Shown in pieces: positions 1 through 64,000 of a DNA stretch of 64,000 nt. The DNA comes from an uncultured Bacteroidales bacterium (GTDB lineage: Bacteria > Bacteroidota > Bacteroidia > Bacteroidales > F082). Both the position numbers and the translations under genes were made by a program. Position 1 is the stretch's first letter, and every line of letters begins with the position of its first letter. The notes under the pieces are model-generated. The model saw only the letters and a list, made by a program, of their open reading frames with translations. It was not told the DNA's origin and did no database searches. The DNA lies in contig ONVP01000002.1 in the NCBI GenBank assembly GCA_900321315.1, forward strand, positions 272 to 64,271, written 5' to 3'.

Positions 1-1
1 A

Positions 2-820
2 GAGCCATACCCTCAGATTGAGCTTCGCATGGCTTGTTTCAAAGGCAAAGACAAAAACATTTTCATTGACAACAAAAGTGAGTCGGGGAATTTCTTTCAC
101 TTGTTGGATGCAGGTGTCGCCTTTTGTTTTAGAAACCTGAAACTTGGTGGAGAAATCATTGGCCTTCAGCGTGATGAAAAGCTTGAAATCCCAATAGAGG
201 CATTGCGCGAAGCCTTAATCAATGCCCTTTGTCACCGTCAATACGAGCGCACCAATGGTTCAGTCAGCCTGGCCATTTATGATGATCGCCTCGAAATCGT
301 CAATCCTGGCAAATTCCCGCCGGAGATTTCCCCTGAAAACATTAAGCAGCCCCACGAGTCTTATCCGTACAACAAAAAGTTGGCACAGTTCCTATACCTC
401 TGTAACTATTTGGAAAAATGGGGTTCGGGAGCACAACGCATAATTGATCTGTGCAACAAGCAAGGCTTGCCCGAACCTAAATGGATTGCTAATAACAGTA
501 CGATAACTATCGTATTCCAGCGCAATAAGGAAGCACAAGTTGATGTCACTACTCATACAGATAAACAAGCAGCAATCGACATGATTGGCGGTAAATTGGC
601 GGTATCTGGTGGTAAATTGGCGGTATCTGGCGGTATCATTGAAAAACTGGCAGATGTATTCCTTTTCGTCAAGGATAATCCGAACTGCAATTCTGAGAAA
701 GTAGCTGCCATGTTGAACAGAGGCAAGTCAACAGCCAGAAACTATCTGCACATTCTTTCCGAACTTGGAATGATAAAGCCACAAGGCACTTTCAAAGACC
801 GCACCTATACAGCCGTATAA
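2..820 (+). CDS. C-terminal part of a RecG-like / AlbA_2(Schlafen)-associated putative ATP-binding transcriptional regulator; 5' end lies outside the window
   Basis: The frame is open from base 2 (EPYPQIELR precedes the listed Met at 29). ALINALCHRQY, SVSLAIYDDRLEIVNPG and LEKWGSGAQRII match the family usually annotated as RecG-related / HATPase_c_4. The C-terminal KSTARNYLHILSELGMIKPQG looks like a winged helix. Confidence 0.7.
   Translation, partial: EPYPQIELRMACFKGKDKNIFIDNKSESGNFFHLLDAGVAFCFRNLKLGGEIIGLQRDEKLEIPIEALREALINALCHRQYERTNGSVSLAIYDDRLEIVNPGKFPPEISPENIKQPHESYPYNKKLAQFLYLCNYLEKWGSGAQRIIDLCNKQGLPEPKWIANNSTITIVFQRNKEAQVDVTTHTDKQAAIDMIGGKLAVSGGKLAVSGGIIEKLADVFLFVKDNPNCNSEKVAAMLNRGKSTARNYLHILSELGMIKPQGTFKDRTYTAV
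587..637 (+). repeat. In-frame 21-bp tandem repeat (2 full units plus a partial) encoding GGKLAVS GGKLAVS GG
   Basis: ggcggtaaattggcggtatct / ggtggtaaattggcggtatct / ggcggtatc read directly; it lies inside the CDS between the conserved core and the C-terminal wHTH. Confidence 0.9.
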
Positions 821-1524
821 TCTAACTGACGGTTTAGCAATATCAACCTCATATCGACCAAGCCGCCGCTGTCATGGTTTTTGCATTGTTTGGGCTTTTA
901 CCCTGCCTGCCCAATGCTGTGCGGTAATGCGGCCTGTCAAAATGTGTCGTCCTCGTTCCTGCGGGCGAACATTTCGCCAGTCCACAACACCGCCCAGCGG
1001 CCGCGCGACGGCCAGCCTCAACTTCTACATCGCCCTGGGCAAGAGTCGTTTTTCAGTTCCAACTGCTTCGTCAATTCGATAGCACGAATAACGAAATCAC
1101 GATAGAACGAAAAAAAACGACAAAGGAAAAACGACACATGCCCAGGGCAGCCACATGTCAAATTGAAAGTCAATACTTCTAAGGAAATCTTATGAAAGGC
1201 CGTCGCGCTTTACCCACAGCTGAAGCATTAACCAGGCAAAAACCCCGCCAGTGGCTAACTCCAACTGTTATCATCGGGCTTTTACTGACTTGAAAGCCTT
1301 CAAAGCCTCACCGTCATTGCGGACTTGATCCGCAATCTCACAAGTCGTTAGCACGATAGTACGTTAGCACATATAACGATACGCACAGCCCTGAAGGGGC
1401 AACACGACATTAACCCGATGCAAGCATAGTGCAGCTTCGGGTAACTGCCCGACGTCCAACCTACCTAATTCAGCGGGAGGGGGAAATCGGTGTTCCCTGC
1501 GTCGCCGCTTCTTGCGCCTGCCTT

Positions 1525-1611
1525 GGTGCTGGCAAGGGTCAAGCCGAGCGGCAATCTGAAAAAATGCTGAGCTTCGTGCGCTTTTTCAGGTTGCCGCCCT
1601 TGCCCGACACC
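1525..1611. other. Extended interrupted hairpin (about 26 bp) inside a GC-rich ORF-poor block
   Basis: Paired by hand. 1550-1563 pairs with 1582-1595 (14 bp, one G-U). 1531-1538 pairs with 1597-1604 (8 bp). 1525-1528 pairs with 1608-1611 (4 bp). The loop is 18 nt. No T-tract follows on either strand. Confidence 0.6.
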
Positions 1612-2178
1612 GCCGCTGCTCTTCGCCGTCCCTCGACAAGCGTTTCGCTGCGCTCCACTGGCGCGGCTCCAGCGAGCGTTTGCGGCTCCAAGGCCAGCCG
1701 CTTTCGTGGCTCCTTGCTCGCTCGGGGCTTTCTTGTCGCCCCCCGAACCCCCAAACGGTTCTCGTACCTCGCAACTTTTTAGCGGGGGTCGCCGCGCCCC
1801 TTTAGTTTTGCGCCCCTGCTTGCGCGTCCGCCCGGCGGTTCCCTTTTCGGAGCGCTAAAGCGCATCTTGTTTCGCCCCCTCATCGTTGCCATCCCATCCC
1901 GCAAGGCTTTCGCTGGTGCCTGCCTCTTCGGGGTCGCCGCCGCAAAAGGCACACCCGCCGCCGCTTCGGATTGTAACCGTGCGCGGACTCCTGTCGGGCG
2001 GGTCGGCCGCGCTGGCGCGAACGGGGCGCAGGGTTTCCCGCTCTGGTGTAGTCCAGTTGCCCTTAGTATCCTCTTTCTCGGCTCTGTTTTTCTCTGTCTT
2101 TAGGCCGCAGGCGCTTTTCCCCCTTAACCTGCTGACCCAACGCGCATCCGTGCCACCGTCACCCCCGACCACCACCCC

Positions 2179-2212
2179 GTAAAACGGTTCAACGGCTGAA
2201 GCCGTCACCGTT
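2179..2212 (-). terminator. Possible second intrinsic terminator downstream of the M15 peptidase operon
   Basis: aacggt..acggc tgaa gccgt..accgtt two-step hairpin (2183-2212), followed on the minus strand by TTTT (plus-strand aaaa at 2179-2182). Confidence 0.4.
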
Positions 2213-2240
2213 CCACCATCAATCCCCTCCAACCACCCAA

Positions 2241-2271
2241 TAAAAAAGCCTTCACCAACTGGCAAAGGCTT
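2241..2271 (-). terminator. Intrinsic terminator of the nuclease/M15 peptidase operon
   Basis: 7-bp stem aagcctt/aaggctt (2246-2252 / 2265-2271) with a 12-nt loop. A T-run follows on the minus strand (plus-strand aaaaa at 2242-2246). It sits 28 nt after the stop at 2299. Confidence 0.5.
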
Positions 2272-2298
2272 CAAAATAAAATGAAAAGAACGAACAGA

Positions 2299-2727
2299 CT
2301 ACTTTAACTCAAAGTGGCTCTTATCGACGAAGGTTTTCCAGTTCCCGCCCCAAACGAGCTTCACATTCATTTCGCTGGCCACCTGAAACATCACTTCGGC
2401 CAAATCTTCAAATCTGGTCCAATCCACCGCCTTGCGGTTCATCGTCAGCGGGTACAAATCCACCGCCTTCCCGATGAGGTGTTTGCTTTTCATCGTGCGT
2501 GACTTTCCCTGCCTCACATACTCGCGCTGCTTTGCTTCGCTCCGCAGCCCTTCCGACACATTGAAAGGAAAAGGACAACGCTTCGCGCACTCAATCACAA
2601 TCGCCGTCAGGCGTTCATCAACGCCTTCCAGCCTCTTTTTCGATAACTCTGACAATTCCATAACTATTTCTCCTTTAGTTTGTTCCGTCCATTCTTCCCC
2701 CTTTGTAAGGGGGGTAGGAGGATTCAT
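2299..2727 (-). CDS. Peptidase M15 family (phage-endolysin-type L-alanyl-D-glutamate / D-Ala-D-Ala peptidase)
   Basis: SEGLRSEAKQREYVRQGKS...SKHLIGKAVDL...VWGGNW...DKSHFEL is the typical M15 (VanY/T5-endolysin-like) metal-binding pattern. No signal peptide. An alternative ATG at 2661 (MELSELSKKRL) is possible. The listed start overlaps the upstream stop by 4 nt. Confidence 0.8.
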   Translation of the reverse strand: MNPPTPLTKGEEWTEQTKGEIVMELSELSKKRLEGVDERLTAIVIECAKRCPFPFNVSEGLRSEAKQREYVRQGKSRTMKSKHLIGKAVDLYPLTMNRKAVDWTRFEDLAEVMFQVASEMNVKLVWGGNWKTFVDKSHFELK

Positions 2728-3365
2728 CGATACGCATCTCTTTCAAATTTGCCTATCTTCCTCCAAACCCAAGGAGCCACAGCCCGCTCGTCGCTCCACA
2801 GGCCGCGTCCGTCCTGTTTCGCTTCGGCTTCCAACGCCGAATAGGTCGGATTGCGGTCATACTCCTTGTAATGCCACGCCAATCCATGCTTCAGCATTTC
2901 AGCCCCGATGTCCTTACCGTCGAGGTAAACCGTCGCAATCCACCGCCCGTACTGGTCGCGCTGTTTCAGCTTCAGTCCTACGGTCTTCCCGCTGATGAGC
3001 CATTGAAGGTGCAGCGTGGCCACATCCCCGTAATACTGCCCTCGCTCCGGCGCGTCGATGCCGTTGATGCGGATTTGGGTCACCATCATCTGTTGCGCCC
3101 ACCATCCGCCTCCGGCGTTCTGGTCGCTCGCCGTGCGGCTACCTCCTCCCGTCGTGATGATGTTCCCCTCGAAGGTGTCGCCGTCAATGACGCGGCTCAC
3201 CTTCATCATAACTTGCTCCTTGTCATTTCCAGAAAGGCACTTCGTTACACTCGTTGCGGTATTTCCCCCTTTGGGGATAGTCAAAAGTCTGCTTTCTTTC
3301 CATTCCCGCTGGCATCCGCAAGAAAGCACAAGAAACGCGATGGCCAGCACCATTAGCTTTTTCAT
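2724..3365 (-). CDS. Secreted thermonuclease (SNase/micrococcal nuclease family) lipoprotein
   Basis: VIDGDTF, INGIDAPERGQYYG, DQYGRWIATVYLDG..GAEMLKHGLAWHY and EAEAKQDGRGLWS are SNase motifs. I trimmed the start to the ATG at 3365, giving MKKLMVLAIAFLVLSCGC (signal plus lipobox). A -7 box lies 24 nt upstream. Confidence 0.85.
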   Translation of the reverse strand: MKKLMVLAIAFLVLSCGCQREWKESRLLTIPKGGNTATSVTKCLSGNDKEQVMMKVSRVIDGDTFEGNIITTGGGSRTASDQNAGGGWWAQQMMVTQIRINGIDAPERGQYYGDVATLHLQWLISGKTVGLKLKQRDQYGRWIATVYLDGKDIGAEMLKHGLAWHYKEYDRNPTYSALEAEAKQDGRGLWSDERAVAPWVWRKIGKFERDAYR

Positions 3366-3388
3366 AATCTTATTGTTTTGATGCTTTG

Positions 3389-3396
3389 CAAAAATA
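3389..3396 (-). promoter_or_regulatory. Bacteroidota-type -7 box (TATTTTTG on minus strand) for the nuclease/M15 operon
   Basis: Plus-strand caaaaata equals minus-strand TATTTTTG and matches TAnnTTTG. It is 24 nt upstream of the ATG at 3365. Confidence 0.45.
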
Positions 3397-3483
3397 CACC
3401 ATCCATCCCGTTTGTCAGCTACGCAAACTAACGCAAAGCGAAGCAACAGAAACCATTGTAACCTATTGTAAATAAAATAGATA

Positions 3484-3491
3484 TACATTTG
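3484..3491 (+). promoter_or_regulatory. Bacteroidota-type -7 box (TACATTTG) for the first tandem paralogue
   Basis: Matches TAnnTTTG and lies 50 nt upstream of the ATG at 3541, in the divergent intergenic region. Confidence 0.45.
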
Positions 3492-3540
3492 CGAAACAAA
3501 ACCAATTAACCTCATTTATTAACTTCTAAATTTCAAGATT

Positions 3541-4209
3541 ATGGGAAAAATCAAGCAAGGAATCCTCGGAGGATTCAAAGGTAAAGTCGGGACGGTCATT
3601 GGCTCCTCTTGGAACGGCATTTCCTACATGAAAGGCCACGCCCAAAACATCAGGAACCCCAAGACCCCCGCACAGATGATTCAACGCGACTTCTTCAAGG
3701 AAGTTCAGGACCTGGCAGGTCAGCTCTCCAACGAGCAGTTGGCTTTCCTCTTTCCTCTAACCCCAAAGAACATGACCCGTCGCAACGCGCTCGCACAGCA
3801 GCTCGCCGCCGACCCCGTCGTCACTGACGATGCAAAGCACGTCGATTTGGCCAACATCACCACCCTCGGCAATGCGCCTACCGCCGACCTGCCGGATGCC
3901 ACCATCATAGCGGCTGGTGAAAACCTGACCATCTCCTGGGACGGCTCCACCGACTACCGCGCCGCCCACTCCGACGAGTTCCCGACCGTCTTTGTGGCCA
4001 ACGTCACCAAAAAGAAGGTCTATCTCGTCAATTCCACTGTGGCCTTCGGCCAATCTGGAAACCAATCGTTCAATGTTGGCCTTTCCGCCTATGGCGAAGC
4101 CACCGACACTTTCTCGGGCTTTCTCCTCTCCACAGGCGCAACTTCTCCTCATTGGCATGGCCACCTTTGCGTTAGCGAGCGTCCTGCCCGCGTCAAGAGG
4201 AACGCCTAA
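3541..4209 (+). CDS. Uncharacterised protein, tandem paralogue 1 of 3 (conserved Gly-rich N-terminus, basic C-terminal tail)
   Basis: MGKIKQGILGGFKGKVGTVIGSSWNGISYMKG... is near-identical at the N-terminus to the ORFs at 4363 and 5065, while the DNA differs mostly at synonymous sites. It has its own terminator at 4232-4259. Confidence 0.8.
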   Translation: MGKIKQGILGGFKGKVGTVIGSSWNGISYMKGHAQNIRNPKTPAQMIQRDFFKEVQDLAGQLSNEQLAFLFPLTPKNMTRRNALAQQLAADPVVTDDAKHVDLANITTLGNAPTADLPDATIIAAGENLTISWDGSTDYRAAHSDEFPTVFVANVTKKKVYLVNSTVAFGQSGNQSFNVGLSAYGEATDTFSGFLLSTGATSPHWHGHLCVSERPARVKRNA

Positions 4210-4231
4210 CAGCGTATTCGCGGACATCCTC

Positions 4232-4259
4232 AAAAGCCGTCCTTACGGGCGGCTTTTTT
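4232..4259 (+). terminator. Intrinsic terminator after paralogue 1
   Basis: aaaagccgtcc ttac gggcggctttt: 11-bp stem including one G-U, tetraloop, then a T-run. Confidence 0.7.
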
Positions 4260-4362
4260 AAGAGATTTCCGGGGCATGGTCAAGTAGGGTTCAAGTCTAT
4301 ACCAACTCCGAGTCAGGTTCGCAAAATCTAAACCAAGTATTAACCAATAAAAATTCTGAATT

Positions 4363-5037
4363 ATGGGAAAAATCAAACAGGGAATCTTAGGCGGATTCAA
4401 AGGAAAAGTGGGAACCGTAATAGGCTCCTCGTGGAACGGCATCGCCTACATGAAAGGCCTTCCGCAATCAGTCAGAAACTCGAAGTCTGCCGCTCAAATC
4501 AAGCAGCGCGACTTCTTCAAGGAGGTGCAGCAAATCGCTAGCCAACTCACTGCCGAGCAGCTTGCCTTCCTGTACCCGTCATCGCCCAAGGGCATGACAC
4601 GACGCAACGCCATCGTCCAGCAGCTTTCTGAAGACCCCATCGTTGAGGCCGACAGCAAACATGTGGACTTGGCAAACCTAAAAACCCTTGGCAACGCGCC
4701 AACGGCAGAGCTGCCAGAGGCATCCTTTTCCGTTGATGGCAACAACCTCGCCATCTCATGGAACGGCGCAAGCGGCTGGCGCACCGACCATGCCGATGAA
4801 TACCCTACCGTATTCGTGGCTAATGTCACCAAGAAAAGAGTGTTCCTCATCAACTCGCCTGTCGCCTTCGGCGCAGCTGGAGAATGGTCATTCATTGTCG
4901 GTCTGTCTGCCTACGGCGAAGCCTCCGACACCTTCAGCGGTTTTCTCCTTTCCACAGGCGCACAAACCGCACAAATCGGCTTCGGAACGATGGGCGTATG
5001 TGAACGCCCTGCCCGTCCACCCAAAAAGAACAACTAA
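4363..5037 (+). CDS. Uncharacterised protein, tandem paralogue 2 of 3
   Basis: Similar to paralogue 1 along its whole length (e.g. KHVDLAN..TLGNAPTA.LP, PTVFVANVTKK.V.L.NS.VAFG, GLSAYGEA.DTFSGFLLSTGA). C-terminal tail is ERPARPPKKNN. Confidence 0.8.
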   Translation: MGKIKQGILGGFKGKVGTVIGSSWNGIAYMKGLPQSVRNSKSAAQIKQRDFFKEVQQIASQLTAEQLAFLYPSSPKGMTRRNAIVQQLSEDPIVEADSKHVDLANLKTLGNAPTAELPEASFSVDGNNLAISWNGASGWRTDHADEYPTVFVANVTKKRVFLINSPVAFGAAGEWSFIVGLSAYGEASDTFSGFLLSTGAQTAQIGFGTMGVCERPARPPKKNN

Positions 5038-5064
5038 ATGTCTAACCCCTAAACAAGTAAAGCA

Positions 5065-5751
5065 ATGGGAAAAATCAAACAAGGAATCCTCGGCGGATTC
5101 AGAGGCAAAGTCGGTACAGTTATCGGCTCCTCATGGAATGGCATTTCTTACATGCGCGGTCAGGCGCAATCTGTCAGAAACGCCAACACACCTGCACAAC
5201 AGGCGCAACGCGCTTTCTTCAAACAAGTTCAGGAACTCACATCGCAACTCTCTGATGAGCAGCTTGCCATGCTGTTCCCGTCGGTCACACGCGGCATGAC
5301 GCGCCGCAACATGCTCACCCGTCAGCTTTCGGCTTGCCACGACTACGCTTCCGATGTCAAAACCTTCAATCTCTCCTTGCTGGAGGGCATCGGCAACGGT
5401 GAGCGCATCGATACGCCAATGCTGACCCTTACGGCTACCTCTATTGGCTCTCCGGCTAATCCAGTGACGGGCATCGTCATCGACCAGACTGTTGTCGCCT
5501 CAATCAACAAACCCGCTTCAGCTTGCTTCTCCGTTGTGGCCTACAACCTGACGCAAAAGAAGATAACCGTTTTCAACACGTCCTTTTCGGACTCCAACGC
5601 CAACCTGACCGTCGAAACAGGCAGCTTTGCCACCGATGGCGACAACATCCGCTGCTATTTGACCTATCAGTATCAGCGGAGAGGTGGTTTCGGCACATTG
5701 TCTATCGCAAATCGCCCTGAGCGCGACAAAGAGAAGAAAAAGAAATCCTAA
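5065..5751 (+). CDS. Uncharacterised protein, tandem paralogue 3 of 3 (divergent C-terminal half)
   Basis: The first ~95 aa align with paralogues 1 and 2 (MGKIKQGILGGFRGKVGTVIGSSWNGISYMRG...MTRRN). The rest is divergent. The tail GGFGTLSIANRPERDKEKKKKS retains the GFGT...RP.R motif. Confidence 0.8.
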   Translation: MGKIKQGILGGFRGKVGTVIGSSWNGISYMRGQAQSVRNANTPAQQAQRAFFKQVQELTSQLSDEQLAMLFPSVTRGMTRRNMLTRQLSACHDYASDVKTFNLSLLEGIGNGERIDTPMLTLTATSIGSPANPVTGIVIDQTVVASINKPASACFSVVAYNLTQKKITVFNTSFSDSNANLTVETGSFATDGDNIRCYLTYQYQRRGGFGTLSIANRPERDKEKKKKS

Positions 5752-5763
5752 AACTTTGCCGCT

Positions 5764-6018
5764 ATGTCACTCTACGAATGGATAACAACGCTCCTTGCGC
5801 CCGTCACAGGCATCGTCACTTGGTTTGCCGCCACGCGCCACCGTCAAAACCAAGTCATCAAGGAGATGCAGCACACCATCTATGAACTGGTCCAAGAGAA
5901 CAAGCGCGTCTATGCGGAACTTACTGAAGCTCGCCGTGAAATCGTCGGGCTTACCGCACAGGTTCGGCAGTTGAACATCGAGAATGAGGAACTGAAACAG
6001 ATGATTGAGAAGCTATGA
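5764..6018 (+). CDS. Small membrane protein: N-terminal TM helix plus coiled coil (holin/i-spanin-like architecture)
   Basis: WITTLLAPVTGIVTWFAA is hydrophobic and is followed by heptad-like ELVQENKRVYAELTEARREIVGLTAQVRQLNIENEELKQMIEKL. Its stop overlaps the next start (ATGA). Confidence 0.6.
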   Translation: MSLYEWITTLLAPVTGIVTWFAATRHRQNQVIKEMQHTIYELVQENKRVYAELTEARREIVGLTAQVRQLNIENEELKQMIEKL

Positions 6019-6482
6019 GAACGCGCATCCTTTTCCTCCTCCTGATGTCGATGGTTATGTGTGCTTGCAACGCGAACCGCAGAGCGCAGCGCCAAATCCG
6101 TAGAATAACGGAACGCTGCCCGGAACTCCACACCGTGCAAGCACACGCCTTCGACACGCTCCTCACGGTCGCGCCCGTGGCCGACAGCGCAGCCATGCCA
6201 CTCCGCCCGCTCCTCGAAGGCCAACCCGTCACGGTCAAGACGAAGCAAGGCACTTTCACCGCGACCGCTACGGATGACAGCCTCACCATCACCTACGAGG
6301 CGCAGCCCGAGCCAATTCATTTCACGGACACGCTGCGCTACGCGCAGGTCGTCATCAGCGAGGAACCGCCAAACAAGAAACCGCCCAATGCCGTTTGGTT
6401 TCTGCTCGGTATGGTGTTGGTGCTTGTGGCTATCCTCGCCTTCGTAATGGCAACCATTATTAAGCAAGTCAAGGCTTCCTGA
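6015..6482 (+). CDS. Lipoprotein with C-terminal TM anchor (unimolecular-spanin-like architecture)
   Basis: MRTRILFLLLMSMVMCAC is a signal plus lipobox-like Cys. The C-terminal AVWFLLGMVLVLVAILAFVMATII is a TM helix. The gene is translationally coupled to the upstream ORF. Confidence 0.6.
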   Translation: MRTRILFLLLMSMVMCACNANRRAQRQIRRITERCPELHTVQAHAFDTLLTVAPVADSAAMPLRPLLEGQPVTVKTKQGTFTATATDDSLTITYEAQPEPIHFTDTLRYAQVVISEEPPNKKPPNAVWFLLGMVLVLVAILAFVMATIIKQVKAS

Positions 6483-6501
6483 CAGGGAGCCTTCCTTTTT
6501 T
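6471..6501 (+). terminator. Intrinsic terminator ending the paralogue/membrane-protein operon
   Basis: aaggcttcc tgaca gggagcctt: 9-bp stem (one G-U) followed by cctttttt. It overlaps the stop codon at 6480-6482. Confidence 0.65.
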
Positions 6502-6925
6502 CTGGCCGTCGCTCGATGGGCGGTATTTCGGCTCTGTTGTAGTGTAATTGTTTATCCAAAATAAGCCAAAGATTGCAGGGGTGCTTCAACCTTTTTTTGT
6601 TGAGCATTACGCAATCTTTGTCTTATTTCGGCTGTAAATTGGGTTGCGTTTTCCCGTTCTCGTTTCTCCGACATCCTCTATTTCCTCCATTTCCGCTTGG
6701 TCAATGAAAACGATTCGGAGGGCTGCCTGCCAGCCAAAGGATGCGGAGATGAGCAACACCTTCTTTATTAAGCTTATAGGCCGCATCCTTCGTCTGTCAG
6801 TCAGGTTCCCATTTTGCCCAAAACGGCGCAAATTATGGTCTTTATGGTTGTTTATCAAAAAGGATTTCGTATCTTTGCATCGCACTTATAATCAAGCATT
6901 TAAGCAGTCCAAATACTTATTTTTA

Positions 6926-6954
6926 ATTTGCAACATATTTGCAACATATCTTTG
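6926..6954 (+). promoter_or_regulatory. 11-bp tandem repeat (atttgcaacat x2 plus a partial) ending in a TATCTTTG -7 box
   Basis: atttgcaacat atttgcaacat atctttg read directly. TATCTTTG (6947-6954) matches TAnnTTTG. The palindrome attgat-t-atcaat follows at 6961-6973. Confidence 0.4.
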
Positions 6955-7027
6955 TATCTAATTGATTATCAATATATCTTAATTTTGAGGAGGTGAAGTA
7001 AGCACTTCTTAAATCACTATCAAAAAA

Positions 7028-7059
7028 GGTGTAATCCGAAAGGGTTACGCCTTTTTTTT
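7028..7059. terminator. Bidirectional-looking intrinsic terminator in a gene-free low-GC stretch
   Basis: ggtgtaatcc gaaa gggttacgcc: 10-bp stem (two G-U). It is flanked by an A6 run upstream and a T8 run downstream. Confidence 0.65.
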
Positions 7060-7321
7060 GTTTTTTCCTCTGATTGAACGGTGTAAGTATGTTGCTGGCA
7101 CTTTTTCCCCTCTCGGTTTTCTCAACGCACACAGGCAATGAAGCCGTCACCCCCGTTGTCAACCCAAGAAAAGGTCAGGTCGCTCCGCAAAGTTCCGCTC
7201 AGTACCTCTATCGTCCCCACCGCTACTCTAATTCAAGAATTTGTACAGCGGCTTCTCCGTAAACTCCGATTTATGTTCATCATTATTCTATGTTTTCTAT
7301 TGATACTTTCGGAATAAAACG

Positions 7322-7329
7322 TAAATTTG
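7322..7329 (+). promoter_or_regulatory. -7 box (TAAATTTG) upstream of the 737-aa ORF
   Basis: Matches TAnnTTTG and lies 80 nt upstream of the ATG at 7409. Confidence 0.4.
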
Positions 7330-7408
7330 CAACTTCACATTTTGTTTGTACAGAAATGGTGATACATGAATGAAATTATAAAATGACATAATTACACTTA
7401 ATTAAACT

Positions 7409-9622
7409 ATGCGAAATTTTGCTATCATTAAAGATTCCCAATATAGTGTTATAGATCAATACCGTCGCTATCTGAACTATGCTGTTAACCATCCTCTTTT
7501 AGATAGAGAGGATGCTGTTTATGATTATAATTTCATGCAGCAATTAGGAGTTCTTCAAGCTGACGAAATACAAAATGTCATCAAAACAAATGGTGATGTG
7601 CTGTATGAAGGAATCAAATACACCAATTCTAATATTCAAGAATTATCCTCTACTATTTCGCATAAAATGGATTATGTAGCCCAAGGCCTTACTTCATCAT
7701 TAGAAAAAGGTTTTACTCAAATGGAGATAGAACTTGGAAAAGCTAATCAGCAATTGTCTAATATCAATAGTAATTTAAGCGATATAGGAAATTCTGTCAC
7801 AAGAGGGTTTTCTGATTTGAGAGCAGGACAGATTCACACTCAAGAATTGTTAGAGGGTTTTAGAAAACAAGTTGGCAAATCTTTTGAATTTGTGATACAA
7901 AAGATTGAATTATCAAATATTTATTTAGCGGCAATCTACCAAGAGATGAAAATTCCAGAGTTCCAAAGAGAAAGACGGTATTATATGGAACAAGGAATAA
8001 AGTATATAAAAATAGCTATTAAAGAAAACGACAAGCTGTATTATGAAGATGCAGTTAATGCCTTTCAGAAAGCAATAGAAATATCACCAGATGATTATTT
8101 TTCATGGTTTTATCTTGGATACATATATCTTAACTCAACATATTTTCTTGATATAAATAAAGCCAAAGAATCATTTGAGCATTACATACACTATGTCCGT
8201 CCAGAAATCGAGTCAAGCAAACAAACTCGTTTAATACATCAATTAGATAGTGTGTATTTATATATGGCTGAAATCTCATATTTAAAAGGAGAGTTAGATG
8301 ATGCTGTCGAATGGACAAACAAATGTGCCCCTAATGAGAAGGTTATATTTTTGAAAGCTAAATATTTATCGGCATCAAGTGATAATTCTCATAAGTGTTA
8401 CATGGCTGCACAACTATTAAAAGAAGTCATTAGCAAAAACCCGTTTTTATCTTTGCAAGTGTTAGAAGATGCTGATTTAATTAGCAATGATAGTGTTATT
8501 ACTATGCTTAATCTATTAAAGAACGAAGCAGTTTCCCGTGCAAAAAGCATAGTTAATGGCATTAAGGCAAAATGTATGGAATATGACGGATTTAGTCAAG
8601 CATTTACTGAAGTATTAAAGATTGAGAAAAACTTACAATCCGAAACATATCTAGAAGCATGTGAAGCAATAAACATTCTTAATAAACGCATGAATTGGGT
8701 TATAAAAAACCATCAATTAAGTTTTACCTCCTCTATTGTCGATTATTGTAATAATTATATCTCTTGTCTTAACAATTTCGTCAATTCAAATAGCAACCTT
8801 CCTATTGGGATATGTGTAAAGTTCCTGAAAATATACGATAAAGTACTAATCATATTTAATGATACAGAAACTCAACGTTGCAAAGAAAAACTATTAAGTT
8901 GTTTCGATAATCTAAAATCCTCTATATTACGTAAATATACAGAGCAATATAATCGTGTTCAATATAGATTAAATGATTTAAAAGATTATACAACGGTTCT
9001 TATGTCTATGTTGTCAATTCTTGAACCATTGAATAAATATATTCCATATTCAGAATCAATTAATTATAAAAACTATAATACCGAAGATTGTGATTTAGAA
9101 ACGAAAACATTTGGCGTTCCAGCATATTTTCGGGATCGGTGCATATCTGCTTTTGAAAACTCAAAAACCAGATTGAGTATTGTTAAATTAGAAATAAATG
9201 CGTTAGTTGAGAAATCACAGTATTTTCAAAATATACTTCAGTTATTAAAATCATGCACATACTTAAATTGTAAATTAAGTTTGTTTTACGATGGACAGGA
9301 TGATACGATTATAGACAATAAAGTTGATGATTTTAATATAATCGAAACACTTACAAAAAAATACCTTGATTATGTAATAGCAATTAGCCATATACCCTCA
9401 TCTGTCCCAAAATATCCTGGCTTTGGCTTTTTAGTCCCTTTTCAATATGCAAGATGGATAGCTGTTTGCAATCGGGCAATGAACAATAACAGAGATTTAA
9501 TTTCTACAGCAAAAGCGGTTAATAAAAAAATGCATACTTTGTATAAGGATTTAAAGCAGCGCAATTTATTATTAACCAACCATATGCACATTCCTTGGTA
9601 TGGCCTCGACGATTGGAATTAG
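7409..9622 (+). CDS. Large orphan protein with N-terminal coiled-coil region and TPR-like repeats; no enzymatic motif recognised
   Basis: A 737-aa uninterrupted ORF in very AT-rich DNA. YYEDAVNAFQKAIEISPDDYFSWFYLGYIYL and ISYLKGELDDAVEWTNKC look like TPR units. The N-terminal 100-190 region is heptad-like. Confidence 0.7.
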   Translation: MRNFAIIKDSQYSVIDQYRRYLNYAVNHPLLDREDAVYDYNFMQQLGVLQADEIQNVIKTNGDVLYEGIKYTNSNIQELSSTISHKMDYVAQGLTSSLEKGFTQMEIELGKANQQLSNINSNLSDIGNSVTRGFSDLRAGQIHTQELLEGFRKQVGKSFEFVIQKIELSNIYLAAIYQEMKIPEFQRERRYYMEQGIKYIKIAIKENDKLYYEDAVNAFQKAIEISPDDYFSWFYLGYIYLNSTYFLDINKAKESFEHYIHYVRPEIESSKQTRLIHQLDSVYLYMAEISYLKGELDDAVEWTNKCAPNEKVIFLKAKYLSASSDNSHKCYMAAQLLKEVISKNPFLSLQVLEDADLISNDSVITMLNLLKNEAVSRAKSIVNGIKAKCMEYDGFSQAFTEVLKIEKNLQSETYLEACEAINILNKRMNWVIKNHQLSFTSSIVDYCNNYISCLNNFVNSNSNLPIGICVKFLKIYDKVLIIFNDTETQRCKEKLLSCFDNLKSSILRKYTEQYNRVQYRLNDLKDYTTVLMSMLSILEPLNKYIPYSESINYKNYNTEDCDLETKTFGVPAYFRDRCISAFENSKTRLSIVKLEINALVEKSQYFQNILQLLKSCTYLNCKLSLFYDGQDDTIIDNKVDDFNIIETLTKKYLDYVIAISHIPSSVPKYPGFGFLVPFQYARWIAVCNRAMNNNRDLISTAKAVNKKMHTLYKDLKQRNLLLTNHMHIPWYGLDDWN

Positions 9623-9643
9623 TTTAATCAATTAGTAAGATCC

Positions 9644-9718
9644 CTTCAGCCGCACATCAGCACCCTCACCAAAGCAAAAACCGTCCGCGCTTCGGCATTC
9701 ATTATCATGATGTTTTGG
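9644..9718 (-). pseudogene. Decayed 3'-end remnant of a small XRE-family HTH gene (repeat copy 1)
   Basis: The minus strand reads ...EARTVFALVRVLMCG*, which aligns to copy 2 (ARTVFALARALGCG...). The core ccaaagcaaaaaccgtccgcgc is identical. A 2-nt indel relative to copy 2 shifts the frame. Confidence 0.5.
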
Positions 9719-9840
9719 CAAGAGGCGAATTTCGTTCAATGAAGAATAAAACCGAAGCGTTATTATTTAGACTTTGTATAAATTAACCTATAAGTTTATT
9801 ATTTTGACAGTAATAGTAGCTTTATTTCAGAAATAAAGTC

Positions 9841-9848
9841 TATTTTTG
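9841..9848 (+). promoter_or_regulatory. -7 box (TATTTTTG) upstream of the HigB-like ORF
   Basis: Matches TAnnTTTG and lies 43 nt upstream of the TTG start at 9891. Confidence 0.45.
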
Positions 9849-9890
9849 CATCGTCAACCGACAAAAGTAAACCTGTAAGTTTATATCGAA

Positions 9891-10445
9891 TTGGAACTAA
9901 TAGCTATATATCCACCATACATCTACAGCGTTCAATATGATGATGTAGAGGAAAACGAATTCGACAGATTGTTCCAACAATGGAATGATTTGGAGTATGT
10001 GACGCAGTTCTTTGAAATTTTTCAAGATTATCTGAAATCCCCAGTTTGGCAAAAAACACCTGAGCCAGAAGATGCTACACTTCAAGTATTGCAAGAAGCT
10101 ACTGATTTAGAAGACCTTTTTGAAGAATTATACAATAACACCAAAAATAGTATTGTAGGAAAAGACTTTGATTCTCATTTTTATTATTTGGATGGAAAAT
10201 ATCAATTTGAGAAGGAACGACCTCCCATGAAATCTTATGGGACAAATCGACCTTCACTACTAAGGATATACGCCATAAAGATGAATACAAACACATACCT
10301 AATAACAGGAGGAGGAATAAAATTGGCTGATACGATACAGAACTCTCCAGATTTAAAAGAGCACGTTTTGAATAACATCGACAAAGTCAGGCAATTCCTC
10401 AAAGCAAATGGCATCATGGATAGTGATGATATGGAAAACAACTAA
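9891..10445 (+). CDS. Putative toxin: RelE/HigB (Gp49/DUF891-like) C-terminal region with a ~110-aa N-terminal extension
   Basis: SLLRIYAIKMNTNTYLITGGGIKLADTIQNSPDLKEHV resembles the RelE/Gp49 core strand-strand-helix. It is followed by an XRE gene in toxin-then-antitoxin order. Only a TTG start is available, because an in-frame stop lies at 9876-9878. Confidence 0.45.
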   Translation: MELIAIYPPYIYSVQYDDVEENEFDRLFQQWNDLEYVTQFFEIFQDYLKSPVWQKTPEPEDATLQVLQEATDLEDLFEELYNNTKNSIVGKDFDSHFYYLDGKYQFEKERPPMKSYGTNRPSLLRIYAIKMNTNTYLITGGGIKLADTIQNSPDLKEHVLNNIDKVRQFLKANGIMDSDDMENN

Positions 10446-10467
10446 TCAACTTAAACAATTTACAATT

Positions 10468-10899
10468 ATGGCATTTAACCCGGAAAAATTGGCCGCATTA
10501 GCCAAACCTCGCAGCGAAGAGGCAAGAGAAAAAGCACGAATCCGAAAGGAAAACCGTAACTGGTTGAGAATGTCCCAGGAAATAGCTCTCTGTCTGCATT
10601 ACTATCTTCGTAAGGCAGGGCTAACTCAAAAAGAGTTGGCAGATAAAATGGGGGTGTCGGCAGTATATGTTGGAAAACTTTTAAAAGGAGGGGAAAACAT
10701 GACCCTTGAAACCATCTGTAAGATTCAGAACGTAATTTGTGAAAACATAGTTGCTATAGCAAAACCGTATGTTAGCACTACAGTAATAAGTTTCCCTTTC
10801 CAGTATAGATTCTCACCCGATGCAATAACTAGCGAAAGATTCTCTGACAATCAATTATCACATGAAAATTATGTACCAATGGCTAACGATGCCGCCTAA
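10468..10899 (+). CDS. XRE-family HTH antitoxin (HigA-like) with a long C-terminal tail
   Basis: GLTQKELADKMGVSAVYVGKLLKGGENMTLETICKI is a canonical XRE HTH. I trimmed the start to the ATG at 10468. About 50 aa of aromatic-rich tail follow the HTH. Confidence 0.8.
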   Translation: MAFNPEKLAALAKPRSEEAREKARIRKENRNWLRMSQEIALCLHYYLRKAGLTQKELADKMGVSAVYVGKLLKGGENMTLETICKIQNVICENIVAIAKPYVSTTVISFPFQYRFSPDAITSERFSDNQLSHENYVPMANDAA

Positions 10900-10911
10900 A
10901 CACTTGAGACA

Positions 10912-11337
10912 ATGGAACCACAAGTAATGTATAGATTTAGCAAAATGGAACTTGAGCAATTTGCCATGTTTGAAGAGAATTGCAATCCAGAACCGAATGA
11001 AGTCCAATTTCATACCGAAGCGCAGTTTTCGTATGACAAAGATAATTACATACTTTGCAGTAAGATTATCGTTAACATGGCATCTCAGGAAAAGCCATTA
11101 GTAAAAGCTGAATTAAAAAGTTATTTCAACCTTTTGCCAGAGTCAGTTGAAAACTTGCGTAAGGACGGTCGTATCATGTTTGCTCCGCATTTGCTAGTCC
11201 AATTTGCATCTTTATGCTATGGCTCAATTCGTGGGGTAATCTTTGCAAAAACAATAGGCACACCTATTAATAATTACGTCTTGCCACCAGTGTATTTTGC
11301 GAATTTGATTGACAAGGGGTTTGTTGTTGAGGATTAA
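10912..11337 (+). CDS. SecB-like chaperone (third component of a TAC-type toxin-antitoxin-chaperone module)
   Basis: It is 141 aa. FAPHLLVQFASLCYGSIRGVIFAKTIGTPINNYVLPPVYFANLI parallels E. coli SecB [36 protein letters not shown]. The N-terminal and middle strands also line up. Confidence 0.55.
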   Translation: MEPQVMYRFSKMELEQFAMFEENCNPEPNEVQFHTEAQFSYDKDNYILCSKIIVNMASQEKPLVKAELKSYFNLLPESVENLRKDGRIMFAPHLLVQFASLCYGSIRGVIFAKTIGTPINNYVLPPVYFANLIDKGFVVED

Positions 11338-11399
11338 TGTTATCAGATGATTATAATAGCGCGATGCATAATTGTGTATCGCGCTATTTTTACTTTGTA

Positions 11400-11609
11400 T
11401 TACCCACAAATCACCTCAGCCCCACACCCCAGCGCCCTCGCCAAAGCAAAAACCGTCCGCGCCTTGGTTTTCATGATGTCTTGGTCGCCTTGCTCGTATG
11501 CCTGGATCATGCGAAGGGTGACGCCCGACAATTCGGCCAGTTCCTTTTGGGTGAAATGGGATTGCTTCCGAATGGTTTTCAGGGATAAAAAACAAAAAAG
11601 GTGTGCAAA
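11400..11609 (-). pseudogene. Near-complete small XRE-family HTH gene lacking a canonical start codon (repeat copy 2)
   Basis: The minus strand reads LSLKTIRKQSHFTQKELAELSGVTLRMIQAYEQGDQDIMKTKARTVFALARALGCGAEVICG*. The frame is open only to 11609, with no ATG/GTG/TTG before the HTH. It may still be expressed from CTG or be 5'-truncated. Confidence 0.55.
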
Positions 11610-11638
11610 TTAAAAAATAATGTGTATTTTTGCACACC
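11600..11638 (+). promoter_or_regulatory. Perfect 10-bp inverted repeat (ggtgtgcaaa / tttgcacacc) overlapping a TATTTTTG -7 box: candidate autoregulated promoter/operator
   Basis: The IR arms are 11600-11609 and 11629-11638. The -7 box is at 11625-11632, 38 nt upstream of the ATG at 11670. Confidence 0.5.
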
Positions 11639-11669
11639 AAATCAAGTCATCAATAAAAAGGGGGTAGTT

Positions 11670-12716
11670 ATGGAAAATGTTTTTGCACAGCGACTTATCA
11701 ATGCACGAAGGATTCGAGGGATTTCTCAAAGAGAACTTTGTGCACGGCTGGGTGGTCGGATTTCAAGTAATGCCATCGCCAAATACGAAACGGCGAAGAT
11801 GATTCCATCGAGCCAAAACCTGATTGCCATAGCTGAAGCTCTTGATTTTGGAATCGATTATTTCTTTAGACCATTCACCGTGAGCATTGATTACAATAGC
11901 TTCGAGTTCCGCAAACGGTCGAGCCTTCCCGCCAAAAAGGAAACGGCCATCAAAGAGCGCATCGCGTTGTTGATTGAAAAATATAGCGAAATAGAGAATA
12001 TTACACACGATGGAGTTCCGTTTAACCTTACTTATGACCAGGTGCTGTTGAGCAGTGACAACGACGCCCGATCGATCGGAGCACGCTTCCGTCAAGATCT
12101 TAACCTGGGTACCGACTGCATTTCCACGCCCATCGAAGTACTTGAAAACAGCGGAGTAAAAGTGATTGAGATTGACGCTGACAAGAAATTCGATGGTAGT
12201 TGTCTGAAAAACATAGAACTGCCAGTTATAGTCCTCAACAGGAACATCATTTCTGAACGCCGTCGCCTGACGCTTTTCCATGAGTTGGCGCATATAGTAT
12301 TGCGGTTCAACGAAGGAGCTGATGTGGAACGCTTGTGCAATATTTTTGCCAACGAAGTGCTTCTGCCATCAGCAGTGCTGAAATCGCTGTTAGGCGAACA
12401 TCGCAAAAGCCTCTCTTGGAAGGAGTTAAAACTGATACAAGAGAGTTATGGAATTTCGGTTGATGCCATCCTTGTGAAAGCCAAGCAAATAGGAATCATC
12501 AGTGAAGCATCGCACAGGTCTTTGTGCATCGAGCTAAATCGAAATCCTGAACTGAAACAGAGAGTGCAGGCAAGCGTATATCACAAAGAGGAATCGTCGC
12601 GTTTCGAACGATTGGTTTACAAGGCATTGTCCGACAACCTGATTACTTTATCGAAGGCTGCCGACCTGCTTGATTGTTCCGTTGACCAAGTGAATGCACA
12701 ACTGACATTAGCGTGA
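11670..12716 (+). CDS. XRE HTH fused to an ImmA/IrrE-family (COG2856) zinc metallopeptidase
   Basis: N-terminal RGISQRELCARLGGRISSNAIAKYETAKMIPS is an HTH. TLFHELAHIVL is the HEXXH motif, in the usual ImmA/IrrE context. Start trimmed to the ATG at 11670. Confidence 0.85.
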   Translation: MENVFAQRLINARRIRGISQRELCARLGGRISSNAIAKYETAKMIPSSQNLIAIAEALDFGIDYFFRPFTVSIDYNSFEFRKRSSLPAKKETAIKERIALLIEKYSEIENITHDGVPFNLTYDQVLLSSDNDARSIGARFRQDLNLGTDCISTPIEVLENSGVKVIEIDADKKFDGSCLKNIELPVIVLNRNIISERRRLTLFHELAHIVLRFNEGADVERLCNIFANEVLLPSAVLKSLLGEHRKSLSWKELKLIQESYGISVDAILVKAKQIGIISEASHRSLCIELNRNPELKQRVQASVYHKEESSRFERLVYKALSDNLITLSKAADLLDCSVDQVNAQLTLA

Positions 12717-12717
12717 T

Positions 12718-13233
12718 ATGGAGATAGTGGTCAACGATACGCAGGTGCTCATCGACATGTACGATGCTGATTTATTGGGACTGGTTGAACGTTGTTCTAT
12801 CAAGTTCCACACAGTAGATTACGTATTGGCAGAGTTGCACCGTTCGCCCTATAAGCGACCTGAAATTGACCAAATGGTAAAAGACGGTATACTGGAGGTC
12901 CATTCTTTTAGTGACAAGGAGAACGTTGATTTGGTGGCTTATTATGGTAAGATGGCCATGCAGACAAACCTTTCGTTAACGGATTGTGCAGTTTTGAAGT
13001 ACTCGAAAGACAACGGCTACCGACTGCTTACGGGCGACAAAAAGTTGCGTAATCACGCAGAAGATGAAGGTGTGCTGGTTTCTGGCATCCTTTATCTTGT
13101 TGACAAATTTGTTGCAGAACAATTGATTACGGGTACAGTCATGGCGGAACGATTAGAAATGCTGTTGAAAACAAATCCACGATTGCCAAAAACCATATTC
13201 GAGGAGCGGATTAAGTCACTACAGGGTTTATAA
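12718..13233 (+). CDS. PIN-like nuclease domain protein (DUF3368/DUF4411-type), partner of the ImmA/IrrE gene
   Basis: VVNDTQVLIDMYDADLL...VLAEL and LSLTDCAVLKYS...LLTGDKKLRNHAEDEGVLVSGILYLV fit the PIN acidic-residue pattern. Its start lies 2 nt after the upstream stop. Confidence 0.65.
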   Translation: MEIVVNDTQVLIDMYDADLLGLVERCSIKFHTVDYVLAELHRSPYKRPEIDQMVKDGILEVHSFSDKENVDLVAYYGKMAMQTNLSLTDCAVLKYSKDNGYRLLTGDKKLRNHAEDEGVLVSGILYLVDKFVAEQLITGTVMAERLEMLLKTNPRLPKTIFEERIKSLQGL

Positions 13234-13256
13234 TCGATGAAATCCTTTTGCATCAC

Positions 13257-13312
13257 TCAAAAATCACCTCCGCCGCACACTCCAGCACTCTCGCCAAGGC
13301 AAAAACCGTTTG
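13257..13312 (-). pseudogene. 3'-end remnant of the same XRE-family gene (repeat copy 3)
   Basis: The minus strand reads TVFALARVLECAAEVIFE*. By my count, 43 of the first 49 aligned nt are identical to copy 2 (11408-11456 vs 13261-13309). Confidence 0.55.
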
Positions 13313-13334
13313 TGTGTAGGTTTAGAAAAAACCT

Positions 13335-13342
13335 TACCTTTG
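13335..13342 (+). promoter_or_regulatory. -7 box (TACCTTTG) upstream of proline iminopeptidase
   Basis: Matches TAnnTTTG and lies 29 nt upstream of the ATG at 13371. Confidence 0.45.
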
Positions 13343-13370
13343 CCCCCGACAAACCAAACCTCATCAAACC

Positions 13371-14255
13371 ATGAATCAACATCCCATCCAAGAAGGATAC
13401 ATGCCCTATTTGGGCTATCAGACTTACTACCGCATTGTCGGTGAACCCTCAGACAAACCCGCATTGTTGCTGCTGCATGGCGGACCAGGCAGCACGCACA
13501 ACTATTTCGAGGTGTTGGACTGCATTGCCGAAACGGGCCGACAGGTGATTTCTTACGACCAAATTGGTTGCGGCAACTCCTATTTGGACGGCCATCCCGA
13601 GCTATGGACCCAGGAAACTTGGATCAACGAGCTCATCGCTTTGCGCGAACATCTGCACCTCGACCAAATCCACATCCTCGGTCAGTCGTGGGGTGCCATG
13701 CAGGCCATCGCCTATATCATTGACTGCCAGCCTAAAGGCATCAAGTCGGTGATTCTTTCTTCGGGCCATGCCTCCAGCTCGCTTTGGGCCAGTGAGCAAC
13801 ACCGCCTCATCAAGTACATGTCTAAAGAAGACCAAGAAGCCATCCGTCGCGCTGAGGCCACCGGCAAATGGGACGACCCCGACTATCTCCGCGCCAACGA
13901 GCATTATTTTGAGCGTTATGTCATCAGCATCGATGAGCACTCGCCCGAATGTCTCCGCCGACCTAAACGCGCGGGCAACGAAGCCTATCTCTACGGCTGG
14001 GGACCCAACGAATACCAACCCTTAGGCGACTTGGCCGATTTCGAATACACCGATCGTCTCGGTGAAATCAAGCAACCTTGTCTGATTTGCAGCGGCACCC
14101 GCGACATCTGCACCCCAGTGGTGGCCGCCTCGCTCTTTGAGAACATCCCCAACAGCCGCTGGGAAGTCTTCAAAGGCGCGCGCCACACCTGCTTCGTGGA
14201 ACAGACGGACAAGTATTGCGACATCCTTAGGCCTTGGTTGGAGGAACACGATTGA
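13371..14255 (+). CDS. pip: Proline iminopeptidase (alpha/beta hydrolase)
   Basis: LLLLHGGPGSTHNYF and the nucleophile elbow GQSWGAMQA are present. Length and layout are typical of PepI-type prolyl aminopeptidases. Confidence 0.85.
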   Translation: MNQHPIQEGYMPYLGYQTYYRIVGEPSDKPALLLLHGGPGSTHNYFEVLDCIAETGRQVISYDQIGCGNSYLDGHPELWTQETWINELIALREHLHLDQIHILGQSWGAMQAIAYIIDCQPKGIKSVILSSGHASSSLWASEQHRLIKYMSKEDQEAIRRAEATGKWDDPDYLRANEHYFERYVISIDEHSPECLRRPKRAGNEAYLYGWGPNEYQPLGDLADFEYTDRLGEIKQPCLICSGTRDICTPVVAASLFENIPNSRWEVFKGARHTCFVEQTDKYCDILRPWLEEHD

Positions 14256-14361
14256 GGAAGAAACCTACTTCATTTACAAAAACCACTTTATTCAGCCAAA
14301 ACACCACAAAAACACCCCGTTTTGGCTGAACAAAGTGCCTTATGTCACTCACAAATCACCC

Positions 14362-15570
14362 TCACAAATAAAACCGAATCCCAGCCTTGAGGTTGAATCG
14401 CTGTAGGCCTTCTTTGGTATTACCCATGTCTATGTCTTCCTTGTGAGTGCCGTCGTCATAGGTCGCATTCGACAAGGCACCGATGTAATACGAAGCCTCC
14501 GCGCCGATGGCGATATGCTGCGTAAGCCTGTAATCGTAGCCGAATCCAAGGCCCAAGCCGAAAGTGTGTCCTTTCAATGTGTATTTGTAGCCAAATTCTT
14601 CGGCACTGTCCTTGTAGCCCAAGTATCCGGCGAGGGCTTCAAGATTCAACATGTGCTTGCCGTTTCTGGAAGAGGCCGTCAAAGCGCCGAACGACATGCC
14701 TATGAAAGTGATGGTATGGATGTTGCTTACTGGCCCTTCATAATAGTTGCCTTCATCATCGTAGGTATAGAAATAGCCCGCATTGCTGCTCGAGAACTGG
14801 TCATAATGCAAGCCAAAAGTGACCCCGTTTGTGATATTGAACCGAATGCTGGCGCCATAGTCAGGGCCTCGCGACAGCTTTTTCAGATAGTCCTTGTAAT
14901 CGCCCGAAAGGTTGTTGGAAAACTTTGCCGTCCTGAAAGCATAGCCGACGTTCAACGCGATTTGCACGTGGTACTCTTTCTTTTCGCTCTCGGCTTTTCG
15001 CCGGGCCAACTCCACAGGGTCGTTGATGTAGTAATGCGGGACATCCGTCAAAAGCAAACGGGTGAGTCGTCTGATGCCGTTACGTTCATAGAGAAAGGCG
15101 ATATACTTGTCGGTTTTGTCGGTAACAAGGCATGGGATGGTGTCGCCGTCTTTCAAAACCACGTAATCATGGAAGTTTTCTTTTGCCGTTTCCGACAAGG
15201 CAACAGGTTCTATATCATCGCTGATATTCAGCATGTAAGCCGTAATTTGGTGGCAGTAGCTGCCGTTTTGTCCGGGGAAGCTGTGCTGCACAATCTCGAT
15301 GCCGTTGCCGCCTGCAGCCCGCACCTCTTGTTTGGCCGTTTCAAGAACGGTTTCCCAGTCGCAACGCGTGGTGAATCCTCCGTCCAACACGGACACGTTT
15401 CCTATGACTTCCGCGTTTTCGGGGACGACCTCGCCAATATTGTACACCGTCACTTCGGTATCGTTGCCAACGGGATGCCTTTCCTTGATGATGTGCTTGT
15501 GAACCTTCGGGGAACAAGAACAAAGCCAGACGGCCAGAATGACAAGGATGTAAAGATTTTTGTTTTTCAT
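14362..15570 (-). CDS. Hypothetical lipoprotein with a beta-barrel-like C-terminal half
   Basis: MKNKNLYILVILAVWLCSCS is a signal plus lipobox. The C-terminal half is rich in alternating G/Y/F strands and ends in ...LKAGIRFYL, which is OMP-like. Confidence 0.65.
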   Translation of the reverse strand: MKNKNLYILVILAVWLCSCSPKVHKHIIKERHPVGNDTEVTVYNIGEVVPENAEVIGNVSVLDGGFTTRCDWETVLETAKQEVRAAGGNGIEIVQHSFPGQNGSYCHQITAYMLNISDDIEPVALSETAKENFHDYVVLKDGDTIPCLVTDKTDKYIAFLYERNGIRRLTRLLLTDVPHYYINDPVELARRKAESEKKEYHVQIALNVGYAFRTAKFSNNLSGDYKDYLKKLSRGPDYGASIRFNITNGVTFGLHYDQFSSSNAGYFYTYDDEGNYYEGPVSNIHTITFIGMSFGALTASSRNGKHMLNLEALAGYLGYKDSAEEFGYKYTLKGHTFGLGLGFGYDYRLTQHIAIGAEASYYIGALSNATYDDGTHKEDIDMGNTKEGLQRFNLKAGIRFYL

Positions 15571-15616
15571 ATTCTGTTAATTTTGGATTTGTTATTCATT
15601 TCATTCATTTTTCAGT

Positions 15617-15681
15617 CTGTAGGGACACATCGCATACATCCGTTGGTTGCATTGGCGGACACACGCGGTGTGTCCCTACAG
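15617..15681. repeat. REP-like palindromic element / terminator hairpin (ctgtagggacaca ... tgtgtccctacag)
   Basis: Perfect 13-bp arms at 15617-15629 and 15669-15681. An alternative inner hairpin ggacacac gcg gtgtgtcc lies at 15657-15675. It is immediately downstream of the minus-strand gene ending at 15684. Confidence 0.6.
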
Positions 15682-15683
15682 GG

Positions 15684-18600
15684 TTAATCCACCACAAATT
15701 TCCGCGTTGCGCCTGCAAAGGTAATGAAAAACATTCCACTATGCAAATCGGAAACATCAATTTGTTGGTTTTCGGCGGTGATGGTGCCTGACAGCAGGGT
15801 TTGGCCCATCAGGTTGGTGATGCGGTAGGTTGTTGCGGGTTGAGACGCAAAGCATTGCGTCTCTACGACGAGGATGCCGCTCGTTGGGTTGGGATAGATA
15901 GAGAATACACCATCAGACAGTTCGTCTATGCCATCATGCAATTCCTGATACACCTCGTCGCAATCCCTGTCGCCGCGCTTGAACACCAGTTCGCCCTCGC
16001 GCCAATGGCAGCGGATGCCTTCTATGCGGAAATTCTTGCTGCGCGTCATCAGCCGTTCGGGGAAGAAACTGGTCATGTGGCCGATGCCGCTCATGATGGT
16101 GCCGCTGAATAGGTCGCCTTCGTCGCTCACTTGCAGCATTCTGTAGGTTGTGCCTTCGTATTCGTATTGCTCCACCGTATCCACGTGCATGGTGAGGCTT
16201 TGCTCGCCCACCCTAATGACCCATTCATCACCGATTTGGGCGCCAAAGTCATAGAGCATGGTGAAATCCTGAAGGGTTTCGTTCCACCAATACACCTTGC
16301 CGAAGCTCTCGTAGATGTATTCTCGGGTCATTTCTCTGTGTCGGCCCTTGTCGTAGAGCGTGTTCGTGCGAATGATGATTTTCACGTCCTTGTTATTGAC
16401 GGTCGTGTCGGCGGCATACTCCAAATGCTGATAGGTGATACTGCCGTTGTCGTTGAGGATTTCGTAGTACCATTCCGTTCCAACGAAAGGATAGCTGACC
16501 TCAATTTCGCCAAACACAGGGAAGCCGTCGTTGATATTGTCATTGTCATATTCCCAACGCTGAACCATAGCAGGTTCCGTAGGATATTGCTCCGCCAAGG
16601 CTTCCGCTCCATAGTTCAAGGCCTCCAAAAGGTCGGTGGTGCCGTATTGTGGTTCGTTGAGTTGCCATTTGGTGGAAGTCATGCCCGAATGGAACGCTGA
16701 AGAGCCATGTAATTCCGGCTCATTCACATGGCCGCAAGCTGGCAGGTCGTTGTCGAGCCAATAGGCATTAAGGTAATGGCAACCTTCAATGCCGTAACCG
16801 ATGATGTTGCCGTAGCCCACCAACACATCCGGAAAAGCGGACAAATCAGGGCCTGAAACGGCACCCGTGTTATAGACATTATAAATGCGAGAATCGGGCG
16901 TGCCAGCAATGCCACCCGCAAACAACCAACCCACATCGTCGGCAGACTCGTCCAATGCCGTGTTCACATTGCCCCGATTGAAACAATTGGCAATAGTTCC
17001 CAAACTATTGCCCGTGATCCCACCTGCCGCGCCCGAATACTTAACGGTTGCCGTGACATTACCTTTGTTGAAGCAACGGATGATGTTGGAAGCGTATGCA
17101 CCAACTATGCCACCAACCAAAGTACCAGAAGTGGTGTTGTGACCTGTAACCCTACCATAATTCTCACAATCTATCACATCAAGATGCGGATTGCTGATCC
17201 ATTCCGAGGGAGACCGCCCGACAATGCCGCCGCAAGCATACTCACCCACAATCTCACCGTAATCGGAATAATGGAAGTCTCCATTAGTGCATTGCGACAC
17301 AGTAACGTGTTCAGCTTCACCCACAATGCCTCCCACACCATAAGTATCAGCGCCTATCACCTTGTATTGATTCTTACAATCCGTAATGGAACCGTTGATC
17401 ATTCGTCCGACAATACCTCCAGCCGCAGATTCACTTTGGATGCAGAAGGCTTGGTAGTACTGAAGTGTAGAGCAATTGGAAATCTCGCAAGGCGCTTGCG
17501 AAAGCGAATAGTCCTTATTGGCTTCCCCAACGATGCCACCAGCAGCCCATGAACCTTTTACCGTCACTGCCTGTCGCACAGAGCAGTTCATGATGTGAAT
17601 GGTCTGTTCGCTCACGCCATGGCTGCCAAACGGCATTCCCACGTAGCCAATCAAGCCGCCAGCCACGCCGTCCCATTTTTCTGTCTTGATGGAAGACGCA
17701 AAGCTGATGCTGCAGTTGGAAATGTCGGTCAAGCCCGCATGACCCACCAAGCCGCCCACATATTTCCCTTGGCCACTGACATGACAAAAGATCATACTCA
17801 CATTGCTGATTTCGGCGCCGTTGGTGCAACCGAACAAGCCGCCCACTGGCTCAAACCAACCGTTATCGATGATTTGACACAAATCATAAATGGAATGTCC
17901 CTGCCCGTCGAAATGGCCAGTGAAAAAACGGGGAACCGTGTCCAATACTCCTCCATTGGCTGTTATGACGGGCATACCGATGGGAGTCCATTCCACCGAA
18001 GCGTTGCCTGGGCAGTTTCCAAGGCTTAGGTCTTTGGTGAGGACATAATAGGCATCGCCGCCCGTGCCGTTGTTGGTTTCATAGGCGAGCAAGGCCAGTT
18101 GTTCCGAAGTGGCAATCTGATAGGGATTTTCGGCAGTGCCATCGCCGCCAGCGTAGGCTTCGGCCACGGTGCCGTCCCAGCAATAGCCGTATTCGTCGCA
18201 ATCATATTCCCCTTCGTGGTAAAGCATCTCACCATCAACGAGATAGCAGCGCAGGTAATCCGGATACGTACCATCATAAACATCCCCTACGCAAGCGTAT
18301 GGATAAGGGAACAATCCATCTACACTTCCTATGCCCTCAATGATGCGACCGTAGTAAAAGTAAAAGAACTCGTCTTCTATCGGGGCAATATTTTGCACCC
18401 GATAGGTGCGGCCTTCCCATGTCACCTCCTCAATGGATTGCACCGTGACCTCAAACGAGCAGGAATCAATGTCGCAAATCCATGTGTCGCCCACTTCGGC
18501 GTCAAAATCGTAAAGCGTGGTGAAGGCCTGCAAGGTTTGGTTGTACCAATACACTTTGCCGTTATCCTCATAGACAAACTGTTTGTCGCCGTTGCCTCCC

Positions 18601-18809
18601 AAATAATGCCGTGTGATGACGCTGCATGTGTGCCCTTGGATGAGGGTGTCGCCTTCCACAGCCATCCGATAGAAAGACGAAGGACTACCCATGAAAGAGC
18701 TGAGGTTGAAGTACCACTCCGCGCCTTGTGGAGCGAAACTGCCTGGCTGCGCCACGCCGCCGAGGGCGAAGGCGATCAGGATTGCTGTTGTTAATAATGT
18801 CTTTTTCAT
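15684..18809 (-). CDS. T9SS-secreted surface protein with GLUG-motif repeats
   Basis: It has a signal peptide (MKKTLLTTAILIAFALGGVAQ). There are many GGLVG/GGIVG/GGLIG GLUG-type repeats. The C-terminal FSIYPNPTSGILVV...GMFFITFAGATRKFVVD is a T9SS sorting domain. Confidence 0.85.
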   Translation of the reverse strand: MKKTLLTTAILIAFALGGVAQPGSFAPQGAEWYFNLSSFMGSPSSFYRMAVEGDTLIQGHTCSVITRHYLGGNGDKQFVYEDNGKVYWYNQTLQAFTTLYDFDAEVGDTWICDIDSCSFEVTVQSIEEVTWEGRTYRVQNIAPIEDEFFYFYYGRIIEGIGSVDGLFPYPYACVGDVYDGTYPDYLRCYLVDGEMLYHEGEYDCDEYGYCWDGTVAEAYAGGDGTAENPYQIATSEQLALLAYETNNGTGGDAYYVLTKDLSLGNCPGNASVEWTPIGMPVITANGGVLDTVPRFFTGHFDGQGHSIYDLCQIIDNGWFEPVGGLFGCTNGAEISNVSMIFCHVSGQGKYVGGLVGHAGLTDISNCSISFASSIKTEKWDGVAGGLIGYVGMPFGSHGVSEQTIHIMNCSVRQAVTVKGSWAAGGIVGEANKDYSLSQAPCEISNCSTLQYYQAFCIQSESAAGGIVGRMINGSITDCKNQYKVIGADTYGVGGIVGEAEHVTVSQCTNGDFHYSDYGEIVGEYACGGIVGRSPSEWISNPHLDVIDCENYGRVTGHNTTSGTLVGGIVGAYASNIIRCFNKGNVTATVKYSGAAGGITGNSLGTIANCFNRGNVNTALDESADDVGWLFAGGIAGTPDSRIYNVYNTGAVSGPDLSAFPDVLVGYGNIIGYGIEGCHYLNAYWLDNDLPACGHVNEPELHGSSAFHSGMTSTKWQLNEPQYGTTDLLEALNYGAEALAEQYPTEPAMVQRWEYDNDNINDGFPVFGEIEVSYPFVGTEWYYEILNDNGSITYQHLEYAADTTVNNKDVKIIIRTNTLYDKGRHREMTREYIYESFGKVYWWNETLQDFTMLYDFGAQIGDEWVIRVGEQSLTMHVDTVEQYEYEGTTYRMLQVSDEGDLFSGTIMSGIGHMTSFFPERLMTRSKNFRIEGIRCHWREGELVFKRGDRDCDEVYQELHDGIDELSDGVFSIYPNPTSGILVVETQCFASQPATTYRITNLMGQTLLSGTITAENQQIDVSDLHSGMFFITFAGATRKFVVD

Positions 18810-18851
18810 TGTTTTAAATATTTGATTATTAATTATTTAATTTCTCTTTTT

Positions 18852-18918
18852 AGCTATTAGCTTTTAGCCGTTAGCAGCGTCAAAGCCGCTAATAGCTAAC
18901 AGCTAAAGGCTAATAGCT
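18852..18918. terminator. Long inverted repeat (24-nt arms, 2 mismatches) downstream of the TPR/HTH regulator
   Basis: agctattagcttttagccgttagc (18852-18875) pairs with gctaacagctaaaggctaatagct (18895-18918). An inner agcg/cgct stem is also present. Confidence 0.55.
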
Positions 18919-20396
18919 TATACTGCATTGACAATCTCCTCAAACGTTCGGTTGTCGTCCGTGAGGTTCATCTTCATTTGCTTGATGCGGGTCTTGCGTT
19001 TGTAATAGGACTCGGTTTGGGTGTCCAAGAGGATGGAAATCACTTGGTTGGAGAAACCGTTTTTGGAGAGGCAGCAGATGCGCACGTCCCACTTGCCGAG
19101 TTTGGGGTAGCGTTCGAGCAGGCGCTGCGAGAAGCCGTCATAGACCAAGTCGGTGAGGCTGATGAAGTCGGCCCAGTCGTCGTCGGTGAGGGTGAAGTTC
19201 ATCGCGTCGGCGGTCACCTGTTCGCTGAGGCTTTGCGCCGTGGCGTAAATCTTGTTGCGCCCCATGATTTTGCTCGTCATCAGCAGGTCTTTTTGCGAGA
19301 GCGTCTGACGGTCGCGGCGGAGGTCGTCGTTGGTGCGGATGAGGTTTTCCATGTCACTCACCAATTCGTGGATGCGGTTTTGGTCGCGCTCCACCTGATT
19401 TTGGAACTGCGCCACGGCCAATTTGTGGTCGCCCACTTTCTTCCTCACAATCAGCACGATAACCAGCATGGCAATCACCGCTGCCGCAATGATGAGCAAA
19501 AGTTTGAGGCTGCGGTTGCGCATCACGACTTCCATCTCGCTCTTTTGGGCTTTCAGTTCATACTCAGCCTTCAGGCGTTGCAGGTTGTCGGAAGCGTGCT
19601 CTTGGTCGCTCTGCATCATGCTTTGGGTGAAAAGGTCCTGATAGTCAGTGGCCAATTGGTAGTTGCCCTCGTTGTAGGCGATGGCGTAAAGCGTTTGATA
19701 GACCGACATTCTCAGTCCGGTGCGCTCGCTGCGGAGAGCGGCTTCCAAGTATGTCTTGGCCTCGGCGTAATTCTTTGTGTAGTAACAAAGTACGCCCATC
19801 GTCATGTTGGCGATGTCGGTGTTGTTGTCGTCAAGGCCGCCTTCCAAGGCGCGGCTCACGCACTCGACGGCCTTGGGGAAGTTGCCCGTAGGCAAGTAGT
19901 AGTCGCGGCCCATTTCGAGGTAGAGGTCGTTCTGCATGGCCTCGTCATTCAACAATGCGGCGATGCTGAAAGCCGTGTCGTAGTAGCGTTTGGCTTGGTT
20001 GAACTGCTCCATCGAGTTCGCCACGCGGCCACAGTTGCGCATGGCGGTCATCACTTCGGCGGAGTCGTTCACCTGACGGAAACATTCGATGGCCTCGCGG
20101 TGCATCGTGAGCGCATCGTCAAAGAGGCCGTGCTTGTTGTACATCGCGCCGAGGTTGTCTTTCAGTTGGCCTTCCAAGCGGACGGTCTTTTCGTCCGTTT
20201 CGCCCTTGCCAAGGAGGTCTAAGGCTTGGAGGAAACGCTTGGCGGCCTCTTCGGAGAGGCGTTGTTCGCGCAGTTCGGTGCCTTCTTCATATAAGGTACG
20301 CGCACGCTCGTAGCGTTTTTCCGGCGTGTCGCAGGCGGTCATCATCGCGCCGAGTGCGACGGCCAAAAGAATGAGGTATTTCCGTTTTGCTTTCAT
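18918..20396 (-). CDS. TPR-repeat membrane-anchored regulator with C-terminal LuxR/GerE-like HTH
   Basis: It has a signal/lipobox (LGAMMTAC) and TPR-like units. A TM helix (LKLLLIIAAAVIAMLVIVLIV) follows. The C-terminal WDVRICCLSKNGFSNQVISILLD is HTH-like. Confidence 0.75.
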   Translation of the reverse strand: MKAKRKYLILLAVALGAMMTACDTPEKRYERARTLYEEGTELREQRLSEEAAKRFLQALDLLGKGETDEKTVRLEGQLKDNLGAMYNKHGLFDDALTMHREAIECFRQVNDSAEVMTAMRNCGRVANSMEQFNQAKRYYDTAFSIAALLNDEAMQNDLYLEMGRDYYLPTGNFPKAVECVSRALEGGLDDNNTDIANMTMGVLCYYTKNYAEAKTYLEAALRSERTGLRMSVYQTLYAIAYNEGNYQLATDYQDLFTQSMMQSDQEHASDNLQRLKAEYELKAQKSEMEVVMRNRSLKLLLIIAAAVIAMLVIVLIVRKKVGDHKLAVAQFQNQVERDQNRIHELVSDMENLIRTNDDLRRDRQTLSQKDLLMTSKIMGRNKIYATAQSLSEQVTADAMNFTLTDDDWADFISLTDLVYDGFSQRLLERYPKLGKWDVRICCLSKNGFSNQVISILLDTQTESYYKRKTRIKQMKMNLTDDNRTFEEIVNAV

Positions 20397-20621
20397 AGGC
20401 TATAGATTTCTGACGCAAAAATATAGAGAAAAAATGCTTGTCAAAAGGTTTTTTGGGCCTCTAAAATCCTTGTCCATATAATTTTTTGTCTGTCCCTATT
20501 CAAAATATTGGTTTTCAAAAGATTGAGTTTTATAAGGACAAGTTTTTGTCCCTATGATTCTCCTCAGTTTTGGTTCGGATTTCCCCGTTTTTCCCTATTT
20601 TTGCCGCAAAACTCGCATAGA

Positions 20622-22871
20622 ATGAACAGATTCTTTCTCGCCATGGCACTCCCGATGCTGCTTTTAGGCTGCCGAAAACCCTCTTCCGATGCCTCTTGGA
20701 ACCTTATCACTGACCATCCAGCGCAAATCTGGGAAGAATGCTTTCCCTTGGGCAACGGTCATCTCGGCATGATGCCCGACGGCAATCTTGAAAATGAAAC
20801 TATCGTGCTGAACGACATTACTTTATGGTCGGGAGGGCCGAGCGACGACAGCAATCCCAAGGCCTTGCAGTCGCTGCCCGAAATCCAGCGTTTGCTGAAA
20901 GAAGGCAAGAACGACGAGGCCCAAAACCTGATGTACGAGACTTTCGTTTGCGGCGGTGCTGGCTCGGGCCACGGACAAGGTGCCAAAGTTCCGTTTGGCT
21001 GCTATCAGACCTTGGGCAACATGACCATTGAATACCAATATCCCAATGATGATTCCGTAACCAATTATAAACGAGAGCTTTGCCTCAATGATGCCATTCA
21101 CAAGGTTTCATTCGAGAAAGGCGGACAATACTATGAGCGTGAGGCTTTCATTTCCCGATTGGACGACGTGGCTGTCGTGCGTCTGTCGGGTCCCGTCAGT
21201 GTTTCGCTCAGGCTTTCAAGGGAAGAGAAGGCCGAAGTCTTTGCGGATTCTGCCGGCGTGGCGATGTTTGGCCAGTTGGATAGCCATGTGGAAGACGTGA
21301 ATGGAATGCTATATTATGCTAAAACACAGAAAGTTACATCAAACAGCGAAACATTCATCTACTTTTGCTCGGCCACCGATTTCATGTGCGACGACCCTGA
21401 GGCATACGTCTGTGAGCATTTGCAAAAGGCCATCGAAAAAGGCTTTGAGACGGTGAAAAAAGACCATTTGAAAACCTACCACGAGTTGTTTGACCGCGTT
21501 GAACTTCAAATTGGCGAACACAAAGAAAATCACGATCTTACCTTGGAGGAGCACTGGCGCGATTTCTTGGAAAACGACGACCCTTGGCTGCCAGTGTGCT
21601 ATTTCCACTTTGGCCGCTACCTGCTCATCAGTTCCACGCGCGAGGACCTGTTGCCGCCCAATCTGCAAGGGCTTTGGGCCAACACAATCCAACCCCCTTG
21701 GAACGGCGATTATCACCTGAACATCAACGTGGAAATGAACCACTGGCCATGCGAGATCTGCAACCTCTCGGAGCTGCATTTGCCACTAATCCGTTTTGCC
21801 GAAAGGCTCATGCCGTCGGGGCGAAAAACGGCGCAGTCGTTTTACGGTGCGCGGGGCTGGACGGCGCATGTGGTGTGCAATCCTTGGGGTTTCACGGCTC
21901 CGGGCGAGCATCCCTCATGGGGCGCCACCAACACGGGCGGCGCCTGGCTGGCCTTGCACGCTTGGCAGCATTATGAGTTTACACAAGACCTTGATTTTCT
22001 GGAAGAAACCTATCCTTTGATGAAAGAGGCAGCACGGTTTTTCCTCGACGCAATGATTGAGGAACCCGAGCAGGGCTGGCTTGTCACCGCCCCGACCACC
22101 TCGCCTGAGAATGCCTTTTGGCTCAACGACAGCACGGCGGTGAGCGTGTGCATGGGAAGCACGATGGATGTGCAGATTGTCAGCGAGTTATACGATGCCG
22201 TATGCCAATCAGCGGAACTGTTGGGCGTGGATTCGGCCTTCGCCGACAGCCTCCGAAAAGCGAAAGCATTGTTTCCACCCATGCAGGTCAGCGAGGAGGG
22301 TTATTTGCAGGAATGGCTGAAGGATTACAAAGAGGTGGAACCGCAGCACCGCCATGTGTCGCATTTGTTTGGCCTTTATCCAGGCACGATGCTGACGCCT
22401 TTCAAGACGCCCGAACTGATGGAACCCTGCCGGCAGACCTTGCTCCGGCGCGGCGACGAAGGCACGGGCTGGTCGCGGGCATGGAAAATCTGCTTCTGGG
22501 CACGCCTCGGCGACGGCGACCATGCTTATCAGCTGTTGAAAAACCTGCTTCAGCCCGCCATCCAGCCCGACGGAAGCCATCAAGCGGGCACGTATCCCAA
22601 CCTTTTCTGCGCGCATCCGCCTTTCCAAATCGACGGCAACTTTGGCGGCACGGCAGGCATCGCCGAGATGCTGCTGCAAAGCCACGATGGGAAAACTGAG
22701 CTGCTGCCGGCTTTGCCCTCGGCATGGAAAAGCGGACATTTCAAAGGATTGTGCACCCGTGGCGGCGAAATGATGGAATGCGCTTGGAGGGATGGAAAAG
22801 TCGTCCGTTTCTCCCAGTCCAAAAAACAAATCCCGCGCAACTCATCAGAATCACGCGGGACTTCGTTTTGA
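20622..22871 (+). CDS. Glycoside hydrolase family 95 (alpha-L-fucosidase-like)
   Basis: [14 protein letters not shown]...[15 protein letters not shown] (GH65N_2-type N-terminus) and [23 protein letters not shown] are GH95 hallmarks. Start trimmed to the ATG at 20622 ([17 protein letters not shown] signal). Confidence 0.85.
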
Positions 22872-22882
22872 CACTATCGGAA

Positions 22883-24955
22883 TCACTCCTTCTGGTTGCG
22901 TTCCTTGACGATTTCCTCCTGTTTTTCCTTCGGTGTCGGCATGTATTGGTGGAACTCCATCGAATAGTTGGCGCGGCCCGAAGTGAGGTTGCGCAAAGCG
23001 GTGGCATAGCCGAACATCTCCATCAGCGGGACGAAGGCATCCAACTTCTGCGAACCCTTGCGGAAACGCCTCATCGCCTCGATGCGGCCACGGCGCTTAT
23101 TGACGTCGCCGGTCACATTGCCGATGTAGTCGTCGGGCGTGTTGATTTCCACCTTCATCACAGGCTCAAGCAGCACAGGATTAGCTTTCATGAAAGCTTG
23201 CTTGAAGCACATTTGGGCGCAGAGCTGGAAGGCCATGTCGCTGGAATCGACGGGGTGCGAGCTGCCGTCCACGAGGACGCATTTCACATCCACGACGGGA
23301 TAGCCCGCGAAAGGACCTTTGTTCATGGCCGCGGCCAAACCTTTCTGCACCGAGGGGATGTATTCCTTCGGAATCACGCCGCCCTTGGTAATATCGACGA
23401 ACTCGAAGCCGCCGCCTGGGTTAGGCTCGAAGCGGATGACGGTGTGGGCAAATTGGCCCTTGCCGCCGGTCTGCTTGGCATACTTGTAGTTGCACTCGAA
23501 AGGCGCAGTGATGGTCTCGCGGAACGATACCGAAGGCGCGCCCACCGTGACCGGCACCTTGAACTCCTCCTTCAAACGGTCCACAATGATTTCCAAATGC
23601 AACTCACCCATGCCCGCGATGATGGTCTCTTCGGTTTCCTCGTCGAAATGGGCGCGGAACGACGGGTCTTCGTTGCAAAGCTTGGCCAAAGCCTCACCGA
23701 GTTTGTTGCGGTTCTTCTTGTCATCAAGGTTCACCTTCATTTCGATGACCGCTGGCGGTATATTAATGGATTCCAACAAGATAGGCTGCTTGTCCTCCTC
23801 GCAGAGAGTGTCGCCCGTCTTGGTGTATTTCATGCCCACAAGAGCGACGATTTCGCCCGCACCGGCTTCAGTGATTTCCTCGCGTTCTTTCGCCTTAATA
23901 CGGAAAATGCGTCCCACGCGCTCGCTCTTCATCTTGTTGGTGTTATAGACGCTCATGCCGTTCACCAACTTGCCGCTGAAGATACGGATGAAAGTCTGCT
24001 GGCCCACATACGGGTCGTTGATGAGCTTGAAGGCCAAAGCCGAAAGCGGCTCATTTTCAGAGGGATTACGCTGGTATGTCTTCTCCTCGTTGGCGGGGTC
24101 GTGCGCGATGACCGCGCCGAGGTCGTTGGGCGAAGGCAGGTAGTCCACGACGGCATCCAAAAGGAGCTGGATACCTTTGTTCTTATAGGCTGCACCGCAG
24201 AGCACCGGCACCATCATCAGTTTGATGGTGGCCTTGCGGATGGCGGCCATCAGTTTGTCGGTGGGAATTTCTTGGTCGTCCAAGTAGAGTTCGGCAATCT
24301 CGTCGTCGAGGTCGGCGACCTTCTCAATGAGGTTGCGGCGGGCATCCTGAGCTTGTTCCATCATGTGTTCCGGAATCGGGCCGACGATGCGCTCTTTCTC
24401 AATGAAGCGCACCGAGTTCATCTGAACCAAGTCAATCATGCCTTCAAACGTGTTCTCCACGCCGATGGGTAAATGCAGCGGCACCGCATTGGCACCCAGA
24501 TACTTGTGCATTTGATTGACCACCTCTTGGAAGTCGGCGCCCGTGCGGTCCATTTTGTTCACGAAAGCGATGCGCGGCACGCGGTATTTGTCGGCTTGGT
24601 TCCACACCGTTTCCGATTGCGGCTCCACGCCACCCACGGCGCAAAACACCGCCACCATGCCGTCGATGACACGCAGCGAGCGTTCCACCTCAATGGTGAA
24701 ATCAACGTGGCCGGGAGTGTCGATGAGGTTGATTTGGTAGCCGTTCCATTGCGCAGTGATGGCCGCCGAAGCGATGGTGATGCCGCGCTCCTGCTCCTGT
24801 TTCATAAAGTCCATGGTGGCTTGTCCGTCGTGCGTCTCGCCCACCTTGCGGTTCACGCCCGTGAAGAACAAGATACGTTCGGAAACCGTAGTTTTTCCCG
24901 CATCGATATGCGCAGCGATACCGATGTTTCTCAATTTTGAAATACTTTGATTCAT
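22883..24955 (-). CDS. Elongation factor G family GTPase (paralogue)
   Basis: The G motifs [17 protein letters not shown] and NKMD are present, with the full five-domain length (690 aa). Confidence 0.95.
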
Positions 24956-25093
24956 TGTATTGTGTTGATTTTTAATTGTTTACAGTTTAAACCTTGGGTT
25001 TTTGATTCGGGCGGCAAAGGTACAAAAAATATTTGGATTGACGAGTGGTGAAAACATTTTGTTCAAAGCCTTTTGTTAATCGCAAAAAAAATG

Positions 25094-25101
25094 TACTTTT
25101 G
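25094..25101 (+). promoter_or_regulatory. -7 box (TACTTTTG) upstream of the ABC exporter
   Basis: Matches TAnnTTTG and lies 36 nt upstream of the ATG at 25137. Confidence 0.45.
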
Positions 25102-25136
25102 CCACTGAAAATGAACCCATTAATGAACGTTTCCTT

Positions 25137-26927
25137 ATGAATCTTTTTCAACTCTTCAAAAACGTAAAGCCTTTTGTTAAACCATACAAGTGGCTGGTTT
25201 TCATCACATTGATTCTAACTTTAATCGGTTCGCTGATGGCGCAGGTGAATGCCATCGTGCTTGACTGGACCGTCGATGAGGTGAACGACCTCGTTACGGC
25301 GGGCGAAAAATGGGGACAACGGGCGATGCACATTGTCATCCTCATCTCGTCTGTGCTCCTCGGTAAGGAAATCCTGTCGGCAGTCATCACCTACGCGCAA
25401 AACTATTACGGCGAGCGGATGCGTATCTTTGTGAGCCGCGACCTCGCCCAAAGCGTCATCGAAAAGGTGCTGACTTTCACGATGGCTTTCTTCAACTCGG
25501 GCGAAAACGTCACGGGCAAGCTCCAAGCCCGTATCGACCAAGGTGTCAGCTCGTTATCGCGCACGGTGCAAAACTTCTTCATCGACTTGTTGCCGCTGTT
25601 CACAAGCGCCCTCTTGGCCTTGATTCTTATGTTTGCTGCCAACGTGTATGTCGGACTGGTGGCCTTGGGCATCGTGCCGGTTTACTTTTGGATTACTGTC
25701 CGCCAAGCGCGAAGGCTGAAAGGCTGGCGTCGCGAGATGCGCAACCACTTGGAAACCAAGAGCCAAGGCATCAAAAACATCATCGACTCCATCAATGTCA
25801 TCAAGAGTTTCAACCGCGAGCAAATCGAAGGGCAAAAGCAGCTTGATATCCAAAACCAAGTCACTGAAAACCAGATGAAAACACGTCGCGTGGCGTTCTA
25901 TTACAATGGCGTGAAGAGTTTCGTGAAGCAGGTCGGTACAGTGCTGGTCATTATCCTGACGGCATACCTTGTATTAATAGGCTACCCGGGCATGACCATC
26001 GGTAAAATCATGTATCACGTCATGCTGTTCAGCAACGTCATCGCACCTATCACGCAGCTGCAGCGCATTTTCGACGACGTGAACGACGCGCTCATCTACG
26101 CCGAGGGCTTTTTCAGCATCCTCGACTCGGAAAAGGACATCGAGCCGTCGGGAAATTATCGTCCCGAAAAGATCCACGGCAAGTTTGAACTCAAGCACGT
26201 GGACTTCACCTATCCCAATGGAAATCAAGCCCTTTACGACATCAACATGACCATCGAGCCGAACAAAATCACGGCTTTGGTGGGACTTTCGGGCGCGGGC
26301 AAGAGCACCATCGTGAACTTGTTGGACAAGTTCTACGAGCCGCAAGTCGGCACCATCACTTTGGACGGCATCGACCTGCGCGAATACGACACCCAATTCC
26401 TCCGCGAGAACATCGGCCTCGTGCTGCAAAAGAACCACATTTTTGACGGCACGATTGAGGAAAACATCCTTTACGGCAACCCGAATGCCACGCACGAGGA
26501 AGTGGTGGAAGCCGCCAAAAAATCGTACATCTACGACCAAATCATGGAGCTGCCAAAGCAGTTCGAGAACAAGGCCTCCGACCTCTCGGGCGGCCAGCAG
26601 CAGCGCATCGCCATCGCGCGAATGTTCCTCAAAAACCCGCCCATCATCTTCCTTGACGAGCCCACTGCCAGCCTCGATGCCATCGCCACCGAGCAAATCA
26701 AGAACAGTCTCGACGCCATCAAGAAAGACCGCACCGTCATCATCATCTCGCACAGCATTTCGCAAATCATTGACAGCGAGATGGTTTACGCCCTCAAGAC
26801 AGGCCACGTTGAGGAATCCGGCCATCCCGATGAAATCTACAAGAAAGGCGGCATATACAAGGACATCATCGATGCCTCGGCACGAAGCTTGAACATTGAG
26901 AAGATTGCTAAAACCGTTACATCCTAA
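25137..26927 (+). CDS. ABC transporter, fused permease/ATP-binding protein (MsbA-like exporter)
   Basis: It has six N-terminal TM segments. Walker A is GLSGAGKST, the signature is LSGGQQQRIAIAR, and Walker B is IIFLDEPTASLD. The last three codons and the stop lie inside the 39-bp direct repeat. Confidence 0.9.
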   Translation: MNLFQLFKNVKPFVKPYKWLVFITLILTLIGSLMAQVNAIVLDWTVDEVNDLVTAGEKWGQRAMHIVILISSVLLGKEILSAVITYAQNYYGERMRIFVSRDLAQSVIEKVLTFTMAFFNSGENVTGKLQARIDQGVSSLSRTVQNFFIDLLPLFTSALLALILMFAANVYVGLVALGIVPVYFWITVRQARRLKGWRREMRNHLETKSQGIKNIIDSINVIKSFNREQIEGQKQLDIQNQVTENQMKTRRVAFYYNGVKSFVKQVGTVLVIILTAYLVLIGYPGMTIGKIMYHVMLFSNVIAPITQLQRIFDDVNDALIYAEGFFSILDSEKDIEPSGNYRPEKIHGKFELKHVDFTYPNGNQALYDINMTIEPNKITALVGLSGAGKSTIVNLLDKFYEPQVGTITLDGIDLREYDTQFLRENIGLVLQKNHIFDGTIEENILYGNPNATHEEVVEAAKKSYIYDQIMELPKQFENKASDLSGGQQQRIAIARMFLKNPPIIFLDEPTASLDAIATEQIKNSLDAIKKDRTVIIISHSISQIIDSEMVYALKTGHVEESGHPDEIYKKGGIYKDIIDASARSLNIEKIAKTVTS

Positions 26928-26976
26928 ACACCCCAAACTGCTGCGGCGGGAAGGGTTGGTTTAATGAGGCGGCAAT
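26917..26976. repeat. Left direct repeat of the RM island: extra copy of the last 19 codons plus stop of the carboxyltransferase gene
   Basis: 26917-26955 is identical to 30509-30547 (39 nt, checked base by base). The next 21 nt differ at several positions but still encode I-A-A-S-L-N-Q on the minus strand, the same residues as the intact gene. Confidence 0.85.
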
Positions 26977-27274
26977 TATTTTTTCCTGAAGGAATGGAAG
27001 AGATTGGGGAATAATTATGGATTATTTGGGTGTTGATGAGTTCAGCTGCAAAGATTTGCATGGAAAGTCCAAAAACCAAGGGAAAGAGGACAAAGGATAG
27101 TCTTTCCATATTGAGAATTATCGATTGTTGGGCACATAGATAAATAATATGGAAAAAGGGGAGTGTGATTTGTGAATATTATTAAATCAGTATGGGGAGC
27201 TATGGGTCTTTGACTATTCATGAGTTTGTTTTGGAAAAAGGGAGAAAAATAAACTTGCCATTGGCAAAAATGAG

Positions 27275-27282
27275 TATTTTTG
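27275..27282 (+). promoter_or_regulatory. -7 box (TATTTTTG) upstream of the restriction endonuclease, preceded by the palindrome TTGCCAtTGGCAA
   Basis: Matches TAnnTTTG and lies 46 nt upstream of the ATG at 27328. The palindrome is at 27255-27267. Confidence 0.45.
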
Positions 27283-27327
27283 CATCCATAAATAGATTGC
27301 ATAATATGAATTAAACAGAGAGAATTT

Positions 27328-28743
27328 ATGGCAACAATAAAATCCACACTACCATACGACATCACCCAAGCCACAAGCATTTTTGAATTTAGCAAAGGCT
27401 TGTTGGGGAAGACTTTACGCGATTTTGTTTGGGAAGACTATAATCCAAAGAAAGGAAAAGGGGGACTTGGGCAGATGGTGGAAAATATCTTTTTTTTGCT
27501 CGAAACGAACAACTATGCCTGTGCCGATTTCTCAGAAGCTGGAATGGAGTTAAAATGCACTCCTTTGAAGAAAAGTAAACAAGACGATTATCTCATCAAG
27601 GAGCGGCTTGTATGCAATATGATTAACTATTGCGATGTTGTAAAAGACGACTTCGAACACTCACATTTCTATTTGAAATGCCAGTTGATGCTGTTGCTTT
27701 TCTATCTTCATCAGCAGAATTGCGACAACCTCGATTTGGAATTTATCTTCTCAGTACTCTGGAAACTGCCCAAAAAGGATTTATTGATTATCCGACACGA
27801 TTACGAGATTATTATCGACAAGATAAAACAAGGAAAGGCGCACGAACTCTCTGAAGGCGATACGATGTACCTTGGAGCTTGTCGCAAAGGGCAGAAAGGT
27901 GACAGCTTGATGAAGCAGCCATACAATCCCGATGTTGATGCTCCACGTAGAGCATTTAGCCTCAAAATGGCCTATATGCGTACTGTCTTGGAATATGTTG
28001 TTAAGAGTGGTAAAAACGCTGTCTCGAATGTTGAAGGAGCAAAATCAGAATTGGTTAGTACCAGTGCCCTTCTGAGACATTCTTTTGATGACATTATGCT
28101 CAGTCGTTTCAGACCATTCCTCAATATGCCATTTGAAATGATTGCGAAACGGAAGAAAGTCGACATCTCGAACAATCCTAAGAATAAATTCGCGATGGTC
28201 GCCAATGCAATTGCAGCTTCTACAAAGTGTACCAACGTAAACCGCTCGGAAGAATTCCTCAAAGCAGGCCTCACAATGAAAACTATTCGCATCCAAGCCA
28301 ACGGTGTCATTAATGAAGCAATGTCTTTTGAAAACATTGATTATATCGAGGTGGCTGAATGTGAAGAGTGGATAGAGTCTCGTCTGTACGAACTTTATTC
28401 CAGCCGTTTTATGTTTGTGGTGTTTAGGGAGCAAACAGCAGGCAACGAGGATTATGTGCAGGATGATGTCTTCTTTTGGACGATGCCTCAAAAGGATTTA
28501 GAGTGGGCGGAAGTATACTGGAATCATATTAGGAATAACATTCTTGCAGGCCATATTTCTGAAGAGTATTGGTGGAAGGGCGCAGACAAAAAGAAGTTTC
28601 ATGTCCGTCCTAAAGCTCAAAAGGCAATAGACTTGGCTCCAACGCCAGATGGTAAAGGAGCGAAGAAGTTTTGTTACTGGTTTAATAATGATTATGTTCG
28701 TGAGATTGTGGAAAATAGGAGAAAGGAGAAAATGAATGGCTAA
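27328..28743 (+). CDS. Sau3AI-family (MutH-like) type II restriction endonuclease, probably GATC-specific
   Basis: Several blocks track my recollection of Sau3AI. These include AGMELKCTPLKKSK..YLIKERLVCNMINY, IIDKIKQGKAHELSEGDTMYLGAC.KG, QPYNP...RRAFSLKMAYMRTVL and the C-terminal YWFNNDYVREIVE. Confidence 0.8.
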   Translation: MATIKSTLPYDITQATSIFEFSKGLLGKTLRDFVWEDYNPKKGKGGLGQMVENIFFLLETNNYACADFSEAGMELKCTPLKKSKQDDYLIKERLVCNMINYCDVVKDDFEHSHFYLKCQLMLLLFYLHQQNCDNLDLEFIFSVLWKLPKKDLLIIRHDYEIIIDKIKQGKAHELSEGDTMYLGACRKGQKGDSLMKQPYNPDVDAPRRAFSLKMAYMRTVLEYVVKSGKNAVSNVEGAKSELVSTSALLRHSFDDIMLSRFRPFLNMPFEMIAKRKKVDISNNPKNKFAMVANAIAASTKCTNVNRSEEFLKAGLTMKTIRIQANGVINEAMSFENIDYIEVAECEEWIESRLYELYSSRFMFVVFREQTAGNEDYVQDDVFFWTMPQKDLEWAEVYWNHIRNNILAGHISEEYWWKGADKKKFHVRPKAQKAIDLAPTPDGKGAKKFCYWFNNDYVREIVENRRKEKMNG

Positions 28744-30457
28744 ACATCATATAAGGGTAGTAGAACTATTTGCTGGTGTAGGAGGATTTCGCATAGGTCT
28801 TGAAGGTGCATCTGATGCCTACGAGACTATATGGAACAATCAGTGGGAACCTTCGACTCGGCATCAAGATGCATCTTTGGTATATCAAGCCCGTTTCGGA
28901 CGAAAAGGGCACTCCAATAAAGACATCAATCTTGTGCAGACAAAAGACATCCCAGACCACGATTTGCTAGTTGGCGGTTTTCCTTGTCAAGATTACTCGG
29001 TGGCTGCAACTTTAAGTAAGTCAGGTGGCATTGAAGGCAAGAAAGGTGTTCTGTGGTGGCAGATTTACCGTATTCTTGATGAGAAGGGCGATAAGCGTCC
29101 GCAATACATTTTTTTCGAGAACGTCGATCGCCTTTTGAGTTCTCCTGCGACTCAACGAGGACGCGATTTCGCAATCATCTTGGCTTCGCTTGCTGATTTG
29201 GGTTATATTGTCGAGTGGCGTATCATCAACGCCGCCGACTATGGAATGCCGCAACGCAGGCGAAGAACGTATATTGTTGGGTACTTGAAGACATCAATTG
29301 TGGCCAAAAAGATTGAGCGAATCGAAGACTGGGTGAAATACGATGGAGTAATGGCAAAGGCTTTTGAGTTTAAACCTAAGGCCAATACTGTTTCTGCTTT
29401 TGAAATTGAGGGAACTATTCAAGAAGTGTCAGCAGAATTTAACAAAGGCAAGAAAAACAGTCCTTTTGGTAATGCTGGCATAATGCTGAATCGTCATGTG
29501 TATTCAGTCGATGCAGAGCCTGTTTATGACGGACCTCGACAAACATTGGGAGGAAATCTCATAGATGAAAGCATGGTACCTGAAGACTTTTTTATCACCG
29601 AAAAGGAACTGCCCAAGTGGGAATATGAAAAAGGCGCAAAGAAAATAGAACGCGTTTCAAAAGAGGGTTATCAATATACTTTTTCAGAAGGAGGAATGGC
29701 TTTCCCGGATTATCTCGATCAACCTTCCCGCACCATCATCACTGGCGAAGGTGGTTCAGCTCCATCACGTTTCAAACATGTGGTGAAGACAAAATTGGGA
29801 CGCTATCGTCGTCTGCTTCCTATTGAGTTGGAACGCATGAATATGTTTCCCGACAACCACACCTACCATCCCGAGGTGTCGGACGGTCGTAGAGCTTTCT
29901 TGATGGGCAACGCACTTGTATGCGGTGTTATTGAGGCAATAGGCAAAAGTCTTTATCAAGCTATCTATGACAAAGCTCCGATTTCTTCAAAGCCTATCTT
30001 TACAGTCCGCGATGCAAAGCCTATGCTAGATTTGAAGTTGTTTGAAGACGAGGAAAATCCGATTATATTCAACAATCCTAAGAAACTGTATACATTAGAC
30101 CCCACAAAGCATCTGTTGATAGGTTTGGTAAAAAAAGACAACGAGAAATACTTCTTACAAAAAGAACCAACAAAGCTATATTACACAGGCAAGAACAAGA
30201 CATTCCCATCGACCATTGCCCTTAACAAACTCTATTATTTCATGCCCTACCTAAAAGAGAAAGGGGTTCGTGATTTGTATTTGATTCGTGTACTTCGTAT
30301 CGGCAATAAGGCTGAAATTCATCCCGAATCAAAAGACGAGGAACCGAGACTTGTGTTCGAGTTGGAATATCTGGAGAGTTTGCAGGATTATCAAAAAGTG
30401 CAAATTTACAGGTATTGGTATAAGGATACGCTGCTCGGGAGAATCATTGAGAAATAA
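28736..30457 (+). CDS. DNA (cytosine-5)-methyltransferase with a ~160-aa C-terminal extension
   Basis: The C5-MTase motifs are present. They are motif I VVELFAGVGGF, IV GGFPCQDYS, VI FFENVDRL, VIII PQRRRRTYIVG, IX-like RMNMFPDNHTY and X GNALVCGVIEAIG. It overlaps the endonuclease stop by 8 nt. Confidence 0.9.
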   Translation: MAKHHIRVVELFAGVGGFRIGLEGASDAYETIWNNQWEPSTRHQDASLVYQARFGRKGHSNKDINLVQTKDIPDHDLLVGGFPCQDYSVAATLSKSGGIEGKKGVLWWQIYRILDEKGDKRPQYIFFENVDRLLSSPATQRGRDFAIILASLADLGYIVEWRIINAADYGMPQRRRRTYIVGYLKTSIVAKKIERIEDWVKYDGVMAKAFEFKPKANTVSAFEIEGTIQEVSAEFNKGKKNSPFGNAGIMLNRHVYSVDAEPVYDGPRQTLGGNLIDESMVPEDFFITEKELPKWEYEKGAKKIERVSKEGYQYTFSEGGMAFPDYLDQPSRTIITGEGGSAPSRFKHVVKTKLGRYRRLLPIELERMNMFPDNHTYHPEVSDGRRAFLMGNALVCGVIEAIGKSLYQAIYDKAPISSKPIFTVRDAKPMLDLKLFEDEENPIIFNNPKKLYTLDPTKHLLIGLVKKDNEKYFLQKEPTKLYYTGKNKTFPSTIALNKLYYFMPYLKEKGVRDLYLIRVLRIGNKAEIHPESKDEEPRLVFELEYLESLQDYQKVQIYRYWYKDTLLGRIIEK

Positions 30458-30508
30458 ACTTATGTAAGATGTTGGCTGAATTTTACTTCCAAAGTTGGCC
30501 GTCTTATA

Positions 30509-32116
<1,608 letters not shown>

Positions 32117-32388
32117 GACAGTTCGGATTGAAAGCACAAAAATAGGAAAATTTCTTATTTCCTTGTTTTCTTCATAAAAAACGAAGCGACTTGCGCCGCT
32201 CCGTTTTGGATGTTTTCACTACGCGATGTTGCCTGACGAGGTGCTGCCGTAGGTCGCCGGCCTACGGTTACGGTGTGTTGCGCCTTGCCAAGGCGCTCAG
32301 TTTGTTGCATTTTGCGGCTGCCACGTTGCGGCAATGTTTCCACGTTGCGGCTGCCATGGTATGACAGCCCTACAACAACGCTGCCGTC

Positions 32389-32465
32389 TTATTCCTTCAC
32401 CACTTTGTGCACACTTTTACGCCCTTCCTCGTCGGTGACGAAATAGACGCCCGCCGGCAGGCCGC
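32389..32465 (-). pseudogene. Remnant of the last ~25 codons of a T9SS C-terminal sorting domain gene
   Basis: The minus strand reads ...GLGGLPAGVYFVTDEEGRKSVHKVVKE*. This is the typical end of a Por-secretion CTD. The upstream gene body is absent. Confidence 0.5.
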
Positions 32466-32790
32466 CGAGGCCGTCATCAAGCTCCTCAAGCCCTTCAAGA
32501 GGCACTTACTGTCTATCACCACCGACAACGGCGGGGAGTTCGCCAAGCACATGCTGGTCGCAAAGGCCCTCAACGCACAGGTCTTCTTCTCTGACCCCTA
32601 CTCCTCCTGGCAAAAGGGAACCGCCGAAAACACCAACAAACTCATCCGACAATACATCAACAAACAAATGAATATCAGCAATATAGAACACAACAAACTC
32701 ATAGTCATTCAAAACAAGTTAAACTACAGACCGCAAAAAGTGATTGCCTTCAACAATCCTGCAACTCTTTTTTATAACTTTGCTTGTTGA
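32466..32790 (+). mobile_element. 5'-truncated IS30-family transposase fragment (C-terminal ~108 aa)
   Basis: LSITTDNGGEFAKH...VFFSDPYSSWQKGTAENTNKLIRQYI matches the IS30 DDE region (DNGxEF ... PY.sWqkGtnEN.NgLlRqy). The listed ORF's first ~20 codons are a chimera read through the T9SS remnant. Confidence 0.7.
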
Positions 32791-33100
32791 ATCTATAACC
32801 AAAAAGAAGGATGCTTTTTCTGTTCATTTTGTTTGGTTTTAAGTTGGACATTTTGGATTCAATCTATTTTTGAAAAACTTTCGGTGGCAAAATTAGGTAC
32901 GTAAACTCTTTTTCCAATAGAGATATAGTTTTATTTTTTCCAAATATAGTTTTTTTTCAACTATAAAATTGTAATCTGCTGAAAAACAATTATTAACAAA
33001 AACAGAAATATAGGTGTTTTTAAGCCGTAATATAGGTGTATGGTACCAAATACGGGCTAAAACCAAGTGTTTTTAGGGCAAAAACGGGGAGAAAACAGGA

Positions 33101-33922
33101 TTAATCCGACAGGACATTGCGCAGTTGTTCCTTCATCTTGTCAGAATTTAGGTTCATCTTCTTGCGCAGAGTGGTACGGATTTGGTTGATGGTGTTTGGT
33201 TTCAACCCCAACAATTCGGCTATTTCCATGTTGGAAATGTCGCAAAACGACAACAGGCAAACCTTGGCTTCCGTTTCCGAAAGGTTGGAATACTTTTCCA
33301 TCAAAATGACGAAAAGGTTGGGGTAAACTGTTTCAATCGTGTCGCGTGCGGCCTCAAACAAGGTTTCTTTTCCATTCATCACCTGATTTACCAACGGCAA
33401 CCATTCGTGAATATGGACTTTTGTCCGCTTTTTTGCCCGTTCCACCGTAAGCATCATCTTGATCCGTTGGGCGATTTCTTCGTCTAAAACGGACAGCTTG
33501 ACCGATTGCCTAATGTCTTGTTTCATGGCATCAAATTGCAGCCTCATCTCCGCTTCCGACTTTCGCAATTGCTTGTGACGGAATTGAAGAAGCACTATGA
33601 TGACAACCGAAACCACCAACAAAACACTGATAATGAAAATAATCTTGTGCCTCGATATGACTTTTCTGTTCAATGCGTTCTGTATGGATTCGTAATCATA
33701 TTGCTGTTGTATTCTATAAACATTGTTTTCCTTCCGAATGTCCAATACTTCAATAAGCCATTTGTCGTATTGCTTCCAGTAGAACAAAGCCAAGGAGTCA
33801 TCATGTTGGATCTCGGCAAACCGCGCGGCACAACGCACCATGCGCCGCGCGTCGCGCGTGGTGGTGGTGCACGAGGCCAAAGCCAACAAGGCCAACAATC
33901 CTATGACTAATCGCCGTTTCAT
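33101..33922 (-). CDS. Membrane-anchored regulator with C-terminal LuxR/GerE-type HTH
   Basis: MKRRLVIGLLALLALASC is a signal plus lipobox. A central TM helix (IIFIISVLLVVSVVIIVLL) follows. The C-terminal LSETEAKVCLLSFCDISNMEIAELLGLKPNTINQIRTTLRKKM is an HTH. Start trimmed to the ATG at 33922. Confidence 0.7.
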   Translation of the reverse strand: MKRRLVIGLLALLALASCTTTTRDARRMVRCAARFAEIQHDDSLALFYWKQYDKWLIEVLDIRKENNVYRIQQQYDYESIQNALNRKVISRHKIIFIISVLLVVSVVIIVLLQFRHKQLRKSEAEMRLQFDAMKQDIRQSVKLSVLDEEIAQRIKMMLTVERAKKRTKVHIHEWLPLVNQVMNGKETLFEAARDTIETVYPNLFVILMEKYSNLSETEAKVCLLSFCDISNMEIAELLGLKPNTINQIRTTLRKKMNLNSDKMKEQLRNVLSD

Positions 33923-33995
33923 GGCGGCAAAATTATAAAAAAATCGGTCTTGCATATTCCAAAACTTTGTAATTTAGCACCATAATTCGACAAAG

Positions 33996-36845
33996 ATGGA
34001 AACCCCAACAAAAAAACTTTTCCTTTTGGATGCCTACGCGCTGATTTACAGGGCATTCTTCGCCTTGAACAAGAACCCGCGCATCAACTCGAAAGGCCTC
34101 AACACCTCGGCGGTGATGGGCTTTTTGAACTCTCTCTACGAGATTCTGAAAAACGAACGTCTCACCCACATCGGCGTGGCCTTCGACGTGGCAGGAACGG
34201 AGCAACGACAGGCCGAATACAGCGACTACAAAGCCAACCGCGAGAAAATGCCCGACGACCTCCGCGAGTCGATACCTTATATCATCAGGCTCATCGAAGC
34301 CTTCAACATACCGATTTACGGCGTGGAAGGCTACGAAGCCGACGATGTCATAGGAACGCTATCGAAAAAGGCTGAAAAACAAGGATTTACCACATATATG
34401 ATGACTCCAGACAAGGACTTCGGGCAGCTCGTCACCGACAAGGTTTTGCTCTACAAGCCCGCCAAGTTCGGCGAGCCGGCGCAAGTGTGGGGGCCAAAAG
34501 AGGTCTGCGAACGCTACGGCATCAAGGAACCCAAGCAACTCATTGACATTCTTGGACTTTGGGGCGATGCCGCCGACAACATTCCGGGCATTCCGGGCAT
34601 AGGGGAGAAGACAGCGGCACAACTCGTCGGACAATACGGCAGCGTGGAGAACCTCATCGCCCACGCCGACGAGCTGAAAGGCAAGCAAAAGGAAAACGTC
34701 CTCAACTTCGCCGAGCAAGGCTTGATGTCGAAAATGCTGGCTACCATTAATTTGGAAGTTCCGGTCGAGTTCGACGAGGAGGAACTGCGCGCCAAGGAAC
34801 CCGACCTGCCCGCGCTGATGGCTTTGTTCGAGGAACTGGAGTTCAAGACCTTCGCCAAGCGGTTTTTGGACGATTACAAGAAAACCCACGAGGGTTCGTC
34901 CGCCCTCATTGCGAGCGAAGCGCGGCAAGCAAAGGGAACGGGAAGCCAAGCACCAGACTTGTTCTCCAACGCTGACCAATTCGACCTTTTCAACCAAAGC
35001 GAAAACGAAGGCATTCTGCTGAATTTCAGCGACAAAGACTCGGCAAAAACAATACCCCACGACTACAAACTCGTGGAAACCGAAGCCGACATCAAGGCAT
35101 TGGTGGAATTGTTGTCAAAGCAAACGCAATTCGTCTTCGACACCGAAACGACAAATATCGACGTGTATTCCGCTGATTTGGTGGGACTTTCTTTCGCCAT
35201 CAAGGCGCATGAGGCTTGGTATTTGCCCATGTCCGCCAACCACGAGGAATGCCAAAAGAAATTAATTCTGTTAAAAAATTTGTTTGAAGATGAGGGCATA
35301 TTGAAAATCGGGCAGAATCTGAAATACGACATCTCCATGCTCGCGCAATACGGCATCAACGTGAAAGGAAAACTGTTCGACACGATGCTCGCACACTACC
35401 TCCTCGAACCCGAGCAACGCCACAATATGGACTACCTCGCCGAGGTTTATCTCAACTACCTCACCATCCCCATCGAAGACCTGATCGGCAAGGGACGACA
35501 ACAAAAAACCATGCGCGAAGTGCCGTTGGAACAGGTGAAAGAATACGCCGCCGAGGATGCCGACATCACGTTGCAACTCTATGAAAAACTGATGCCTTTG
35601 CTGAAAGAAAACGGCATGGAGAAACTGTTTTACGAGATTGAAATGCCGCTCGTGCCTGTGCTCAGCCGCATGGAGGCCAACGGAGTGAAAATTGACACAC
35701 GGAACTTGCAGCAAATCAGCGAAGAGTTTGGCGGCGAAATCCGCAAGATTGAGGAAGAGATTTATGCGCTGGCTGGCACATCTTTTAACATCGCCTCGCC
35801 AAAACAGTTGGGCGAAATACTGTTTGAAAGACTGAAAATCGACGAGAAGGCCAAGAAAACCAAGACGGGACAATATGCCACGGGCGAGGAGGTGCTGCAA
35901 AAACTCTCGCACAAGCACCCCATCATCCAAAAGATTTTGGACTATCGCTCGCTCACCAAACTGAAATCCACCTATTTGGATGCCTTGCCGGCTTTGGTCA
36001 ATCCGAAAGACGAACTGATTCACACCTCTTACAATCAAGCGGTTACGGCCACGGGGCGTTTGAGTTCCAACAACCCGAACCTGCAAAACATCCCCGTGCG
36101 CACAGCTCAGGGCCGCGAGATTCGTCGCGCCTTCGTGCCGCGCAGCCCGCAATACACGCTTCTTGCCGCCGACTACAGCCAAATCGAGTTGCGCATCATC
36201 GCCCACTTGAGCCAAGACCCCGCCATGGTCGCCGACTTCAACCTCGGCCACGACATTCACGCGGCCACGGCCGCCAAGGTGTTCCATGTGCCGATGAACG
36301 AGGTCACCAAGGAGCAGCGCAGCCGCGCCAAGGCGGTCAATTTCGGCATCATTTATGGCATGTCGGCCTTCGGTTTGGCCGAGAGGATGGAACTCTCGCG
36401 CAGCGAGGCCGCCGACATCATCAAGAAGTATTTCGAGGAGTACGCGGGCATCAAGGAATACATGAACCGCAGCATCGCTTTGGCGCGTGAACGCGGCTAT
36501 GCCGAAACCATCCTTGGCCGCCGCCGCTATTTGCGCGACATCAACAGTGCCAACAGCGTGGTGCGCGGTTTCGCCGAGCGCAACGCCATCAACGCGCCCA
36601 TACAAGGCAGCAGCGCCGACATGATCAAAATCGCCATGATCGGCATCCACGAGGAGATGCAACGGCTGAAAATGCAGTCGAAAATGATGCTGCAAGTGCA
36701 CGACGAATTGGTGTTCGACGCGCATTTGGACGAACTCAACGACTTGAAAGCCATCGTTCAAGACAAGATGGTGAACGCCTTGCCGCTGTCGGTGCCGGTG
36801 GTGGTGGAGATGAATACGGGAAACAACTGGTTAGAGGCACATTAG
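33996..36845 (+). CDS. polA: DNA polymerase I
   Basis: It is 949 aa with a 5'-nuclease domain (LLDAYALIYRAFFA), a 3'-5' exonuclease region and pol motifs (DYSQIELRIIAH, RSRAKAVNFGIIYG, QVHDELVF). Confidence 0.97.
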   Translation: METPTKKLFLLDAYALIYRAFFALNKNPRINSKGLNTSAVMGFLNSLYEILKNERLTHIGVAFDVAGTEQRQAEYSDYKANREKMPDDLRESIPYIIRLIEAFNIPIYGVEGYEADDVIGTLSKKAEKQGFTTYMMTPDKDFGQLVTDKVLLYKPAKFGEPAQVWGPKEVCERYGIKEPKQLIDILGLWGDAADNIPGIPGIGEKTAAQLVGQYGSVENLIAHADELKGKQKENVLNFAEQGLMSKMLATINLEVPVEFDEEELRAKEPDLPALMALFEELEFKTFAKRFLDDYKKTHEGSSALIASEARQAKGTGSQAPDLFSNADQFDLFNQSENEGILLNFSDKDSAKTIPHDYKLVETEADIKALVELLSKQTQFVFDTETTNIDVYSADLVGLSFAIKAHEAWYLPMSANHEECQKKLILLKNLFEDEGILKIGQNLKYDISMLAQYGINVKGKLFDTMLAHYLLEPEQRHNMDYLAEVYLNYLTIPIEDLIGKGRQQKTMREVPLEQVKEYAAEDADITLQLYEKLMPLLKENGMEKLFYEIEMPLVPVLSRMEANGVKIDTRNLQQISEEFGGEIRKIEEEIYALAGTSFNIASPKQLGEILFERLKIDEKAKKTKTGQYATGEEVLQKLSHKHPIIQKILDYRSLTKLKSTYLDALPALVNPKDELIHTSYNQAVTATGRLSSNNPNLQNIPVRTAQGREIRRAFVPRSPQYTLLAADYSQIELRIIAHLSQDPAMVADFNLGHDIHAATAAKVFHVPMNEVTKEQRSRAKAVNFGIIYGMSAFGLAERMELSRSEAADIIKKYFEEYAGIKEYMNRSIALARERGYAETILGRRRYLRDINSANSVVRGFAERNAINAPIQGSSADMIKIAMIGIHEEMQRLKMQSKMMLQVHDELVFDAHLDELNDLKAIVQDKMVNALPLSVPVVVEMNTGNNWLEAH

Positions 36846-36960
36846 CAAAAACGGCGAAAGTAAACAACGGCGAATCAGACGAATCCCGCGAACTTGGGTT
36901 TGCAGCAACAAAATTCGTTTCATTCGTTCAATTCGCCGTTGAAAGAAACCAAGCCGTTCC

Positions 36961-39021
36961 TTAGCCGACGCCACATCCTGCCGTCACCAAATCGCTCGGG
37001 GTGAGCAGCACTAAACGGCCGTCCTTGTCCTCAGCGGAGAGAATCATGCCCTCGCTGACCACACCCTTCAATTTGCGCGGCTCAAAGTTGGCGATGAAAC
37101 AGACCTGCTTGCCCACAAGTTTCTCAGGCTCAGTGTAATACTTCGCAATGCCGCTCACGATGGTGCGCTTGTTCATGCCGTCGTCAATGAGGAACTGGAG
37201 CAGCTTGTCGGCCTTCGGCACTTTTTGGCATTCCAAGATGGTGCCCACGCGGATGTCCACCTTCATAAAGTCGTCGAAAGTAACGGTCGGCTTGATGTCA
37301 TTGGGCTTCCAAGCGTTCATTTCGTTGGCCTTCTTGGTGTCTTCCAGCTTCTGCAACTGCGCCGCAACCACGCTGTCCTCGACCTTCTCAAACAGCAGCT
37401 CCGGCTGGTTGATGACATGGTCTTCGGGCAGCAAAACTGTACTTTCGGCATCGTTCCAGCCTTTCACTTCGAGGCCAATCATCTGTTGCAACTTCTTCGC
37501 GCTGAAAGGCAAGAAAGGCTCACTCAAGATGGCCAAATGCGCCACAATCTGCAACGAAACGGCCATCACGGTTTTCACTCTTTCGGGATCGGTCTTGATT
37601 TGCTTCCACGGCTCGTTGTCAGTGAGATACTTGTTGCCAAGGCGGGCCAAGTTCATCAGTTCGGACAGGGCCTCGCGGAACTTGTAGTTATCAATCAAGT
37701 GGCCGATTTTCTCGGGATAGCCGTTCATCTCCGCGATGGCAGCCAAGTCGGTGTCGTTGAGGTTGTCCATAGCTGGAACGGCACCTTCGTAGTATTTATG
37801 CGTCAAGACCAAAGTGCGGTTCACGAAGTTGCCAAAAATGGCCAAAAGCTCATTGTTGTTGCGGTCCTGATAGTCCTTCCAAGTGAAGTTGTTGTCCTTG
37901 GTTTCGGGCGCGTTTGCGGTCAAGACGTAACGCAGAACATCCTGTTTTCCAGGAAATTCCTGAAGATATTCATGCAGCCACACGGCCCAATTGCGTGAGG
38001 TCGAAATCTTGTCGTTTTCGAGGTTGAGGAACTCGTTGGCGGGCACGTTTTCGGGCACGATATAGTCGCCGTAGGCCTTTAACATGCAGGGGAAGATGAT
38101 ACAGTGGAACACGATGTTGTCCTTGCCGATGAAATGCACCAGCTTGCTTTCGGGGTCTTTCCACCATTTCTCCCAGTTCTCTCCACGGGCTTCGCAAACC
38201 TCCTTAGTGTTCGAGATGTAGCCGATGGGCGCATCGAACCAAACATACAAAACCTTGCCATCGGCACCTTCTATCGGGACGGGAACGCCCCAGTCGAGGT
38301 CGCGGGTGACGGCACGAGGCTGCAAGCCACCGTCCAACCAGCTTTTCACTTGGCCGTAAACGTTTGATTTCCATTCCTTGTGGCCTTCGAGAATCCACTC
38401 GCGAAGCCATGTTTCGTATTGGTCCAAAGGCAGATACCAGTGCTTGGTCGGTTTCTTCACCAAGGCCGCGCCACTGAGTTGCGAATGCGGGTTGATAAGT
38501 TCGTCGGGACTGAGGGACGAGCCGCATTTCTCGCATTGGTCGCCGTAAGCGCCGTCGGCACCGCATTTCGGGCAAGTGCCAACGATGTATCTGTCGCTCA
38601 GGAACTTCTGTCGCTCAGGGTCGAAGTATTGCTCCGTTTCCTTCTCGATGAACTTGCCCTCGTCGTAAAGCTTCTTGAAAAACTCTTGGGCCGTGACACG
38701 ATGCATCTTGGAAGAAGTGCGCGAATAAATATCGTAGCTAATGCCCAAGTCCTCGAACGATTTCTTGATGATACCGTGGTAGCGATCGACAATATCCTGA
38801 GGCGTAACGCCCTCTTTTTCAGCCTTAATCGTAATTGGTACACCGTGTTCGTCGGAACCCCCGACAAACAAGACTTCCTCGCCGCGCATTCGCAGATAGC
38901 GGACGTAGGTGTCGGCGGGGATATAAACTCCGGCCAAATGGCCGATATGGACAGGGCCGTTTGCGTATGGCAAGGCCGTGGTTACCGTGTAACGCTTGAA
39001 GGGTTTGTTCGTTGATTCCAT
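36961..39021 (-). CDS. metG: Methionine--tRNA ligase
   Basis: Class I HIGH motif ([14 protein letters not shown]), Cys-rich knuckle ([18 protein letters not shown]), KMSKS-region equivalent, and a C-terminal tRNA-binding (EMAP-like) domain. Confidence 0.97.
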
Positions 39022-39212
39022 TGTAATGTAAGTTGATAGTTGTTAAGTTGTTCGGTTAATAACTCCACTCAATCCACCGCCCCTTTGGAAAAGCGAAAAG
39101 TCATCCTCTTAAAAGGGGGAGGGAGAAACGGCTGCAAAGTTACTAATATTTATAGAACGACCCGACAAAGAAGTGATTGTAATTTTTTTGTGAAGGATTT
39201 TCGGGAAATGAG

Positions 39213-39220
39213 TATCTTTG
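39213..39220 (+). promoter_or_regulatory. -7 box (TATCTTTG) upstream of mnmA
   Basis: Matches TAnnTTTG and lies 33 nt upstream of the ATG at 39253. Confidence 0.45.
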
Positions 39221-39252
39221 CAGTTGATTGACAAAGGAAAAACCGTTTGACG

Positions 39253-40329
39253 ATGAACATAGCCGCATTAGTTTCTGGGGGTGTCGACAGCTCGGTGGTG
39301 GTGCCGCTGCTCAAGGAGCAAGGCTACGACCCGCATATCTTCTATATCAAGATTGGAATGGAAGGCAAGGAGGACTTGTCGAATTGCCCTTCGGAAGAAG
39401 ACATTGAGATAACTACTTATATAGCAAGAAAATACGCTTGCAAGTTCGACATTGTCGATTTGCAGCACGAGTATTTCGAGACCGTCGGGAAATACACGAT
39501 GGAGATGGTGCGCAAGGGCCTCACGCCCAATCCCGACGTGATGTGCAACCGCTGGATAAAACTTGGCGCTTTTGAGGAAAAGGAAGGCCACAACTTCGAC
39601 AAAATCGCGACGGGGCACTACGCCCGCTCGTGGGAGGACGAAAACGGCATCTTCTGGCTCGGCACGGCAGCCGACACCTTCAAGGACCAGACTTATTTCT
39701 TGGGCCGAATCACCTACGCACAGTTGAGCAAGGTCATCTTTCCCATCGGCGACATTCCCAAGCCCCAAGTGCGAGAATTGGCCGCAAAATACAAATTGCC
39801 CAGCGCAGAACGCCATGACAGTCAGGGGATTTGCTTCTTGGGCAAGATCAACTATAACGACTACATCCGCGAGTACCTCGGCGAGATGCCCGGCGACATT
39901 GTGGAGCTGGAAACAGGCAAGAAATTAGGCCGTCACAAAGGCTTTTGGTTCCACACCATCGGGCAGCGCAAGGGTTTGGGCCTCGGCGGCGGACCGTGGT
40001 TTGTGGTCAAGAAAGACATCCCGAAAAACATCGTCTATGTGTCGCAGGGCTACGACCCCGTGGCGCAATACACCAACATCGTTCCTCTCGGCGACTTGCA
40101 ACCCATGAATCCTGTCTTGCAATTCGTTGATGGTCAGCGCGTCAGGTTCAAGATTCGGCACCAACCTGAGTTCACCTTTGGCACAATTCGCCTCACCGAA
40201 CACGGTGCCGACATTGAATCAGAGGTAGCCATTTCGGGCGTGGCGGCAGGACAGTTTGGGGTGGTTTACCATGAAACGGAGCCGTATGTTATTGGAAGTG
40301 GAGTTATAGTTGAAAGGTATGAGGCATGA
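39253..40329 (+). CDS. mnmA: tRNA 2-thiouridine(34) synthase
   Basis: PP-loop ALVSGGVDSSV, DQTYFL and catalytic Cys context GICFLG. I prefer the ATG at 39253 over the listed TTG at 39247. Confidence 0.95.
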   Translation: MNIAALVSGGVDSSVVVPLLKEQGYDPHIFYIKIGMEGKEDLSNCPSEEDIEITTYIARKYACKFDIVDLQHEYFETVGKYTMEMVRKGLTPNPDVMCNRWIKLGAFEEKEGHNFDKIATGHYARSWEDENGIFWLGTAADTFKDQTYFLGRITYAQLSKVIFPIGDIPKPQVRELAAKYKLPSAERHDSQGICFLGKINYNDYIREYLGEMPGDIVELETGKKLGRHKGFWFHTIGQRKGLGLGGGPWFVVKKDIPKNIVYVSQGYDPVAQYTNIVPLGDLQPMNPVLQFVDGQRVRFKIRHQPEFTFGTIRLTEHGADIESEVAISGVAAGQFGVVYHETEPYVIGSGVIVERYEA

Positions 40330-41015
40330 AGTTGAGTGATAGAATATTATACGAAGACAACCACCTAATCGTCGTCAATAAACTTCCGTCGGAAATCGTG
40401 CAAGCCGACAAGACGGGCGATGTGTGCCTCTTGGACGACGTGAAGCAATACATCAAGGAAAAATACGACAAGCCTGGAAACGTCTTCGCCGGCCTCGTTC
40501 ACCGCATCGATCGTCCCGTGAGTGGTGCTGTCGTGTTCGCCAAGACGAGTAAGGCCTTATCAAGAATGACGGTGAAAGTGAAAGACCGTGATTTCCGAAA
40601 AACCTATTTGGCTCTCGTCAAAAACCATCCACCCAAACAAGCCGATGTGCTTGAAGATTTCATCGTCAAGAACGAGAAGATGAACAAATCGTTCGTCGTT
40701 TCTGAAGGGACAAAAGAGGCCAAATTGGCGCGGCTGAGTTATCGCGTTGTGGGGAAATCGGAAACGTTTTATTTGCTTGAGGTAGAGTTGTTTACAGGTC
40801 GTCACCATCAGATTCGTTGCCAGTTGGCCCACATAGGCTGTCCTATCCGTGGCGACTTGAAATACGGTTATCCACGCAGCAATCCTGATGCCTCCATCAG
40901 CCTTCATGCTTGGCGCGTCGCATTTGAGCACCCTGTAACCAAGGAGCAAATCGAGATTACGGCACCCTTGCCCGACGTGTCGCCATGGAACCAAATCAAA
41001 GGCCTTTCATGCTGA
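40326..41015 (+). CDS. RluA-family RNA pseudouridine synthase
   Basis: HRIDRPVSG (catalytic Asp motif) and GRHHQIRCQLA are present. Its start overlaps the mnmA stop (ATGA). Confidence 0.85.
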   Translation: MKLSDRILYEDNHLIVVNKLPSEIVQADKTGDVCLLDDVKQYIKEKYDKPGNVFAGLVHRIDRPVSGAVVFAKTSKALSRMTVKVKDRDFRKTYLALVKNHPPKQADVLEDFIVKNEKMNKSFVVSEGTKEAKLARLSYRVVGKSETFYLLEVELFTGRHHQIRCQLAHIGCPIRGDLKYGYPRSNPDASISLHAWRVAFEHPVTKEQIEITAPLPDVSPWNQIKGLSC

Positions 41016-41017
41016 AT

Positions 41018-41055
41018 AATCGAAAAATCCCGCCAAACGACGGGATTTTTCGATT
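41018..41055. terminator. Bidirectional intrinsic terminator between convergent genes
   Basis: Perfect 15-bp arms aatcgaaaaatcccg / cgggatttttcgatt with an 8-nt loop. A/T runs lie on both sides. Confidence 0.75.
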
Positions 41056-41101
41056 TTCACGCTGTAGAAACGCGCCTTGACACGTCTGTACAACAATTAC
41101 A

Positions 41102-43243
41102 TTATGCCTGCTTCCGTGCCTCAATCAGCAACTCAAGCATCTTGATGGCTGACTCGCTGACGGGCGTGCCAGGACCGAAAATGGCCACGGCACCGGCATC
41201 GTAGAGGAACTGGTAGTCCTGAGCGGGAATCACGCCACCCACGGTGACCATGATGTCGGGACGACCGAGTTTTTCCAGCTCCTCGATGACCTGAGGCACG
41301 AGGGTCTTGTGACCGGCGGCCAAAGAACTCACGCCCATGATGTGGACGTCGTTTTCCACGGCCTGCTTGGCAGCCTCGGCGGGCGTTTGGAACAGCGGTC
41401 CCATGTCCACGTCGAAACCGATGTCGGCATAACCAGTGGCAACCACCTTGGCGCCGCGGTCGTGGCCGTCCTGACCCATCTTGGCGACCATGATACGCGG
41501 ACGACGGCCGTCCATCTTGGCGAACTCGTCGGCCATGCGCACGGCCTCCTCAAATCTTGCATCGTTTTTCGTTTCCATAGAATATACTCCTGAGATTGAA
41601 CGGATGACAGCTTTGTAACGGCCTGCAACCTTTTCGCAAGCCATGGAAATCTCGCCCAAGGTGGCGCGGCACTTGGCGGCTTCGACGGCCAAGGCAAGCA
41701 AGTTGCCCTCGCCCGTCTCGGCGCACTTGGTGATGGCTTCGAGGCAACGCTGCACGTCGGCTTCGTTGCGGTTGGCACGAAGTTCCTTCAAACGCTTGAT
41801 CTGCGACTCACGCACGGCCGTGTTATCGACTTCCAAAGTCTCAATCGGGTCTTCGTGGTCGAGGCGGTACTTGTTGATGCCAACGATGGTCTCGCGGCCC
41901 GAGTCGATTTGGGCCTGCTTGCGGGCCGAAGCCTCTTCGATACGCATCTTCGGCAGACCCGTTTCGATAGCTTTGGCCATGCCGCCCATGGCTTCCACCT
42001 CTTGGATGTGATTCCAAGCGCGGTGAGCTATCTCGTGGGTCAGCGACTCCACATAATACGAGCCAGCCCACGGGTCAACCACGCGGCAAACGTTAGTCTC
42101 TTCTTGGATGTAAATCTGCGTGTTACGGGCGATACGGGCACTGAAGTCGGTGGGCAGGGCGATGGCTTCGTCCAAAGCGTTGGTGTGCAGCGACTGGGTG
42201 TGACCCAAAGCGGCTCCCATAGCTTCGATGCAGGTACGTGCCACGTTGTTGAACGGGTCTTGCTCGGTGAGCGACCAACCTGAGGTCTGGGTGTGGGTAC
42301 GCAAAGCCAGAGACTTAGCGTTCTTCGGGTTGAAGGTACGTACAATCTTGGCCCAAAGCATACGAGCAGCACGCATCTTGGCAATCTCCATGAAGTGATT
42401 CATGCCCGAGCACCAGAAGAAGGACAGACGCGGCGCGAAAGCGTCGATATCCAACCCAGCCTTGACACCAGTGCGGAGGTAGTCCCAACCGTCCGCCAAA
42501 GTGTAAGCCATCTCGATGTCGGAGGTGGCACCAGCTTCCTGCATGTGATAACCCGAAATGGAGATGCTGTTGAACTTCGGCATGTTCTGCGAGGTGAACT
42601 CGAAGATGTCGGCGATGATGCGCATCGAGAATTCAGGCGGATAGATATAGGTGTTACGCACCATGAACTCCTTCAGGATGTCGTTCTGGATGGTGCCTTG
42701 CAGCTCTTCATACTTGGCTCCCTGCTCCAAGGCGGCGACGATGTAGAAGGCCAAAATTGGCAACACGGCACCGTTCATGGTCATGGAGACAGACATTTTG
42801 TTGAGTGGGATTTGGTCGAACAGCACTTTCATGTCCTCGACAGAACAGATGCTCACACCAGCCTTACCCACATCGCCCATGACACGCTCGTGGTCGGCAT
42901 CGTAGCCACGGTGAGTGGCCAAGTCGAAGGCCACGGACAGACCCTTCTGACCAGCGGCGATGTTACGGCGATAGAAGGCGTTAGATTCCTCAGCGGTGGA
43001 GAAGCCAGCATACTGACGGATGGTCCAGGGGCGCATCACGTACATGGTCGAATATGGACCACGTAAGTAAGGTGCGATGCCAGCGGCATAGTTGAGGTGC
43101 TCCATGCCTTCAAGATCCTTTTCGGAATAAGCAGGCTTCACCATGATATGCTCATGGGTCTCCCACATTTCACCATTCGGCATAATAATGCCGTTGTTAT
43201 TAGGTATAGCGTTGATGTTGATGTCTTTATAATTCGGTTTCAT
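41102..43243 (-). CDS. mutB: Methylmalonyl-CoA mutase, large (catalytic, B12-binding) subunit
   Basis: It is 713 aa with [19 protein letters not shown]. The C-terminal cobalamin-binding region is [24 protein letters not shown]. Confidence 0.95.
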
Positions 43244-43372
43244 CGTTTAATCCTTTCCTTATTTTAATTCGGAATGCTGAAATGCGGAGCATTCAACGTA
43301 GTTAATTCGGAATATCTCGATGCGACGCTGGGCTTCGCCCTTATTCCGCATTTCACATTCTTAATTCCTCAT

Positions 43373-45223
43373 TCATTTTGTTATACCTAATTGCTTTTGG
43401 AACTCAGTTAAGGTCTCAAGCACGTTGCTCTTGACGTGGATGAAATACTTCAAGCCAGCCTCTTTGAGGATGTCGGTTGTGCCCTCGGGGTTACCGGCAA
43501 GCACCACGATGGTGTCGTTCTTCAACTCCTCGAAAATCTTGAGGGCGTTGCCTTCGCCGTATTCCTCATCGGAGGAGCAGATGACCACGATTTCGGGTTT
43601 CTCGTTGCGGGCGGCGGCGATGCCTTCGTCCAAGGTCTTGAAGCCTGGGTTATCGACGACTTGGATGCCGGCGCAGGCGAAGAAGTTGGAAGCGAAATTG
43701 GCGCGAGCCTTACGCATGGCGAGGTTGCCGTAGGTGAACATCCAAGCAACGGGGCGCTTGTGGTTCTGGGCATAAACGTCTGTAGCATAGCGTAGCTGCT
43801 CAAATTGTTGTGCGGCGCGGAAAGTAACGATTGTCTCGATTTCAGCCTTCTCATCGCGGCGGTTGTCGGCTTCCATCACCCAAGCCTCGGGCGTGAATTT
43901 CAGGCTTTCGGTGAAGTTCGGGAACTGGTTGGTGCCGAGGATGGTTTCGCGGCGGGTGGCCACGTTGCTGAACTTCTTGGCGGCGCTCTCCTTGATGAGA
44001 CCTTGGATCATGCCCTTGCGGACGGCTTCGAGATAGCCGCCTTCGTCTTGGATCTTGTTGAACAAGTCCCAAGCTGCTACGGACAAGCTTTCAGTGAGGT
44101 TCTCGATGTAATAGGAACCTGCGGCTGGGTCGGCGACTTTGTCGAAATGCGACTCTTCCTTAAGGATGAGTTGCTGGTTGCGGGCGATACGGTCGGCGAA
44201 GTCGGTGGGCAACTCAAACGGCGCGTCAAACGGCATGACGGTGAACGAGTCGACGCCACCGAGGATGGCCGACATGGCTCCCGTTGTGGTGCGCAGCATG
44301 TTCACATACGCATCGTAGAGGCTCATGCCCAATTCGGCGTTGGTGGCATGGATGTGCATCTTGGCGTTTTCTTCCTTGCCGCCGTAAGCCTTCACGATGT
44401 TGGCCCACAAGAGGCGATAGGCACGCATCTTGGCCAGTTCCATGAAGTAGTTTTGTCCCACGGCGAGGTTGAAGCGCATCTTGGGAGCGATTTCATCCAC
44501 CGTGAGGCCTTTCTCGGTCAATTTGTCAAGGTACTCGGCACCCACGGCAAGCGCGAAGCCCATTTCCTGAACGATGGTGGCACCGGCGTTGGTGAACACT
44601 TGGCCGTTGATTCCAATGGTATGGAACTCAGGCATTTCGGCTTTGACCATGATGTAGGCCAGCTCGATGTCGGTGTTTTCGGTCACGTACCACACGCCAC
44701 GGCGCAGGTAGCGCGTCAGCGGGTCGTAGTTGAGCGAACCCGTGATGCCCGGCACCTTGGAGAGCATTTCCAACAACGGAAGGTGGTACTTGTTGTTGAA
44801 CAGGTTGATTTCCACCGCCTTTTGGTTGATGCCGTTGAGCAAGGTGGAGATTTCGATGGCGGTGTAGGCCTTGTCCATCTCGAGCTTGAAGCCGATGCTG
44901 TTGCAGCCACGATTGAGAGCGTTGAGGGCCACCTTGTTAGCTTCTTTCACATCCTTGACGGTGATGTCTTGGCGGATGAGCCAGTTGTTGCCTTCGGGTT
45001 TGTTGCCCCTGACATACGGGAACTCGTCGGGCATCATGCCCGTCCACGGGATGTCGGCGAGGTTTTCGGTGCGATAGTAGGGCTTTACAGAGAAGCCTTC
45101 CGCCGTCTTCCACACCAGTTTCTTGTTGTAGTCGGCGCCTTTGAGGTCTTTCTCGATCACGGCTTCCCATTCCTGGGTGCTGACGGGTGAGAATTCCTCA
45201 AAGAGTTTTTTCTTTTCTTCCAT
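43373..45223 (-). CDS. mutA: Methylmalonyl-CoA mutase, small subunit
   Basis: It is 616 aa and mutase-fold related but lacks the DxHxxG B12 motif. It lies directly upstream of mutB on the same strand. Confidence 0.9.
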   Translation of the reverse strand: MEEKKKLFEEFSPVSTQEWEAVIEKDLKGADYNKKLVWKTAEGFSVKPYYRTENLADIPWTGMMPDEFPYVRGNKPEGNNWLIRQDITVKDVKEANKVALNALNRGCNSIGFKLEMDKAYTAIEISTLLNGINQKAVEINLFNNKYHLPLLEMLSKVPGITGSLNYDPLTRYLRRGVWYVTENTDIELAYIMVKAEMPEFHTIGINGQVFTNAGATIVQEMGFALAVGAEYLDKLTEKGLTVDEIAPKMRFNLAVGQNYFMELAKMRAYRLLWANIVKAYGGKEENAKMHIHATNAELGMSLYDAYVNMLRTTTGAMSAILGGVDSFTVMPFDAPFELPTDFADRIARNQQLILKEESHFDKVADPAAGSYYIENLTESLSVAAWDLFNKIQDEGGYLEAVRKGMIQGLIKESAAKKFSNVATRRETILGTNQFPNFTESLKFTPEAWVMEADNRRDEKAEIETIVTFRAAQQFEQLRYATDVYAQNHKRPVAWMFTYGNLAMRKARANFASNFFACAGIQVVDNPGFKTLDEGIAAARNEKPEIVVICSSDEEYGEGNALKIFEELKNDTIVVLAGNPEGTTDILKEAGLKYFIHVKSNVLETLTEFQKQLGITK

Positions 45224-45270
45224 TGTCTATTTAGTTGATATTCTTGTTGTTGTGTTGGTTTCTTTATGCT

Positions 45271-46308
45271 TTATTCTTCGCGGAAGCCCCAGTCCATGTT
45301 GAGGAGTTCGGTTTTTGTTATTGCTGAGATGCCTAATCGTGGAGAGAGAATGTTTTCCACGTTGACACGCGACGAGAACACGCCAAAGCCGCCTTTGATG
45401 TTAGTGTAGTCGGGGACGGTTTGCGAGAGGCTTTCCGAGGGTGCGTTGATTTGGACGTAGTTATAAAGCTCTTCGCCTCCGGCAGTGACGTGCAGCTCGA
45501 AGTTGCCTATGAAACGCTCTACGTTATGGACATCGTTGCCGATGGCATCGCGAAGCTTGTTGAAGAGCAGCCCTTGGCTGTAGCTGACGACAAACATCAT
45601 GTTCTCGGTATCCAATTCGGAAACGCTTCTTGTTCCCAATGACCAGTCCAGTTTTTTATAAACGGTGTCTTGCCCGGGGCGTTTTTCCTTGTAGTTGAAT
45701 GCCATTTTCACCTCGTAAACCACGGCGTTGTCGGCAGGAACGAATTTGACCTTTCCTATCATGTCGCCCGCTTCGGCCCTGAAAATGACCGAGTTGGTGA
45801 TGATCCTGAAACCGTCGCCGCCCACAATGCCAGTTTCGGAGCTGATGGTGTCAGAAACCTTGTTGATGACCAGCCTGTATTTGTATTTCGTGGTCGCGGT
45901 GTTCGAGTTGAACCTTTCGGTGGTATAGTAAACCCGTTGGTTGGGATAGTAGAACGGCCCCGGCTTCTTGTTATGGACGGTCATCGTGTCAAGCACAATC
46001 TCGCGTCCGGTTGCGGTGTAGCTGTTGCCCAACGTCGACTTGAGTTCCACAATGCGCGCATCAAGCCGGCCTGGATAGTTGCACGAGTCGGCAATCAAGG
46101 CCACCTGATTGGCGTCGATGGGCGTTTCATCGCTGCCCGAAAAAGCCCTGACAATCTTCACATAGTTCGTGTCTTGCGTGATGTCGAGCAGTCCGTAAAC
46201 CACTGTAACATCCTTGTAATCGGCATAAAGATCCACCCTTGTGTTGCACGATGACATGACACCGGCGGCAAGCAATAAAGCTAGGGTTGCATGAAACAAT
46301 TTCCTCAT
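45271..46308 (-). CDS. Hypothetical lipoprotein
   Basis: MRKLFHATLALLLAAGVMSSCN is a signal plus lipobox after trimming to the ATG at 46308. No family assigned with confidence. Confidence 0.6.
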   Translation of the reverse strand: MRKLFHATLALLLAAGVMSSCNTRVDLYADYKDVTVVYGLLDITQDTNYVKIVRAFSGSDETPIDANQVALIADSCNYPGRLDARIVELKSTLGNSYTATGREIVLDTMTVHNKKPGPFYYPNQRVYYTTERFNSNTATTKYKYRLVINKVSDTISSETGIVGGDGFRIITNSVIFRAEAGDMIGKVKFVPADNAVVYEVKMAFNYKEKRPGQDTVYKKLDWSLGTRSVSELDTENMMFVVSYSQGLLFNKLRDAIGNDVHNVERFIGNFELHVTAGGEELYNYVQINAPSESLSQTVPDYTNIKGGFGVFSSRVNVENILSPRLGISAITKTELLNMDWGFREE

Positions 46309-46414
46309 AATTTCGAATGCTAAGAAATGGCAAAAATAGAACATTTTTTGCAAACTGCGTTTCACTTTTTGTCAGATTTATTATTTTTGTGCCCAAAATC
46401 AAAACACAATTGCC

Positions 46415-48958
46415 ATGAAGAAAAACATTTTGCTCGCAGTGTTCAGCTTGCTGGCCGCGCTCGGAACGGCGCAAGTGGAACATCTTTACGATTTCAACAA
46501 CCTCAACGAAGGCTCGCAAAACCTCAACGGTCAGGACGGCTGGAAGACACATTACCAAACCGCGACTTCATCGCAAGACTTTGATGTGGCCTACGTGTGC
46601 GGCTCCGACATGGCCCCCGATGAAAGCATGGCCATCTGGTATCCCTACGGTGGTTCGGGCGTGGGACGCACCGCCACGCGCAAAGCCTCGCCCGACTTTG
46701 ATTTCAACTTCCAAAACGGCGGCATCATGGACCTCGAAATGGACATGTTCCGCACATGGTGGGGCAGTTTCTTCGGCGTGGGCTTCGATGCCGACGGCGA
46801 CGGACACATCCTGCCCGGCATGACCGACCCCGACGGCGGCGTATATATCTTCATCAAGAGCCAAGGCGACAGCGGACACGCCAAAGTGTGCCTGCCCGAC
46901 GGCTCAAGCATCCCCTTCGACTACGAACAAGGCGGCTGGACGCGCTACAAGCTCTCGTTCGACTTCACTGCTTACGGCGGCGCAGGTGCCGTCACCGTGT
47001 TCGTCAAACCCAATTGCGAAGGCGAATGGATCCAGATGGCGGGCTGCACCAACGTTTGCATGAACCTCACGCCAGGCAGCGGCGACAAGAACGACTACCA
47101 AGTGTGGGACGGCCTCTTCTTCCACTCGCAAGGCGGCACGGGCGGCTTCGACAACCTCCTTGTGCGCCAGCAGCCCGACGGCAATGCCCAGCTCATAGAC
47201 ATGGCCGACATACCCAACCAACTGACATTCAACGACCCGATTACCCTTGTAGCCACCGCCTCATCAGGACTGCCGGTCAGCTTTGAGATGATGGAAGGCC
47301 CCGCCACGATTAATGGCAACATTTTGACCTTGACGGGCGAAACGGGCATCGTCAAGTTCAAGGCCACGCAGGCCGGCAACGCCACTTGGCTGCCCGCGCC
47401 TGATGTGGTGAAAAGCTTTGAAGTGGTCGATCCGTATGCCTACGATCCGGAAGTGAAAATCCGCAGGCCATACGAAGGAACAAAAGTGTATATGGAAGAC
47501 CTTCACCCTGTCATGATTGTCGTTTCGGCCTATATTGAGCATCCCGAAGTCATCAAGTTCACCGAAATCACGGCGAGCGTCGATGGCATGGAGATTCCTT
47601 TGAAGACCGACTATCCTGACAACCCTGAAAACGGCTATTACTATGGATTTTTCACTCCTTTGGGTTACACCAACTATGGCCTGAGTGTCAGCGTCACCCA
47701 AAGTGGCGGGAAAACGACGACTTGTCACACTGATTTTGAAGTCACCAACCAGATTGACAGCCAATTGGACGTGGTGACGATGAACGGCGACCTTGTTTGC
47801 ACGCCCTCGGTGCACAGCGCGAAAGGCGAGTATGTGATGCCTTCGCACGTGGGCGCGTTCAAGGAGATTTTGGCCCATTACGACCACACATGCGTAAACG
47901 GCAACTGCGACGGCTACGACCGCGTTGGCGGCGTGAGGGTGCGCAACTACAGAGGCGAGTGGGTCGAACTGTTCCGCTACATCACACCCTTCGGCGTGCA
48001 GTGCAACGACGACTTGGACGTGAGCGACTTCACCTCCGTGCTGCAAGGCTTGGTGGAAATGGAGTTCTACATGGAATCGTGGAGCGGCAGCGGCTACAAT
48101 CCCACTTTGGTTTTCAGCTTCACCAAAGGCACACCCGACTACCTCTATGCCGACGTGGACGAGATTTGGTTTGGCACCTTCGCTTTCGGCGACTATGCCA
48201 ACCAGCAACCCGTGCCCATCGTCAATTATCCTTTCAGCGAAAATGCCCAAGCCGCCAAGCTGAAAATCACCACCACCGGCCACAACTGGAGCAGCGGCAC
48301 GGCCAACACCTTCAACACGGGCAACGCCGCCGAATTCTACGAGGCCACGCACCACATTCTGGTGAACGGGCAGAACAAGTACGACCAGCACCTGTGGCGC
48401 ATCTGCACCCCCAATCCAGCCGGATGCCAGCCGCAAAACGGCACTTGGACTTACCCGCGCAGCGGATGGTGCCCAGGCAGCATCGCCCTCGTTTGGGACT
48501 ACGGCCTGACGGATTACGTCGCTGCCGGACAAGCCGAACTGTTCTATCAATTCGACCCGACCTATCTCGACCTATGCCACCCCAACCACCCCGACTGCGT
48601 CAATGGCGTGACTTGCACCGAGTGTGCCGCCCCCGACAATCCGGTGTTGCGTGTAGCGGGCAAGGTCGTTACTTACAGCAACAACGAGAACGTGCTCACC
48701 AGCCTTCACCCCGAAACGCCCGATGCGGCTTTTGCAGCCGACATCTATCCCAATCCCGCCAATGGGCAGTTCACGCTCCGCACCGACTACGACAAGGGCG
48801 CTGTCAGTGTGATGGTGCTCAACAGCCAGGGGCAGGTGATGGCGGCCTTCGCCGTGGAAGGCGAGCGCACTATCGACGTGAGCCGGTGGCCTGCCGGCAT
48901 CTACACCGTGAAGATTCTCGGCGGCAGCGTGGCGACGCGAAAATTGGTGGTGAAATGA
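46415..48958 (+). CDS. T9SS-secreted protein with a peptide-N-glycosidase F-related C-terminal catalytic-like region
   Basis: It has a signal peptide. HNWSSGTANTFNTGNAAEFYEATHHILVNG...GTWTYPRSGWCPGS resembles the PNGase F C-terminal domain pattern. The terminal DIYPNPANGQFTL...GIYTVKILGGSVATRKLVVK is a T9SS CTD. A -7 box TATTTTTG lies at 46382-46389. Confidence 0.6.
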   Translation: MKKNILLAVFSLLAALGTAQVEHLYDFNNLNEGSQNLNGQDGWKTHYQTATSSQDFDVAYVCGSDMAPDESMAIWYPYGGSGVGRTATRKASPDFDFNFQNGGIMDLEMDMFRTWWGSFFGVGFDADGDGHILPGMTDPDGGVYIFIKSQGDSGHAKVCLPDGSSIPFDYEQGGWTRYKLSFDFTAYGGAGAVTVFVKPNCEGEWIQMAGCTNVCMNLTPGSGDKNDYQVWDGLFFHSQGGTGGFDNLLVRQQPDGNAQLIDMADIPNQLTFNDPITLVATASSGLPVSFEMMEGPATINGNILTLTGETGIVKFKATQAGNATWLPAPDVVKSFEVVDPYAYDPEVKIRRPYEGTKVYMEDLHPVMIVVSAYIEHPEVIKFTEITASVDGMEIPLKTDYPDNPENGYYYGFFTPLGYTNYGLSVSVTQSGGKTTTCHTDFEVTNQIDSQLDVVTMNGDLVCTPSVHSAKGEYVMPSHVGAFKEILAHYDHTCVNGNCDGYDRVGGVRVRNYRGEWVELFRYITPFGVQCNDDLDVSDFTSVLQGLVEMEFYMESWSGSGYNPTLVFSFTKGTPDYLYADVDEIWFGTFAFGDYANQQPVPIVNYPFSENAQAAKLKITTTGHNWSSGTANTFNTGNAAEFYEATHHILVNGQNKYDQHLWRICTPNPAGCQPQNGTWTYPRSGWCPGSIALVWDYGLTDYVAAGQAELFYQFDPTYLDLCHPNHPDCVNGVTCTECAAPDNPVLRVAGKVVTYSNNENVLTSLHPETPDAAFAADIYPNPANGQFTLRTDYDKGAVSVMVLNSQGQVMAAFAVEGERTIDVSRWPAGIYTVKILGGSVATRKLVVK

Positions 48959-48979
48959 TTCAGAATTAAGCTGAAATTT

Positions 48980-49050
48980 CTTCTGACCATGACCATTGAC
49001 CCCTGACAACTTCCGCTTGGATGAAAACCATCAAAGGTCATGGTCAGAAG
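48980..49050. repeat. Perfect 15-bp inverted repeat with a ~41-nt spacer (REP-like or terminator)
   Basis: cttctgaccatgacc (48980-48994) pairs with ggtcatggtcagaag (49036-49050). Confidence 0.55.
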
Positions 49051-49196
49051 TCATCATATCGCGTTTTATACGCAAACTGAGTTTTCTCATCTGCTTGTTG
49101 TAAATCAGACTATTAGAAAAAAAACTTGACAAGCCCTCCGTTCTGCATTATCTTTGCGGCTCAAAAAACGGAAGAATATCAAAACTTTACATATTA

Positions 49197-50246
49197 ATGA
49201 AACTCTCCCATTTCAAATTCAACTTGCCGAGCGAACTGATTGCGCTCCACCCGACTCAGAACCGCGACGAGGCCCGACTGATGGTCGTTGACCGCAAGAC
49301 CGGAAAAATAGAACACCGCATCTTCAAGGACTTGGTGGACTATGTGACCGATGGCGACGTGTTCGTCATCAACAACACCAAGGTTTTCCCCGCCAAGCTG
49401 TATGGTGAAAAAGAGAAAACCGGAGCGAAAATCGAGGTGCTTCTGCTTCGCGAACTCGACCCTGAGAGCCGCCTGTGGGATGTGCTGGTTGACCCTGCAC
49501 GCAAAATCCGCATCGGCAACAAGCTCTATTTCGGCGAGGGCGACGAATTGGTGTCGGAGGTCATCGACAACACCACCTCGCGCGGGCGCACCTTGCGTTT
49601 CCTTTACGACGGCTCCTACGACGAGTTCAAGAAAACCTTGGCCTCGTTGGGCCACACGCCGCTGCCCAAGGAAATCACCCGCGAGGAAACTCCCGAAGAC
49701 GCCGAGAACTTCCAAACCATCTACGCCAAGGTGGAAGGCGCCGTTTCGGCCCCGACCGCCGGAATGCACTTCAGCAAAATCCTGATGAAACGCATCGAGC
49801 TTCTGGGCGGCACCTTCGCCGAGCTGACCCTGCACCCAGGGATGGGCAACTTCCGCGACATCGAAGTGGAAGACCTCACCAAGCACAAGCCCGACTCGGA
49901 AGAAATGCACATCAGCGAGGACTGCGCCAATTTGGTCAACGAGGCCAATGCCCGACACAACAACGTGTTTGCCGTGGGCACCACCTCGCTAAAGGCTCTC
50001 GAAACCGCCATGACCATCAGTGGGAAAATCAAGCCGTTCAACGGCTGGACGAACAAGTTCATCTTCCCGCCATACACCTTCTCGGTGGCCAACCGCATGA
50101 TCACCAACTTCCACCTGCCCAAGTCGTCGATGATGATGGAGGTGGCGGCCTTTGCCGGCTACGACGTGCTGATGAAGGCCTACAAGGAAGCCATCGCGGA
50201 GAAGTACCGCTTCTTCACCTATGGGGATGCCATGCTGATTATATAA
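49197..50246 (+). CDS. queA: S-adenosylmethionine:tRNA ribosyltransferase-isomerase
   Basis: Full-length match to the QueA pattern ([19 protein letters not shown]...[10 protein letters not shown]...TNFHLPKSS). A -7 box TATCTTTG lies at 49149-49156. Confidence 0.95.
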
Positions 50247-52503
50247 ACAGCACCCCGCTTACTTCGGCGGGATTCAAAGCCCATTCGTAAGTGTAAACTT
50301 CATCGGCGGAATCCTTGTCTTCGACGCTGGTGAGTTGCTGTGCTTCGCGCTTCAAGTCAAGGAGTTGCCCGACGGACATTTTTTCTTTCAGGCGAAGCAG
50401 CAATGTTTCTATGCTCTTTTGGTCGGCATCCAAGACGGTTTGGCCCGTGAAGGGCATTTCCAACCATACGATTTCGCGAGCGGCGACATCCAAGATGCCA
50501 AAAACCAAGCCTTTGCTGAGGTTTCCTTCACTGATGCGTACAATATGCTGCACCGTCGAAGGGTCGTAGGCCACGCCATTGCTATTGGAAATCTTCATGG
50601 GATAGGCCGAGTTCATCCAGCCTACCATCAAGTTGGGCGACAAAGTGCCATTAGTGTAGGCGTTGCAGGTGAACATCACATATTTCGCGCCGGCTTTGTC
50701 CAACTCGGGAATCGAAAGCTCGATGTATTCCGCCGTACCCACCTTGTTGGGAATGCGCTGAATGTCGCCAGAGTGCTTGGCTCCCGGAGCGGTCAGCTCG
50801 AAATAGGCGCATTGCGTCACCGTGCCGTCGTTCATGGCGATGCGGCAGCTCAGGTCCATATCCAAGTGCTGGGCGGGCAGGTCTTTCCCCCATTGCATGA
50901 AAAGGCGCACCGAGTCGCCTTCCACATGGAAGCGCGTGCCCTGCAAGGCGCACGAGGTGTCTTGAACAGTGGTGGAACGGTCGCCAATGCTGACGGGAAT
51001 ATCGTACAGCAGCGGGTCGATGTAGATGGTTTTGGCCTCGGTCGGGATTTGCGCAAAACGCTTTTGCATTGTGTTGGCATACAGCGAATTAACCGACTTT
51101 ACCATATCTTTTCGCTCGTCTTCACTATAGAGTTGGAGCAAAGCATTGGGTTCCAAATTGTAGGTGCCACCCGTGATGGGTCGGGCGAGGCGGTTGCGCT
51201 CCACGTCGAAATAAGCTTCGGCGGCATTGCCCAACGAGAGCACCAAGCGCGCCGGCAGCTTGTCGGCCACACTTTCAAATGCCTTCAAGGTGTTGTCTTT
51301 GCCAAAACGCAGCATCGTGGCAAAGAGGCATCGGGCGAACATTCCCGGACGCTGTTTCAGCATCGACAGCACTTCCTGCGCGTCGTTATGTCTTTGAGCT
51401 TCATCAAGTTGTCCCATCCAAGTCTGGTAATCCTGCTTGTAGAACACGTCCAAGATTTCGGCCAGATGTTCAAAGCCTTGCTTGCGCGAATATTCGCCGA
51501 GGCGCAGGGCGCGAATCATGCGCACCCACATGCCGCGTTTGGGGTTCATGTTTTCGGCCACCTGTCGCGCCGACATCGGGAGCGCATTGAGCCAGACGGC
51601 CACCGTGCGGCACATCGTGCGATCGTATTTCAGCTTCAGTTCCCGACGTTTTTCCTCGGCTTTCTCATCGCTTTGGTCGGCTGGCATCCAATGATTGCGG
51701 TTGGCTTTTCGCGCCTGTTCCACCAAGTGTTTCGGCTCGATGATTTTCACCAAGCCCGTCTTTTCAAACCAAAGGAAACGCAAAATGTCTGTCGGCGTAG
51801 TCAGCAGTTGGGCGGCCTTCTCCCCTTCGCCCTTGGCGATGAGGCTTTGCACCACGACCATGCAGGTTTCTTTCATCGGTATGGCGACGTTTTCAGGCAA
51901 TTCCATCAGCGGGAGCAGCAGTTTCAGCGAGTCGAGTTGCGTGGCATCCAAGGGCGTTGGCGAAGTGAGCAGCGAGAGGAAGGTTTTCTCTATGTCGTCC
52001 TTCGTAAACAAACGCAGTTCCTTCAGTTTGCTGCCTTGGCCGTGATAGACGAAATCGGCGGTGCGAAACGGTGTGCCGCAGAACGGGCAGCCGTTGTAGC
52101 GCTCCAAGGGGAAAGTGCCTTCGGGAATCAGATGGCCGCAGGGCAATGTGGTGCCTTTGAAGCCAAATTCCTCGCCGAAAACATTGGCAATCAGTGTGAT
52201 GATATGGTCGGCGCGGGTTTCGCCCGTGGGCACGTCCCAACCTTTCACCAACGGCGCCCAGTTGAGTTTGACACCCAACACCTCATTAATCAACGCGGTG
52301 ATGTCGGCCAATTTGTTGGCTGAAACCTTCGTCAAGGCGTGCAAAAACTCCTCGTTCACGCTGTAGCCATTTTCGCGCAGGCGGGCCACAAAAGCCATTG
52401 CTGGGACTGTAGGTTGGTAATTGTCAGTTAGTTGCGCTTTTTCGATTGGCAAAAAAATTGCCCTATGGCGCAGGGCAACTCTTTGGAAAGATTGTTCGTT
52501 CAT
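50239..52503 (-). CDS. Large uncharacterised protein with Cys-knuckle and C-terminal TerD-like domain
   Basis: CGHLIPEG...[11 protein letters not shown] is Zn-ribbon-like. The C-terminal [22 protein letters not shown]...GAKHSGDIQ...[26 protein letters not shown] follows the TerD pattern (GLGWD..DLD.S..L....HSGDN....E.I.V.L......v.f.v). Confidence 0.7.
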
Positions 52504-52785
52504 GGTTGTTCAATTAAATAAGACAATTGCGAAGCTGAATGCACACACCCCGAGTTGGGGTTTCTGAAGAGAAGTAAGCCTCGCTTAGGCCTGTATTAGA
52601 CTTGAAAAACGGAAATCGCTTGCCTGAATGAACCTTGGAAGTTTGTAAGAAGTAAGGCAAACTTGGTCCGTTTGTGCCGCAAAGATAGGCGTTTTCGTCC
52701 ATATTTGAACGGTTTTCACTCATTTTTTGCAACCAAGCCCCAAAAAACTGTAATTTTGCGCTCAAAATCAAGCAAAACAATCACT

Positions 52786-54309
52786 ATGAACCAAGAAGAT
52801 TTTTTCAAGAAAATTACTGCTCATGCGAAGGAATATGGCTTCATCTTCCAGTCGAGCGAGATTTATGACGGACTTTCAGCCGTTTACGACTACGGCCAAA
52901 ACGGCGTGGAACTGAAGAAAAACATCCGCGAATATTGGTGGAAGGCCATGGTGCAGATGCACGAGAACATTGTCGGCATCGATGCGGCCATCTTCATGCA
53001 CCCCACCACTTGGAAGGCCTCGGGGCACGTGGACGCTTTCAACGACCCCCTCATCGACAACCGCGACTCGAAGAAACGCTATCGCGCCGATGTGCTCGTT
53101 GAGGACCATATCGCCAAAATCGAGGAGAAGATTAATAAAGAGGTGGAGAAAGCCCGCAAACGCTTCGGCGACGCCTTCAACGAAGAACAGTTCGTGACCA
53201 CCAACCCGCGCGTTTTGGAATACAAAGCCAAAATCGAGGAAATCGGCCACAGGCTGTATAGTGCCATGGAAGCCAACGACCTCGAAGCCATCAAACAGCT
53301 CATCCTCGACCTCGAAATCGTCTGTCCCATCAGCGGCACCCGCAACTGGACCGACGTGCGCCAGTTCAACCTCATGTTCGCCACCAAGATGGGCAGCGTG
53401 GCCGAAGGCTCCGACACGATTTACCTGCGTCCCGAGACGGCCCAAGGCATCTTCGTGAACTACCTCAACGTGCAGAAGACCGGCCGCATGAAGATTCCGT
53501 TTGGCATCGCCCAAACCGGAAAAGCCTTCCGCAACGAGATTGTGGCGCGCCAGTTCATTTTCCGCATGAGGGAGTTTGAGCAGATGGAAATGCAGTTCTT
53601 CGTCCGCCCTGGCACCGAACTCGACTGGTTCAAGCAATGGAAACAGGAACGCCTCAACTGGCATCTTTCGTTGGGCATTCCCGCCGAGAAATACCGCTTC
53701 CATGACCATGAGAAACTGGCCCACTACGCCAACGCCGCCACCGACATCGAGTTTGACTTCCCCTTCGGTTTCAAGGAGCTGGAAGGCATTCACAGCCGCA
53801 CCGACTTCGACCTCTCGGCCCACGCCAAATACTCAGGCAAGAAACTCCAATACTTCGACCCCGACACCAACGAGAGCTACACGCCTTACGTCATCGAGAC
53901 CTCCATCGGCCTCGACCGCATGTTCCTCGCCATGTTCAGCAACGCTTATACTGAAGAGAAGTTGGAAGACGGCTCGGAGCGCGTGGTGCTGAAGCTGCCG
54001 CCCGTGCTTGCGCCTTATAAGGTCGCGGTGCTGCCGTTGGTCAAGAAAGACGGTCTGCCGGAGAAGGCCCGCGAAATCATCGACTCGCTGAAGGCTGACT
54101 TCATGTGCCAATACGAGGAGAAGGATTCCATCGGCAAGCGCTACAGAAGACAAGATGCCATCGGTACGCCGATGTGTGTTACCGTCGATAATGACACTTT
54201 GGTCGATAACTGCGTCACCGTCCGCGACCGCGACACGATGAACCAAGTGCGCGTCCCGATTGCGAACCTGCGCAACATGATTTTCGACGAGTTGAAACCC
54301 AAAAAGTAA
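52786..54309 (+). CDS. glyQS: Glycine--tRNA ligase (dimeric class II type)
   Basis: FQSSEIYDGLSAVYDYGQNGVELKKNI and FRNEIVARQFIFRMREFEQMEMQFF (class II motif 2 context), plus a C-terminal anticodon-binding domain. Start trimmed to the ATG at 52786. A -7 box TAATTTTG lies at 52751-52758. Confidence 0.95.
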   Translation: MNQEDFFKKITAHAKEYGFIFQSSEIYDGLSAVYDYGQNGVELKKNIREYWWKAMVQMHENIVGIDAAIFMHPTTWKASGHVDAFNDPLIDNRDSKKRYRADVLVEDHIAKIEEKINKEVEKARKRFGDAFNEEQFVTTNPRVLEYKAKIEEIGHRLYSAMEANDLEAIKQLILDLEIVCPISGTRNWTDVRQFNLMFATKMGSVAEGSDTIYLRPETAQGIFVNYLNVQKTGRMKIPFGIAQTGKAFRNEIVARQFIFRMREFEQMEMQFFVRPGTELDWFKQWKQERLNWHLSLGIPAEKYRFHDHEKLAHYANAATDIEFDFPFGFKELEGIHSRTDFDLSAHAKYSGKKLQYFDPDTNESYTPYVIETSIGLDRMFLAMFSNAYTEEKLEDGSERVVLKLPPVLAPYKVAVLPLVKKDGLPEKAREIIDSLKADFMCQYEEKDSIGKRYRRQDAIGTPMCVTVDNDTLVDNCVTVRDRDTMNQVRVPIANLRNMIFDELKPKK

Positions 54310-54314
54310 AGCAG

Positions 54315-55100
54315 ATGCAAATCAAATGCGATTACTGCGGTGCGTTGATCGATGATTCCAGTAAGACCTGTCCCAAATGCGGCGCACCCCTTTCGGGTGT
54401 CCACCGCACGGCCAAAGAGCAACCCAAGACCATCGAGGAACTGAAAGAGTGGTATGTGGCTCATCATCTGCCGCCCGAGGAAATCACCAGGTTCTTCATC
54501 GGCAAGGACATCCGTGAGCCGAAGGCTTTCGGCATCTACCGAGACAACCTTGGCAAATACGTGGTTTACAAAAACAAGTCGACCGGCGAGCGTGCCGTCC
54601 GTTACCAAGGCTCCGACGAGCAGTATGCCGTCAACGAGCTGTACCAACGCCTGAAGGCCGAGATTGCCGATCAAAAAGGCAACAGTACAACGGGCAAAAA
54701 GCCACAACAGCCTGTCAAAAAGAAAAAGAAGAGAGGCTGTCTGATAACCATTATCATCTTTTTCGCCATGTGTATCTTGGCGGCCATCTTAGACACCACG
54801 CCACCCAACGGCTACTACAACTACAACGGCACCCAGTATTACCACCAAAACTCGACGTGGTACTATTATGACAAAGATGCCGACAATTGGTACAAGTCTG
54901 ACGAGAAGATTGACATCACGGACAAAAACGCCAAGGATTTCCAAATTGACAGCCATGTTGGCAAGGACTTTGAAACCACTTATTGGTACGACTCAGGCAG
55001 CCACAGCGACGACTACAGCGATTGGGATAGCGACAGCGACTGGGACAGCGGAAGCGACTCGTGGGACAGTGGCAGTACTGACTGGGATTCTGACTGGTAG
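54315..55100 (+). CDS. Zinc-ribbon membrane protein with Tyr/Asn-rich segment and Asp/Ser/Trp repeat tail
   Basis: CDYCGALIDDSSKTCPKCGAP is a zinc ribbon. CLITIIIFFAMCILAAIL is a TM helix. The tail is SDWDSDSDWDSGSDSWDSGSTDWDSDW. Confidence 0.6.
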   Translation: MQIKCDYCGALIDDSSKTCPKCGAPLSGVHRTAKEQPKTIEELKEWYVAHHLPPEEITRFFIGKDIREPKAFGIYRDNLGKYVVYKNKSTGERAVRYQGSDEQYAVNELYQRLKAEIADQKGNSTTGKKPQQPVKKKKKRGCLITIIIFFAMCILAAILDTTPPNGYYNYNGTQYYHQNSTWYYYDKDADNWYKSDEKIDITDKNAKDFQIDSHVGKDFETTYWYDSGSHSDDYSDWDSDSDWDSGSDSWDSGSTDWDSDW

Positions 55101-55174
55101 GTTAGGATTGCCCAGACGGGCAAGAAACGCTTTGCATTTGATGCAGCCATCTTTCAAAAAAGAACATTAAGACC

Positions 55175-55801
55175 ATGAAAAACGTTCTTTTTCTTGTCGC
55201 AGTTTGCATAGCCTTTGCTGCCTGCAACAAATACGAATCGCAAGGCGGCAGTGGCTCGGCACTGGTATATCCTTCTTACCAAATCGGCGACTACTTCAGC
55301 AACGACACCCTGCAAGGTATCGTGTTTTTCACCACAGCGGGCGGCACAAGCGGCTTGATGATCAGTCTCGAAGAAACCCACGAGCCTTGGTGCACTCCAA
55401 GCCACATCAACAACGAAACTGGAGGAACCAACCCCTACGATGGATGGAATAACACCAACATCGTTTCGTCAAACTACGACTTGCGCAACTTTCCCGCCAT
55501 CAAATGGAGCTACCAGCGAAACACTTGGCATCTCGTCCATTACGATCACCGCATGATCAACAAAAAGCAGTGGTATGTGCCTTCAAGCACCGAGCTTCGC
55601 TACCTGCTCCAGAACCAAGAGGCGGTGAACGCCACCTTGGCCTCGATGGGCTATCCGACATTGGAAGGCAAAACCTACTGGTCGAGCACCGAAACGGGCA
55701 CACGCGGCGCGGCGGCGGCTTTTGTGCGCAATGGCCAAACCATCGTCGCCGACACGCTGAAAACTCAAACGTTTTTCGTTAGGGCAATACGAACCTTCTG
55801 A
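55175..55801 (+). CDS. DUF1566-like (Lcl C-terminal domain) lipoprotein
   Basis: MKNVLFLVAVCIAFAAC is a signal plus lipobox. WYVPSSTELRYL...YWSSTE...FFVRAIRTF follows the DUF1566 pattern. Confidence 0.65.
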   Translation: MKNVLFLVAVCIAFAACNKYESQGGSGSALVYPSYQIGDYFSNDTLQGIVFFTTAGGTSGLMISLEETHEPWCTPSHINNETGGTNPYDGWNNTNIVSSNYDLRNFPAIKWSYQRNTWHLVHYDHRMINKKQWYVPSSTELRYLLQNQEAVNATLASMGYPTLEGKTYWSSTETGTRGAAAAFVRNGQTIVADTLKTQTFFVRAIRTF

Positions 55802-55803
55802 AA

Positions 55804-57279
55804 CTATTTCTTCGCCACAGGGTCGCAGGTGAGGCCGATGCCGAGTTTCTTGAAGATTTTCTGATCGACCTCGCTGAGCATTACTGTGCTATGCACCTGA
55901 CAGCCATTGAGTTGTGGCAAACATTCAAGGGCTTTCTTGCAGTTTTCGTCCCAAAGGCTGAGCATGGAAAGGGCTACAAGCACTTCATCAGTATGGAGGC
56001 GCGGATTGTTGCCGTGCAAGAAGCTGACCTTGGTGGTTTGGATTGGCTCAATCATAGCCTGCGGGATGAGTTTCACCTCATGCGGGATTCCAGCTATATG
56101 TTTGGTGGCGTTCAAAATCAATGCCGCGCTTGGGCCAAGCAGGTCGCTGGTGTGGGCCGTGATGAGGGTGCCGTCGGCCAGTTCGATGGCGGCAGAGGCC
56201 TTGCCTTCCGTTTCCTTGCGTTCCTTGGCAACGATGGTGGTCTTGCGCAGGGCGGTGGTTATCTTGGCCTGTTTCATCAGCAAAGCGATTTTGTTCACCT
56301 CGTTTTCAGAGCCTTTGCCTTGTGCCAATTCGCAAAGCGCGGTGTAGTAGCGGCGGATGATTTCCTGACAGGAGGCTTCGCAGCAGGTTTTGTCGTCGCA
56401 GAGGCAATAGCCCACCATGTTCACGCCCATGTCGGTCGGCGACTTGTAGGGATTCTCGCCGTAGATGCTCTCGAAGATGGCGTTCAGCACGGGGAAGATT
56501 TCGATGTCTCGGTTGTAGTTGACGGCGGTTTTCCCGTAGGCTTCGAGGTGGAACGGGTCGATCATGTTCACGTCGCTGAGGTCGGCGGTGGCGGCTTCGT
56601 AGGCCACGTTGACGGGGTGCTTCAGCGGCAAGTTCCAGACGGGGAAAGTCTCAAACTTGGCGTAGCCTGCCTTGATATTGCGCTTGTTTTCCTGATAGAG
56701 CTGGCTCAGGCAGACGGCCATTTTGCCGCTTCCCGGTCCGGGTGCCGTGACCACTACCAAGGGGCGTGTGGTTTCCACATAGTCGTTGCGGCCAAAGCCT
56801 TCGTCGGAGTCAATGAGCGCCACGTTGTTCGGATAGCCCTCGATGATGCGGTGGTAATACACCTTGATGCCCATGCGCTCCAAGCGTTTGCGGTAGGCAT
56901 CGGTGCTGGCTTGGCCGTTGTAGTGCGTGACCACGACGGAGTTCACCATGAAGCCGCGGCTCATAAATTCCTCGCGGAGGCGCAGCACATCCACGTCGTA
57001 GGTGATGCCCAAGTCGCCGCGCACCTTGTTCTTCTCAATGTCGACCGCGCTGATGACGATGATGATTTCGGCCACCTCGACCAGCTGAAGCAACATTTTC
57101 AGCTTGCTGTCGGGCTGGAAACCCGGCAACACGCGGCTGGCGTGGAAGTCGTCGAAGAGCTTGCCGCCAAATTCGAGATAGAGCTTGTCGCCGAACTTGG
57201 CGATGCGCTCCTTGATGTGCTCAGACTGGATTTTGAGGTATTTTTCGTTGTCGAACCCGTATTTTGTTGCGCTTTTCAT
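55804..57279 (-). CDS. DUF1846 (UPF0371) family protein
   Basis: MKSATKYGFDNEKYLKIQSEHIKERIAKFGDKLYLEFGGKLFDDFHASRVLPGF is the family N-terminus. I trimmed the 902-aa listed ORF to the ATG at 57279. The upstream extension is antisense to the AI-2E transporter. Confidence 0.9.
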   Translation of the reverse strand: MKSATKYGFDNEKYLKIQSEHIKERIAKFGDKLYLEFGGKLFDDFHASRVLPGFQPDSKLKMLLQLVEVAEIIIVISAVDIEKNKVRGDLGITYDVDVLRLREEFMSRGFMVNSVVVTHYNGQASTDAYRKRLERMGIKVYYHRIIEGYPNNVALIDSDEGFGRNDYVETTRPLVVVTAPGPGSGKMAVCLSQLYQENKRNIKAGYAKFETFPVWNLPLKHPVNVAYEAATADLSDVNMIDPFHLEAYGKTAVNYNRDIEIFPVLNAIFESIYGENPYKSPTDMGVNMVGYCLCDDKTCCEASCQEIIRRYYTALCELAQGKGSENEVNKIALLMKQAKITTALRKTTIVAKERKETEGKASAAIELADGTLITAHTSDLLGPSAALILNATKHIAGIPHEVKLIPQAMIEPIQTTKVSFLHGNNPRLHTDEVLVALSMLSLWDENCKKALECLPQLNGCQVHSTVMLSEVDQKIFKKLGIGLTCDPVAKK

Positions 57280-57408
57280 GGTGCTTGAAATTGGAAATAC
57301 GGGAAGCAAAAGTACGCTATTTTCCGCAAACGCCTCAAATTTTTCGCCGAAAAGCGCGATTTTCGGAAAAAAAACTACCTTTGTGGCTCCAAATGTGGAT
57401 TTCAAGAC

Positions 57409-58566
57409 ATGGAAAACGAAAGAAACACCGAAAGACTGGCTGGTTACCTCATCAAATTGGGCATGTTGGCAACAGTTTTGGCCTTGTGCTGGTACTTCAG
57501 GAATGTGCTGGTTTACATCATCGTAGCCTTCGTGGTGTCGCTGGTTGGCTACCCAATCATGACCCGCCTGCGCAAAGTCAAAGTCAAGGGCAGGCAGGCT
57601 CCCAACTGGCTTTTGGCCGTGCTGACCATCGTGGTCATCATTCTGATTCTCAGCTTTCTTGTCACGCAAATCATCCCTTTGGTTTCCAACATTGTGCACG
57701 ACATTTCGGCGATGAGCGGGAGCGTTTACTTCGAGTCGAATCCCATCGATTCGCTGAACGCATGGCTTGTGGCCACCTTTCCCAGCTTGGGCCGCGATTT
57801 CGACATGGCCTCCATTTTGGTGGACAAACTTAAGGATCTGGTGAGTTTCAACAACGTGAGCGGCATCGTCGGCTCGGTGGCTTCGGTGGTGTCGAGTGCC
57901 TTCGTGGGGCTGTTTTCGGTGGTGTTCATCTCGTTTTTCTTCATCAAGGACGACACGCTGTTTGAGAAAATCGTCAGTGCCTTTGTTCCCGACAAGCATG
58001 AGATTACCTTGGGCAAGACGTTGAACGACATCAAGCAGTTGCTTTCGCGCTATTTTGTCGGCCTCATCATCGAGATGGTGGGCGTGGCCGTGGTCGATTT
58101 CCTCGGGTTGTGGCTCATTGCGCGGCTGCCTGTCAGCTATGCCTTGGGCATCGCCTTCATTGCGGGTTTGCTCAACATGATACCCTACGTTGGCCCGCTC
58201 ATGGGCGAGGCCATCGGCATCATTCTCGGCGTGCTGCTCAAGTTCAGCATCGGCGCTGGCTTGGACGTTAACGTTTGGATTTTCGCCCTCATCATTTTTG
58301 CCATCATGTTCGGGGCGCAGCTCATCGACAACTTCATCTACCAGCCTGTCATTTACTCGACGAGCATCAAGGCGCACCCGTTGGAAATCTTCATCGTCTT
58401 GCTCATGGCCGGCCACCTCGGCGGCACGGTCGGGATGCTGGTGGCCATTCCCGCCTACACGGTGGTGCGCGTCATCGCCATACGGTTCTTCTACCGCTAC
58501 AAGGCCATTCAAAGGCTGATTCCCGACCTGAGCGAGGAGGACAAGATTATCGAGAATATTGATTAA
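57409..58566 (+). CDS. AI-2E family transporter (PerM/UPF0118)
   Basis: It has eight hydrophobic segments, and FIAGLLNMIPYVGPLMG is the family-typical motif. A -7 box TACCTTTG lies at 57376-57383. Confidence 0.9.
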   Translation: MENERNTERLAGYLIKLGMLATVLALCWYFRNVLVYIIVAFVVSLVGYPIMTRLRKVKVKGRQAPNWLLAVLTIVVIILILSFLVTQIIPLVSNIVHDISAMSGSVYFESNPIDSLNAWLVATFPSLGRDFDMASILVDKLKDLVSFNNVSGIVGSVASVVSSAFVGLFSVVFISFFFIKDDTLFEKIVSAFVPDKHEITLGKTLNDIKQLLSRYFVGLIIEMVGVAVVDFLGLWLIARLPVSYALGIAFIAGLLNMIPYVGPLMGEAIGIILGVLLKFSIGAGLDVNVWIFALIIFAIMFGAQLIDNFIYQPVIYSTSIKAHPLEIFIVLLMAGHLGGTVGMLVAIPAYTVVRVIAIRFFYRYKAIQRLIPDLSEEDKIIENID

Positions 58567-59732
58567 ATGCGTTTCTGGAACGCCAGCCTTTCATCCCCAT
58601 TCAATAGGTGGATGATGCCGCAGTATTGGTAACCGTGTCTTTCCAAGCCCTTCCGCATGATGATGTTGGCTTCGTGCGTGTCGATGCGGATGTTGGGAAC
58701 TTGGCTCTCGCTGAAGTCCAACACCGCGTCCAAAATGCCGTGCGAATCGGGTGTGCTGGCAATGCGATGAATGACGTGATATGGCTCATTGTCAAGCCAT
58801 TGGCCGTCGTAAATCACGTTGTAGGTCACCTCGGGGCTGGGCAGCAAGGCAAATGTGCCGACAATCGCGCCCGATTCGTTGGCCATGATATAGCTTCCGC
58901 CCGATTCGATGTCCTTTCGGAACATGTCGTCACGCGGATAGCCGTCAGGCCATTGGAAGGTGTTGCCATAGCTGCGCATGATTTCGCGGGCTCGGTCGCG
59001 AAGGCTGAGGATGGTCGGCAGGTCGTCCATCATGGCATGGCGGATGCTGTAACCCGACAGAAAAACCCTCACCATCGCGTTGAAGGCTTCTGGGTTCTTG
59101 TTTGCCACGAAGTGGTCGCCTTTGAGGATGGCCAGCTGCGCATTGGGCAAACTGTTGTAAATATGCCTCGTGTGCGATTCCTTGATCATATCTTTCGTGC
59201 CAGCCACAACCAAGACAGGCATGGTCAGACGTGCCAATTCCGAAGGTTCGAAATGCGGCTCATTGACCATCAGGCCGAGCATTTCGGCGTTTTTCTTTGC
59301 TTTTTCGTCCTTGTTGGCAAACAGTTTCGCGATGCGATAGCCCATTTCGATGGGCCATTGGTATAGCGGTTTCACGCCGCGAGGATTGAGGTTGGCGCCG
59401 TTAAGTATCAGTTTTTCAACCCGTTCTGAATATTTCAAAGCGAAGGTCAGGGCGATGTTGCCGCCGTCGGAGAAGCCCAAAATATTGGCTTTCGCGATAC
59501 CTTTCGCGTCCATGAAGTCGTGCAAGTCCTCCGCGAACTGCTTGATGGTGAATGGCTTCACGCCGCGTGGCGACTTCCCATGACCGCGCGTGTCGATGGC
59601 AATGACGCGATATTTCTCCGAAAACGCGCTGATTTGGTGCTCGAAATAACTGCTGTCTTCACCGTTGCCGTGAAGCAGAATCAGCGGCTGGCCTTGGCCT
59701 TGTTCGATATGGTGGAGTTGGATGTCAGGCAT
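58563..59732 (-). CDS. Alpha/beta hydrolase fused to a GNAT N-acetyltransferase domain
   Basis: N-terminal LILLHGNGEDSSYF and the nucleophile elbow GFSDGGNIAL mark the hydrolase. The C-terminal ~150 aa (IVGTFALLP...VIHRIAS...RIDTHEANIIMRKGLERHGYQYCG) is GNAT-like. The ATG at 59732 overlaps the upstream stop by 8 nt. Confidence 0.8.
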   Translation of the reverse strand: MPDIQLHHIEQGQGQPLILLHGNGEDSSYFEHQISAFSEKYRVIAIDTRGHGKSPRGVKPFTIKQFAEDLHDFMDAKGIAKANILGFSDGGNIALTFALKYSERVEKLILNGANLNPRGVKPLYQWPIEMGYRIAKLFANKDEKAKKNAEMLGLMVNEPHFEPSELARLTMPVLVVAGTKDMIKESHTRHIYNSLPNAQLAILKGDHFVANKNPEAFNAMVRVFLSGYSIRHAMMDDLPTILSLRDRAREIMRSYGNTFQWPDGYPRDDMFRKDIESGGSYIMANESGAIVGTFALLPSPEVTYNVIYDGQWLDNEPYHVIHRIASTPDSHGILDAVLDFSESQVPNIRIDTHEANIIMRKGLERHGYQYCGIIHLLNGDERLAFQKRI

Positions 59733-60447
59733 GGTGCATGAATTTTTGGCGTTCATTTTCTGAAAATTTCTCAATCGCATAGCGGAGCATCGTGCGCGGC
59801 ATGGTTGTGTATCGCGTTGAGAGCCAGTTTTTCAGGCGTTGCTCATCACGTTTTCCAGCTTCGCGCAACAGCCAGCCGACGGCCTTCTGTAAAAGGTCGT
59901 GCAAAGGCTTCGGTCTGGCCAAGAAAATGTCTGCAATGACGTAAGTATCATCCAATTGCCCATGGCGGATGAACTGCATCGTGCTCACCATCCCAATCCG
60001 TTGTTCCCAAATCGTCTTGCCGTCGCGGGCGAGGTCGTAAAGCAAGGTTCTGTCCTTGTCCAAAAGCCAAATGCCGAGCAGTTCGTAACACGACAAATCC
60101 ACCAAATCCCAATTATTAATGTATTGCGTATGAGCGAGATAGAAATCAACACATTGTTGTTGCAAGGCCTTGTCTTTTTTGGCGTGTTTGAATATCTGAA
60201 CCAAAGTCAGCAAGGCGGCGAGACGCATTTCGTGGTATTCGGAGGCGATGCAGGTTTCCAAGTCCTCAAAACTTGTTTCTTTCCAACACGCTTTCACCAC
60301 TTCGCGCGTCGCTGGCACCTTGATACCCAAGAATTTGTCTCCCTCGCCGTATTGCCCCTTGCCCGTCTTGAAGAAACGGGAGAGGCCTTCGACTTGGGCA
60401 AGGTCTTGTTTCGCAAGAATATCGGCGTATAATTTATTGGTTTTCAT
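59725..60447 (-). CDS. DNA alkylation repair protein (AlkD-like HEAT-repeat)
   Basis: LSRFFKTGKGQYGEGDKFLGIKVP and INNWDLVDLSCYELLG are characteristic. Confidence 0.85.
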   Translation of the reverse strand: MKTNKLYADILAKQDLAQVEGLSRFFKTGKGQYGEGDKFLGIKVPATREVVKACWKETSFEDLETCIASEYHEMRLAALLTLVQIFKHAKKDKALQQQCVDFYLAHTQYINNWDLVDLSCYELLGIWLLDKDRTLLYDLARDGKTIWEQRIGMVSTMQFIRHGQLDDTYVIADIFLARPKPLHDLLQKAVGWLLREAGKRDEQRLKNWLSTRYTTMPRTMLRYAIEKFSENERQKFMHHA

Positions 60448-60449
60448 TG

Positions 60450-61274
60450 TTATACAAACTTAATCCTATCGGCTAATTGGAGGAAATAGTCGTTGCTCCA
60501 GATGTCGAGTTCCCAATCGTTTTCGACAAAACGTAGCGCATCCGCCTTGACCAATTCAATATCCGTCGAAGCAAATCGTTCTTTCAATAACTTGAGGAAA
60601 TCATCTTGACTCAAATCCAAGCCATTAAATTCTTTGATTCTGGTTCTCAGATGGTTATAGTCGAGAGGTGTCTTATTGTTAATATACCATTCAAAATCGT
60701 ACCAATCGCGACCCTTGACTCTTGTTTTCCATGTACGGAAAGCCAAAGCGTGCATCTTTCCGGCGTAGAGGCATGGAAGCGTCATGCAACGCACCAAAAA
60801 CGTACCGGGATGGTTTAATTTCTTGTATTCCGTTTGGAACTCCAACGGTGGCTTGATGTCAATTTCTATCTTGACTTTGAGACTTTTCTCTGTCTGGAAA
60901 GTCAAGTTGTAAACATCTGTCTCATCTTTCAAGAAGGCCGATTCCACCTTGCCAAGGGTCAGTTTATCTTTTTTGGTGAGGGTCACATCGCGGCCTGTCA
61001 ATTTGAACTCGTCAATGACGGCCTGAAAATAGTTTTCGAGATGAAACGTCGGGTCTTCCATCAGCAAAGTAAAATCCATGTCTTCAGAATATCGCTTCAA
61101 GTCATGGAAAAGCCGCAAGCAAGTGCCTCCATAAAAAGCGGCCTTGTTGAAAAATCCACCTCTATGCAATCCAGCCAAGGCAATCTGTTGCGTCACTTCG
61201 TATTTGGCGTTCCATAACTTTCCTTCAGGCAAGTCGCCATAACGGGCCAACATTTGGTCAAAAATCGTACTCAT
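60450..61274 (-). CDS. AbiEii/AbiGii-family nucleotidyltransferase toxin (type IV TA)
   Basis: FYGGTCLRLFHDLKRYSEDMDFTL is the family nucleotidyltransferase motif. It overlaps the upstream AbiEi-like gene by 4 nt. Confidence 0.85.
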   Translation of the reverse strand: MSTIFDQMLARYGDLPEGKLWNAKYEVTQQIALAGLHRGGFFNKAAFYGGTCLRLFHDLKRYSEDMDFTLLMEDPTFHLENYFQAVIDEFKLTGRDVTLTKKDKLTLGKVESAFLKDETDVYNLTFQTEKSLKVKIEIDIKPPLEFQTEYKKLNHPGTFLVRCMTLPCLYAGKMHALAFRTWKTRVKGRDWYDFEWYINNKTPLDYNHLRTRIKEFNGLDLSQDDFLKLLKERFASTDIELVKADALRFVENDWELDIWSNDYFLQLADRIKFV

Positions 61275-61900
61275 GATTCTATGATTTTAATGAGTTGATT
61301 TATCATCGTCTTCTTCTTTCCCACCTTGGCATATTCGCGCAAAATGCTCGTATCGAAGTGAAACAATTCATCCATATCGAAACGAATGTCTTCTTCCAGC
61401 CACACCAAAATTTCCTTCCGATAACGAAGATTGAGGTGCGAGATGTCGGAAATCAAATCGCACAAGGCTTTTTCCGGAGTAGCAATCAGAAAAGACGACC
61501 CGTTTTCGGTCTTTGCTTCCTTGATGCCTATCGGGAAAACCTCATCATCAACATGGACATATTCAAACCTTGCCAAAGGCGTATGAAAAACCTTACTATG
61601 TTTCAAGGTCATAGAAGTTACTGTGAAAACTTGCTCGGGAATCAAGCCATAATACCTCAAAGCATATTGGAGCGATACATACGAAGGGCCATAAAGATGA
61701 TTGGCAACCAAAACCTCCGACAGTCTTTGTCCCGAAACCTGCGAATTAGTCACATACAGCCCTTGCTTCAGCCGAATCAAGTCGCCTCTCTTTTCTAACG
61801 AACTGACCTTGTTGTGTTTGCACTTGGTTTCAGGGAACAAAGAAGCCACGGCAGCGAAATCCATCGGCATATTTCCAAATTGAATCAAAGGGTTCTTCAT
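61271..61900 (-). CDS. AbiEi-family antitoxin / transcriptional regulator
   Basis: KRGDLIRLKQGLYV... and the downstream SYVSLQYALRYYGLIPE pattern are typical of AbiEi_4-type antitoxins. It is operonic with the AbiEii gene. Confidence 0.75.
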   Translation of the reverse strand: MKNPLIQFGNMPMDFAAVASLFPETKCKHNKVSSLEKRGDLIRLKQGLYVTNSQVSGQRLSEVLVANHLYGPSYVSLQYALRYYGLIPEQVFTVTSMTLKHSKVFHTPLARFEYVHVDDEVFPIGIKEAKTENGSSFLIATPEKALCDLISDISHLNLRYRKEILVWLEEDIRFDMDELFHFDTSILREYAKVGKKKTMINQLIKIIES

Positions 61901-61982
61901 TTCTTTTTTTGGGTTTTATGCTGCAAAAGTAGTAAAATCTTGAACATCTTCTTGAATAATTTTCAAGTTGCTATGCAAAATT

Positions 61983-63098
61983 TTACTGTTTTCCTTTTAT
62001 TCCCAACACGCACCAGCGAATGAACGGTATCCTTTTGATGATTTCGTTCAGTGCAAACGGAATCGTCATCACCGCCACGAAAAGGATGGCGTATATCATC
62101 CAAGGAGCCAACGAGGTGTAATGTTTCATCATGTAGCCCAACGCGACAATCACCAGATAATGAAGAATATAGACTCCGAAACTGTTGCGGGTCATATAGT
62201 CGGCAAAGGCTCCCGTGCGGTTGAATTTTGCCTTGAACCATGCCATCATCGCGAGGCACATCAGCCAGCCGTAAAGGCAGTTGAGCGGACTGCCCAAATA
62301 TTGTGGCGAAGTGTTGTCCTGCCCAAAAGTAGTGATTATCAGCACCGTGCCTGCCACGATAGCACCGGCCAACAGTGGAATCCAAGCCTTTTCGAGTTTT
62401 TCTTGAACCTCATCGTGCGAGAACACGAAATAGCCCAAGAGGAAAGGAATGAGGTAGAAAACGGGCTTGTACAAGTTCAAAAGGCCGTCCAACGATTCAG
62501 GGCGAGGATGCTTGACCAAGGTTTGCTCACCGACCCAAAATAATACGCCTAACAGGATGATAACCAAAAGATTGGTCTTCCCGCAGCAATTCCAAAGTTT
62601 GTCGTTTTTGTCTATTGCACGCACCAAAAGCAGCACAAGACTCAGCAGCCACAGCACTTGGACGAACCACAGCGGCCCCGTGCCGCTGACAGTCCATATA
62701 AAGTATTTCGCTAACAATGGCAGCCCATCGGCAAGATTCTCCCCAACCAGCAGCGGTTTCATGGAGTTGAAATACCCAACCATCCAATGGAACACAAAGA
62801 GGCCTATCGTGCCGGGTACCAACAGCTTGCGGGTGCGCGTCTTGAACCATTCCTTGGGCGATTGCCTCTGTAAAGCATAGCGGGAACCCATGCCCGCCAG
62901 CAAAAACAGCAGCGGCATGAACCAAGGATAGAGAAAATACATCACAACATCCTGATACTGCGGGCATTCTGGATATTCGCCAAAACCGCCGACGCCACCA
63001 AAGACACCTTTGTTGTTGTAGAAATAAATGACGTGATAGAACAGCACCAAAAGCACTGTCACCCAGCGCAAATTGTCAATCCAATGCTTGCGTTCCAT
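61983..63098 (-). CDS. Acyltransferase 3 family membrane protein
   Basis: HWIDNLRWVTVLLVLFYH is the family N-terminal motif. It has about ten TM segments. Confidence 0.85.
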   Translation of the reverse strand: MERKHWIDNLRWVTVLLVLFYHVIYFYNNKGVFGGVGGFGEYPECPQYQDVVMYFLYPWFMPLLFLLAGMGSRYALQRQSPKEWFKTRTRKLLVPGTIGLFVFHWMVGYFNSMKPLLVGENLADGLPLLAKYFIWTVSGTGPLWFVQVLWLLSLVLLLVRAIDKNDKLWNCCGKTNLLVIILLGVLFWVGEQTLVKHPRPESLDGLLNLYKPVFYLIPFLLGYFVFSHDEVQEKLEKAWIPLLAGAIVAGTVLIITTFGQDNTSPQYLGSPLNCLYGWLMCLAMMAWFKAKFNRTGAFADYMTRNSFGVYILHYLVIVALGYMMKHYTSLAPWMIYAILFVAVMTIPFALNEIIKRIPFIRWCVLGIKGKQ

Positions 63099-63303
63099 GA
63101 TCAGTTCCTCCTAACATTTCATCGATTTTATCTTGGAAGATCTCCGTTTTAAGAATGGCCATGCCTTTCGAATCGCCGAGCACAAGCAAGCTGTCGCCTG
63201 GCTTGATTCCATAAACTTCACGGGCTTCCTTGGGGATGACGATTTGCCCTCTTTCGCCCACTTTCACTACACCAAAGATGTACTTTCCGTTTTCTGCTTC
63301 CAT
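63076..63303 (-). CDS. AbrB/MazE/SpoVT-family DNA-binding protein
   Basis: VKVGERGQIVIPKEAREVYGIKPGDSLLVLGD is the swapped-hairpin motif. Start trimmed to the ATG at 63303. Its 3' end overlaps the acyltransferase start by 23 nt. Confidence 0.7.
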   Translation of the reverse strand: MEAENGKYIFGVVKVGERGQIVIPKEAREVYGIKPGDSLLVLGDSKGMAILKTEIFQDKIDEMLGGTDHGTQALD

Positions 63304-63476
63304 GATGATTTGATTTTTGTGATTTGTATGAATTTTCATGTTTTTCTGCAAAAGTAGGAAAAATTCTCTTCCATTGTATTGTTTAGCACAAAAAAAAAAT
63401 AGTTTTGCACCTTTGACCGTCCAAAAAAATGAATGTTTTTTCTATTTTTGCGCCCAATTATCCAACTCATTCAAAT

Positions 63477-64000
63477 ATGAAAAAACTAACTCTACTCCTA
63501 GTTTTGGCCATGAGCACAATTTTCGCCATGGCGCAGAATGGCCGCATCGACTTGCGCCACGAAACGAAAGCTGAAATCGTGAAGAGCGACTTCTCGTCGC
63601 TTCGCGCCACCTTCAGCTACGGCTCCATCGAGAGCATCGAACTGGCCACTGAACGTGGCATCTTCTCCGAAATCGCCATCGAAGGCACCTATGCTTCGGG
63701 CGAAATCGGCACACCTGAACTGCTGGTCTCGCACCAGCTTTTGGCCGTGCCTTTCGGGGCAACGCCTCAGGTTTCCGTAATCAACTACACCGCAACGGAT
63801 TACAACCTGTCCGATTACGGCATCAACACGCTTGTTCCGCGCCAGCCTTCCGTCCGCAAGGACCAGCGCCCGGAAGACATAGAGTTTGTGTATGATGCCG
63901 CAGCCTACCAAACCCGCAGCCTCGCCACTGCGCCCGAAGCCACGATTGAGGTGCAAGGCACGATGCGCGGCATCCGTATCGGCTCGTTGGTCATCTATCC
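63477..64000 (+). CDS. N-terminal part of a peptidase C25 (gingipain-like) family protein; continues beyond the window
   Basis: It is not in the ORF track because no stop falls in the window. My translation is MKKLTLLLVLAMSTIFAMAQ (signal), then ...FSEIAIEGTYASGEIGTPELLVSHQLLAVP...VSVINY...GTMRGIRIGSLVIY. This resembles the C25 propeptide/N-terminal layout. A -7 box TATTTTTG lies at 63443-63450. Confidence 0.5.
   Translation, partial: MKKLTLLLVLAMSTIFAMAQNGRIDLRHETKAEIVKSDFSSLRATFSYGSIESIELATERGIFSEIAIEGTYASGEIGTPELLVSHQLLAVPFGATPQVSVINYTATDYNLSDYGINTLVPRQPSVRKDQRPEDIEFVYDAAAYQTRSLATAPEATIEVQGTMRGIRIGSLVIY

What the first reader, a model, noticed from the sequence alone, without database searches (positions are those of the whole stretch)
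2299..6501. Compact divergent module with lysis-like parts but no phage structural, replication or integration genes
The minus-strand operon encodes a lipoprotein thermonuclease followed by an M15 endolysin-type peptidase with no signal peptide.

The divergent plus-strand unit encodes the three paralogues and then two translationally coupled proteins. The first is an 84-aa protein with an N-terminal TM helix and a coiled coil (holin/i-spanin-like). The second is a lipoprotein with a C-terminal TM helix, which is the defining architecture of unimolecular spanins.

Both units have their own -7 boxes (3389-3396 and 3484-3491) and terminators. I found no capsid, portal, terminase, tail or integrase gene anywhere in the window.

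So this is either the lysis end of a heavily eroded prophage or a self-contained 4-kb release/lysis cassette. In the second case it could be a domesticated system that releases the paralogue proteins or DNA.
Basis: partly seen in the sequence, partly recalled or inferred. Interest (0 to 1): 0.65.

Follow-up and report, generated by a model that had tools for sequence, protein, structure and literature searches.

The report
Phage-free lysis cassette with unknown cargo
This is one copy of a small gene cassette that recurs in uncultured rumen Bacteroidales: phage-type cell-bursting genes are joined to a tandem set of uncharacterised proteins, with no phage around them, so it probably bursts some cells to release those proteins.

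Summary

The "eroded prophage" reading is not supported. The "self-contained cassette" reading is supported.

- The same block recurs in about 40 loci from rumen Bacteroidales MAGs and metagenomes: M15 peptidase, usually an SNase lipoprotein, then 1-5 DUF6266 genes, an 84-aa membrane protein and a 155-aa lipoprotein with a C-terminal TM.
- Several copies can occur per genome, always without phage genes.
- M15, p84 and p155 are present or absent together (29 loci with all three, 10 with none).
- About two thirds of complete copies end in a 500-aa tyrosine recombinase. This window's copy lacks it.
- DUF6266 and p155 are absent from GenBank phages and IMG/VR.
- The M15 enzyme's best solved relative is ChiX, the endopeptidase of the Serratia type 10 secretion system.

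Best reading: a T10SS-like lysis/release cassette on a small integrative island, with the signal-less DUF6266 proteins as cargo (inferred).

New finding outside the stated coordinates: a conserved, GC-rich, roughly 700-nt structured RNA-like element (window 1446-2184, no Rfam match) lies beside most copies of the cassette.

The parts
838..1300 (.). Conserved non-coding segment upstream of the RNA-like element. It holds a 23-nt inverted repeat (1032-1054 / 1126-1148) and ACGATAG/ACGTTAGCAC-type short repeats. In other loci it is present 0-2 times, so it is optional.
   Evidence: blastn to many loci, sometimes duplicated; inverted repeat I1; absent at this position in the same-strain locus L147
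1446..2184 (+). GC-rich (58-65%) conserved structured RNA-like element. The core is closed by a long-range helix pairing 1470-1474 with 2131-2135, followed by a C/A-rich tail. It has no Rfam family. It is associated with the cassette rather than proven to be part of it.
   Evidence: composition; nhmmer hits in about 30+59 loci; 48 distinct copies at 86% mean identity; 158 predicted pairs, 19 of them compensatory; 99.0% of cells paired against 95.9% in shuffles; 244 double-change cells against 90+-7; minority cells G-U 113 against A-C 14; no Rfam hit; indels not in multiples of three
2245..2272 (-). Intrinsic-terminator-like hairpin ending the M15/SNase operon. A/T runs on both sides make it potentially bidirectional, so it may also end the RNA-like element.
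   Evidence: sequence
2299..2727 (-). M15 (VanY / L-Ala-D-Glu endopeptidase type) peptidoglycan hydrolase with no signal peptide. The real start is probably at 2664.
   Evidence: Pfam and PHROG; best PDB hit ChiX 5opz, E 3.9e-22; 45-48% identical to annotated endolysins in 948 phage records
2724..3368 (-). Staphylococcal-nuclease-fold lipoprotein. It is an accessory part, missing from some copies of the cassette.
   Evidence: Pfam SNase E 4e-22; lipobox LVLSC read from the sequence; present in 26 of 29 lysis-type loci
3389..3396 (-). Bacteroidetes-type -7 box TATTTTTG for the SNase/M15 operon
3484..3491 (+). Bacteroidetes-type -7 box TACATTTG for the DUF6266 operon. The surrounding region 3419-3540 is also conserved in loci that lack the lysis genes.
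3541..4209 (+). DUF6266 paralogue 1 (222 aa)
   Evidence: Pfam; AlphaFold models show an N-terminal beta hairpin, a helical segment and an FN3-like sandwich
4363..5037 (+). DUF6266 paralogue 2 (224 aa)
5065..5751 (+). DUF6266 paralogue 3 (228 aa). This divergent type is the last gene in 44 of 56 complete arrays.
5764..6018 (+). 84-aa single-pass membrane protein with a coiled-coil tail (holin-like or i-spanin-like)
   Evidence: always found together with p155 and M15
6015..6482 (+). 155-aa lipoprotein with a C-terminal TM helix (unimolecular-spanin architecture). Its start overlaps the stop of the 84-aa gene by 4 nt.
   Evidence: definition of the architecture in PMC6139136
6471..6493 (+). Terminator-like hairpin after the 155-aa gene
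6540..6810 (+). Conserved non-coding region with two long hairpins of the type GCCAAAGGNTGCGG ... CCGCANCCTTTG (arms 6556-6576/6611-6631 and 6723-6746/6781-6804). It follows the last gene in both cassette versions and lies between p155 and the recombinase gene where that gene is present.
7022..7057 (+). Strong terminator-like hairpin (16 pairs) at about the right end of the conserved unit
7085..7275 (+). Degenerate second copy (about 72-78% identity) of the 3' part and tail unit of the RNA-like element. Seen only in this locus and its same-strain copies; unexplained.

Best explanation
Window 2299-6501 is one copy of a recurrent cassette of uncultured rumen Bacteroidales that works like a phage-derived lysis/release module outside any phage, that is, like a type 10 secretion system. 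This copy has no recombinase.

Shown here:
- The cassette is conserved as a unit, can occur in several copies per genome, sits in varied surroundings and is not found in phages.
- M15, p84 and p155 are gained or lost together.
- The M15 enzyme is a ChiX/T5-type L-Ala-D-Glu endopeptidase homologue with intact metal and catalytic motifs and no export signal.
- p155 always has an outer-membrane lipoprotein signal plus an inner-membrane anchor.
- The DUF6266 genes have no signal peptide and are packed in one operon with p84 and p155.
- About two thirds of complete copies end in a tyrosine recombinase.

Inferred mechanism:
- In a subset of cells the divergent promoters fire.
- p84 permeabilises the inner membrane (or acts as the inner-membrane partner) so that M15 reaches the murein.
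- p155 bridges and disrupts the two membranes.
- The SNase lipoprotein digests the DNA that is released.
- The cytoplasmic DUF6266 proteins, of which there are 1-5 diversified paralogues, are set free as cargo. In this subfamily they carry a basic tail resembling an HU arm, so they may bind nucleic acid.

The adjacent structured RNA-like element is a preferred neighbour. It could be a regulator, a partner of the cargo or an insertion hotspot.
For: - Gene calls and domains.
- Synteny in about 40 loci, including several in single MAGs.
- All-or-none pattern: 29 loci with M15+p84+p155, 10 with none, 2 exceptions.
- Recombinase downstream of p155 in 23 loci.
- Absence from phage collections.
- M15 against ChiX, E 3.9e-22, and against phage endolysins at 45-48% identity.
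- p155 architecture kept in 120 of 120 homologues.
- The p155 family is narrow (291 hits, E up to 0.001), and every p155 locus examined lay in this cassette.
- T10SS described as holin/endolysin/spanin clusters outside phages that release co-transcribed cargo by lysis: PMC10847048.
- u-spanin definition: PMC6139136.
- HU-like tail: P0050 C-terminus against HU, E 2.5e-5; Pfam PF00216 flags on relatives.
- The rest of the window is ordinary chromosome.
Against: - No expression or lysis data exist; everything about function is inferred.
- p84 has no significant similarity to any holin (best PHROG holin hit E 0.0016) and only one weakly hydrophobic TM, so there is no clear holin.
- p155 matches u-spanins only in architecture.
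- The endolysin sits on the divergent operon, not beside p84 and p155.
- DUF6266 arrays also occur without any lysis genes (10 loci), and the canonical family sits next to primase/helicase genes. The proteins therefore have a function that does not need lysis.
- The HU-like tail is only weakly detectable in the window's own copies (E 0.48) and is absent from canonical DUF6266.
- No att repeats were found, so mobility is inferred only from the recombinase and the varied contexts.
- The loci were not dereplicated, so the counts include near-identical copies.
Confidence: 0.5

Rival explanations
1. Remnant of a prophage: the lysis end of a phage whose structural, replication and integration genes have been deleted.
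For: The M15 enzyme is 45-48% identical to annotated phage endolysins. The holin/spanin-like architectures are typical of phages. The region has higher GC than its flanks.
Against: The same gene set recurs in about 40 loci, none with phage structural genes nearby. DUF6266 and p155 have no relatives in GenBank phages or IMG/VR. Independent erosion to the same end-point many times over is implausible.
Confidence: 0.04
2. An abortive-infection or defence cassette. The diversified DUF6266 paralogues sense an invader, and the M15/p84/p155 trio plus the nuclease kill the infected cell.
For: Neighbours in several loci are defence-type genes: AbiEii, an OLD/UvrD pair, Abi_2, WYL and RtcB. The window also carries MutH-like and Dcm genes. 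The arrays vary in copy number and diverge quickly in the middle of the protein. The element looks mobile.
Against: DUF6266 and p155 have no PADLOC hit, and p84 and SNase only marginal ones. No NTPase, sensor or effector domain is recognisable. Mobile islands collect defence genes anyway, so the neighbourhood is weak evidence. The arrays also exist without any killing genes.
Confidence: 0.15
3. A non-lytic envelope-remodelling or architectural module of an integrative element. M15 locally trims murein, p84/p155 form a trans-envelope scaffold, and the DUF6266 proteins are HU-like DNA-architectural proteins that help recombination, replication or transfer of the element.
For: The HU-arm-like C-terminal tail. 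The recombinase next to the cassette. Canonical DUF6266 lies between primase and helicase genes of an integrative element in Segatella copri. A version with an HTH_17 gene (excisionase-type family) occurs without lysis genes.
Against: No transfer or replication genes occur in the rumen cassette. The FN3-like body and the 1-5 paralogues are unusual for an architectural DNA-binding protein. M15 has no export signal, so it can reach murein only through a membrane lesion. The HU similarity is limited to about 30 residues and is weak in the window's copies.
Confidence: 0.2
4. A phage satellite or parasite. The island is mobilised by a helper phage, the DUF6266 proteins interact with the helper's particles, and the island brings its own lysis genes.
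For: Small integrative island with a tyrosine recombinase. Canonical DUF6266 elements carry an HTH_17 gene plus a primase of the DUF3987/PriCT_2 type. Ig/FN3-like domains are common on phage particles (searches show only generic FN3 matches).
Against: No primase, packaging or capsid-remodelling genes occur in the rumen cassette. There is no match in IMG/VR. Known satellites rarely carry lysis genes while lacking replication genes.
Confidence: 0.08

Closest known systems
Type 10 secretion systems (Serratia marcescens ChiWXYZ; Yersinia entomophaga YenLC)
   Same: Both are endolysin and membrane-protein clusters outside any phage, next to genes for signal-less proteins. The M15 enzyme is a direct homologue of ChiX (E 3.9e-22). 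A nuclease is among the proteins listed in the Yersinia proteomic analysis (PMC10847048).
   Different: The host is Bacteroidota, not Enterobacterales. The spanin-like protein has the unimolecular architecture rather than the ChiY/ChiZ pair. No recognisable holin is present. The endolysin is on the divergent operon. The cargo is an array of DUF6266 proteins of unknown function. The cassette is multi-copy, often carries a tyrosine recombinase and sits beside a large RNA-like element. No functional data exist.
Phage lysis cassettes with a unimolecular spanin (phage T1 gp11 type)
   Same: p155 has an N-terminal lipoprotein signal, a C-terminal TM and a sequence that looks beta-rich between them. 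It is the last gene of the operon and follows a small membrane protein (PMC6139136).
   Different: There is no sequence similarity to any known spanin and no phage. p155 has extra cysteines near the lipidated one, whereas the 58 catalogued u-spanins have no periplasmic cysteine.
Pfam DUF6266 (PF19781), the canonical Bacteroidales family
   Same: The N-terminal roughly 50 residues (MGKIKQGILGGF.GKVG..VG), the helical segment and the FN3-like body are shared, as are the size of about 210-230 aa and the tandem arrays.
   Different: The rumen subfamily is only 25-32% identical to the canonical family. It has added a basic C-terminal tail, GFGTxxVxxRPAR(..RNPxTG), that resembles the HU arm. It is linked to lysis genes rather than to primase/helicase genes.
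Large structured bacterial RNAs found as GC-rich intergenic regions (ROOL, GOLLD, OLE, HEARO)
   Same: The neighbouring element is about 700 nt, much richer in GC than its surroundings, non-coding, strongly conserved and shows compensatory base-pair changes. It sits next to lysis-type genes. That GOLLD is likewise found in prophages is from my own knowledge, not a tool result.
   Different: It matches no Rfam 15 family. It is very C-rich, is followed by 1-8 tandem repeats of about 75 nt, and is linked to DUF6266 arrays. Whether it is transcribed is unknown.

Membership tests
Type 10 secretion system (non-phage holin/endolysin/spanin cassette) | Peptidoglycan hydrolase of phage-endolysin type encoded in the cluster | tested here: met
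   M15_4 domain; PHROG endolysin E 1e-42; ChiX (5opz) E 3.9e-22; catalytic motifs intact
Type 10 secretion system (non-phage holin/endolysin/spanin cassette) | Holin encoded in the cluster | tested here: inconclusive
   p84 is a small single-TM protein with a charged coiled-coil tail. Its best holin profile hit is only E 0.0016 (phrog_1296), and it could equally be an i-spanin-like protein.
Type 10 secretion system (non-phage holin/endolysin/spanin cassette) | Spanin(s) encoded in the cluster | tested here: inconclusive
   p155 has the u-spanin architecture in 120 of 120 homologues but no sequence similarity to known spanins. Spanins are defined by architecture and by function.
Type 10 secretion system (non-phage holin/endolysin/spanin cassette) | Located outside a prophage | tested here: met
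   No phage structural genes in the window or in the related loci annotated. The only recurrent neighbour genes are the recombinase and a 321-aa protein. Absent from phage collections.
Type 10 secretion system (non-phage holin/endolysin/spanin cassette) | Release of co-expressed, signal-less cargo depends on the cassette | not testable with these tools
   Only the gene arrangement supports this: the DUF6266 genes have no signal peptide and lie 12 nt upstream of p84, and p84 overlaps p155 by 4 nt.
Unimolecular spanin | N-terminal outer-membrane lipoprotein signal plus C-terminal transmembrane domain | tested here: met
   MRTRILFLLLMSMVMCAC... at the N-terminus and ...AVWFLLGMVLVLVAILAFVMATII at the C-terminus, conserved in 120 of 120 homologues
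Unimolecular spanin | Complements a spanin defect / disrupts the outer membrane at lysis | not testable with these tools
   Needs an experiment
Prophage (decayed) | Remnants of capsid, portal, terminase, tail or phage replication genes, or the same genes inside intact phages elsewhere | tested here: not met
Pfam DUF6266 | Score above the Pfam gathering threshold (23.4 bits) | tested here: met
   55.0, 53.3 and 42.5 bits for the three paralogues
HU/IHF DNA-binding fold | Full HU domain: two dimerisation helices plus a three-stranded sheet with a beta-arm | tested here: not met
   Only about 30 C-terminal residues resemble strand beta1-2 and the rising half of the arm. This is significant in the relative P0050 (E 2.5e-5) but weak in the window's copies (E 0.48). 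Neither Foldseek search returned an HU/IHF structure among its 50 best matches. The resemblance across the C-to-N junction adds only about 5 bits.
Known Rfam RNA families (for the neighbouring element) | Covariance-model score at or near a family's gathering threshold | tested here: not met
   No hit at gathering thresholds over the window. Over 800-2400 at E up to 1 there was only a chance miRNA match.

The most novel reading that the evidence does not exclude
The GC-rich structured RNA-like element and the DUF6266 proteins (an FN3 body with a basic tail resembling an HU arm) may form a nucleoprotein particle or complex. The linked endolysin/spanin-like genes would release it from a subpopulation of cells. 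That would be a capsid-less, virus-like agent, or a cell-to-cell RNA/protein vehicle, carried on a small integrative island in rumen Bacteroidales.
Probability: 0.08. Interest if true: 0.9.

Novelty: new variant of a known kind. Interest (0 to 1): 0.62.

Why it matters
Lysis cassettes recruited to release proteins (T10SS) have so far been studied, as far as the papers read here show, in Enterobacterales pathogens. A Bacteroidota version that is mobile, multi-copy and common in the rumen would do two things. It would broaden that concept to a dominant gut phylum. It would also give the large DUF6266 family its first functional handle (1,365 cluster representatives at 50% identity, no literature).

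The neighbouring 700-nt conserved RNA-like element is a candidate new class of large bacterial RNA with a clear genomic partner. That makes it directly testable by rumen metatranscriptomics and by RNA-protein binding assays.

Tried and rejected
- **Fold of DUF6266.** Two AlphaFold models (pLDDT 76 and 81) searched with Foldseek against PDB and BFVD gave only generic FN3 matches. No capsid, tail or toxin fold was found.
- **Library searches.** PADLOC, NCBIfam and PHROGs gave nothing for DUF6266 or p155. No paper mentions DUF6266.
- **Domain fusions.** The N-terminal 80 aa were searched against 1.8 billion representatives. Nearly all homologues listed are 200-235 aa (the shorter ones may be fragments) and only one longer protein carries the motif internally, so the polymorphic-toxin idea was dropped.
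- **Circular permutation of HU.** A chimera of the C-terminus and N-terminus of the relative P0050 aligns without gaps to HU across the junction (E 7.8e-7). However, the C-terminus alone already gives E 2.5e-5, the window's own junction gives E 0.48, and canonical DUF6266 lacks the tail. I keep this only as speculation.
- **Island integrated into the 3' end of the RNA gene.** The window has a degenerate second copy of the RNA 3' part at 7085-7275. No such right-hand copy or att-like direct repeat was found in loci that carry the recombinase. This remains unproven.
- **Is the GC-rich element a gene or a known RNA?** Indels are not in multiples of three and no Rfam family matches. It is absent from IMG/VR and GenBank phages.
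- **Small ORFs in the divergent promoter region** as hidden holins. Their conservation only mirrors nucleotide conservation of the region.
- **Repeats and paralogues.** The number of 75-nt tail repeats does not track the number of DUF6266 paralogues.

Full report
**1. Observation**

The seven ORFs are present exactly as described.

- The 142-aa minus-strand product is an M15_4 peptidase (Pfam E 7.7e-11; PHROG 465 'endolysin' E 1e-42). It has the motifs S-K-H-L-I-G-K-A-V-D and D-K-S-H and no hydrophobic N-terminus. Related loci call a 120-aa product starting at MELSEL.
- The upstream gene, read from ATG 3368, is an SNase-fold protein (E 4e-22) with the lipoprotein signal MKKLMVLAIAFLVLSC.
- On the plus strand lie three paralogues, 68% and 43% identical to the first. 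All three hit Pfam DUF6266.
- Twelve nt further on is an 84-aa protein with one N-terminal hydrophobic segment and a coiled-coil-like tail.
- Overlapping its stop by 4 nt is a 155-aa protein with a lipobox and a C-terminal TM helix.
- The TAnnTTTG boxes lie at 3389-3396(-) and 3484-3491(+). Terminator-like hairpins lie at 2272-2245(-) and 6471-6493(+).
- Pfam scans of the large ORFs along the whole window found only chromosomal genes (EF-G, PolA, MetRS, MnmA, methylmalonyl-CoA mutase, QueA and others) and a small AT-rich island with HTH/M78 genes.
- tblastn with the family's recombinase found no remnant in the window.

**2. The cassette recurs and is not a prophage**

Homologues of paralogue 1 come from ruminant-gut metagenomes and Bacteroidales MAGs. 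I read 146 related loci.

The block M15(-) [SNase(-)] | DUF6266 x 1-5 (+), p84(+), p155(+) is syntenic in about 40 of them. Several loci can come from one MAG, for example RUG245, F082 and RUG12545.

- Among loci with enough flank, M15, p84 and p155 occur together in 29 and are all absent in 10, with two exceptions. SNase is present in 26 of the 29.
- The lysis-free version has the same promoter region and the same downstream non-coding region, sometimes with an HTH_17 gene.
- Clustering of all flanking ORFs gave only two other recurrent genes. One is a roughly 500-aa tyrosine recombinase, convergent with p155 and 330-650 bp (once 1,270 bp) downstream of it, in 23 loci. That is about two thirds of copies with a sampled right flank. 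The other is a 321-aa protein upstream of the RNA-like element.
- The annotated flanks are otherwise varied and include defence-type genes but no phage structural genes.
- DUF6266 and p155 have no relative in 50,697 GenBank phage records or in IMG/VR.
- p155 has only 291 homologues (E up to 0.001; the 120 best are at least 64% identical), and every p155 locus I examined lay in this cassette. So it has no unrelated context.

**3. What the parts look like**

- The M15 enzyme is 45-48% identical over its full length to annotated endolysins in 948 phage records.
- Its best solved relative is ChiX (5opz, E 3.9e-22, gapless over 114 residues). ChiX is the endopeptidase of the Serratia marcescens ChiWXYZ cassette.
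- Holin/endolysin/spanin clusters outside phages are called type 10 secretion systems. They release co-transcribed cytoplasmic cargo by lysing a subpopulation of cells (PMC10847048).
- p155 has the architecture that defines a unimolecular spanin, namely a lipoprotein signal plus a C-terminal TM (PMC6139136), in 120 of 120 homologues.
- p84 could be a one-TM holin or an i-spanin-like partner. Its profile hits are weak.

**4. DUF6266**

- The family is large: 1,365 representatives at 50% identity. The full-length members listed are nearly all 200-235 aa, with the very conserved N-terminus at the start of the protein and no recognisable fusions.
- The models show an N-terminal beta hairpin, a helical segment and an FN3-like sandwich. 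Foldseek finds only generic FN3 domains.
- Arrays are the rule: three copies in 27 loci, four in 12, one in 9. A divergent 'type 3' copy is last in 44 of 56 arrays. This suggests specialised subunits.
- Canonical members in Segatella copri lie in an integrative element between a DUF3987/PriCT_2 primase and a PIF1-like helicase. Another distant array is followed by an M15 dipeptidase.
- The rumen subfamily has a basic C-terminal tail, GFGTxxVxxRPAR, which in some relatives continues ..RNPRTGH. That tail is significantly similar to the rising strand of the HU/IHF arm (E 2.5e-5; PF00216 flags). It is only weakly similar in the window's own proteins and absent from canonical DUF6266.
- I therefore treat nucleic-acid binding as a plausible property, not a shown one.

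**5. The neighbouring RNA-like element**

Just left of the finding, window 1446-2184 is 58-65% GC against about 30-45% in the flanks, and it is non-coding. It matches no Rfam family.

- It is conserved, always in the same orientation relative to the DUF6266 genes. It is present in 18 of 25 loci found through DUF6266. Conversely, 9 of 14 loci found through an RNA sequence pattern have the cassette downstream, and 2 more have M15/SNase at the contig end.
- It also occurs alone, in front of ordinary genes (L089, L119, L137). The cassette in turn occurs without it (L013, L015).
- Forty-eight distinct copies are 86% identical on average, more conserved than the proteins next to them.
- RNAalifold predicts 158 pairs, 19 of them with compensatory changes.
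- On that structure 99.0% of cells pair, against 95.9% in shuffles. There are 244 double-change cells against 90+-7 (0 of 500 shuffles reach this). Slid controls pair at 39-48%.
- The clearest case is the closing helix: TTCAGCAGG/CCTGCTGA in one group of copies is replaced by AAAAAACCGA/TCGGTTTTTT in another.
- One-sided changes are overwhelmingly G-U rather than A-C (113 against 14), which points to the plus strand as the folded strand.
- Most helices are invariant and so say nothing either way. Transcription has not been shown.
- The core is followed by a C/A-rich tail and 1-8 tandem repeats of about 75 nt.
- Many contigs break inside the element, as expected for a multi-copy sequence.
- Same-strain contigs L147 and L148 are 99.4% identical to the window from base 1448 rightwards and unrelated to its left. 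The 5' end of the element is therefore a recombination boundary.

**6. Best reading and its limits**

The cassette most likely works like a T10SS: a domesticated lysis module, on a small integrative island, that releases the signal-less DUF6266 proteins, with a lipoprotein nuclease as a helper.

Shown here are conservation, linkage, homology of the hydrolase, the architectures, and independence from phages.

Inferred are the holin role of p84, the spanin role of p155, the cargo role of DUF6266, mobility, and any role of the RNA.

Lysis-free arrays exist, so DUF6266 has a function of its own. The rival readings (defence, an architectural DNA-binding role, a satellite) therefore stay open.

**7. 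Novelty**

Non-phage lysis cassettes are known. This one differs in phylum, in spanin type, in cargo, in being mobile and multi-copy, and in its link to a large unclassified RNA-like element. I rate it a new variant of a known kind. The RNA-like element is a separate candidate discovery.

Noticed in passing
window 1446-2184 (+); also e.g. L001:8379-9112, L137:7855-8608: Conserved GC-rich structured RNA-like element of about 700 nt with compensatory base-pair changes and no Rfam family. It lies beside most copies of the cassette but is also found alone.
   Followed up: yes
L019:2531-3097, L026:8207-8460, L045:2158-2359; window 2185-2240 holds one partial unit: Tandem array of 1-8 repeats of about 75 nt (GTCGCTCCGCTA.CGCTTCGCTC...ACCACCATC..CCCCA.C.ACCACCC) directly after the RNA-like core. 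The copy number does not track the number of DUF6266 genes.
   Followed up: partly
window 7085-7275: Degenerate second copy of the 3' end and tail unit of the RNA-like element, lying right of the cassette. The 12-nt identity CCGTCACCCCCG at 2156-2167 and 7144-7155 could be a relic of an insertion or recombination event. No equivalent was seen in the other loci examined for it.
   Followed up: partly
window 6540-6810 (arms 6556-6576/6611-6631 and 6723-6746/6781-6804): Two conserved long hairpins with the shared motif GCCAAAGGNTGCGG...CCGCANCCTTTG and covarying stem positions. They lie downstream of the last gene in both cassette versions, and between p155 and the recombinase gene where that gene is present.
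   Followed up: partly
window 838-1300: Conserved non-coding segment with a 23-nt inverted repeat and iteron-like ACGATAG/ACGTTAGCAC repeats. Other loci carry 0-2 copies upstream of the RNA-like element.
   Followed up: partly
L001:6943-7908, L137:6747-7790 and 16 more loci: A 321-347-aa protein with no Pfam family (only faint S1/P1-nuclease and Zn-phospholipase-C similarity) is often encoded immediately upstream of the RNA-like element on the same strand. It is absent from the window.
   Followed up: partly
L083:11936-13438 and 22 more loci: A tyrosine recombinase of about 500 aa lies convergent with p155 in about two thirds of complete cassettes. No att repeats could be found.
   Followed up: partly
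L051:5593-12428 (Segatella copri chromosome): Canonical DUF6266 sits in an integrative-element-like block: Abi_2, HTH_17, BT4734-like_N, a DUF3987/PriCT_2 primase, DUF6266, then a PIF1/AAA_30 helicase.
   Followed up: partly
L058:4445-8120: In a distant lineage, four tandem DUF6266 genes are followed directly by a VanX-type M15 D-Ala-D-Ala dipeptidase. This is a second, independent link between DUF6266 arrays and a cell-wall peptidase.
   Followed up: no
window 7409-13233: AT-rich island (27-35% GC) next to the cassette. It encodes a 737-aa TPR protein, HTH_3 proteins, an HTH_3+M78 (IrrE-like) protein and unknowns, and is probably separately acquired DNA.
   Followed up: partly
window 27328-30457: A MutH-domain protein next to a C-5 cytosine DNA methylase. 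This is a likely restriction-modification or Vsr-like pair, unrelated to the finding.
   Followed up: no
window 29-820: 3' part of a gene for an HATPase_c_4 protein with a winged-helix C-terminus (of the type that carries a Schlafen/AlbA_2 domain in L085), at the left edge of the window. The same-strain contig L147 has different genes here (YhcG/DUF1016, radical SAM, DUF3987 primase).
   Followed up: partly

What the first reader, a model, noticed from the sequence alone, without database searches (positions are those of the whole stretch)
3541..5751. Three tandem paralogues of an uncharacterised ~225-aa protein with an invariant Gly-rich N-terminus and basic tail
The ORFs at 3541, 4363 and 5065 all start MGKIKQGILGGF(K/R)GKVGTVIGSSWNGI.YM(K/R)G and share about 95 aa of N-terminal similarity. 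Within this stretch the DNA differs mostly at third positions. This points to old duplicates under purifying selection rather than a recent amplification.

Copies 1 and 2 stay alike to the end. Copy 3 has a different C-terminal half. All three end in a short basic tail: ERPARVKRNA, ERPARPPKKNN and NRPERDKEKKKKS. None has a signal peptide, TM segment or catalytic motif.

A conserved N-terminal attachment region with a diversifying C-terminal part and a basic tail would fit a virion, particle or receptor-binding component. I do not recognise a characterised family.

In copy 1 the segment around 4129-4190 reads SPHWHGHLCVS. The +1 frame there reads IGMATFALAS, which is closer to IGFGTMGVC of copy 2. 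This suggests a compensated double frameshift.
Basis: partly seen in the sequence, partly recalled or inferred. Interest (0 to 1): 0.7.

Follow-up and report, generated by a model that had tools for sequence, protein, structure and literature searches.

The report
DUF6266 protein array beside large RNA
The three tandem genes are real, old, selected copies of an uncharacterised Bacteroidota protein family (DUF6266) that most likely builds a small phage-like particle, and they sit next to cell-lysis genes and a previously undescribed ~660-base folded RNA.

Summary
ORFs 3541-4209, 4363-5037 and 5065-5751 are three paralogues, and all pass Pfam's threshold for DUF6266 (PF19781). They are old duplicates (dS about 1.5) under purifying selection (dN/dS 0.14-0.3). 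The compensated frameshift in copy 1 is real.

AlphaFold predicts a disordered basic N-terminal arm, three helices, an Ig/FN3-like sandwich and a basic tail. Nothing known matches this fold.

About 80 ruminant-gut Bacteroidales loci share one module:
- a ~664-nt structured RNA (window 1471-2134, + strand) with strong covariation and no Rfam match;
- an M15 endolysin and a secreted nuclease on the opposite strand;
- 1-5 DUF6266 genes;
- two membrane proteins;
- a tyrosine integrase in some loci, but not in this window.

Distant DUF6266 paralogue sets also fill the non-replication part of four ~11-11.7 kb phage-like contigs, one clearly circular. They also make up three of the five ORFs of an 8-kb GenBank phage genome with a rolling-circle Rep.

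Best reading (confidence about 0.45): these are nucleic-acid-binding structural subunits of a phage-like particle. The window copy sits in an island with no replication genes. Function is inferred, not shown.

The parts
838..1297 (.). Conserved ORF-free segment 'A', directly upstream of the RNA. In other loci it occurs twice, flanking a variable gene.
   Evidence: It is 76-87% identical to L001, L004, L048 and others. Two copies flank a 310-aa gene in L001 and a putAbiC gene in L004. It is not present in every locus. Its role is unknown.
1471..2134 (+). Structured noncoding RNA of about 664 nt, closed by a terminal stem. Not in Rfam.
   Evidence: - No long ORF is present, and substitutions show no codon periodicity: 107/106/99 by phase, against 82/73/149 in a coding control.
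- It is 73-89% identical to other loci, more than the neighbouring genes in L001.
- The 24-sequence alignment A6 gives 192 pairs, 95.4% of them paired, against 41-47% when the partners are slid.
- 27 pairs changed on both sides, against 7-12 in the slid controls, and 0 of 500 shuffles reach the observed values.
- Many G-U pairs and few A-C pairs place it on the + strand.
- Rfam gives no match at the gathering threshold or at E<=10.
2299..2727 (-). M15_4 peptidase, endolysin-like
   Evidence: Pfam PF13539, E = 7.7e-11. PHROG 465 'endolysin', E = 1.1e-42. A terminator-like hairpin lies at 2272-2245 on the - strand.
2724..3515 (-). Staphylococcal-type nuclease, probably a lipoprotein that starts at the internal Met (about 3365)
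   Evidence: Pfam SNase, E = 5.9e-22. 'MKKLMVLAIAFLVLSC' with a lipobox begins at residue 51. The L004 orthologue is 205 aa.
3484..3491 (+). TAcaTTTG, a match to the Bacteroides -7 promoter consensus TAnnTTTG, about 50 nt upstream of copy 1
   Evidence: Read directly from the sequence. The consensus is from my own knowledge. This is not a test of function.
3541..4209 (+). DUF6266 paralogue 1 (222 aa). Positions 4140-4164 are read out of frame because of two compensating deletions.
   Evidence: Pfam PF19781, 55 bits against a cutoff of 23.4. Frameshift shown in alignment A7. dN/dS.
4232..4259 (+). Terminator-like hairpin plus T-run, immediately after paralogue 1
   Evidence: Seen in the sequence. 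The same hairpin follows the first copy in L001, L004, L005, L013, L016 and L068, with compensatory stem changes. The consensus scan missed it because part of the T-run is paired.
4363..5037 (+). DUF6266 paralogue 2 (224 aa)
   Evidence: Pfam, 53.3 bits. AlphaFold model pLDDT 82, pTM 0.75.
5065..5751 (+). DUF6266 paralogue 3 (228 aa), with a divergent beta-sandwich half and a lysine-rich tail
   Evidence: Pfam, 42.5 bits, N-terminal part only. The AlphaFold model has the same architecture, pLDDT 74.6.
5764..6018 (+). 84-aa protein with a hydrophobic N-terminus and a coiled coil (holin-like or i-spanin-like)
   Evidence: Only weak PHROG hits, including a holin family at E = 1.6e-3. It is conserved after the array in L004, L013, L016, L062, L068, L075 and L092. 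The role is inferred.
6015..6482 (+). 155-aa protein with a lipoprotein-type N-terminus and a C-terminal TM segment, the topology of a unimolecular spanin
   Evidence: Lipobox MCAC at residue 15 and a TM segment at 122-155. A protein of the same topology follows the holin and endolysin in L012. A terminator-like site lies at 6471-6493. The role is inferred.
6468..7000 (.). Conserved ORF-free stretch at the right edge of the module
   Evidence: 82-83% identical to L001 11427-11941 and L003 1965-2479, even though those loci lack the two membrane-protein genes. A strong terminator-like hairpin lies at 7022-7057.

Best explanation
The three genes encode a heteromeric set of DUF6266 proteins. I read them as nucleic-acid-binding structural subunits of a small phage-like particle.

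**Proposed mechanism (inferred, not shown)**
- The conserved, basic, glycine-rich N-terminal arm and the basic C-terminal tail contact nucleic acid or neighbouring subunits.
- The three-helix segment and the Ig-like sandwich form the body of the subunit.
- Paralogue 1 is the abundant subunit, because a terminator-like hairpin follows it.
- Paralogues 2 and 3 are less abundant, specialised subunits.

**The locus**
- In this window the set belongs to a conserved island module of ruminant-gut Bacteroidales.
- Its parts are a ~664-nt structured RNA, an M15 endolysin, a secreted nuclease, the DUF6266 array and two membrane proteins with holin-like or spanin-like topology.
- This copy has no integrase and no replication genes.
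- It is therefore a defective, helper-dependent or domesticated derivative rather than a self-sufficient phage.

**Shown**
- family membership;
- purifying selection;
- the conserved gene order;
- the RNA's covariation;
- the presence of DUF6266 sets in small phage-like genomes.

**Inferred**
- particle formation;
- nucleic-acid binding;
- subunit stoichiometry;
- release by lysis.
For: **Family and selection**
- All three copies pass Pfam's threshold for DUF6266.
- The family is large: 2062 clusters at 50% identity score E<=0.001.
- Every source name seen is a Bacteroidota organism.
- dN/dS is 0.14-0.30.

**Small phage-like genomes**
- Four independent contigs of about 11.0-11.7 kb share synteny (L009, L010, L097, L098). 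L009 has a 30-nt terminal overlap.
- Each carries a replication-initiation-like protein, DUF3127, an Amidase_2 endolysin, a small integrase-like protein and 3-4 DUF6266-like paralogues.
- GenBank OP209177.1 is an 8-kb 'complete genome' deposited as a bacteriophage. Three of its five ORFs are DUF6266-like (9e-26, 3.7e-10, 1.3e-6). The other two are a rolling-circle Rep (PF23343) and a PAPS reductase.
- If these replicons are encapsidated, DUF6266 proteins are the only evident candidates for structural proteins.

**Lysis genes next to the array**
- In the window the array is flanked by an M15 endolysin and by membrane proteins.
- In the IMG/VR fragment L012, DUF6266 is followed by Phage_holin_4_1, an endolysin-like protein and a lipoprotein with a TM segment.

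**Conserved module**
- The same order, with 1-5 copies, recurs across about 80 loci.
- An integrase lies at the end in L004, L016, L068 and L075.

**Protein features**
- The model has a disordered basic arm and a basic tail.
- Some relatives end in 'ERPARQGRNPRTGQ', which resembles the HU/IHF DNA-binding arm, and carry weak PF00216 hits.

**Expression signal**
- The hairpin after copy 1 is conserved with compensatory changes.
Against: - No particle, virion proteome or expression data exist.
- The predicted fold matches no known capsid, tail or fibre protein. The best Foldseek hits are generic FN3/Ig domains at E>=1e-3 and TM-scores <=0.55.
- The family is almost absent from virus collections. 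There are no PHROG hits. The GenBank phage set gives one weak match. IMG/VR gives one 4.3-kb fragment.
- The window and the other chromosomal islands share only the DUF6266 genes with the small genomes, plus the RNA in the case of L010. They lack Rep and DUF3127.
- Many loci keep the RNA and the DUF6266 genes but have lost the lysis genes (L001, L005-L008, L025, L027, L030).
- In other Bacteroidota the gene can be solitary among housekeeping or defence genes. This fits a cellular or element-maintenance role as well as it fits a virion role.
- Copy 1 in this window has lost a conserved C-terminal motif.
Confidence: 0.45

Rival explanations
1. DUF6266 proteins are dedicated protein partners of the adjacent large structured RNA. 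Together they form a ribonucleoprotein that coats, chaperones or cages the RNA. Its function is not virion formation. It could serve element maintenance, regulation or a host-beneficial role.
For: - The RNA and the array are linked in the same orientation. Of 26 loci found through the RNA motif alone with at least 4 kb downstream, 17 have the array. Four more break off at M15-SNase.
- Reduced loci retain exactly the RNA plus the DUF6266 genes while losing the lysis genes.
- In L010 the RNA lies directly upstream of a DUF6266-like gene.
- ORF-free regions upstream of DUF6266 genes in other lineages fold better than shuffles: z = -5.3 for L009, -6.3 for L041 and -3.7 for L040.
- The proteins have a basic arm and a basic tail.
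Against: - Five of the 26 loci have the RNA without a nearby array.
- L039 has an array, and L036 a single gene, with no room for a large RNA upstream.
- L009, L097 and L098 carry a non-homologous noncoding region in place of this RNA.
- No binding has been shown.
- The reading overlaps with the particle hypothesis rather than excluding it.
Confidence: 0.2
2. They are HU-like, nucleoid-associated or regulatory DNA-binding proteins of mobile elements. Their role would be genome compaction, replication or integration assistance, or exclusion. They would not be structural shell subunits.
For: - The C-terminal 'GFG(T/S)(M/F)...R.A(R/K)..GRN(P.TG)' motif resembles the HU/IHF beta-arm.
- Weak PF00216 hits are recorded for many relatives.
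- An 'RNPKT' motif is present near the N-terminus.
- The genes occur on integrative elements and in defence islands.
Against: - None of the window's three proteins hits PF00216.
- A large subgroup of the family lacks the tail altogether (alignment A2).
- The body of the protein is three helices plus an Ig-like sandwich, not an HU fold.
- Arrays of 2-5 paralogues with a terminator after the first are unusual for regulators.
Confidence: 0.12
3. They are cargo proteins released by the lysis cassette, such as adhesins, bacteriocin-like agents or public-goods proteins. The Ig-like domain would act outside the cell.
For: - The genes adjoin an endolysin, membrane proteins and a secreted nuclease.
- The Ig/FN3-like sandwich diverges between paralogues.
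- The proteins have no signal peptide, so lysis would be the way out.
Against: - The most conserved part is the N-terminal arm, not a surface domain.
- The family occurs in 8-12 kb Rep-encoding genomes, where such cargo would be an odd majority of the coding capacity.
- Many loci lack lysis genes.
- No toxin or enzyme domain is present.
Confidence: 0.06
4. They are components of an anti-phage defence system carried in defence islands.
For: - Neighbours in some loci are defence genes. L004 has putAbiC. L040 has GmrSD, pAgo, AbiEii, restriction-modification genes and McrBC. L001 has HSP70 and UvrD-like genes.
Against: - PADLOC gives no match.
- No enzymatic domain is present.
- The conserved partners are lysis genes and an RNA, not sensors or effectors of known kinds.
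- The defence genes look like variable cargo inserted next to the module.
Confidence: 0.05

Closest known systems
Pfam PF19781 (DUF6266), named 'DUF6266 family protein' by NCBI
   Same: All three proteins score above the curated cutoff. The alignment covers nearly the full model for copies 1 and 2. Relatives from Flavobacterium, Draconibacterium, Marinifilum, Gaoshiqia and Mangrovibacterium carry this name.
   Different: The family entry carries no function, structure or context. Copy 3 matches only the N-terminal 45 residues of the model. The tail-bearing rumen clade and the 'MKTQNP...' clade of the small genomes are only 23-33% identical to the tail-less members.
Multi-paralogue capsid protein sets of small non-tailed phages, for example the two single-jelly-roll major capsid proteins of Sphaerolipoviridae, and the double-jelly-roll proteins of the Bacteroidota ssDNA phages FLiP and PhiCjT23 (own knowledge; PMC9719478 was listed but not read)
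   Same: Both involve small temperate genomes with a Rep, an endolysin and a few small paralogous late proteins, in Bacteroidota hosts. In both, several related subunits are encoded side by side.
   Different: The predicted fold is not a jelly roll. No packaging ATPase was detected. No sequence similarity to any deposited phage was found, apart from OP209177. A capsid role is not demonstrated.
HU/IHF family (PF00216)
   Same: The C-terminal motif GFGxF/M...RxAR..GRNPxTG of some relatives reproduces the first strand and the ascending half of the HU/IHF DNA-binding arm.
   Different: Only about 20 residues are alike. The window's proteins do not hit PF00216. The rest of the protein has a different predicted fold. 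Many family members lack the tail.
ROOL and GOLLD large ornate RNAs of phages and prophages (for the neighbouring RNA)
   Same: The size is similar: ROOL env-120 from cow rumen is 659 nt. Both are elaborate multi-helix structures supported by covariation, and both are carried on phage-like elements. ROOL and GOLLD functions are unknown (PMC12286853).
   Different: The RNA matches neither the ROOL nor the GOLLD models, nor any other Rfam 15 family, even at E<=10. It is linked to a specific protein family and to lysis genes rather than to tRNA islands; no tRNA is present in the window. ROOL has no known protein partner. Multimerisation was not tested.
Phage lysis cassettes (holin, endolysin, spanin)
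   Same: An M15 endolysin (PHROG 465) is present. So are a small protein with a hydrophobic N-terminus and coiled coil, and a lipoprotein with a C-terminal TM segment, which is the topology of a unimolecular spanin (own knowledge). These lie next to the array. A canonical holin and endolysin occupy the same position in L012.
   Different: The endolysin is transcribed divergently and is paired with a secreted nuclease. The holin and spanin roles of the 84-aa and 155-aa proteins rest on topology only. Many related loci have lost these genes.

Membership tests
Pfam DUF6266 (PF19781) | Score at or above the curated gathering cutoff (23.4 bits) for the whole protein | tested here: met
   55.0, 53.3 and 42.5 bits for copies 1, 2 and 3.
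Pfam DUF6266 (PF19781) | Conserved N-terminal motif (G..GILGGF.GK.G.V.G..W.G) and the invariant Q45, R49 and F52 shared with family members | tested here: met
   These are invariant or nearly invariant columns in alignments A2 (37 sequences) and A4 (94 sequences).
HU/IHF DNA-binding proteins (PF00216) | Pfam match above the family cutoff, and an HU-type alpha/beta dimerisation fold | tested here: not met
   The three window proteins have no PF00216 hit at E<=0.01. The model shows three helices plus an Ig-like sandwich. Only a C-terminal motif of about 20 residues resembles the arm.
Jelly-roll (single or double) major capsid proteins | An eight-stranded jelly-roll fold recognisable by structure comparison | tested here: not met
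   No jelly-roll capsid appears among significant Foldseek matches in PDB or BFVD. The best hits are FN3/Ig domains at E>=1e-3.
HK97-fold capsid proteins, and tail tube or fibre proteins of tailed phages | Sequence or fold similarity to known head or tail proteins | tested here: not met
   No PHROG hit. No PDB sequence hit below E = 0.49. Foldseek hits to tail proteins are non-significant: E 0.005-0.14, TM-score <=0.26.
Virion structural protein (functional class) | Detected in purified particles, or shown to self-assemble | not testable with these tools
   Only context evidence is available.
Known anti-phage defence systems (PADLOC-DB 2.0) | Match to a defence protein model | tested here: not met
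   The three paralogues have no hits.
ROOL, GOLLD or any other Rfam family (for the RNA at 1471-2134) | Covariance-model match at the gathering score | tested here: not met
   The window gives no match at the gathering threshold. Window 700-3600 and L016 1300-2300 give no relevant match at E<=10.
Structured noncoding RNA (generic) | No coding signal, and base pairs maintained by compensatory changes beyond the controls | tested here: met
   No codon periodicity, p = 0.83. 95.4% of cells are paired, against 41-47% when slid. 27 covarying pairs against 7-12 when slid. 0 of 500 shuffles reach the observed values.
Self-sufficient prophage | Integrase, replication and morphogenesis modules present in the element | tested here: not met
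   The window has no homologue of the L004 integrase. Neither the window nor the other islands have a homologue of the Rep or DUF3127 of the small genomes.

The most novel reading that the evidence does not exclude
The ~664-nt ornate RNA and the DUF6266 paralogues together build a new kind of ribonucleoprotein or virus-like particle. The shell protein fold (basic arm, three helices, Ig-like sandwich) would be unrelated to any known capsid lineage. The particle would be released by its own lysis cassette. The 8-12 kb Rep-encoding genomes would then be an undescribed virus lineage, and the chromosomal islands would be its satellite or domesticated derivatives. This would also be the first large ornate bacterial RNA of this kind with a dedicated, genetically linked protein partner outside the OLE system.
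Probability: 0.2. Interest if true: 0.92.

Novelty: new variant of a known kind. Interest (0 to 1): 0.75.

Why it matters
**If DUF6266 proteins are particle subunits**
- They would define a capsid-like protein lineage that sequence and fold searches do not connect to any known virus.
- Small non-tailed phage-like elements of gut and rumen Bacteroidota would then have been invisible to virus-detection pipelines. Only one IMG/VR fragment and one GenBank record carry the family.

**Independently of that**
- The locus yields a large structured RNA class with strong covariation and no Rfam match.
- It is tightly linked to a protein family and to lysis genes.
- Large ornate phage RNAs such as ROOL and GOLLD still have no known function or protein partner. 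A class with an obvious candidate partner makes that question directly testable by co-expression, pull-down and cryo-EM.

Tried and rejected
**Searches that found nothing useful**
- PHROGs, NCBIfam and PADLOC gave nothing for the three proteins.
- A PDB sequence search with the profile gave only noise, best E = 0.49.
- Foldseek of both models against PDB, and of the copy 2 model against BFVD, gave only generic FN3/Ig similarity.
- tblastn against 50,697 phage records found no match for copy 2 and one weak match for a distant member. PLSDB plasmids gave no match.
- Four IMG/VR scans gave a single 4.3-kb fragment.
- Literature searches for DUF6266, for the GenBank accession and for similar RNAs found nothing specific.

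**Ideas considered and dropped**
- The ORF-free region as a recoded or frameshifted gene. It shows no codon periodicity, and it has stops in all six frames.
- A double-glycine leader peptide ('MGKIKQGILGG|F'). The leader would be too short, and no C39 transporter gene was seen among the listed neighbours. This rests on reading and was not tested further.
- A filamentous-phage reading of the G2P-type Rep genome. No Zot-like ATPase was annotated or detected, and related elements carry lysis genes.
- The RNA being ROOL. The size and habitat are similar, but no covariance-model match was found.

**Inconclusive**
- RNAalifold energies alone did not separate the two strands. The strand call rests on the excess of G-U over A-C pairs.
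Full report
**1.

The window has three same-strand ORFs at 3541-4209, 4363-5037 and 5065-5751, of 222, 224 and 228 aa.
- Their first 32 residues are almost identical.
- Copies 1 and 2 are 68% identical throughout.
- Copy 3 is 43% identical, mostly within residues 1-95 (alignment A1).

The duplicates are old and under purifying selection.
- Over residues 1-95, copies 1 and 2 differ at codon positions 1, 2 and 3 by 21, 10 and 47 sites.
- Full-length dN/dS is 0.14, with dS of 1.56.
- Each copy compared with its orthologues in two other loci gives dN/dS of 0.17-0.30.

A hydropathy scan finds no TM segment or lipobox. The N-terminal 50 residues carry a net charge of +7 to +8, and the last 15 carry +3 to +4.

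The suspected compensated frameshift is real.
- Against copy 2 and four orthologues, copy 1 lacks 2 nt after position 4139 and 1 nt after position 4164 (alignment A7).
- Positions 4140-4164 are therefore read out of frame.
- The conserved 'ALVGFGTMG' becomes 'TSPHWHGHLC'.

**2. Family and fold**

All three proteins exceed Pfam's cutoff for DUF6266 (PF19781), with 55, 53 and 42.5 bits against 23.4. PHROGs, NCBIfam, PADLOC and PDB sequences give no hits. No paper in the library mentions the family.

The family is large. It has 1444 relatives at 90% clustering. At 50% clustering, 2062 clusters score E<=0.001. Every source name seen is a Bacteroidota organism.

An alignment of diverse members (A2) shows three things.
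- The N-terminal motif is the most conserved part.
- G10, Q45 and G110 are invariant, and R49 and F52 nearly so.
- One large subgroup lacks the C-terminal 'GFG...RP' tail.

AlphaFold2 models were built for two copies.

| Copy | Sequences in alignment | pLDDT | pTM |
|---|---|---|---|
| 2 | 94 | 82 | 0.75 |
| 3 | 72 | 74.6 | 0.64 |

Both models show the same plan:
- residues 1 to about 32 disordered;
- helices at 43-59, 64-70 and 80-89;
- an eight- to nine-strand beta-sandwich.

Foldseek against PDB and BFVD returns nothing at E<=0.001. The hits are generic FN3/Ig domains, with no jelly-roll, HK97, tube or fibre fold.

Some relatives end in 'GFGTMGVNERPARQGRNPRTGQ' or 'GFGSFIIKTRPEKKGRN'. These carry weak PF00216 hits. 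The motif copies the ascending half of the HU/IHF DNA-binding arm (own knowledge of HU/IHF). This is a lead for nucleic-acid binding, not evidence of family membership. The window proteins do not hit PF00216.

**3. The neighbourhood is a conserved module**

Immediately upstream, on the opposite strand, lie two genes.
- An M15_4 peptidase at 2299-2727, matching PHROG 465 'endolysin' at 1e-42.
- A staphylococcal-type nuclease at 2724-3515. Its probable start gives a lipoprotein signal.

Downstream, on the same strand, lie two more.
- An 84-aa protein with a hydrophobic N-terminus and a coiled coil.
- A 155-aa protein with a lipobox and a C-terminal TM segment. This is the topology of a unimolecular spanin (own knowledge).

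L004 repeats this order exactly and ends with a 500-aa tyrosine integrase.

In the single IMG/VR fragment that carries the family (L012), DUF6266 is followed by three genes:
- a Phage_holin_4_1 protein;
- an endolysin-like protein (PHROG 873, 9e-38);
- a lipoprotein with a C-terminal TM segment.

A terminator-like hairpin follows the first paralogue (4232-4259). It is conserved with compensatory stem changes in six other loci. This suggests that the first copy is the abundant product.

**4. An unannotated structured RNA belongs to the module**

Window 820-2300 has no long ORF. Even so, it is more conserved than the genes:
- 89% over 744 nt with L001, where the DUF6266 region is 80% identical;
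- 81-87% with L004 and L005;
- 73% over 411 nt with the 11.4-kb contig L010.

An exact 23-nt motif from this stretch recovered 23 loci from species-representative genomes. All are ruminant-gut Bacteroidales MAGs. It also recovered 55 metagenome contigs.

The 24-sequence alignment A6 folds into a closed multi-helix structure. With my RNAalifold structure, the counts are as follows.

| Measure | Observed | Slid controls |
|---|---|---|
| Cells forming a standard pair | 95.4% of 192 pairs | 41-47% |
| Pairs changed on both sides | 27 | 7-12 |
| Cells with such changes | 144 | 13-39 |
| Covariation score | 0.113 | <=0.045 |

None of 500 shuffles reaches the observed values.

Further properties:
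- Several helices show three or four pair types per position. The helix at columns 165-175 paired with 224-234 is one example.
- G-U pairs are abundant and A-C cells are rare, so the + strand, the strand of the DUF6266 genes, is the folded one.
- Variable columns show no codon periodicity: 107/106/99 by phase, p = 0.83, against 82/73/149 in a coding control.
- In window coordinates the element spans about 1471-2134, or 664 nt.
- Rfam 15 has no match at the gathering threshold or at E<=10.

ROOL is of similar size (659 nt for a cow-rumen example) and is phage-borne. It has no known protein partner (PMC12286853). This RNA does not match the ROOL model.

**5. Architecture across loci**

The recurring order is:
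1. the RNA (+ strand);
2. an optional inserted cargo of up to about 10 kb;
3. M15 and the nuclease (- strand);
4. one to five DUF6266 genes (+ strand);
5. the 84-aa and 155-aa genes (+ strand);
6. an integrase (- strand) in L004, L016, L068 and L075.

Twenty-six loci found by the RNA motif alone have at least 4 kb downstream.
- 17 have the array.
- 4 more break off at M15-nuclease.
- 5 lack the array.

One MAG, RUG14714, has a full locus (L015) and a solo RNA locus (L026).

Several loci have lost the lysis genes but keep the RNA and intact DUF6266 genes (L001, L005-L008, L025, L027, L030). Some retain a nuclease gene fragment.

The window has neither the integrase nor any replication gene of the small genomes.

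**6. Small phage-like genomes**

A distant DUF6266 clade, about 29% identical, lies on contigs of 11.0-11.7 kb from four independent assemblies (L009, L010, L097, L098).
- They are syntenic and almost entirely one-stranded.
- L009 has a 30-nt terminal overlap, which indicates a circle.

They encode:
- DUF3127;
- a replication-initiation-like protein (PHROG 20614);
- a PHROG 6247 protein in L009 (no such gene was called in L010);
- an Amidase_2 endolysin;
- a small integrase-like protein.

With a family HMM, three to four of their ORFs are DUF6266-like. L010 carries the window-type RNA directly upstream of one of them.

L009, L097 and L098 carry a different noncoding region at that position. 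It is 82-89% conserved among the three and folds with z = -5.3.

GenBank OP209177.1 is deposited as a complete 8,038-bp bacteriophage genome with five annotated ORFs.
- Three are DUF6266-like (9e-26, 3.7e-10, 1.3e-6).
- One is a rolling-circle Rep (PF23343).
- One is a PAPS reductase.

If these replicons are encapsidated, DUF6266 proteins are the only visible candidates for structural proteins.

**7. Elsewhere in Bacteroidota**

- The gene occurs as an array of four next to housekeeping genes (L039).
- It occurs with a KilA-N gene (L036).
- It occurs as a solitary gene in L040, inside a defence island, and in L041.
- In L040 and L041 it follows a roughly 1.3-kb C-rich ORF-free region. These regions fold better than shuffles, with z = -3.7 and -6.3.
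- The z-scores rest on 20 shuffles each and are only suggestive.

**8. Interpretation**

Shown:
- membership of DUF6266;
- ancient, selected paralogy;
- a conserved module with lysis genes and a covarying RNA;
- DUF6266 sets in small Rep-encoding genomes.

Inferred:
- the proteins are nucleic-acid-binding structural subunits of a phage-like particle;
- copy 1 is the major species;
- the window copy belongs to an island that cannot replicate or integrate by itself.

I put this reading at about 0.45. The main rival, at 0.2, is that the proteins are partners of the RNA in a non-virion ribonucleoprotein. An HU-like DNA-binding role (0.12), lysis-released cargo (0.06) and defence (0.05) are weaker.

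The chief arguments against the particle reading are these:
- no known capsid fold;
- near-absence of the family from virus collections, which could also reflect detection bias;
- many loci without lysis genes.

**9. Novelty**

The proteins themselves are members of a catalogued but uncharacterised family. The module as a whole, a large RNA plus a DUF6266 array plus lysis genes, matches no described system that I could find.

Noticed in passing
window 1471-2134 (+): A structured RNA of about 664 nt with strong covariation and no Rfam match. It is linked to DUF6266 arrays in about 80 ruminant-gut Bacteroidales loci and in one 11.4-kb phage-like contig.
   Followed up: yes
window 838-1297: An ORF-free segment 76-87% identical to other loci. 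In L001 and L004 it occurs twice, flanking a variable gene (a 310-aa unknown protein, or putAbiC). It looks like a cassette boundary or a shared leader. It is absent from some loci.
   Followed up: partly
window 6468-7057: An ORF-free stretch 82-83% identical to L001 and L003, even though those loci lack the two upstream membrane-protein genes. It ends in a strong terminator-like hairpin at 7022-7057. It may be the conserved right edge of the module.
   Followed up: no
window 7000-13233: A low-GC block (0.31-0.42, against about 0.52 elsewhere). It holds a 737-aa TPR protein (7409-9622), an HTH_3 protein (10408-10899) and an HTH plus Peptidase_M78 (ImmA/IrrE-like) protein (11601-12716). It occupies the position where related loci carry the integrase.
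   Followed up: no
window 29-820 (+): A HATPase_c_4 protein with a winged-helix domain. It gives weak PADLOC hits to pAgo-associated and CARF-type models. It may be defence-island cargo at the left edge of the window.
   Followed up: no
window 2724-3515 (-): The nuclease ORF as listed starts 50 codons too early. The internal start 'MKKLMVLAIAFLVLSC' gives a lipoprotein signal and a length close to that of the L004 orthologue (213 vs 205 aa).
   Followed up: partly
L009 9851-11100; L097 3169-4354; L098 10049-11006: A second ORF-free, GC-rich region, 82-89% conserved among three small genomes. It folds with z = -5.3. It sits where L010 carries the window-type RNA but is not homologous to it. It may be an alternative large RNA.
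   Followed up: partly
L040 8717-10000; L041 8692-10000: Solitary DUF6266 genes in other Bacteroidota are preceded by C-rich ORF-free regions of about 1.3 kb, which fold with z = -3.7 and -6.3. The two regions share a 156-nt stretch at 77% identity just upstream of the start codon.
   Followed up: partly
L010 1-22: The contig begins with Illumina adapter sequence (CAGACGTGTGCTCTTCCGATCT). This may mark a physical DNA end or nick at that genome position, or it may be an assembly artefact.
   Followed up: no
L032, L055, L066 (between the RNA and M15): The gap between the RNA and the M15-nuclease pair varies from about 0.2 kb to more than 10 kb. The site looks like an insertion hotspot for cargo genes.
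   Followed up: no

Follow-up and report, generated by a model that had tools for sequence, protein, structure and literature searches.

In prokaryotic conflict systems, FGS, WD40 and TPR modules are typical C-terminal parts and obey a strict C-terminal syntax, according to passages of Kaur et al. (2020, PMC7159879). For the NTP-dependent conflict systems treated in those passages (PMC7159879), this syntax is described for FGS domains; in relatives of the 737-aa protein described here, which is encoded in a window (the whole stretch analysed) of 64,000 nucleotides, FGE-sulfatase-like, WD40 and TPR modules likewise lie strictly at the C-terminus, after a constant N-terminal part. Unlike these systems, neither our protein nor its surroundings contain an adjoining STAND, vWA-MoxR, GTPase or enzymatic effector. 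Generic TPR scaffolds, such as Sti1/Hop (PDB 4gcn), lack the near-invariant IPEFQRERRYY, D229, SWFYLG, KYLSA and LEDxDL of the 737-aa family, whereas the 737-aa protein adds an N-terminal cap and long helices, and its helices 361-435 (TYLEA...NW) fall outside any named TPR family. With the exchangeable apolipoproteins (ApoA-IV, ApoLp-III) it has in common amphipathic helices, a periodicity of about 3.67 and weak profile matches, but the E-values are marginal, and ours is a bacterial, cytoplasmic protein for which lipid binding is conjectural. ZorA, of the Zorya system, carries a long signalling tail. In two relatives the coiled coil at the N-terminus matches the tail positions of ZorA in PADLOC models (P0022, E 1.1e-7; P0054, E 5.2e-4), and a third relative, P0045, has a transmembrane helix and an OmpA/MotB-like domain. 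In contrast, the 737-aa protein has no MotA/ExbB channel domain, no transmembrane helix and no ZorA match, and the similarity to the tail may reflect coiled-coil composition only.

The ORF at this locus (Table 1) is a real, intact gene under selection. Its 737-codon frame is uninterrupted, its full-length homologues show 53-99% identity, and it evolves under purifying selection, with dN/dS of 0.18 against the homologue in locus L014 and 0.27 against that in L022; the value is about 0.10 for the TPR part, and the C-terminal domain evolves faster (0.27-0.38). The original prediction, made from the letters of the sequence, had described a single long ORF with its own -7 box, in very AT-rich DNA of foreign origin, and this description holds. 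TAnnTTTG is the Bacteroidetes -7 consensus; a pattern search of the window found 65 copies against 33 expected, including further copies at 9841, 11625 and 13335, just 5' of the neighbouring cassette genes.

Table 1. Features of the locus, in positions of the window
Feature	Position	Strand	Basis or remark
dnaK remnant: last 18 nt (...FEEVK, stop) and terminator hairpin	6985..7066	+	comparison with G011
Single-gene cassette, approximate limits, ~2.6 kb	7058..9660	.	X2 contig and comparison with G011
GC-rich intergenic element upstream of the 737-aa gene	7083..7263	+	also at 1975-2182
-7 promoter box TAAATTTG, TAnnTTTG type	7322..7329	+	pattern search; 80 nt upstream of the ATG
ORF, 737 aa, ATG start, stop codon within the coordinates; coiled-coil/TPR adaptor protein	7409..9622	+	ORF list and homologues
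N-terminal cap (M-x-x-F-S...S...Q-Y...L) and long amphipathic helices, aa 1-184	7409..7960	+	alignments, AF2
Family-specific TPR-like solenoid, aa 185-435	7961..8713	+	
Subfamily-specific helical C-terminal domain, aa 436-737	8714..9619	+	about 300 aa; pLDDT about 50-88
Repeat copy 1, decayed 3' end of an XRE-type HTH gene	9622..9698	-	
Three-gene cassette like PADLOC candidate PDC-M64, including an HTH_3 protein	9891..11337	+	Pfam, PADLOC
Repeat copy 2, longest remnant, HTH part included	11394..11581	-	
Cassette: HTH + ImmA/IrrE (M78) protein like RmrA; PIN-like protein like PDC-S70	11601..13233	+	
Repeat copy 3, right end of the low-GC island	13247..13323	-	

GC content is 0.30-0.35 across 7-10 kb, compared with about 0.49-0.58 around it, and the gene itself has a GC content of 0.307, compared with 0.515 for the window outside 7000-13300. 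Genome G011 does not have the gene at the same junction, the extra stretch in our window running from 7067 to about 9759. One DNA contig of run X2 joins 7057 to 9661, omitting 2603 bases that include the gene, although this junction is weak evidence since its shorter side is only 30 nt long. In a buffalo-rumen MAG (L014) homology is restricted to the ORF, and the flanks are unrelated. Thus, the gene has been horizontally acquired and is of foreign origin. The spot that holds it is a variable one, which in other strains lies downstream of dnaK: in G011 a full Hsp70 gene ends at the site matching the dnaK remnant, and contigs of runs X2, X16 and X17 extend leftwards into the dnaK 3' end. The genome studied here has its own intact dnaK on another contig, and the junction at 6984, where the dnaK remnant adjoins the DUF6266 cluster, may be either real or a product of assembly. 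The GC-rich element upstream of the gene is also found upstream of the L022 homologue and at the start of contig C92 of genome G008. Searches of phage, viral-contig and plasmid collections, using aa 1-444 or the family alignment (A4) as query, returned no relative, and Rfam gave no match on positions 1-16000. We also considered the island as the end of a prophage and dropped this idea, as PHROGs gave weak holin-like matches only (to an 84-aa ORF at 5764), with no phage relatives.

The protein is predicted to be helical throughout, in line with the original prediction of a helical remainder after the TPR units. In the N-terminal region AF2 places helices at 40-68, 73-94, 98-145 and 149-181, with pLDDT of about 45-80; across the alignments the number of repeats in this region varies, by indels of whole repeats. 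The hydrophobic periodicity of these helices is 3.6-3.7, nearer to a hendecad or amphipathic pattern than to a strict heptad; the original prediction had described this region as heptad-like. A near-invariant motif, IYxE(M/L)(K/R)IPEFQRERRYY (aa 176-191), precedes the TPR-like solenoid, which carries D229, SWFYLG, KYLSA and LEDxDLxxN. Pfam TPR_17 scores 26.5 bits over aa 218-242 (cut-off 24.4), TPR_11, TPR_2 and TPR_1 fall under their cut-offs, and the right-handed solenoid of helical hairpins places the protein in the TPR clan. Using aa 436-737 as the query we obtained five close relatives only, and therefore no other architecture appears to carry this domain. Foldseek against PDB (with the full model), BFVD and a wide fold search with both models yielded generic TPR only, at aa 180-370; these searches barely probed the N-terminal helices and aa 436-737, and we make no claim of new folds there. 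In the ESM Atlas aa 1-200 had no usable match, and the matches of aa 170-440 were unnamed or generic TPR clusters, to be taken as leads only. No transmembrane helix is predicted in the protein, and in the C-terminal domain the maximum Kyte-Doolittle 19-mer value is 1.53. It is best explained as a soluble, cytoplasmic, all-helical modular adaptor.

The protein had been called an orphan, a label that cannot be kept. A word-index search found only six relatives, but an exhaustive HMMER search with a profile built from these six proteins retrieved 784 cluster representatives at E ≤ 1e-3, of which 417 are at ≤ 1e-10 and 66 at ≤ 1e-30. The matches span query positions of about 1-430, and the module shared by the family is the N-terminal ~435 aa, comprising the cap, the long amphipathic helices and the TPR-like domain; no Pfam or NCBIfam model spans it. 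The cap, IPE-x-QRERR-Y/H, D229, SW-aromatic-x-x-G, KYLSA and LEDxD are invariant or nearly so in alignments of 6, 19 and 69 sequences, and the 737-aa protein has every one of the motifs that define this unnamed coiled-coil/TPR family. What follows the constant module differs between members. A Pfam scan of the C-termini of 149 relatives identified WD40 (12), WG_beta_rep (six), FGE-sulfatase (three) and extra TPR arrays (three), as well as single cases of OmpA, Fib_succ_major, Lcl_C, Flg_new and S1; lectin-like domains are among those seen, 66 of 153 relatives have one to three predicted transmembrane helices after the module, and within the window's own clade the C-terminal domain is often swapped. 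In P0045 and P0058 basic residues are followed by a transmembrane helix and then by an OmpA or Fib_succ_major domain, an order which implies that the constant module is cytoplasmic. We did not find a description of the family in the full-text literature searched, PMC7159879 and PMC13092281 included. The family is large, unnamed and unannotated, its 435-aa module is sharply conserved, and it has a mobile branch and a resident one.

As originally noted, the 737-aa protein shows no recognisable effector motif. No enzyme or defence model of Pfam, PADLOC, PHROGs or NCBIfam matches it, and in PADLOC-DB v2.0.0, a release that covers systems described up to 2023, not one family reaches E ≤ 0.1. Among the relatives, 72 of 76 had no PADLOC match at E ≤ 1e-3, and the matches of the other four are confined to coiled-coil, OmpA or WD40 parts, never touching the conserved module. 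There is neither a Pfam NTPase match nor a Walker A motif ([AG]xxxxGK[ST]), and the protein is therefore not STAND/NLR-like. Neither is the cassette a two-gene toxin-antitoxin system, since in 7058-9660 it holds a single plus-strand ORF of at least 50 aa besides short overlapping frames; an addiction function as a single protein may still be considered.

The reading that we favour, tentatively and with somewhat less than even confidence, is that the 737-aa protein is a mobile scaffold for recognition that takes part in genetic conflict, either in phage defence or in an addiction-like function; the gene may serve the one or the other, as had been suggested. The variable C-terminal domain would bind the target, and the constant coiled-coil/TPR module would provide the output by assembly, by sequestration or by bringing in a conserved host partner, so that the protein would act with no catalysis. 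We favour this reading because cassettes that are candidates for toxin-antitoxin or defence functions adjoin the gene, because two relatives (L016 and L031) have defence neighbours, and because of the mobility of the gene and the modular C-termini. It is weakened by the lack of PADLOC matches and of any effector or NTPase, by the low number of defence loci (2 of 12), by the resident WD40 branch and by the missing phage and plasmid relatives. If this is true, a single gene would suffice for defence or addiction without any enzyme, through a protein of unnamed architecture that has no model in current defence catalogues and is a testable candidate from rumen Bacteroidales, a group poorly covered experimentally. 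A bolder version is unlikely: that the constant module is a new immune output device, in which the swappable C-terminus senses a phage or foreign component and the N-terminal helices assemble or coat the membrane, stopping the cell or the invader enzyme-free, the resident WD40 versions being domesticated or ancestral. The unannotated family and the cassette-stacking spot downstream of dnaK stand as descriptive results independently of the role.

A serious possibility, though one that we would not call probable, is that the module organises a cellular process, for instance at the membrane or envelope, that the C-terminus merely targets it, and that the copy in our window is a horizontally acquired accessory scaffold with no part in conflict. 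Defence neighbours, for which a check of homologue neighbourhoods had been proposed, are clear in only 2 of 12 loci: in L016 the homologue has an nSTAND3-like giant protein on one side and AbiEii on the other, and in L031 a BrxL-like gene is two ORFs away. Three more loci are ambiguous, and in the remaining 7 of these 12 closer-clade loci all neighbours are metabolic, housekeeping or uninformative. No conserved partner gene was seen beside the homologues across the 12 loci, in agreement with the gene having been taken as stand-alone. Of the Bacteroidota families f183 and f171, the distant WD40-type branch occurs in 10 of the 12 f183 genomes and in 3 of 3 f171 genomes. A B12-radical-SAM gene accompanies it in synteny at 7 of 12 loci, synteny with ABC-ATPase or cytochrome-oxidase genes is seen as well, and the branch equals its flanks in GC content in 11 of 11 loci. 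Since this branch is resident and compositionally native, the constant module also serves an apparently housekeeping function, and a branch so near-universal and syntenic implies that the family overall is not dedicated to defence. Conserved housekeeping contexts, which the original prediction had named as speaking against a conflict role, thus apply to one half of the picture, the distant WD40 branch. The scaffold explanation also accommodates the membrane anchoring of 66 of 153 members (one having an OmpA peptidoglycan-binding domain past the transmembrane helix) and the absence of defence-model matches over the conserved module. In contrast, it fits poorly with the close relatives, which are sporadic, low in GC and found in changing contexts, and behave like mobile accessory DNA. 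At E ≤ 1e-15 a sample of 300 other genomes of the order had the gene in just one, in 9 of the 10 loci of the window's clade its GC lies 6-17 points under that of the surrounding DNA, and its presence or absence differs between close strains; the same explanation has to account for a gene inside a stack of toxin-antitoxin or defence-candidate cassettes, with a C-terminal domain that evolves fast and is often swapped. If the protein is such a scaffold, the finding is an ordinary one.

The N-terminal helices raise the alternative of a membrane-acting effector, whose 11/3-periodic helices would insert into or coat membranes in an apolipoprotein-like manner once the C-terminus is engaged, leading to abortive-infection arrest. 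Their periodicity agrees with this, as do weak matches of the region to ApoA-IV (E 7.6e-4) and ApoLp-III (E 0.086), a match of the relative P0074 to Apolipoprotein A1/A4/E (E 9.5e-6), one of P0037 to MakB (E 0.0018), and the membrane anchors of many relatives. Yet none of these matches is strong, coiled-coil composition produces matches of this sort, the 737-aa protein has no hydrophobic segment, and model confidence in the N-terminal region is low, so that we regard such an effector as quite unlikely.

The original prediction had also placed the gene in an island of toxin-antitoxin modules, and its right-hand neighbours are indeed candidate toxin-antitoxin or defence cassettes. The second of them matches the RmrA model (E 1.2e-43), PDC-S70 (E 1.1e-6) and Pfam PIN (E 0.005). 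The cassettes are punctuated by three direct repeat copies of 77 nt each; read on the minus strand, copy 2 ends in ...KARTVFALARALGCGAEVICG and a stop, and an intact 224-aa homologue of this HTH remnant exists in the same genome (C236:5466-6140). Integron-type cassettes with attC sites were considered and rejected, as shuffled sequences fold just as well as the repeats (z from -0.4 to 0.2), giving no hairpin signal, and the repeats correspond to the 3' end of an HTH gene; a scan of ORFs over 1-32 kb brought up no recombinase domain. Downstream of dnaK there is a variable spot that stacks cassettes, all of which close with the same gene-remnant repeat, and to its right lies a core gene for an alpha/beta hydrolase, which begins at 13371 and shows 85-86% identity in G007, G015, G008 and G002. 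One may ask whether the 737-aa gene belongs to a multi-gene system with these cassettes, for example as the sensor of the PDC-M64-like or the RmrA/PIN-like module, given that they are adjacent, on the same strand, within the same low-GC island and share the repeat punctuation. However, the PDC-M64-like cassette with its repeat exists without the 737-aa gene in G011 (75%) and G002 (78%), the gene exists without those cassettes in L014 and other loci, and a separate -7 box serves each cassette. Such a system is accordingly improbable; the gene moves independently of the adjacent cassettes.

That the gene is a leftover of foreign DNA, decaying or without function, as its extreme composition and the lack of a known domain besides one TPR might suggest, is hardly credible in view of the intact frame, the dN/dS of 0.18-0.27, the full-length homologues in several contexts, and the presence of the stretch in metagenome runs from the bovine gut, which come from at least seven studies. 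Pieces of the ORF also appear in contigs of three RNA libraries from three studies, with partial coverage and possible carry-over of DNA.

The original prediction had called the 737-aa protein an orphan, and this word alone of its description is not borne out. A word-index search yielded six proteins, 99, 87, 82, 67, 53 and 27% identical to it, whose alignment contains an invariant block, IYxE(M/L)(K/R)IPEFQRERRYY then SWFYLG, and an exhaustive HMMER search with the profile of that alignment retrieved 784 cluster representatives at E<=1e-3 (417 at E<=1e-10, 66 at E<=1e-30). Nearly all of these matches span query positions about 1-430 and diverge beyond: this is a large family whose 435-aa module is constant and whose C-terminus can be swapped. 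It is also unnamed. All ten clusters looked up bear uninformative labels ("hypothetical" or "TPR repeat protein"), the conserved module is covered by no NCBIfam model, and a full-text literature search found no description of the family.

In the C-terminal parts, a Pfam scan of 149 relatives detected WD40 in 12, WG_beta_rep in six, FGE-sulfatase and further TPR arrays in three each, and OmpA, Fib_succ_major, Lcl_C (below its cut-off), Flg_new and S1 in one each, with no known domain there in the remaining scanned relatives. Weak matches to the ZorA tail in two relatives may reflect coiled-coil composition. One to three transmembrane helices are predicted in 66 of 153 relatives, always downstream of the conserved module; in relatives P0045 and P0058 a single such helix, itself preceded by basic residues, leads into an OmpA or Fib_succ_major domain, an order that places the conserved module in the cytoplasm. 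A midpoint-rooted FastTree tree of the core domain (163 sequences, descriptive only) resolves three groups: one mostly anchored by transmembrane helices, one rich in WD40, and that of the window protein, where the type of C-terminus switches repeatedly. The C-terminal 300 aa of the window protein are confined to its five closest relatives.

As predicted, the gene is a single long ORF with its own -7 box, in AT-rich DNA (gene GC 0.307 vs 0.515 for the window minus 7000-13300) and next to toxin-antitoxin/defence-candidate modules. GC is 0.30-0.35 at 7-10 kb, returns to about 0.50 by 13 kb, and is 0.49-0.58 elsewhere in the window. The box motif TAnnTTTG is twofold commoner in the window than in shuffles (65 vs 33), and copies also precede the next cassettes.

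Features of the cassette spot (window coordinates)
Feature	Position	Strand	Remark
Last 18 nt of dnaK + its terminator	6985-7066		rest of dnaK absent from window
TAnnTTTG box TAAATTTG	7322-7329		upstream of 737-aa ORF
737-aa ORF	7409..9622	+	single, ATG start
Three-gene module resembling PADLOC candidate PDC-M64	9891-11337		right of 737-aa gene
HTH + ImmA/IrrE protein (RmrA-like) + PIN-like protein (PDC-S70-like)	11601-13233		right of 737-aa gene
77-nt direct repeat copies	9622-9698, 11394-11581, 13247-13323		one closing each of three units

For the window's clade we tentatively favour a conflict-related role, in which the protein would serve as a recognition scaffold, its variable C-terminal module binding and its constant module assembling, sequestering or recruiting. 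The C-terminal FGS/WD40/TPR syntax of the family recalls that of the conflict systems in Kaur et al. 2020 (PMC7159879), but the family lacks an NTPase or effector. The absence of a known effector had been anticipated, and indeed the protein matches no PADLOC, PHROGs or NCBIfam model and a motif search found no Walker A. We rate it a variant among TPR-based modular adaptors, an already known kind. The defence neighbourhoods sought around homologues were found in part: among 12 closer-clade loci with scanned flanks, such neighbours are clear in two (L016, AbiEii plus an nSTAND3-like giant protein scoring slightly under its cut-off; L031, BrxL-like) and ambiguous in three (L017, L018, L027), those of the other seven being metabolic, housekeeping or uninformative, and no neighbour is conserved across the 12. 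Relative to its flanks, the gene is lower in GC by 6-17 points in nine of ten closer-clade loci. It is single-copy in the source genome, and the module was found in one of 300 further genomes drawn from the order (E<=1e-15; up to three candidates per genome scored); searches of viral contigs and of phage and plasmid records yielded no relatives.

One may also consider a scaffold unrelated to conflict, which is nearly as likely. Sampling across the phylum gave matches in 18 of 400 other genomes, the seven in family f167 being limited to the TPR part. WD40-type members (~770 aa) occur in two other Bacteroidota families, f183 (10 of 12 genomes) and f171 (all three). At 7 of 12 loci a B12-binding radical-SAM gene lies immediately upstream of them, ABC-ATPase or cytochrome-oxidase genes follow, and their GC equals that of the flanks in 11 of 11 loci; one aligns with aa 229-462 of the window protein (24% identity, E 4e-11). 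In f183 and f171 this resident branch resembles a cellular gene passed on by vertical descent, which goes halfway towards what the original prediction named as counting against it, homologues mainly in conserved housekeeping contexts. The WD40-type member and the B12-radical-SAM gene upstream of it (loci L062-L071; genomes G333, G511, G409, G507, G451, G546, G495) may form a functional pair.

That the protein is a membrane-acting effector is improbable. Its N-terminal helices have a hydrophobic periodicity of 3.6-3.7 and weak apolipoprotein-type profile matches, and no transmembrane segment is predicted in the 737 aa. An AF2 model of aa 1-444, built from a 69-sequence alignment (mean pLDDT 81.8, pTM 0.66), gives a short cap and long helices for aa 1-181 with modest confidence and a helical-hairpin solenoid for aa 184-425 with very high confidence. 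The middle part has an ordinary TPR fold. The sole Pfam match above cut-off is one TPR (TPR_17, aa 218-242).

The gene forms a low-GC mobile cassette by itself, and the variable spot where it lies also houses toxin-antitoxin/defence-candidate cassettes. The repeats closing the units show no attC-like folding; they are remnants of the 3' end of a minus-strand XRE-type HTH gene. An intact 224-aa homologue of that gene lies elsewhere in the same genome (L012, C236:5466-6771) with an upstream 225-aa ORF, adjoining an McrBC-like cluster and frr. Cassettes may have been stacked by recombination at this 3' end. In the related genome G011 the M64-like module directly follows a complete dnaK and terminator; compared with it, the window has an extra ~2.6-2.7 kb after the dnaK remnant, namely the 737-aa gene and repeat copy 1. 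A 3015-nt contig from DNA run X2 has the gene directly downstream of a dnaK 3' end, and another joins 7057 to 9661 and therefore skips the gene, a weak junction because its shorter side is only 30 nt. A MAG from buffalo rumen (L014) is homologous to the window over the ORF alone (7404-9621, 85% nt), which there lies amid CoA-transferase, thioesterase and BKACE genes; the gene is therefore a one-gene unit that moves independently. In G011 and G002 the M64-like module has moved without it; that the gene depends on these adjoining modules is quite unlikely.

Island content lies directly downstream of full dnaK in G011 (L010, C67, 9288-11303) and in X2 contigs; the source genome's own dnaK is intact on C265 (L037), with different DNA downstream. 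As the cause of a dnaK tail without its gene, either the entire spot was transferred or the assembly was joined at about 6984. The PDC-M64-like module plus repeat (window 9761-11467; L010 7722-9296; L011 408-2108) is itself a mobile unit, with 75-78% identity to copies in two congeneric genomes whose settings differ: it follows dnaK in G011 and precedes an Mrr-like gene in G002.

The product is a real, selected, cytoplasmic helical protein, and a functionless remnant is very improbable: overall dN/dS is 0.18 against the L014 homologue and 0.27 against that of locus L022; for the TPR part the value is about 0.10, for the C-terminal part 0.27-0.38. The stretch is present in bovine-gut metagenome runs from at least seven studies. 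Pieces of the ORF on contigs from three RNA libraries (0-1 mismatches in X16 and X19, a diverged copy in X17) are compatible with transcription but no proof, since such libraries can contain DNA.

Elsewhere in the window, a GC-rich element of ~100 nt (1975-2182 and 7063-7263; core ...GGCCGCAGGCGCTTTTCCCCC...CAACGCACAGGCAATG...GTCACCCCCG...), without a match in Rfam, stands in direct orientation on both sides of a DUF6266 cluster. It also occurs at L013 (G008:C92, 33-470), where tandem ~77-nt units come after it, and at L022 (3-201), where it precedes the homologue of the 737-aa gene. The cluster (2299-6482) encodes an M15 peptidase, an SNase-like nuclease, three DUF6266 paralogues, an 84-aa membrane/coiled-coil protein with weak holin-like PHROG matches and a 155-aa protein whose N-terminus resembles that of a lipoprotein; counterparts of the cluster with 68-80% nt identity exist in G002, G007 and G008. 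GC dips a second time, to 0.39-0.44, in a patch that holds a 471-aa MutH-like (Sau3AI-type) endonuclease followed by a 573-aa C-5 cytosine methyltransferase (27328-30457), likely a type II restriction-modification system.
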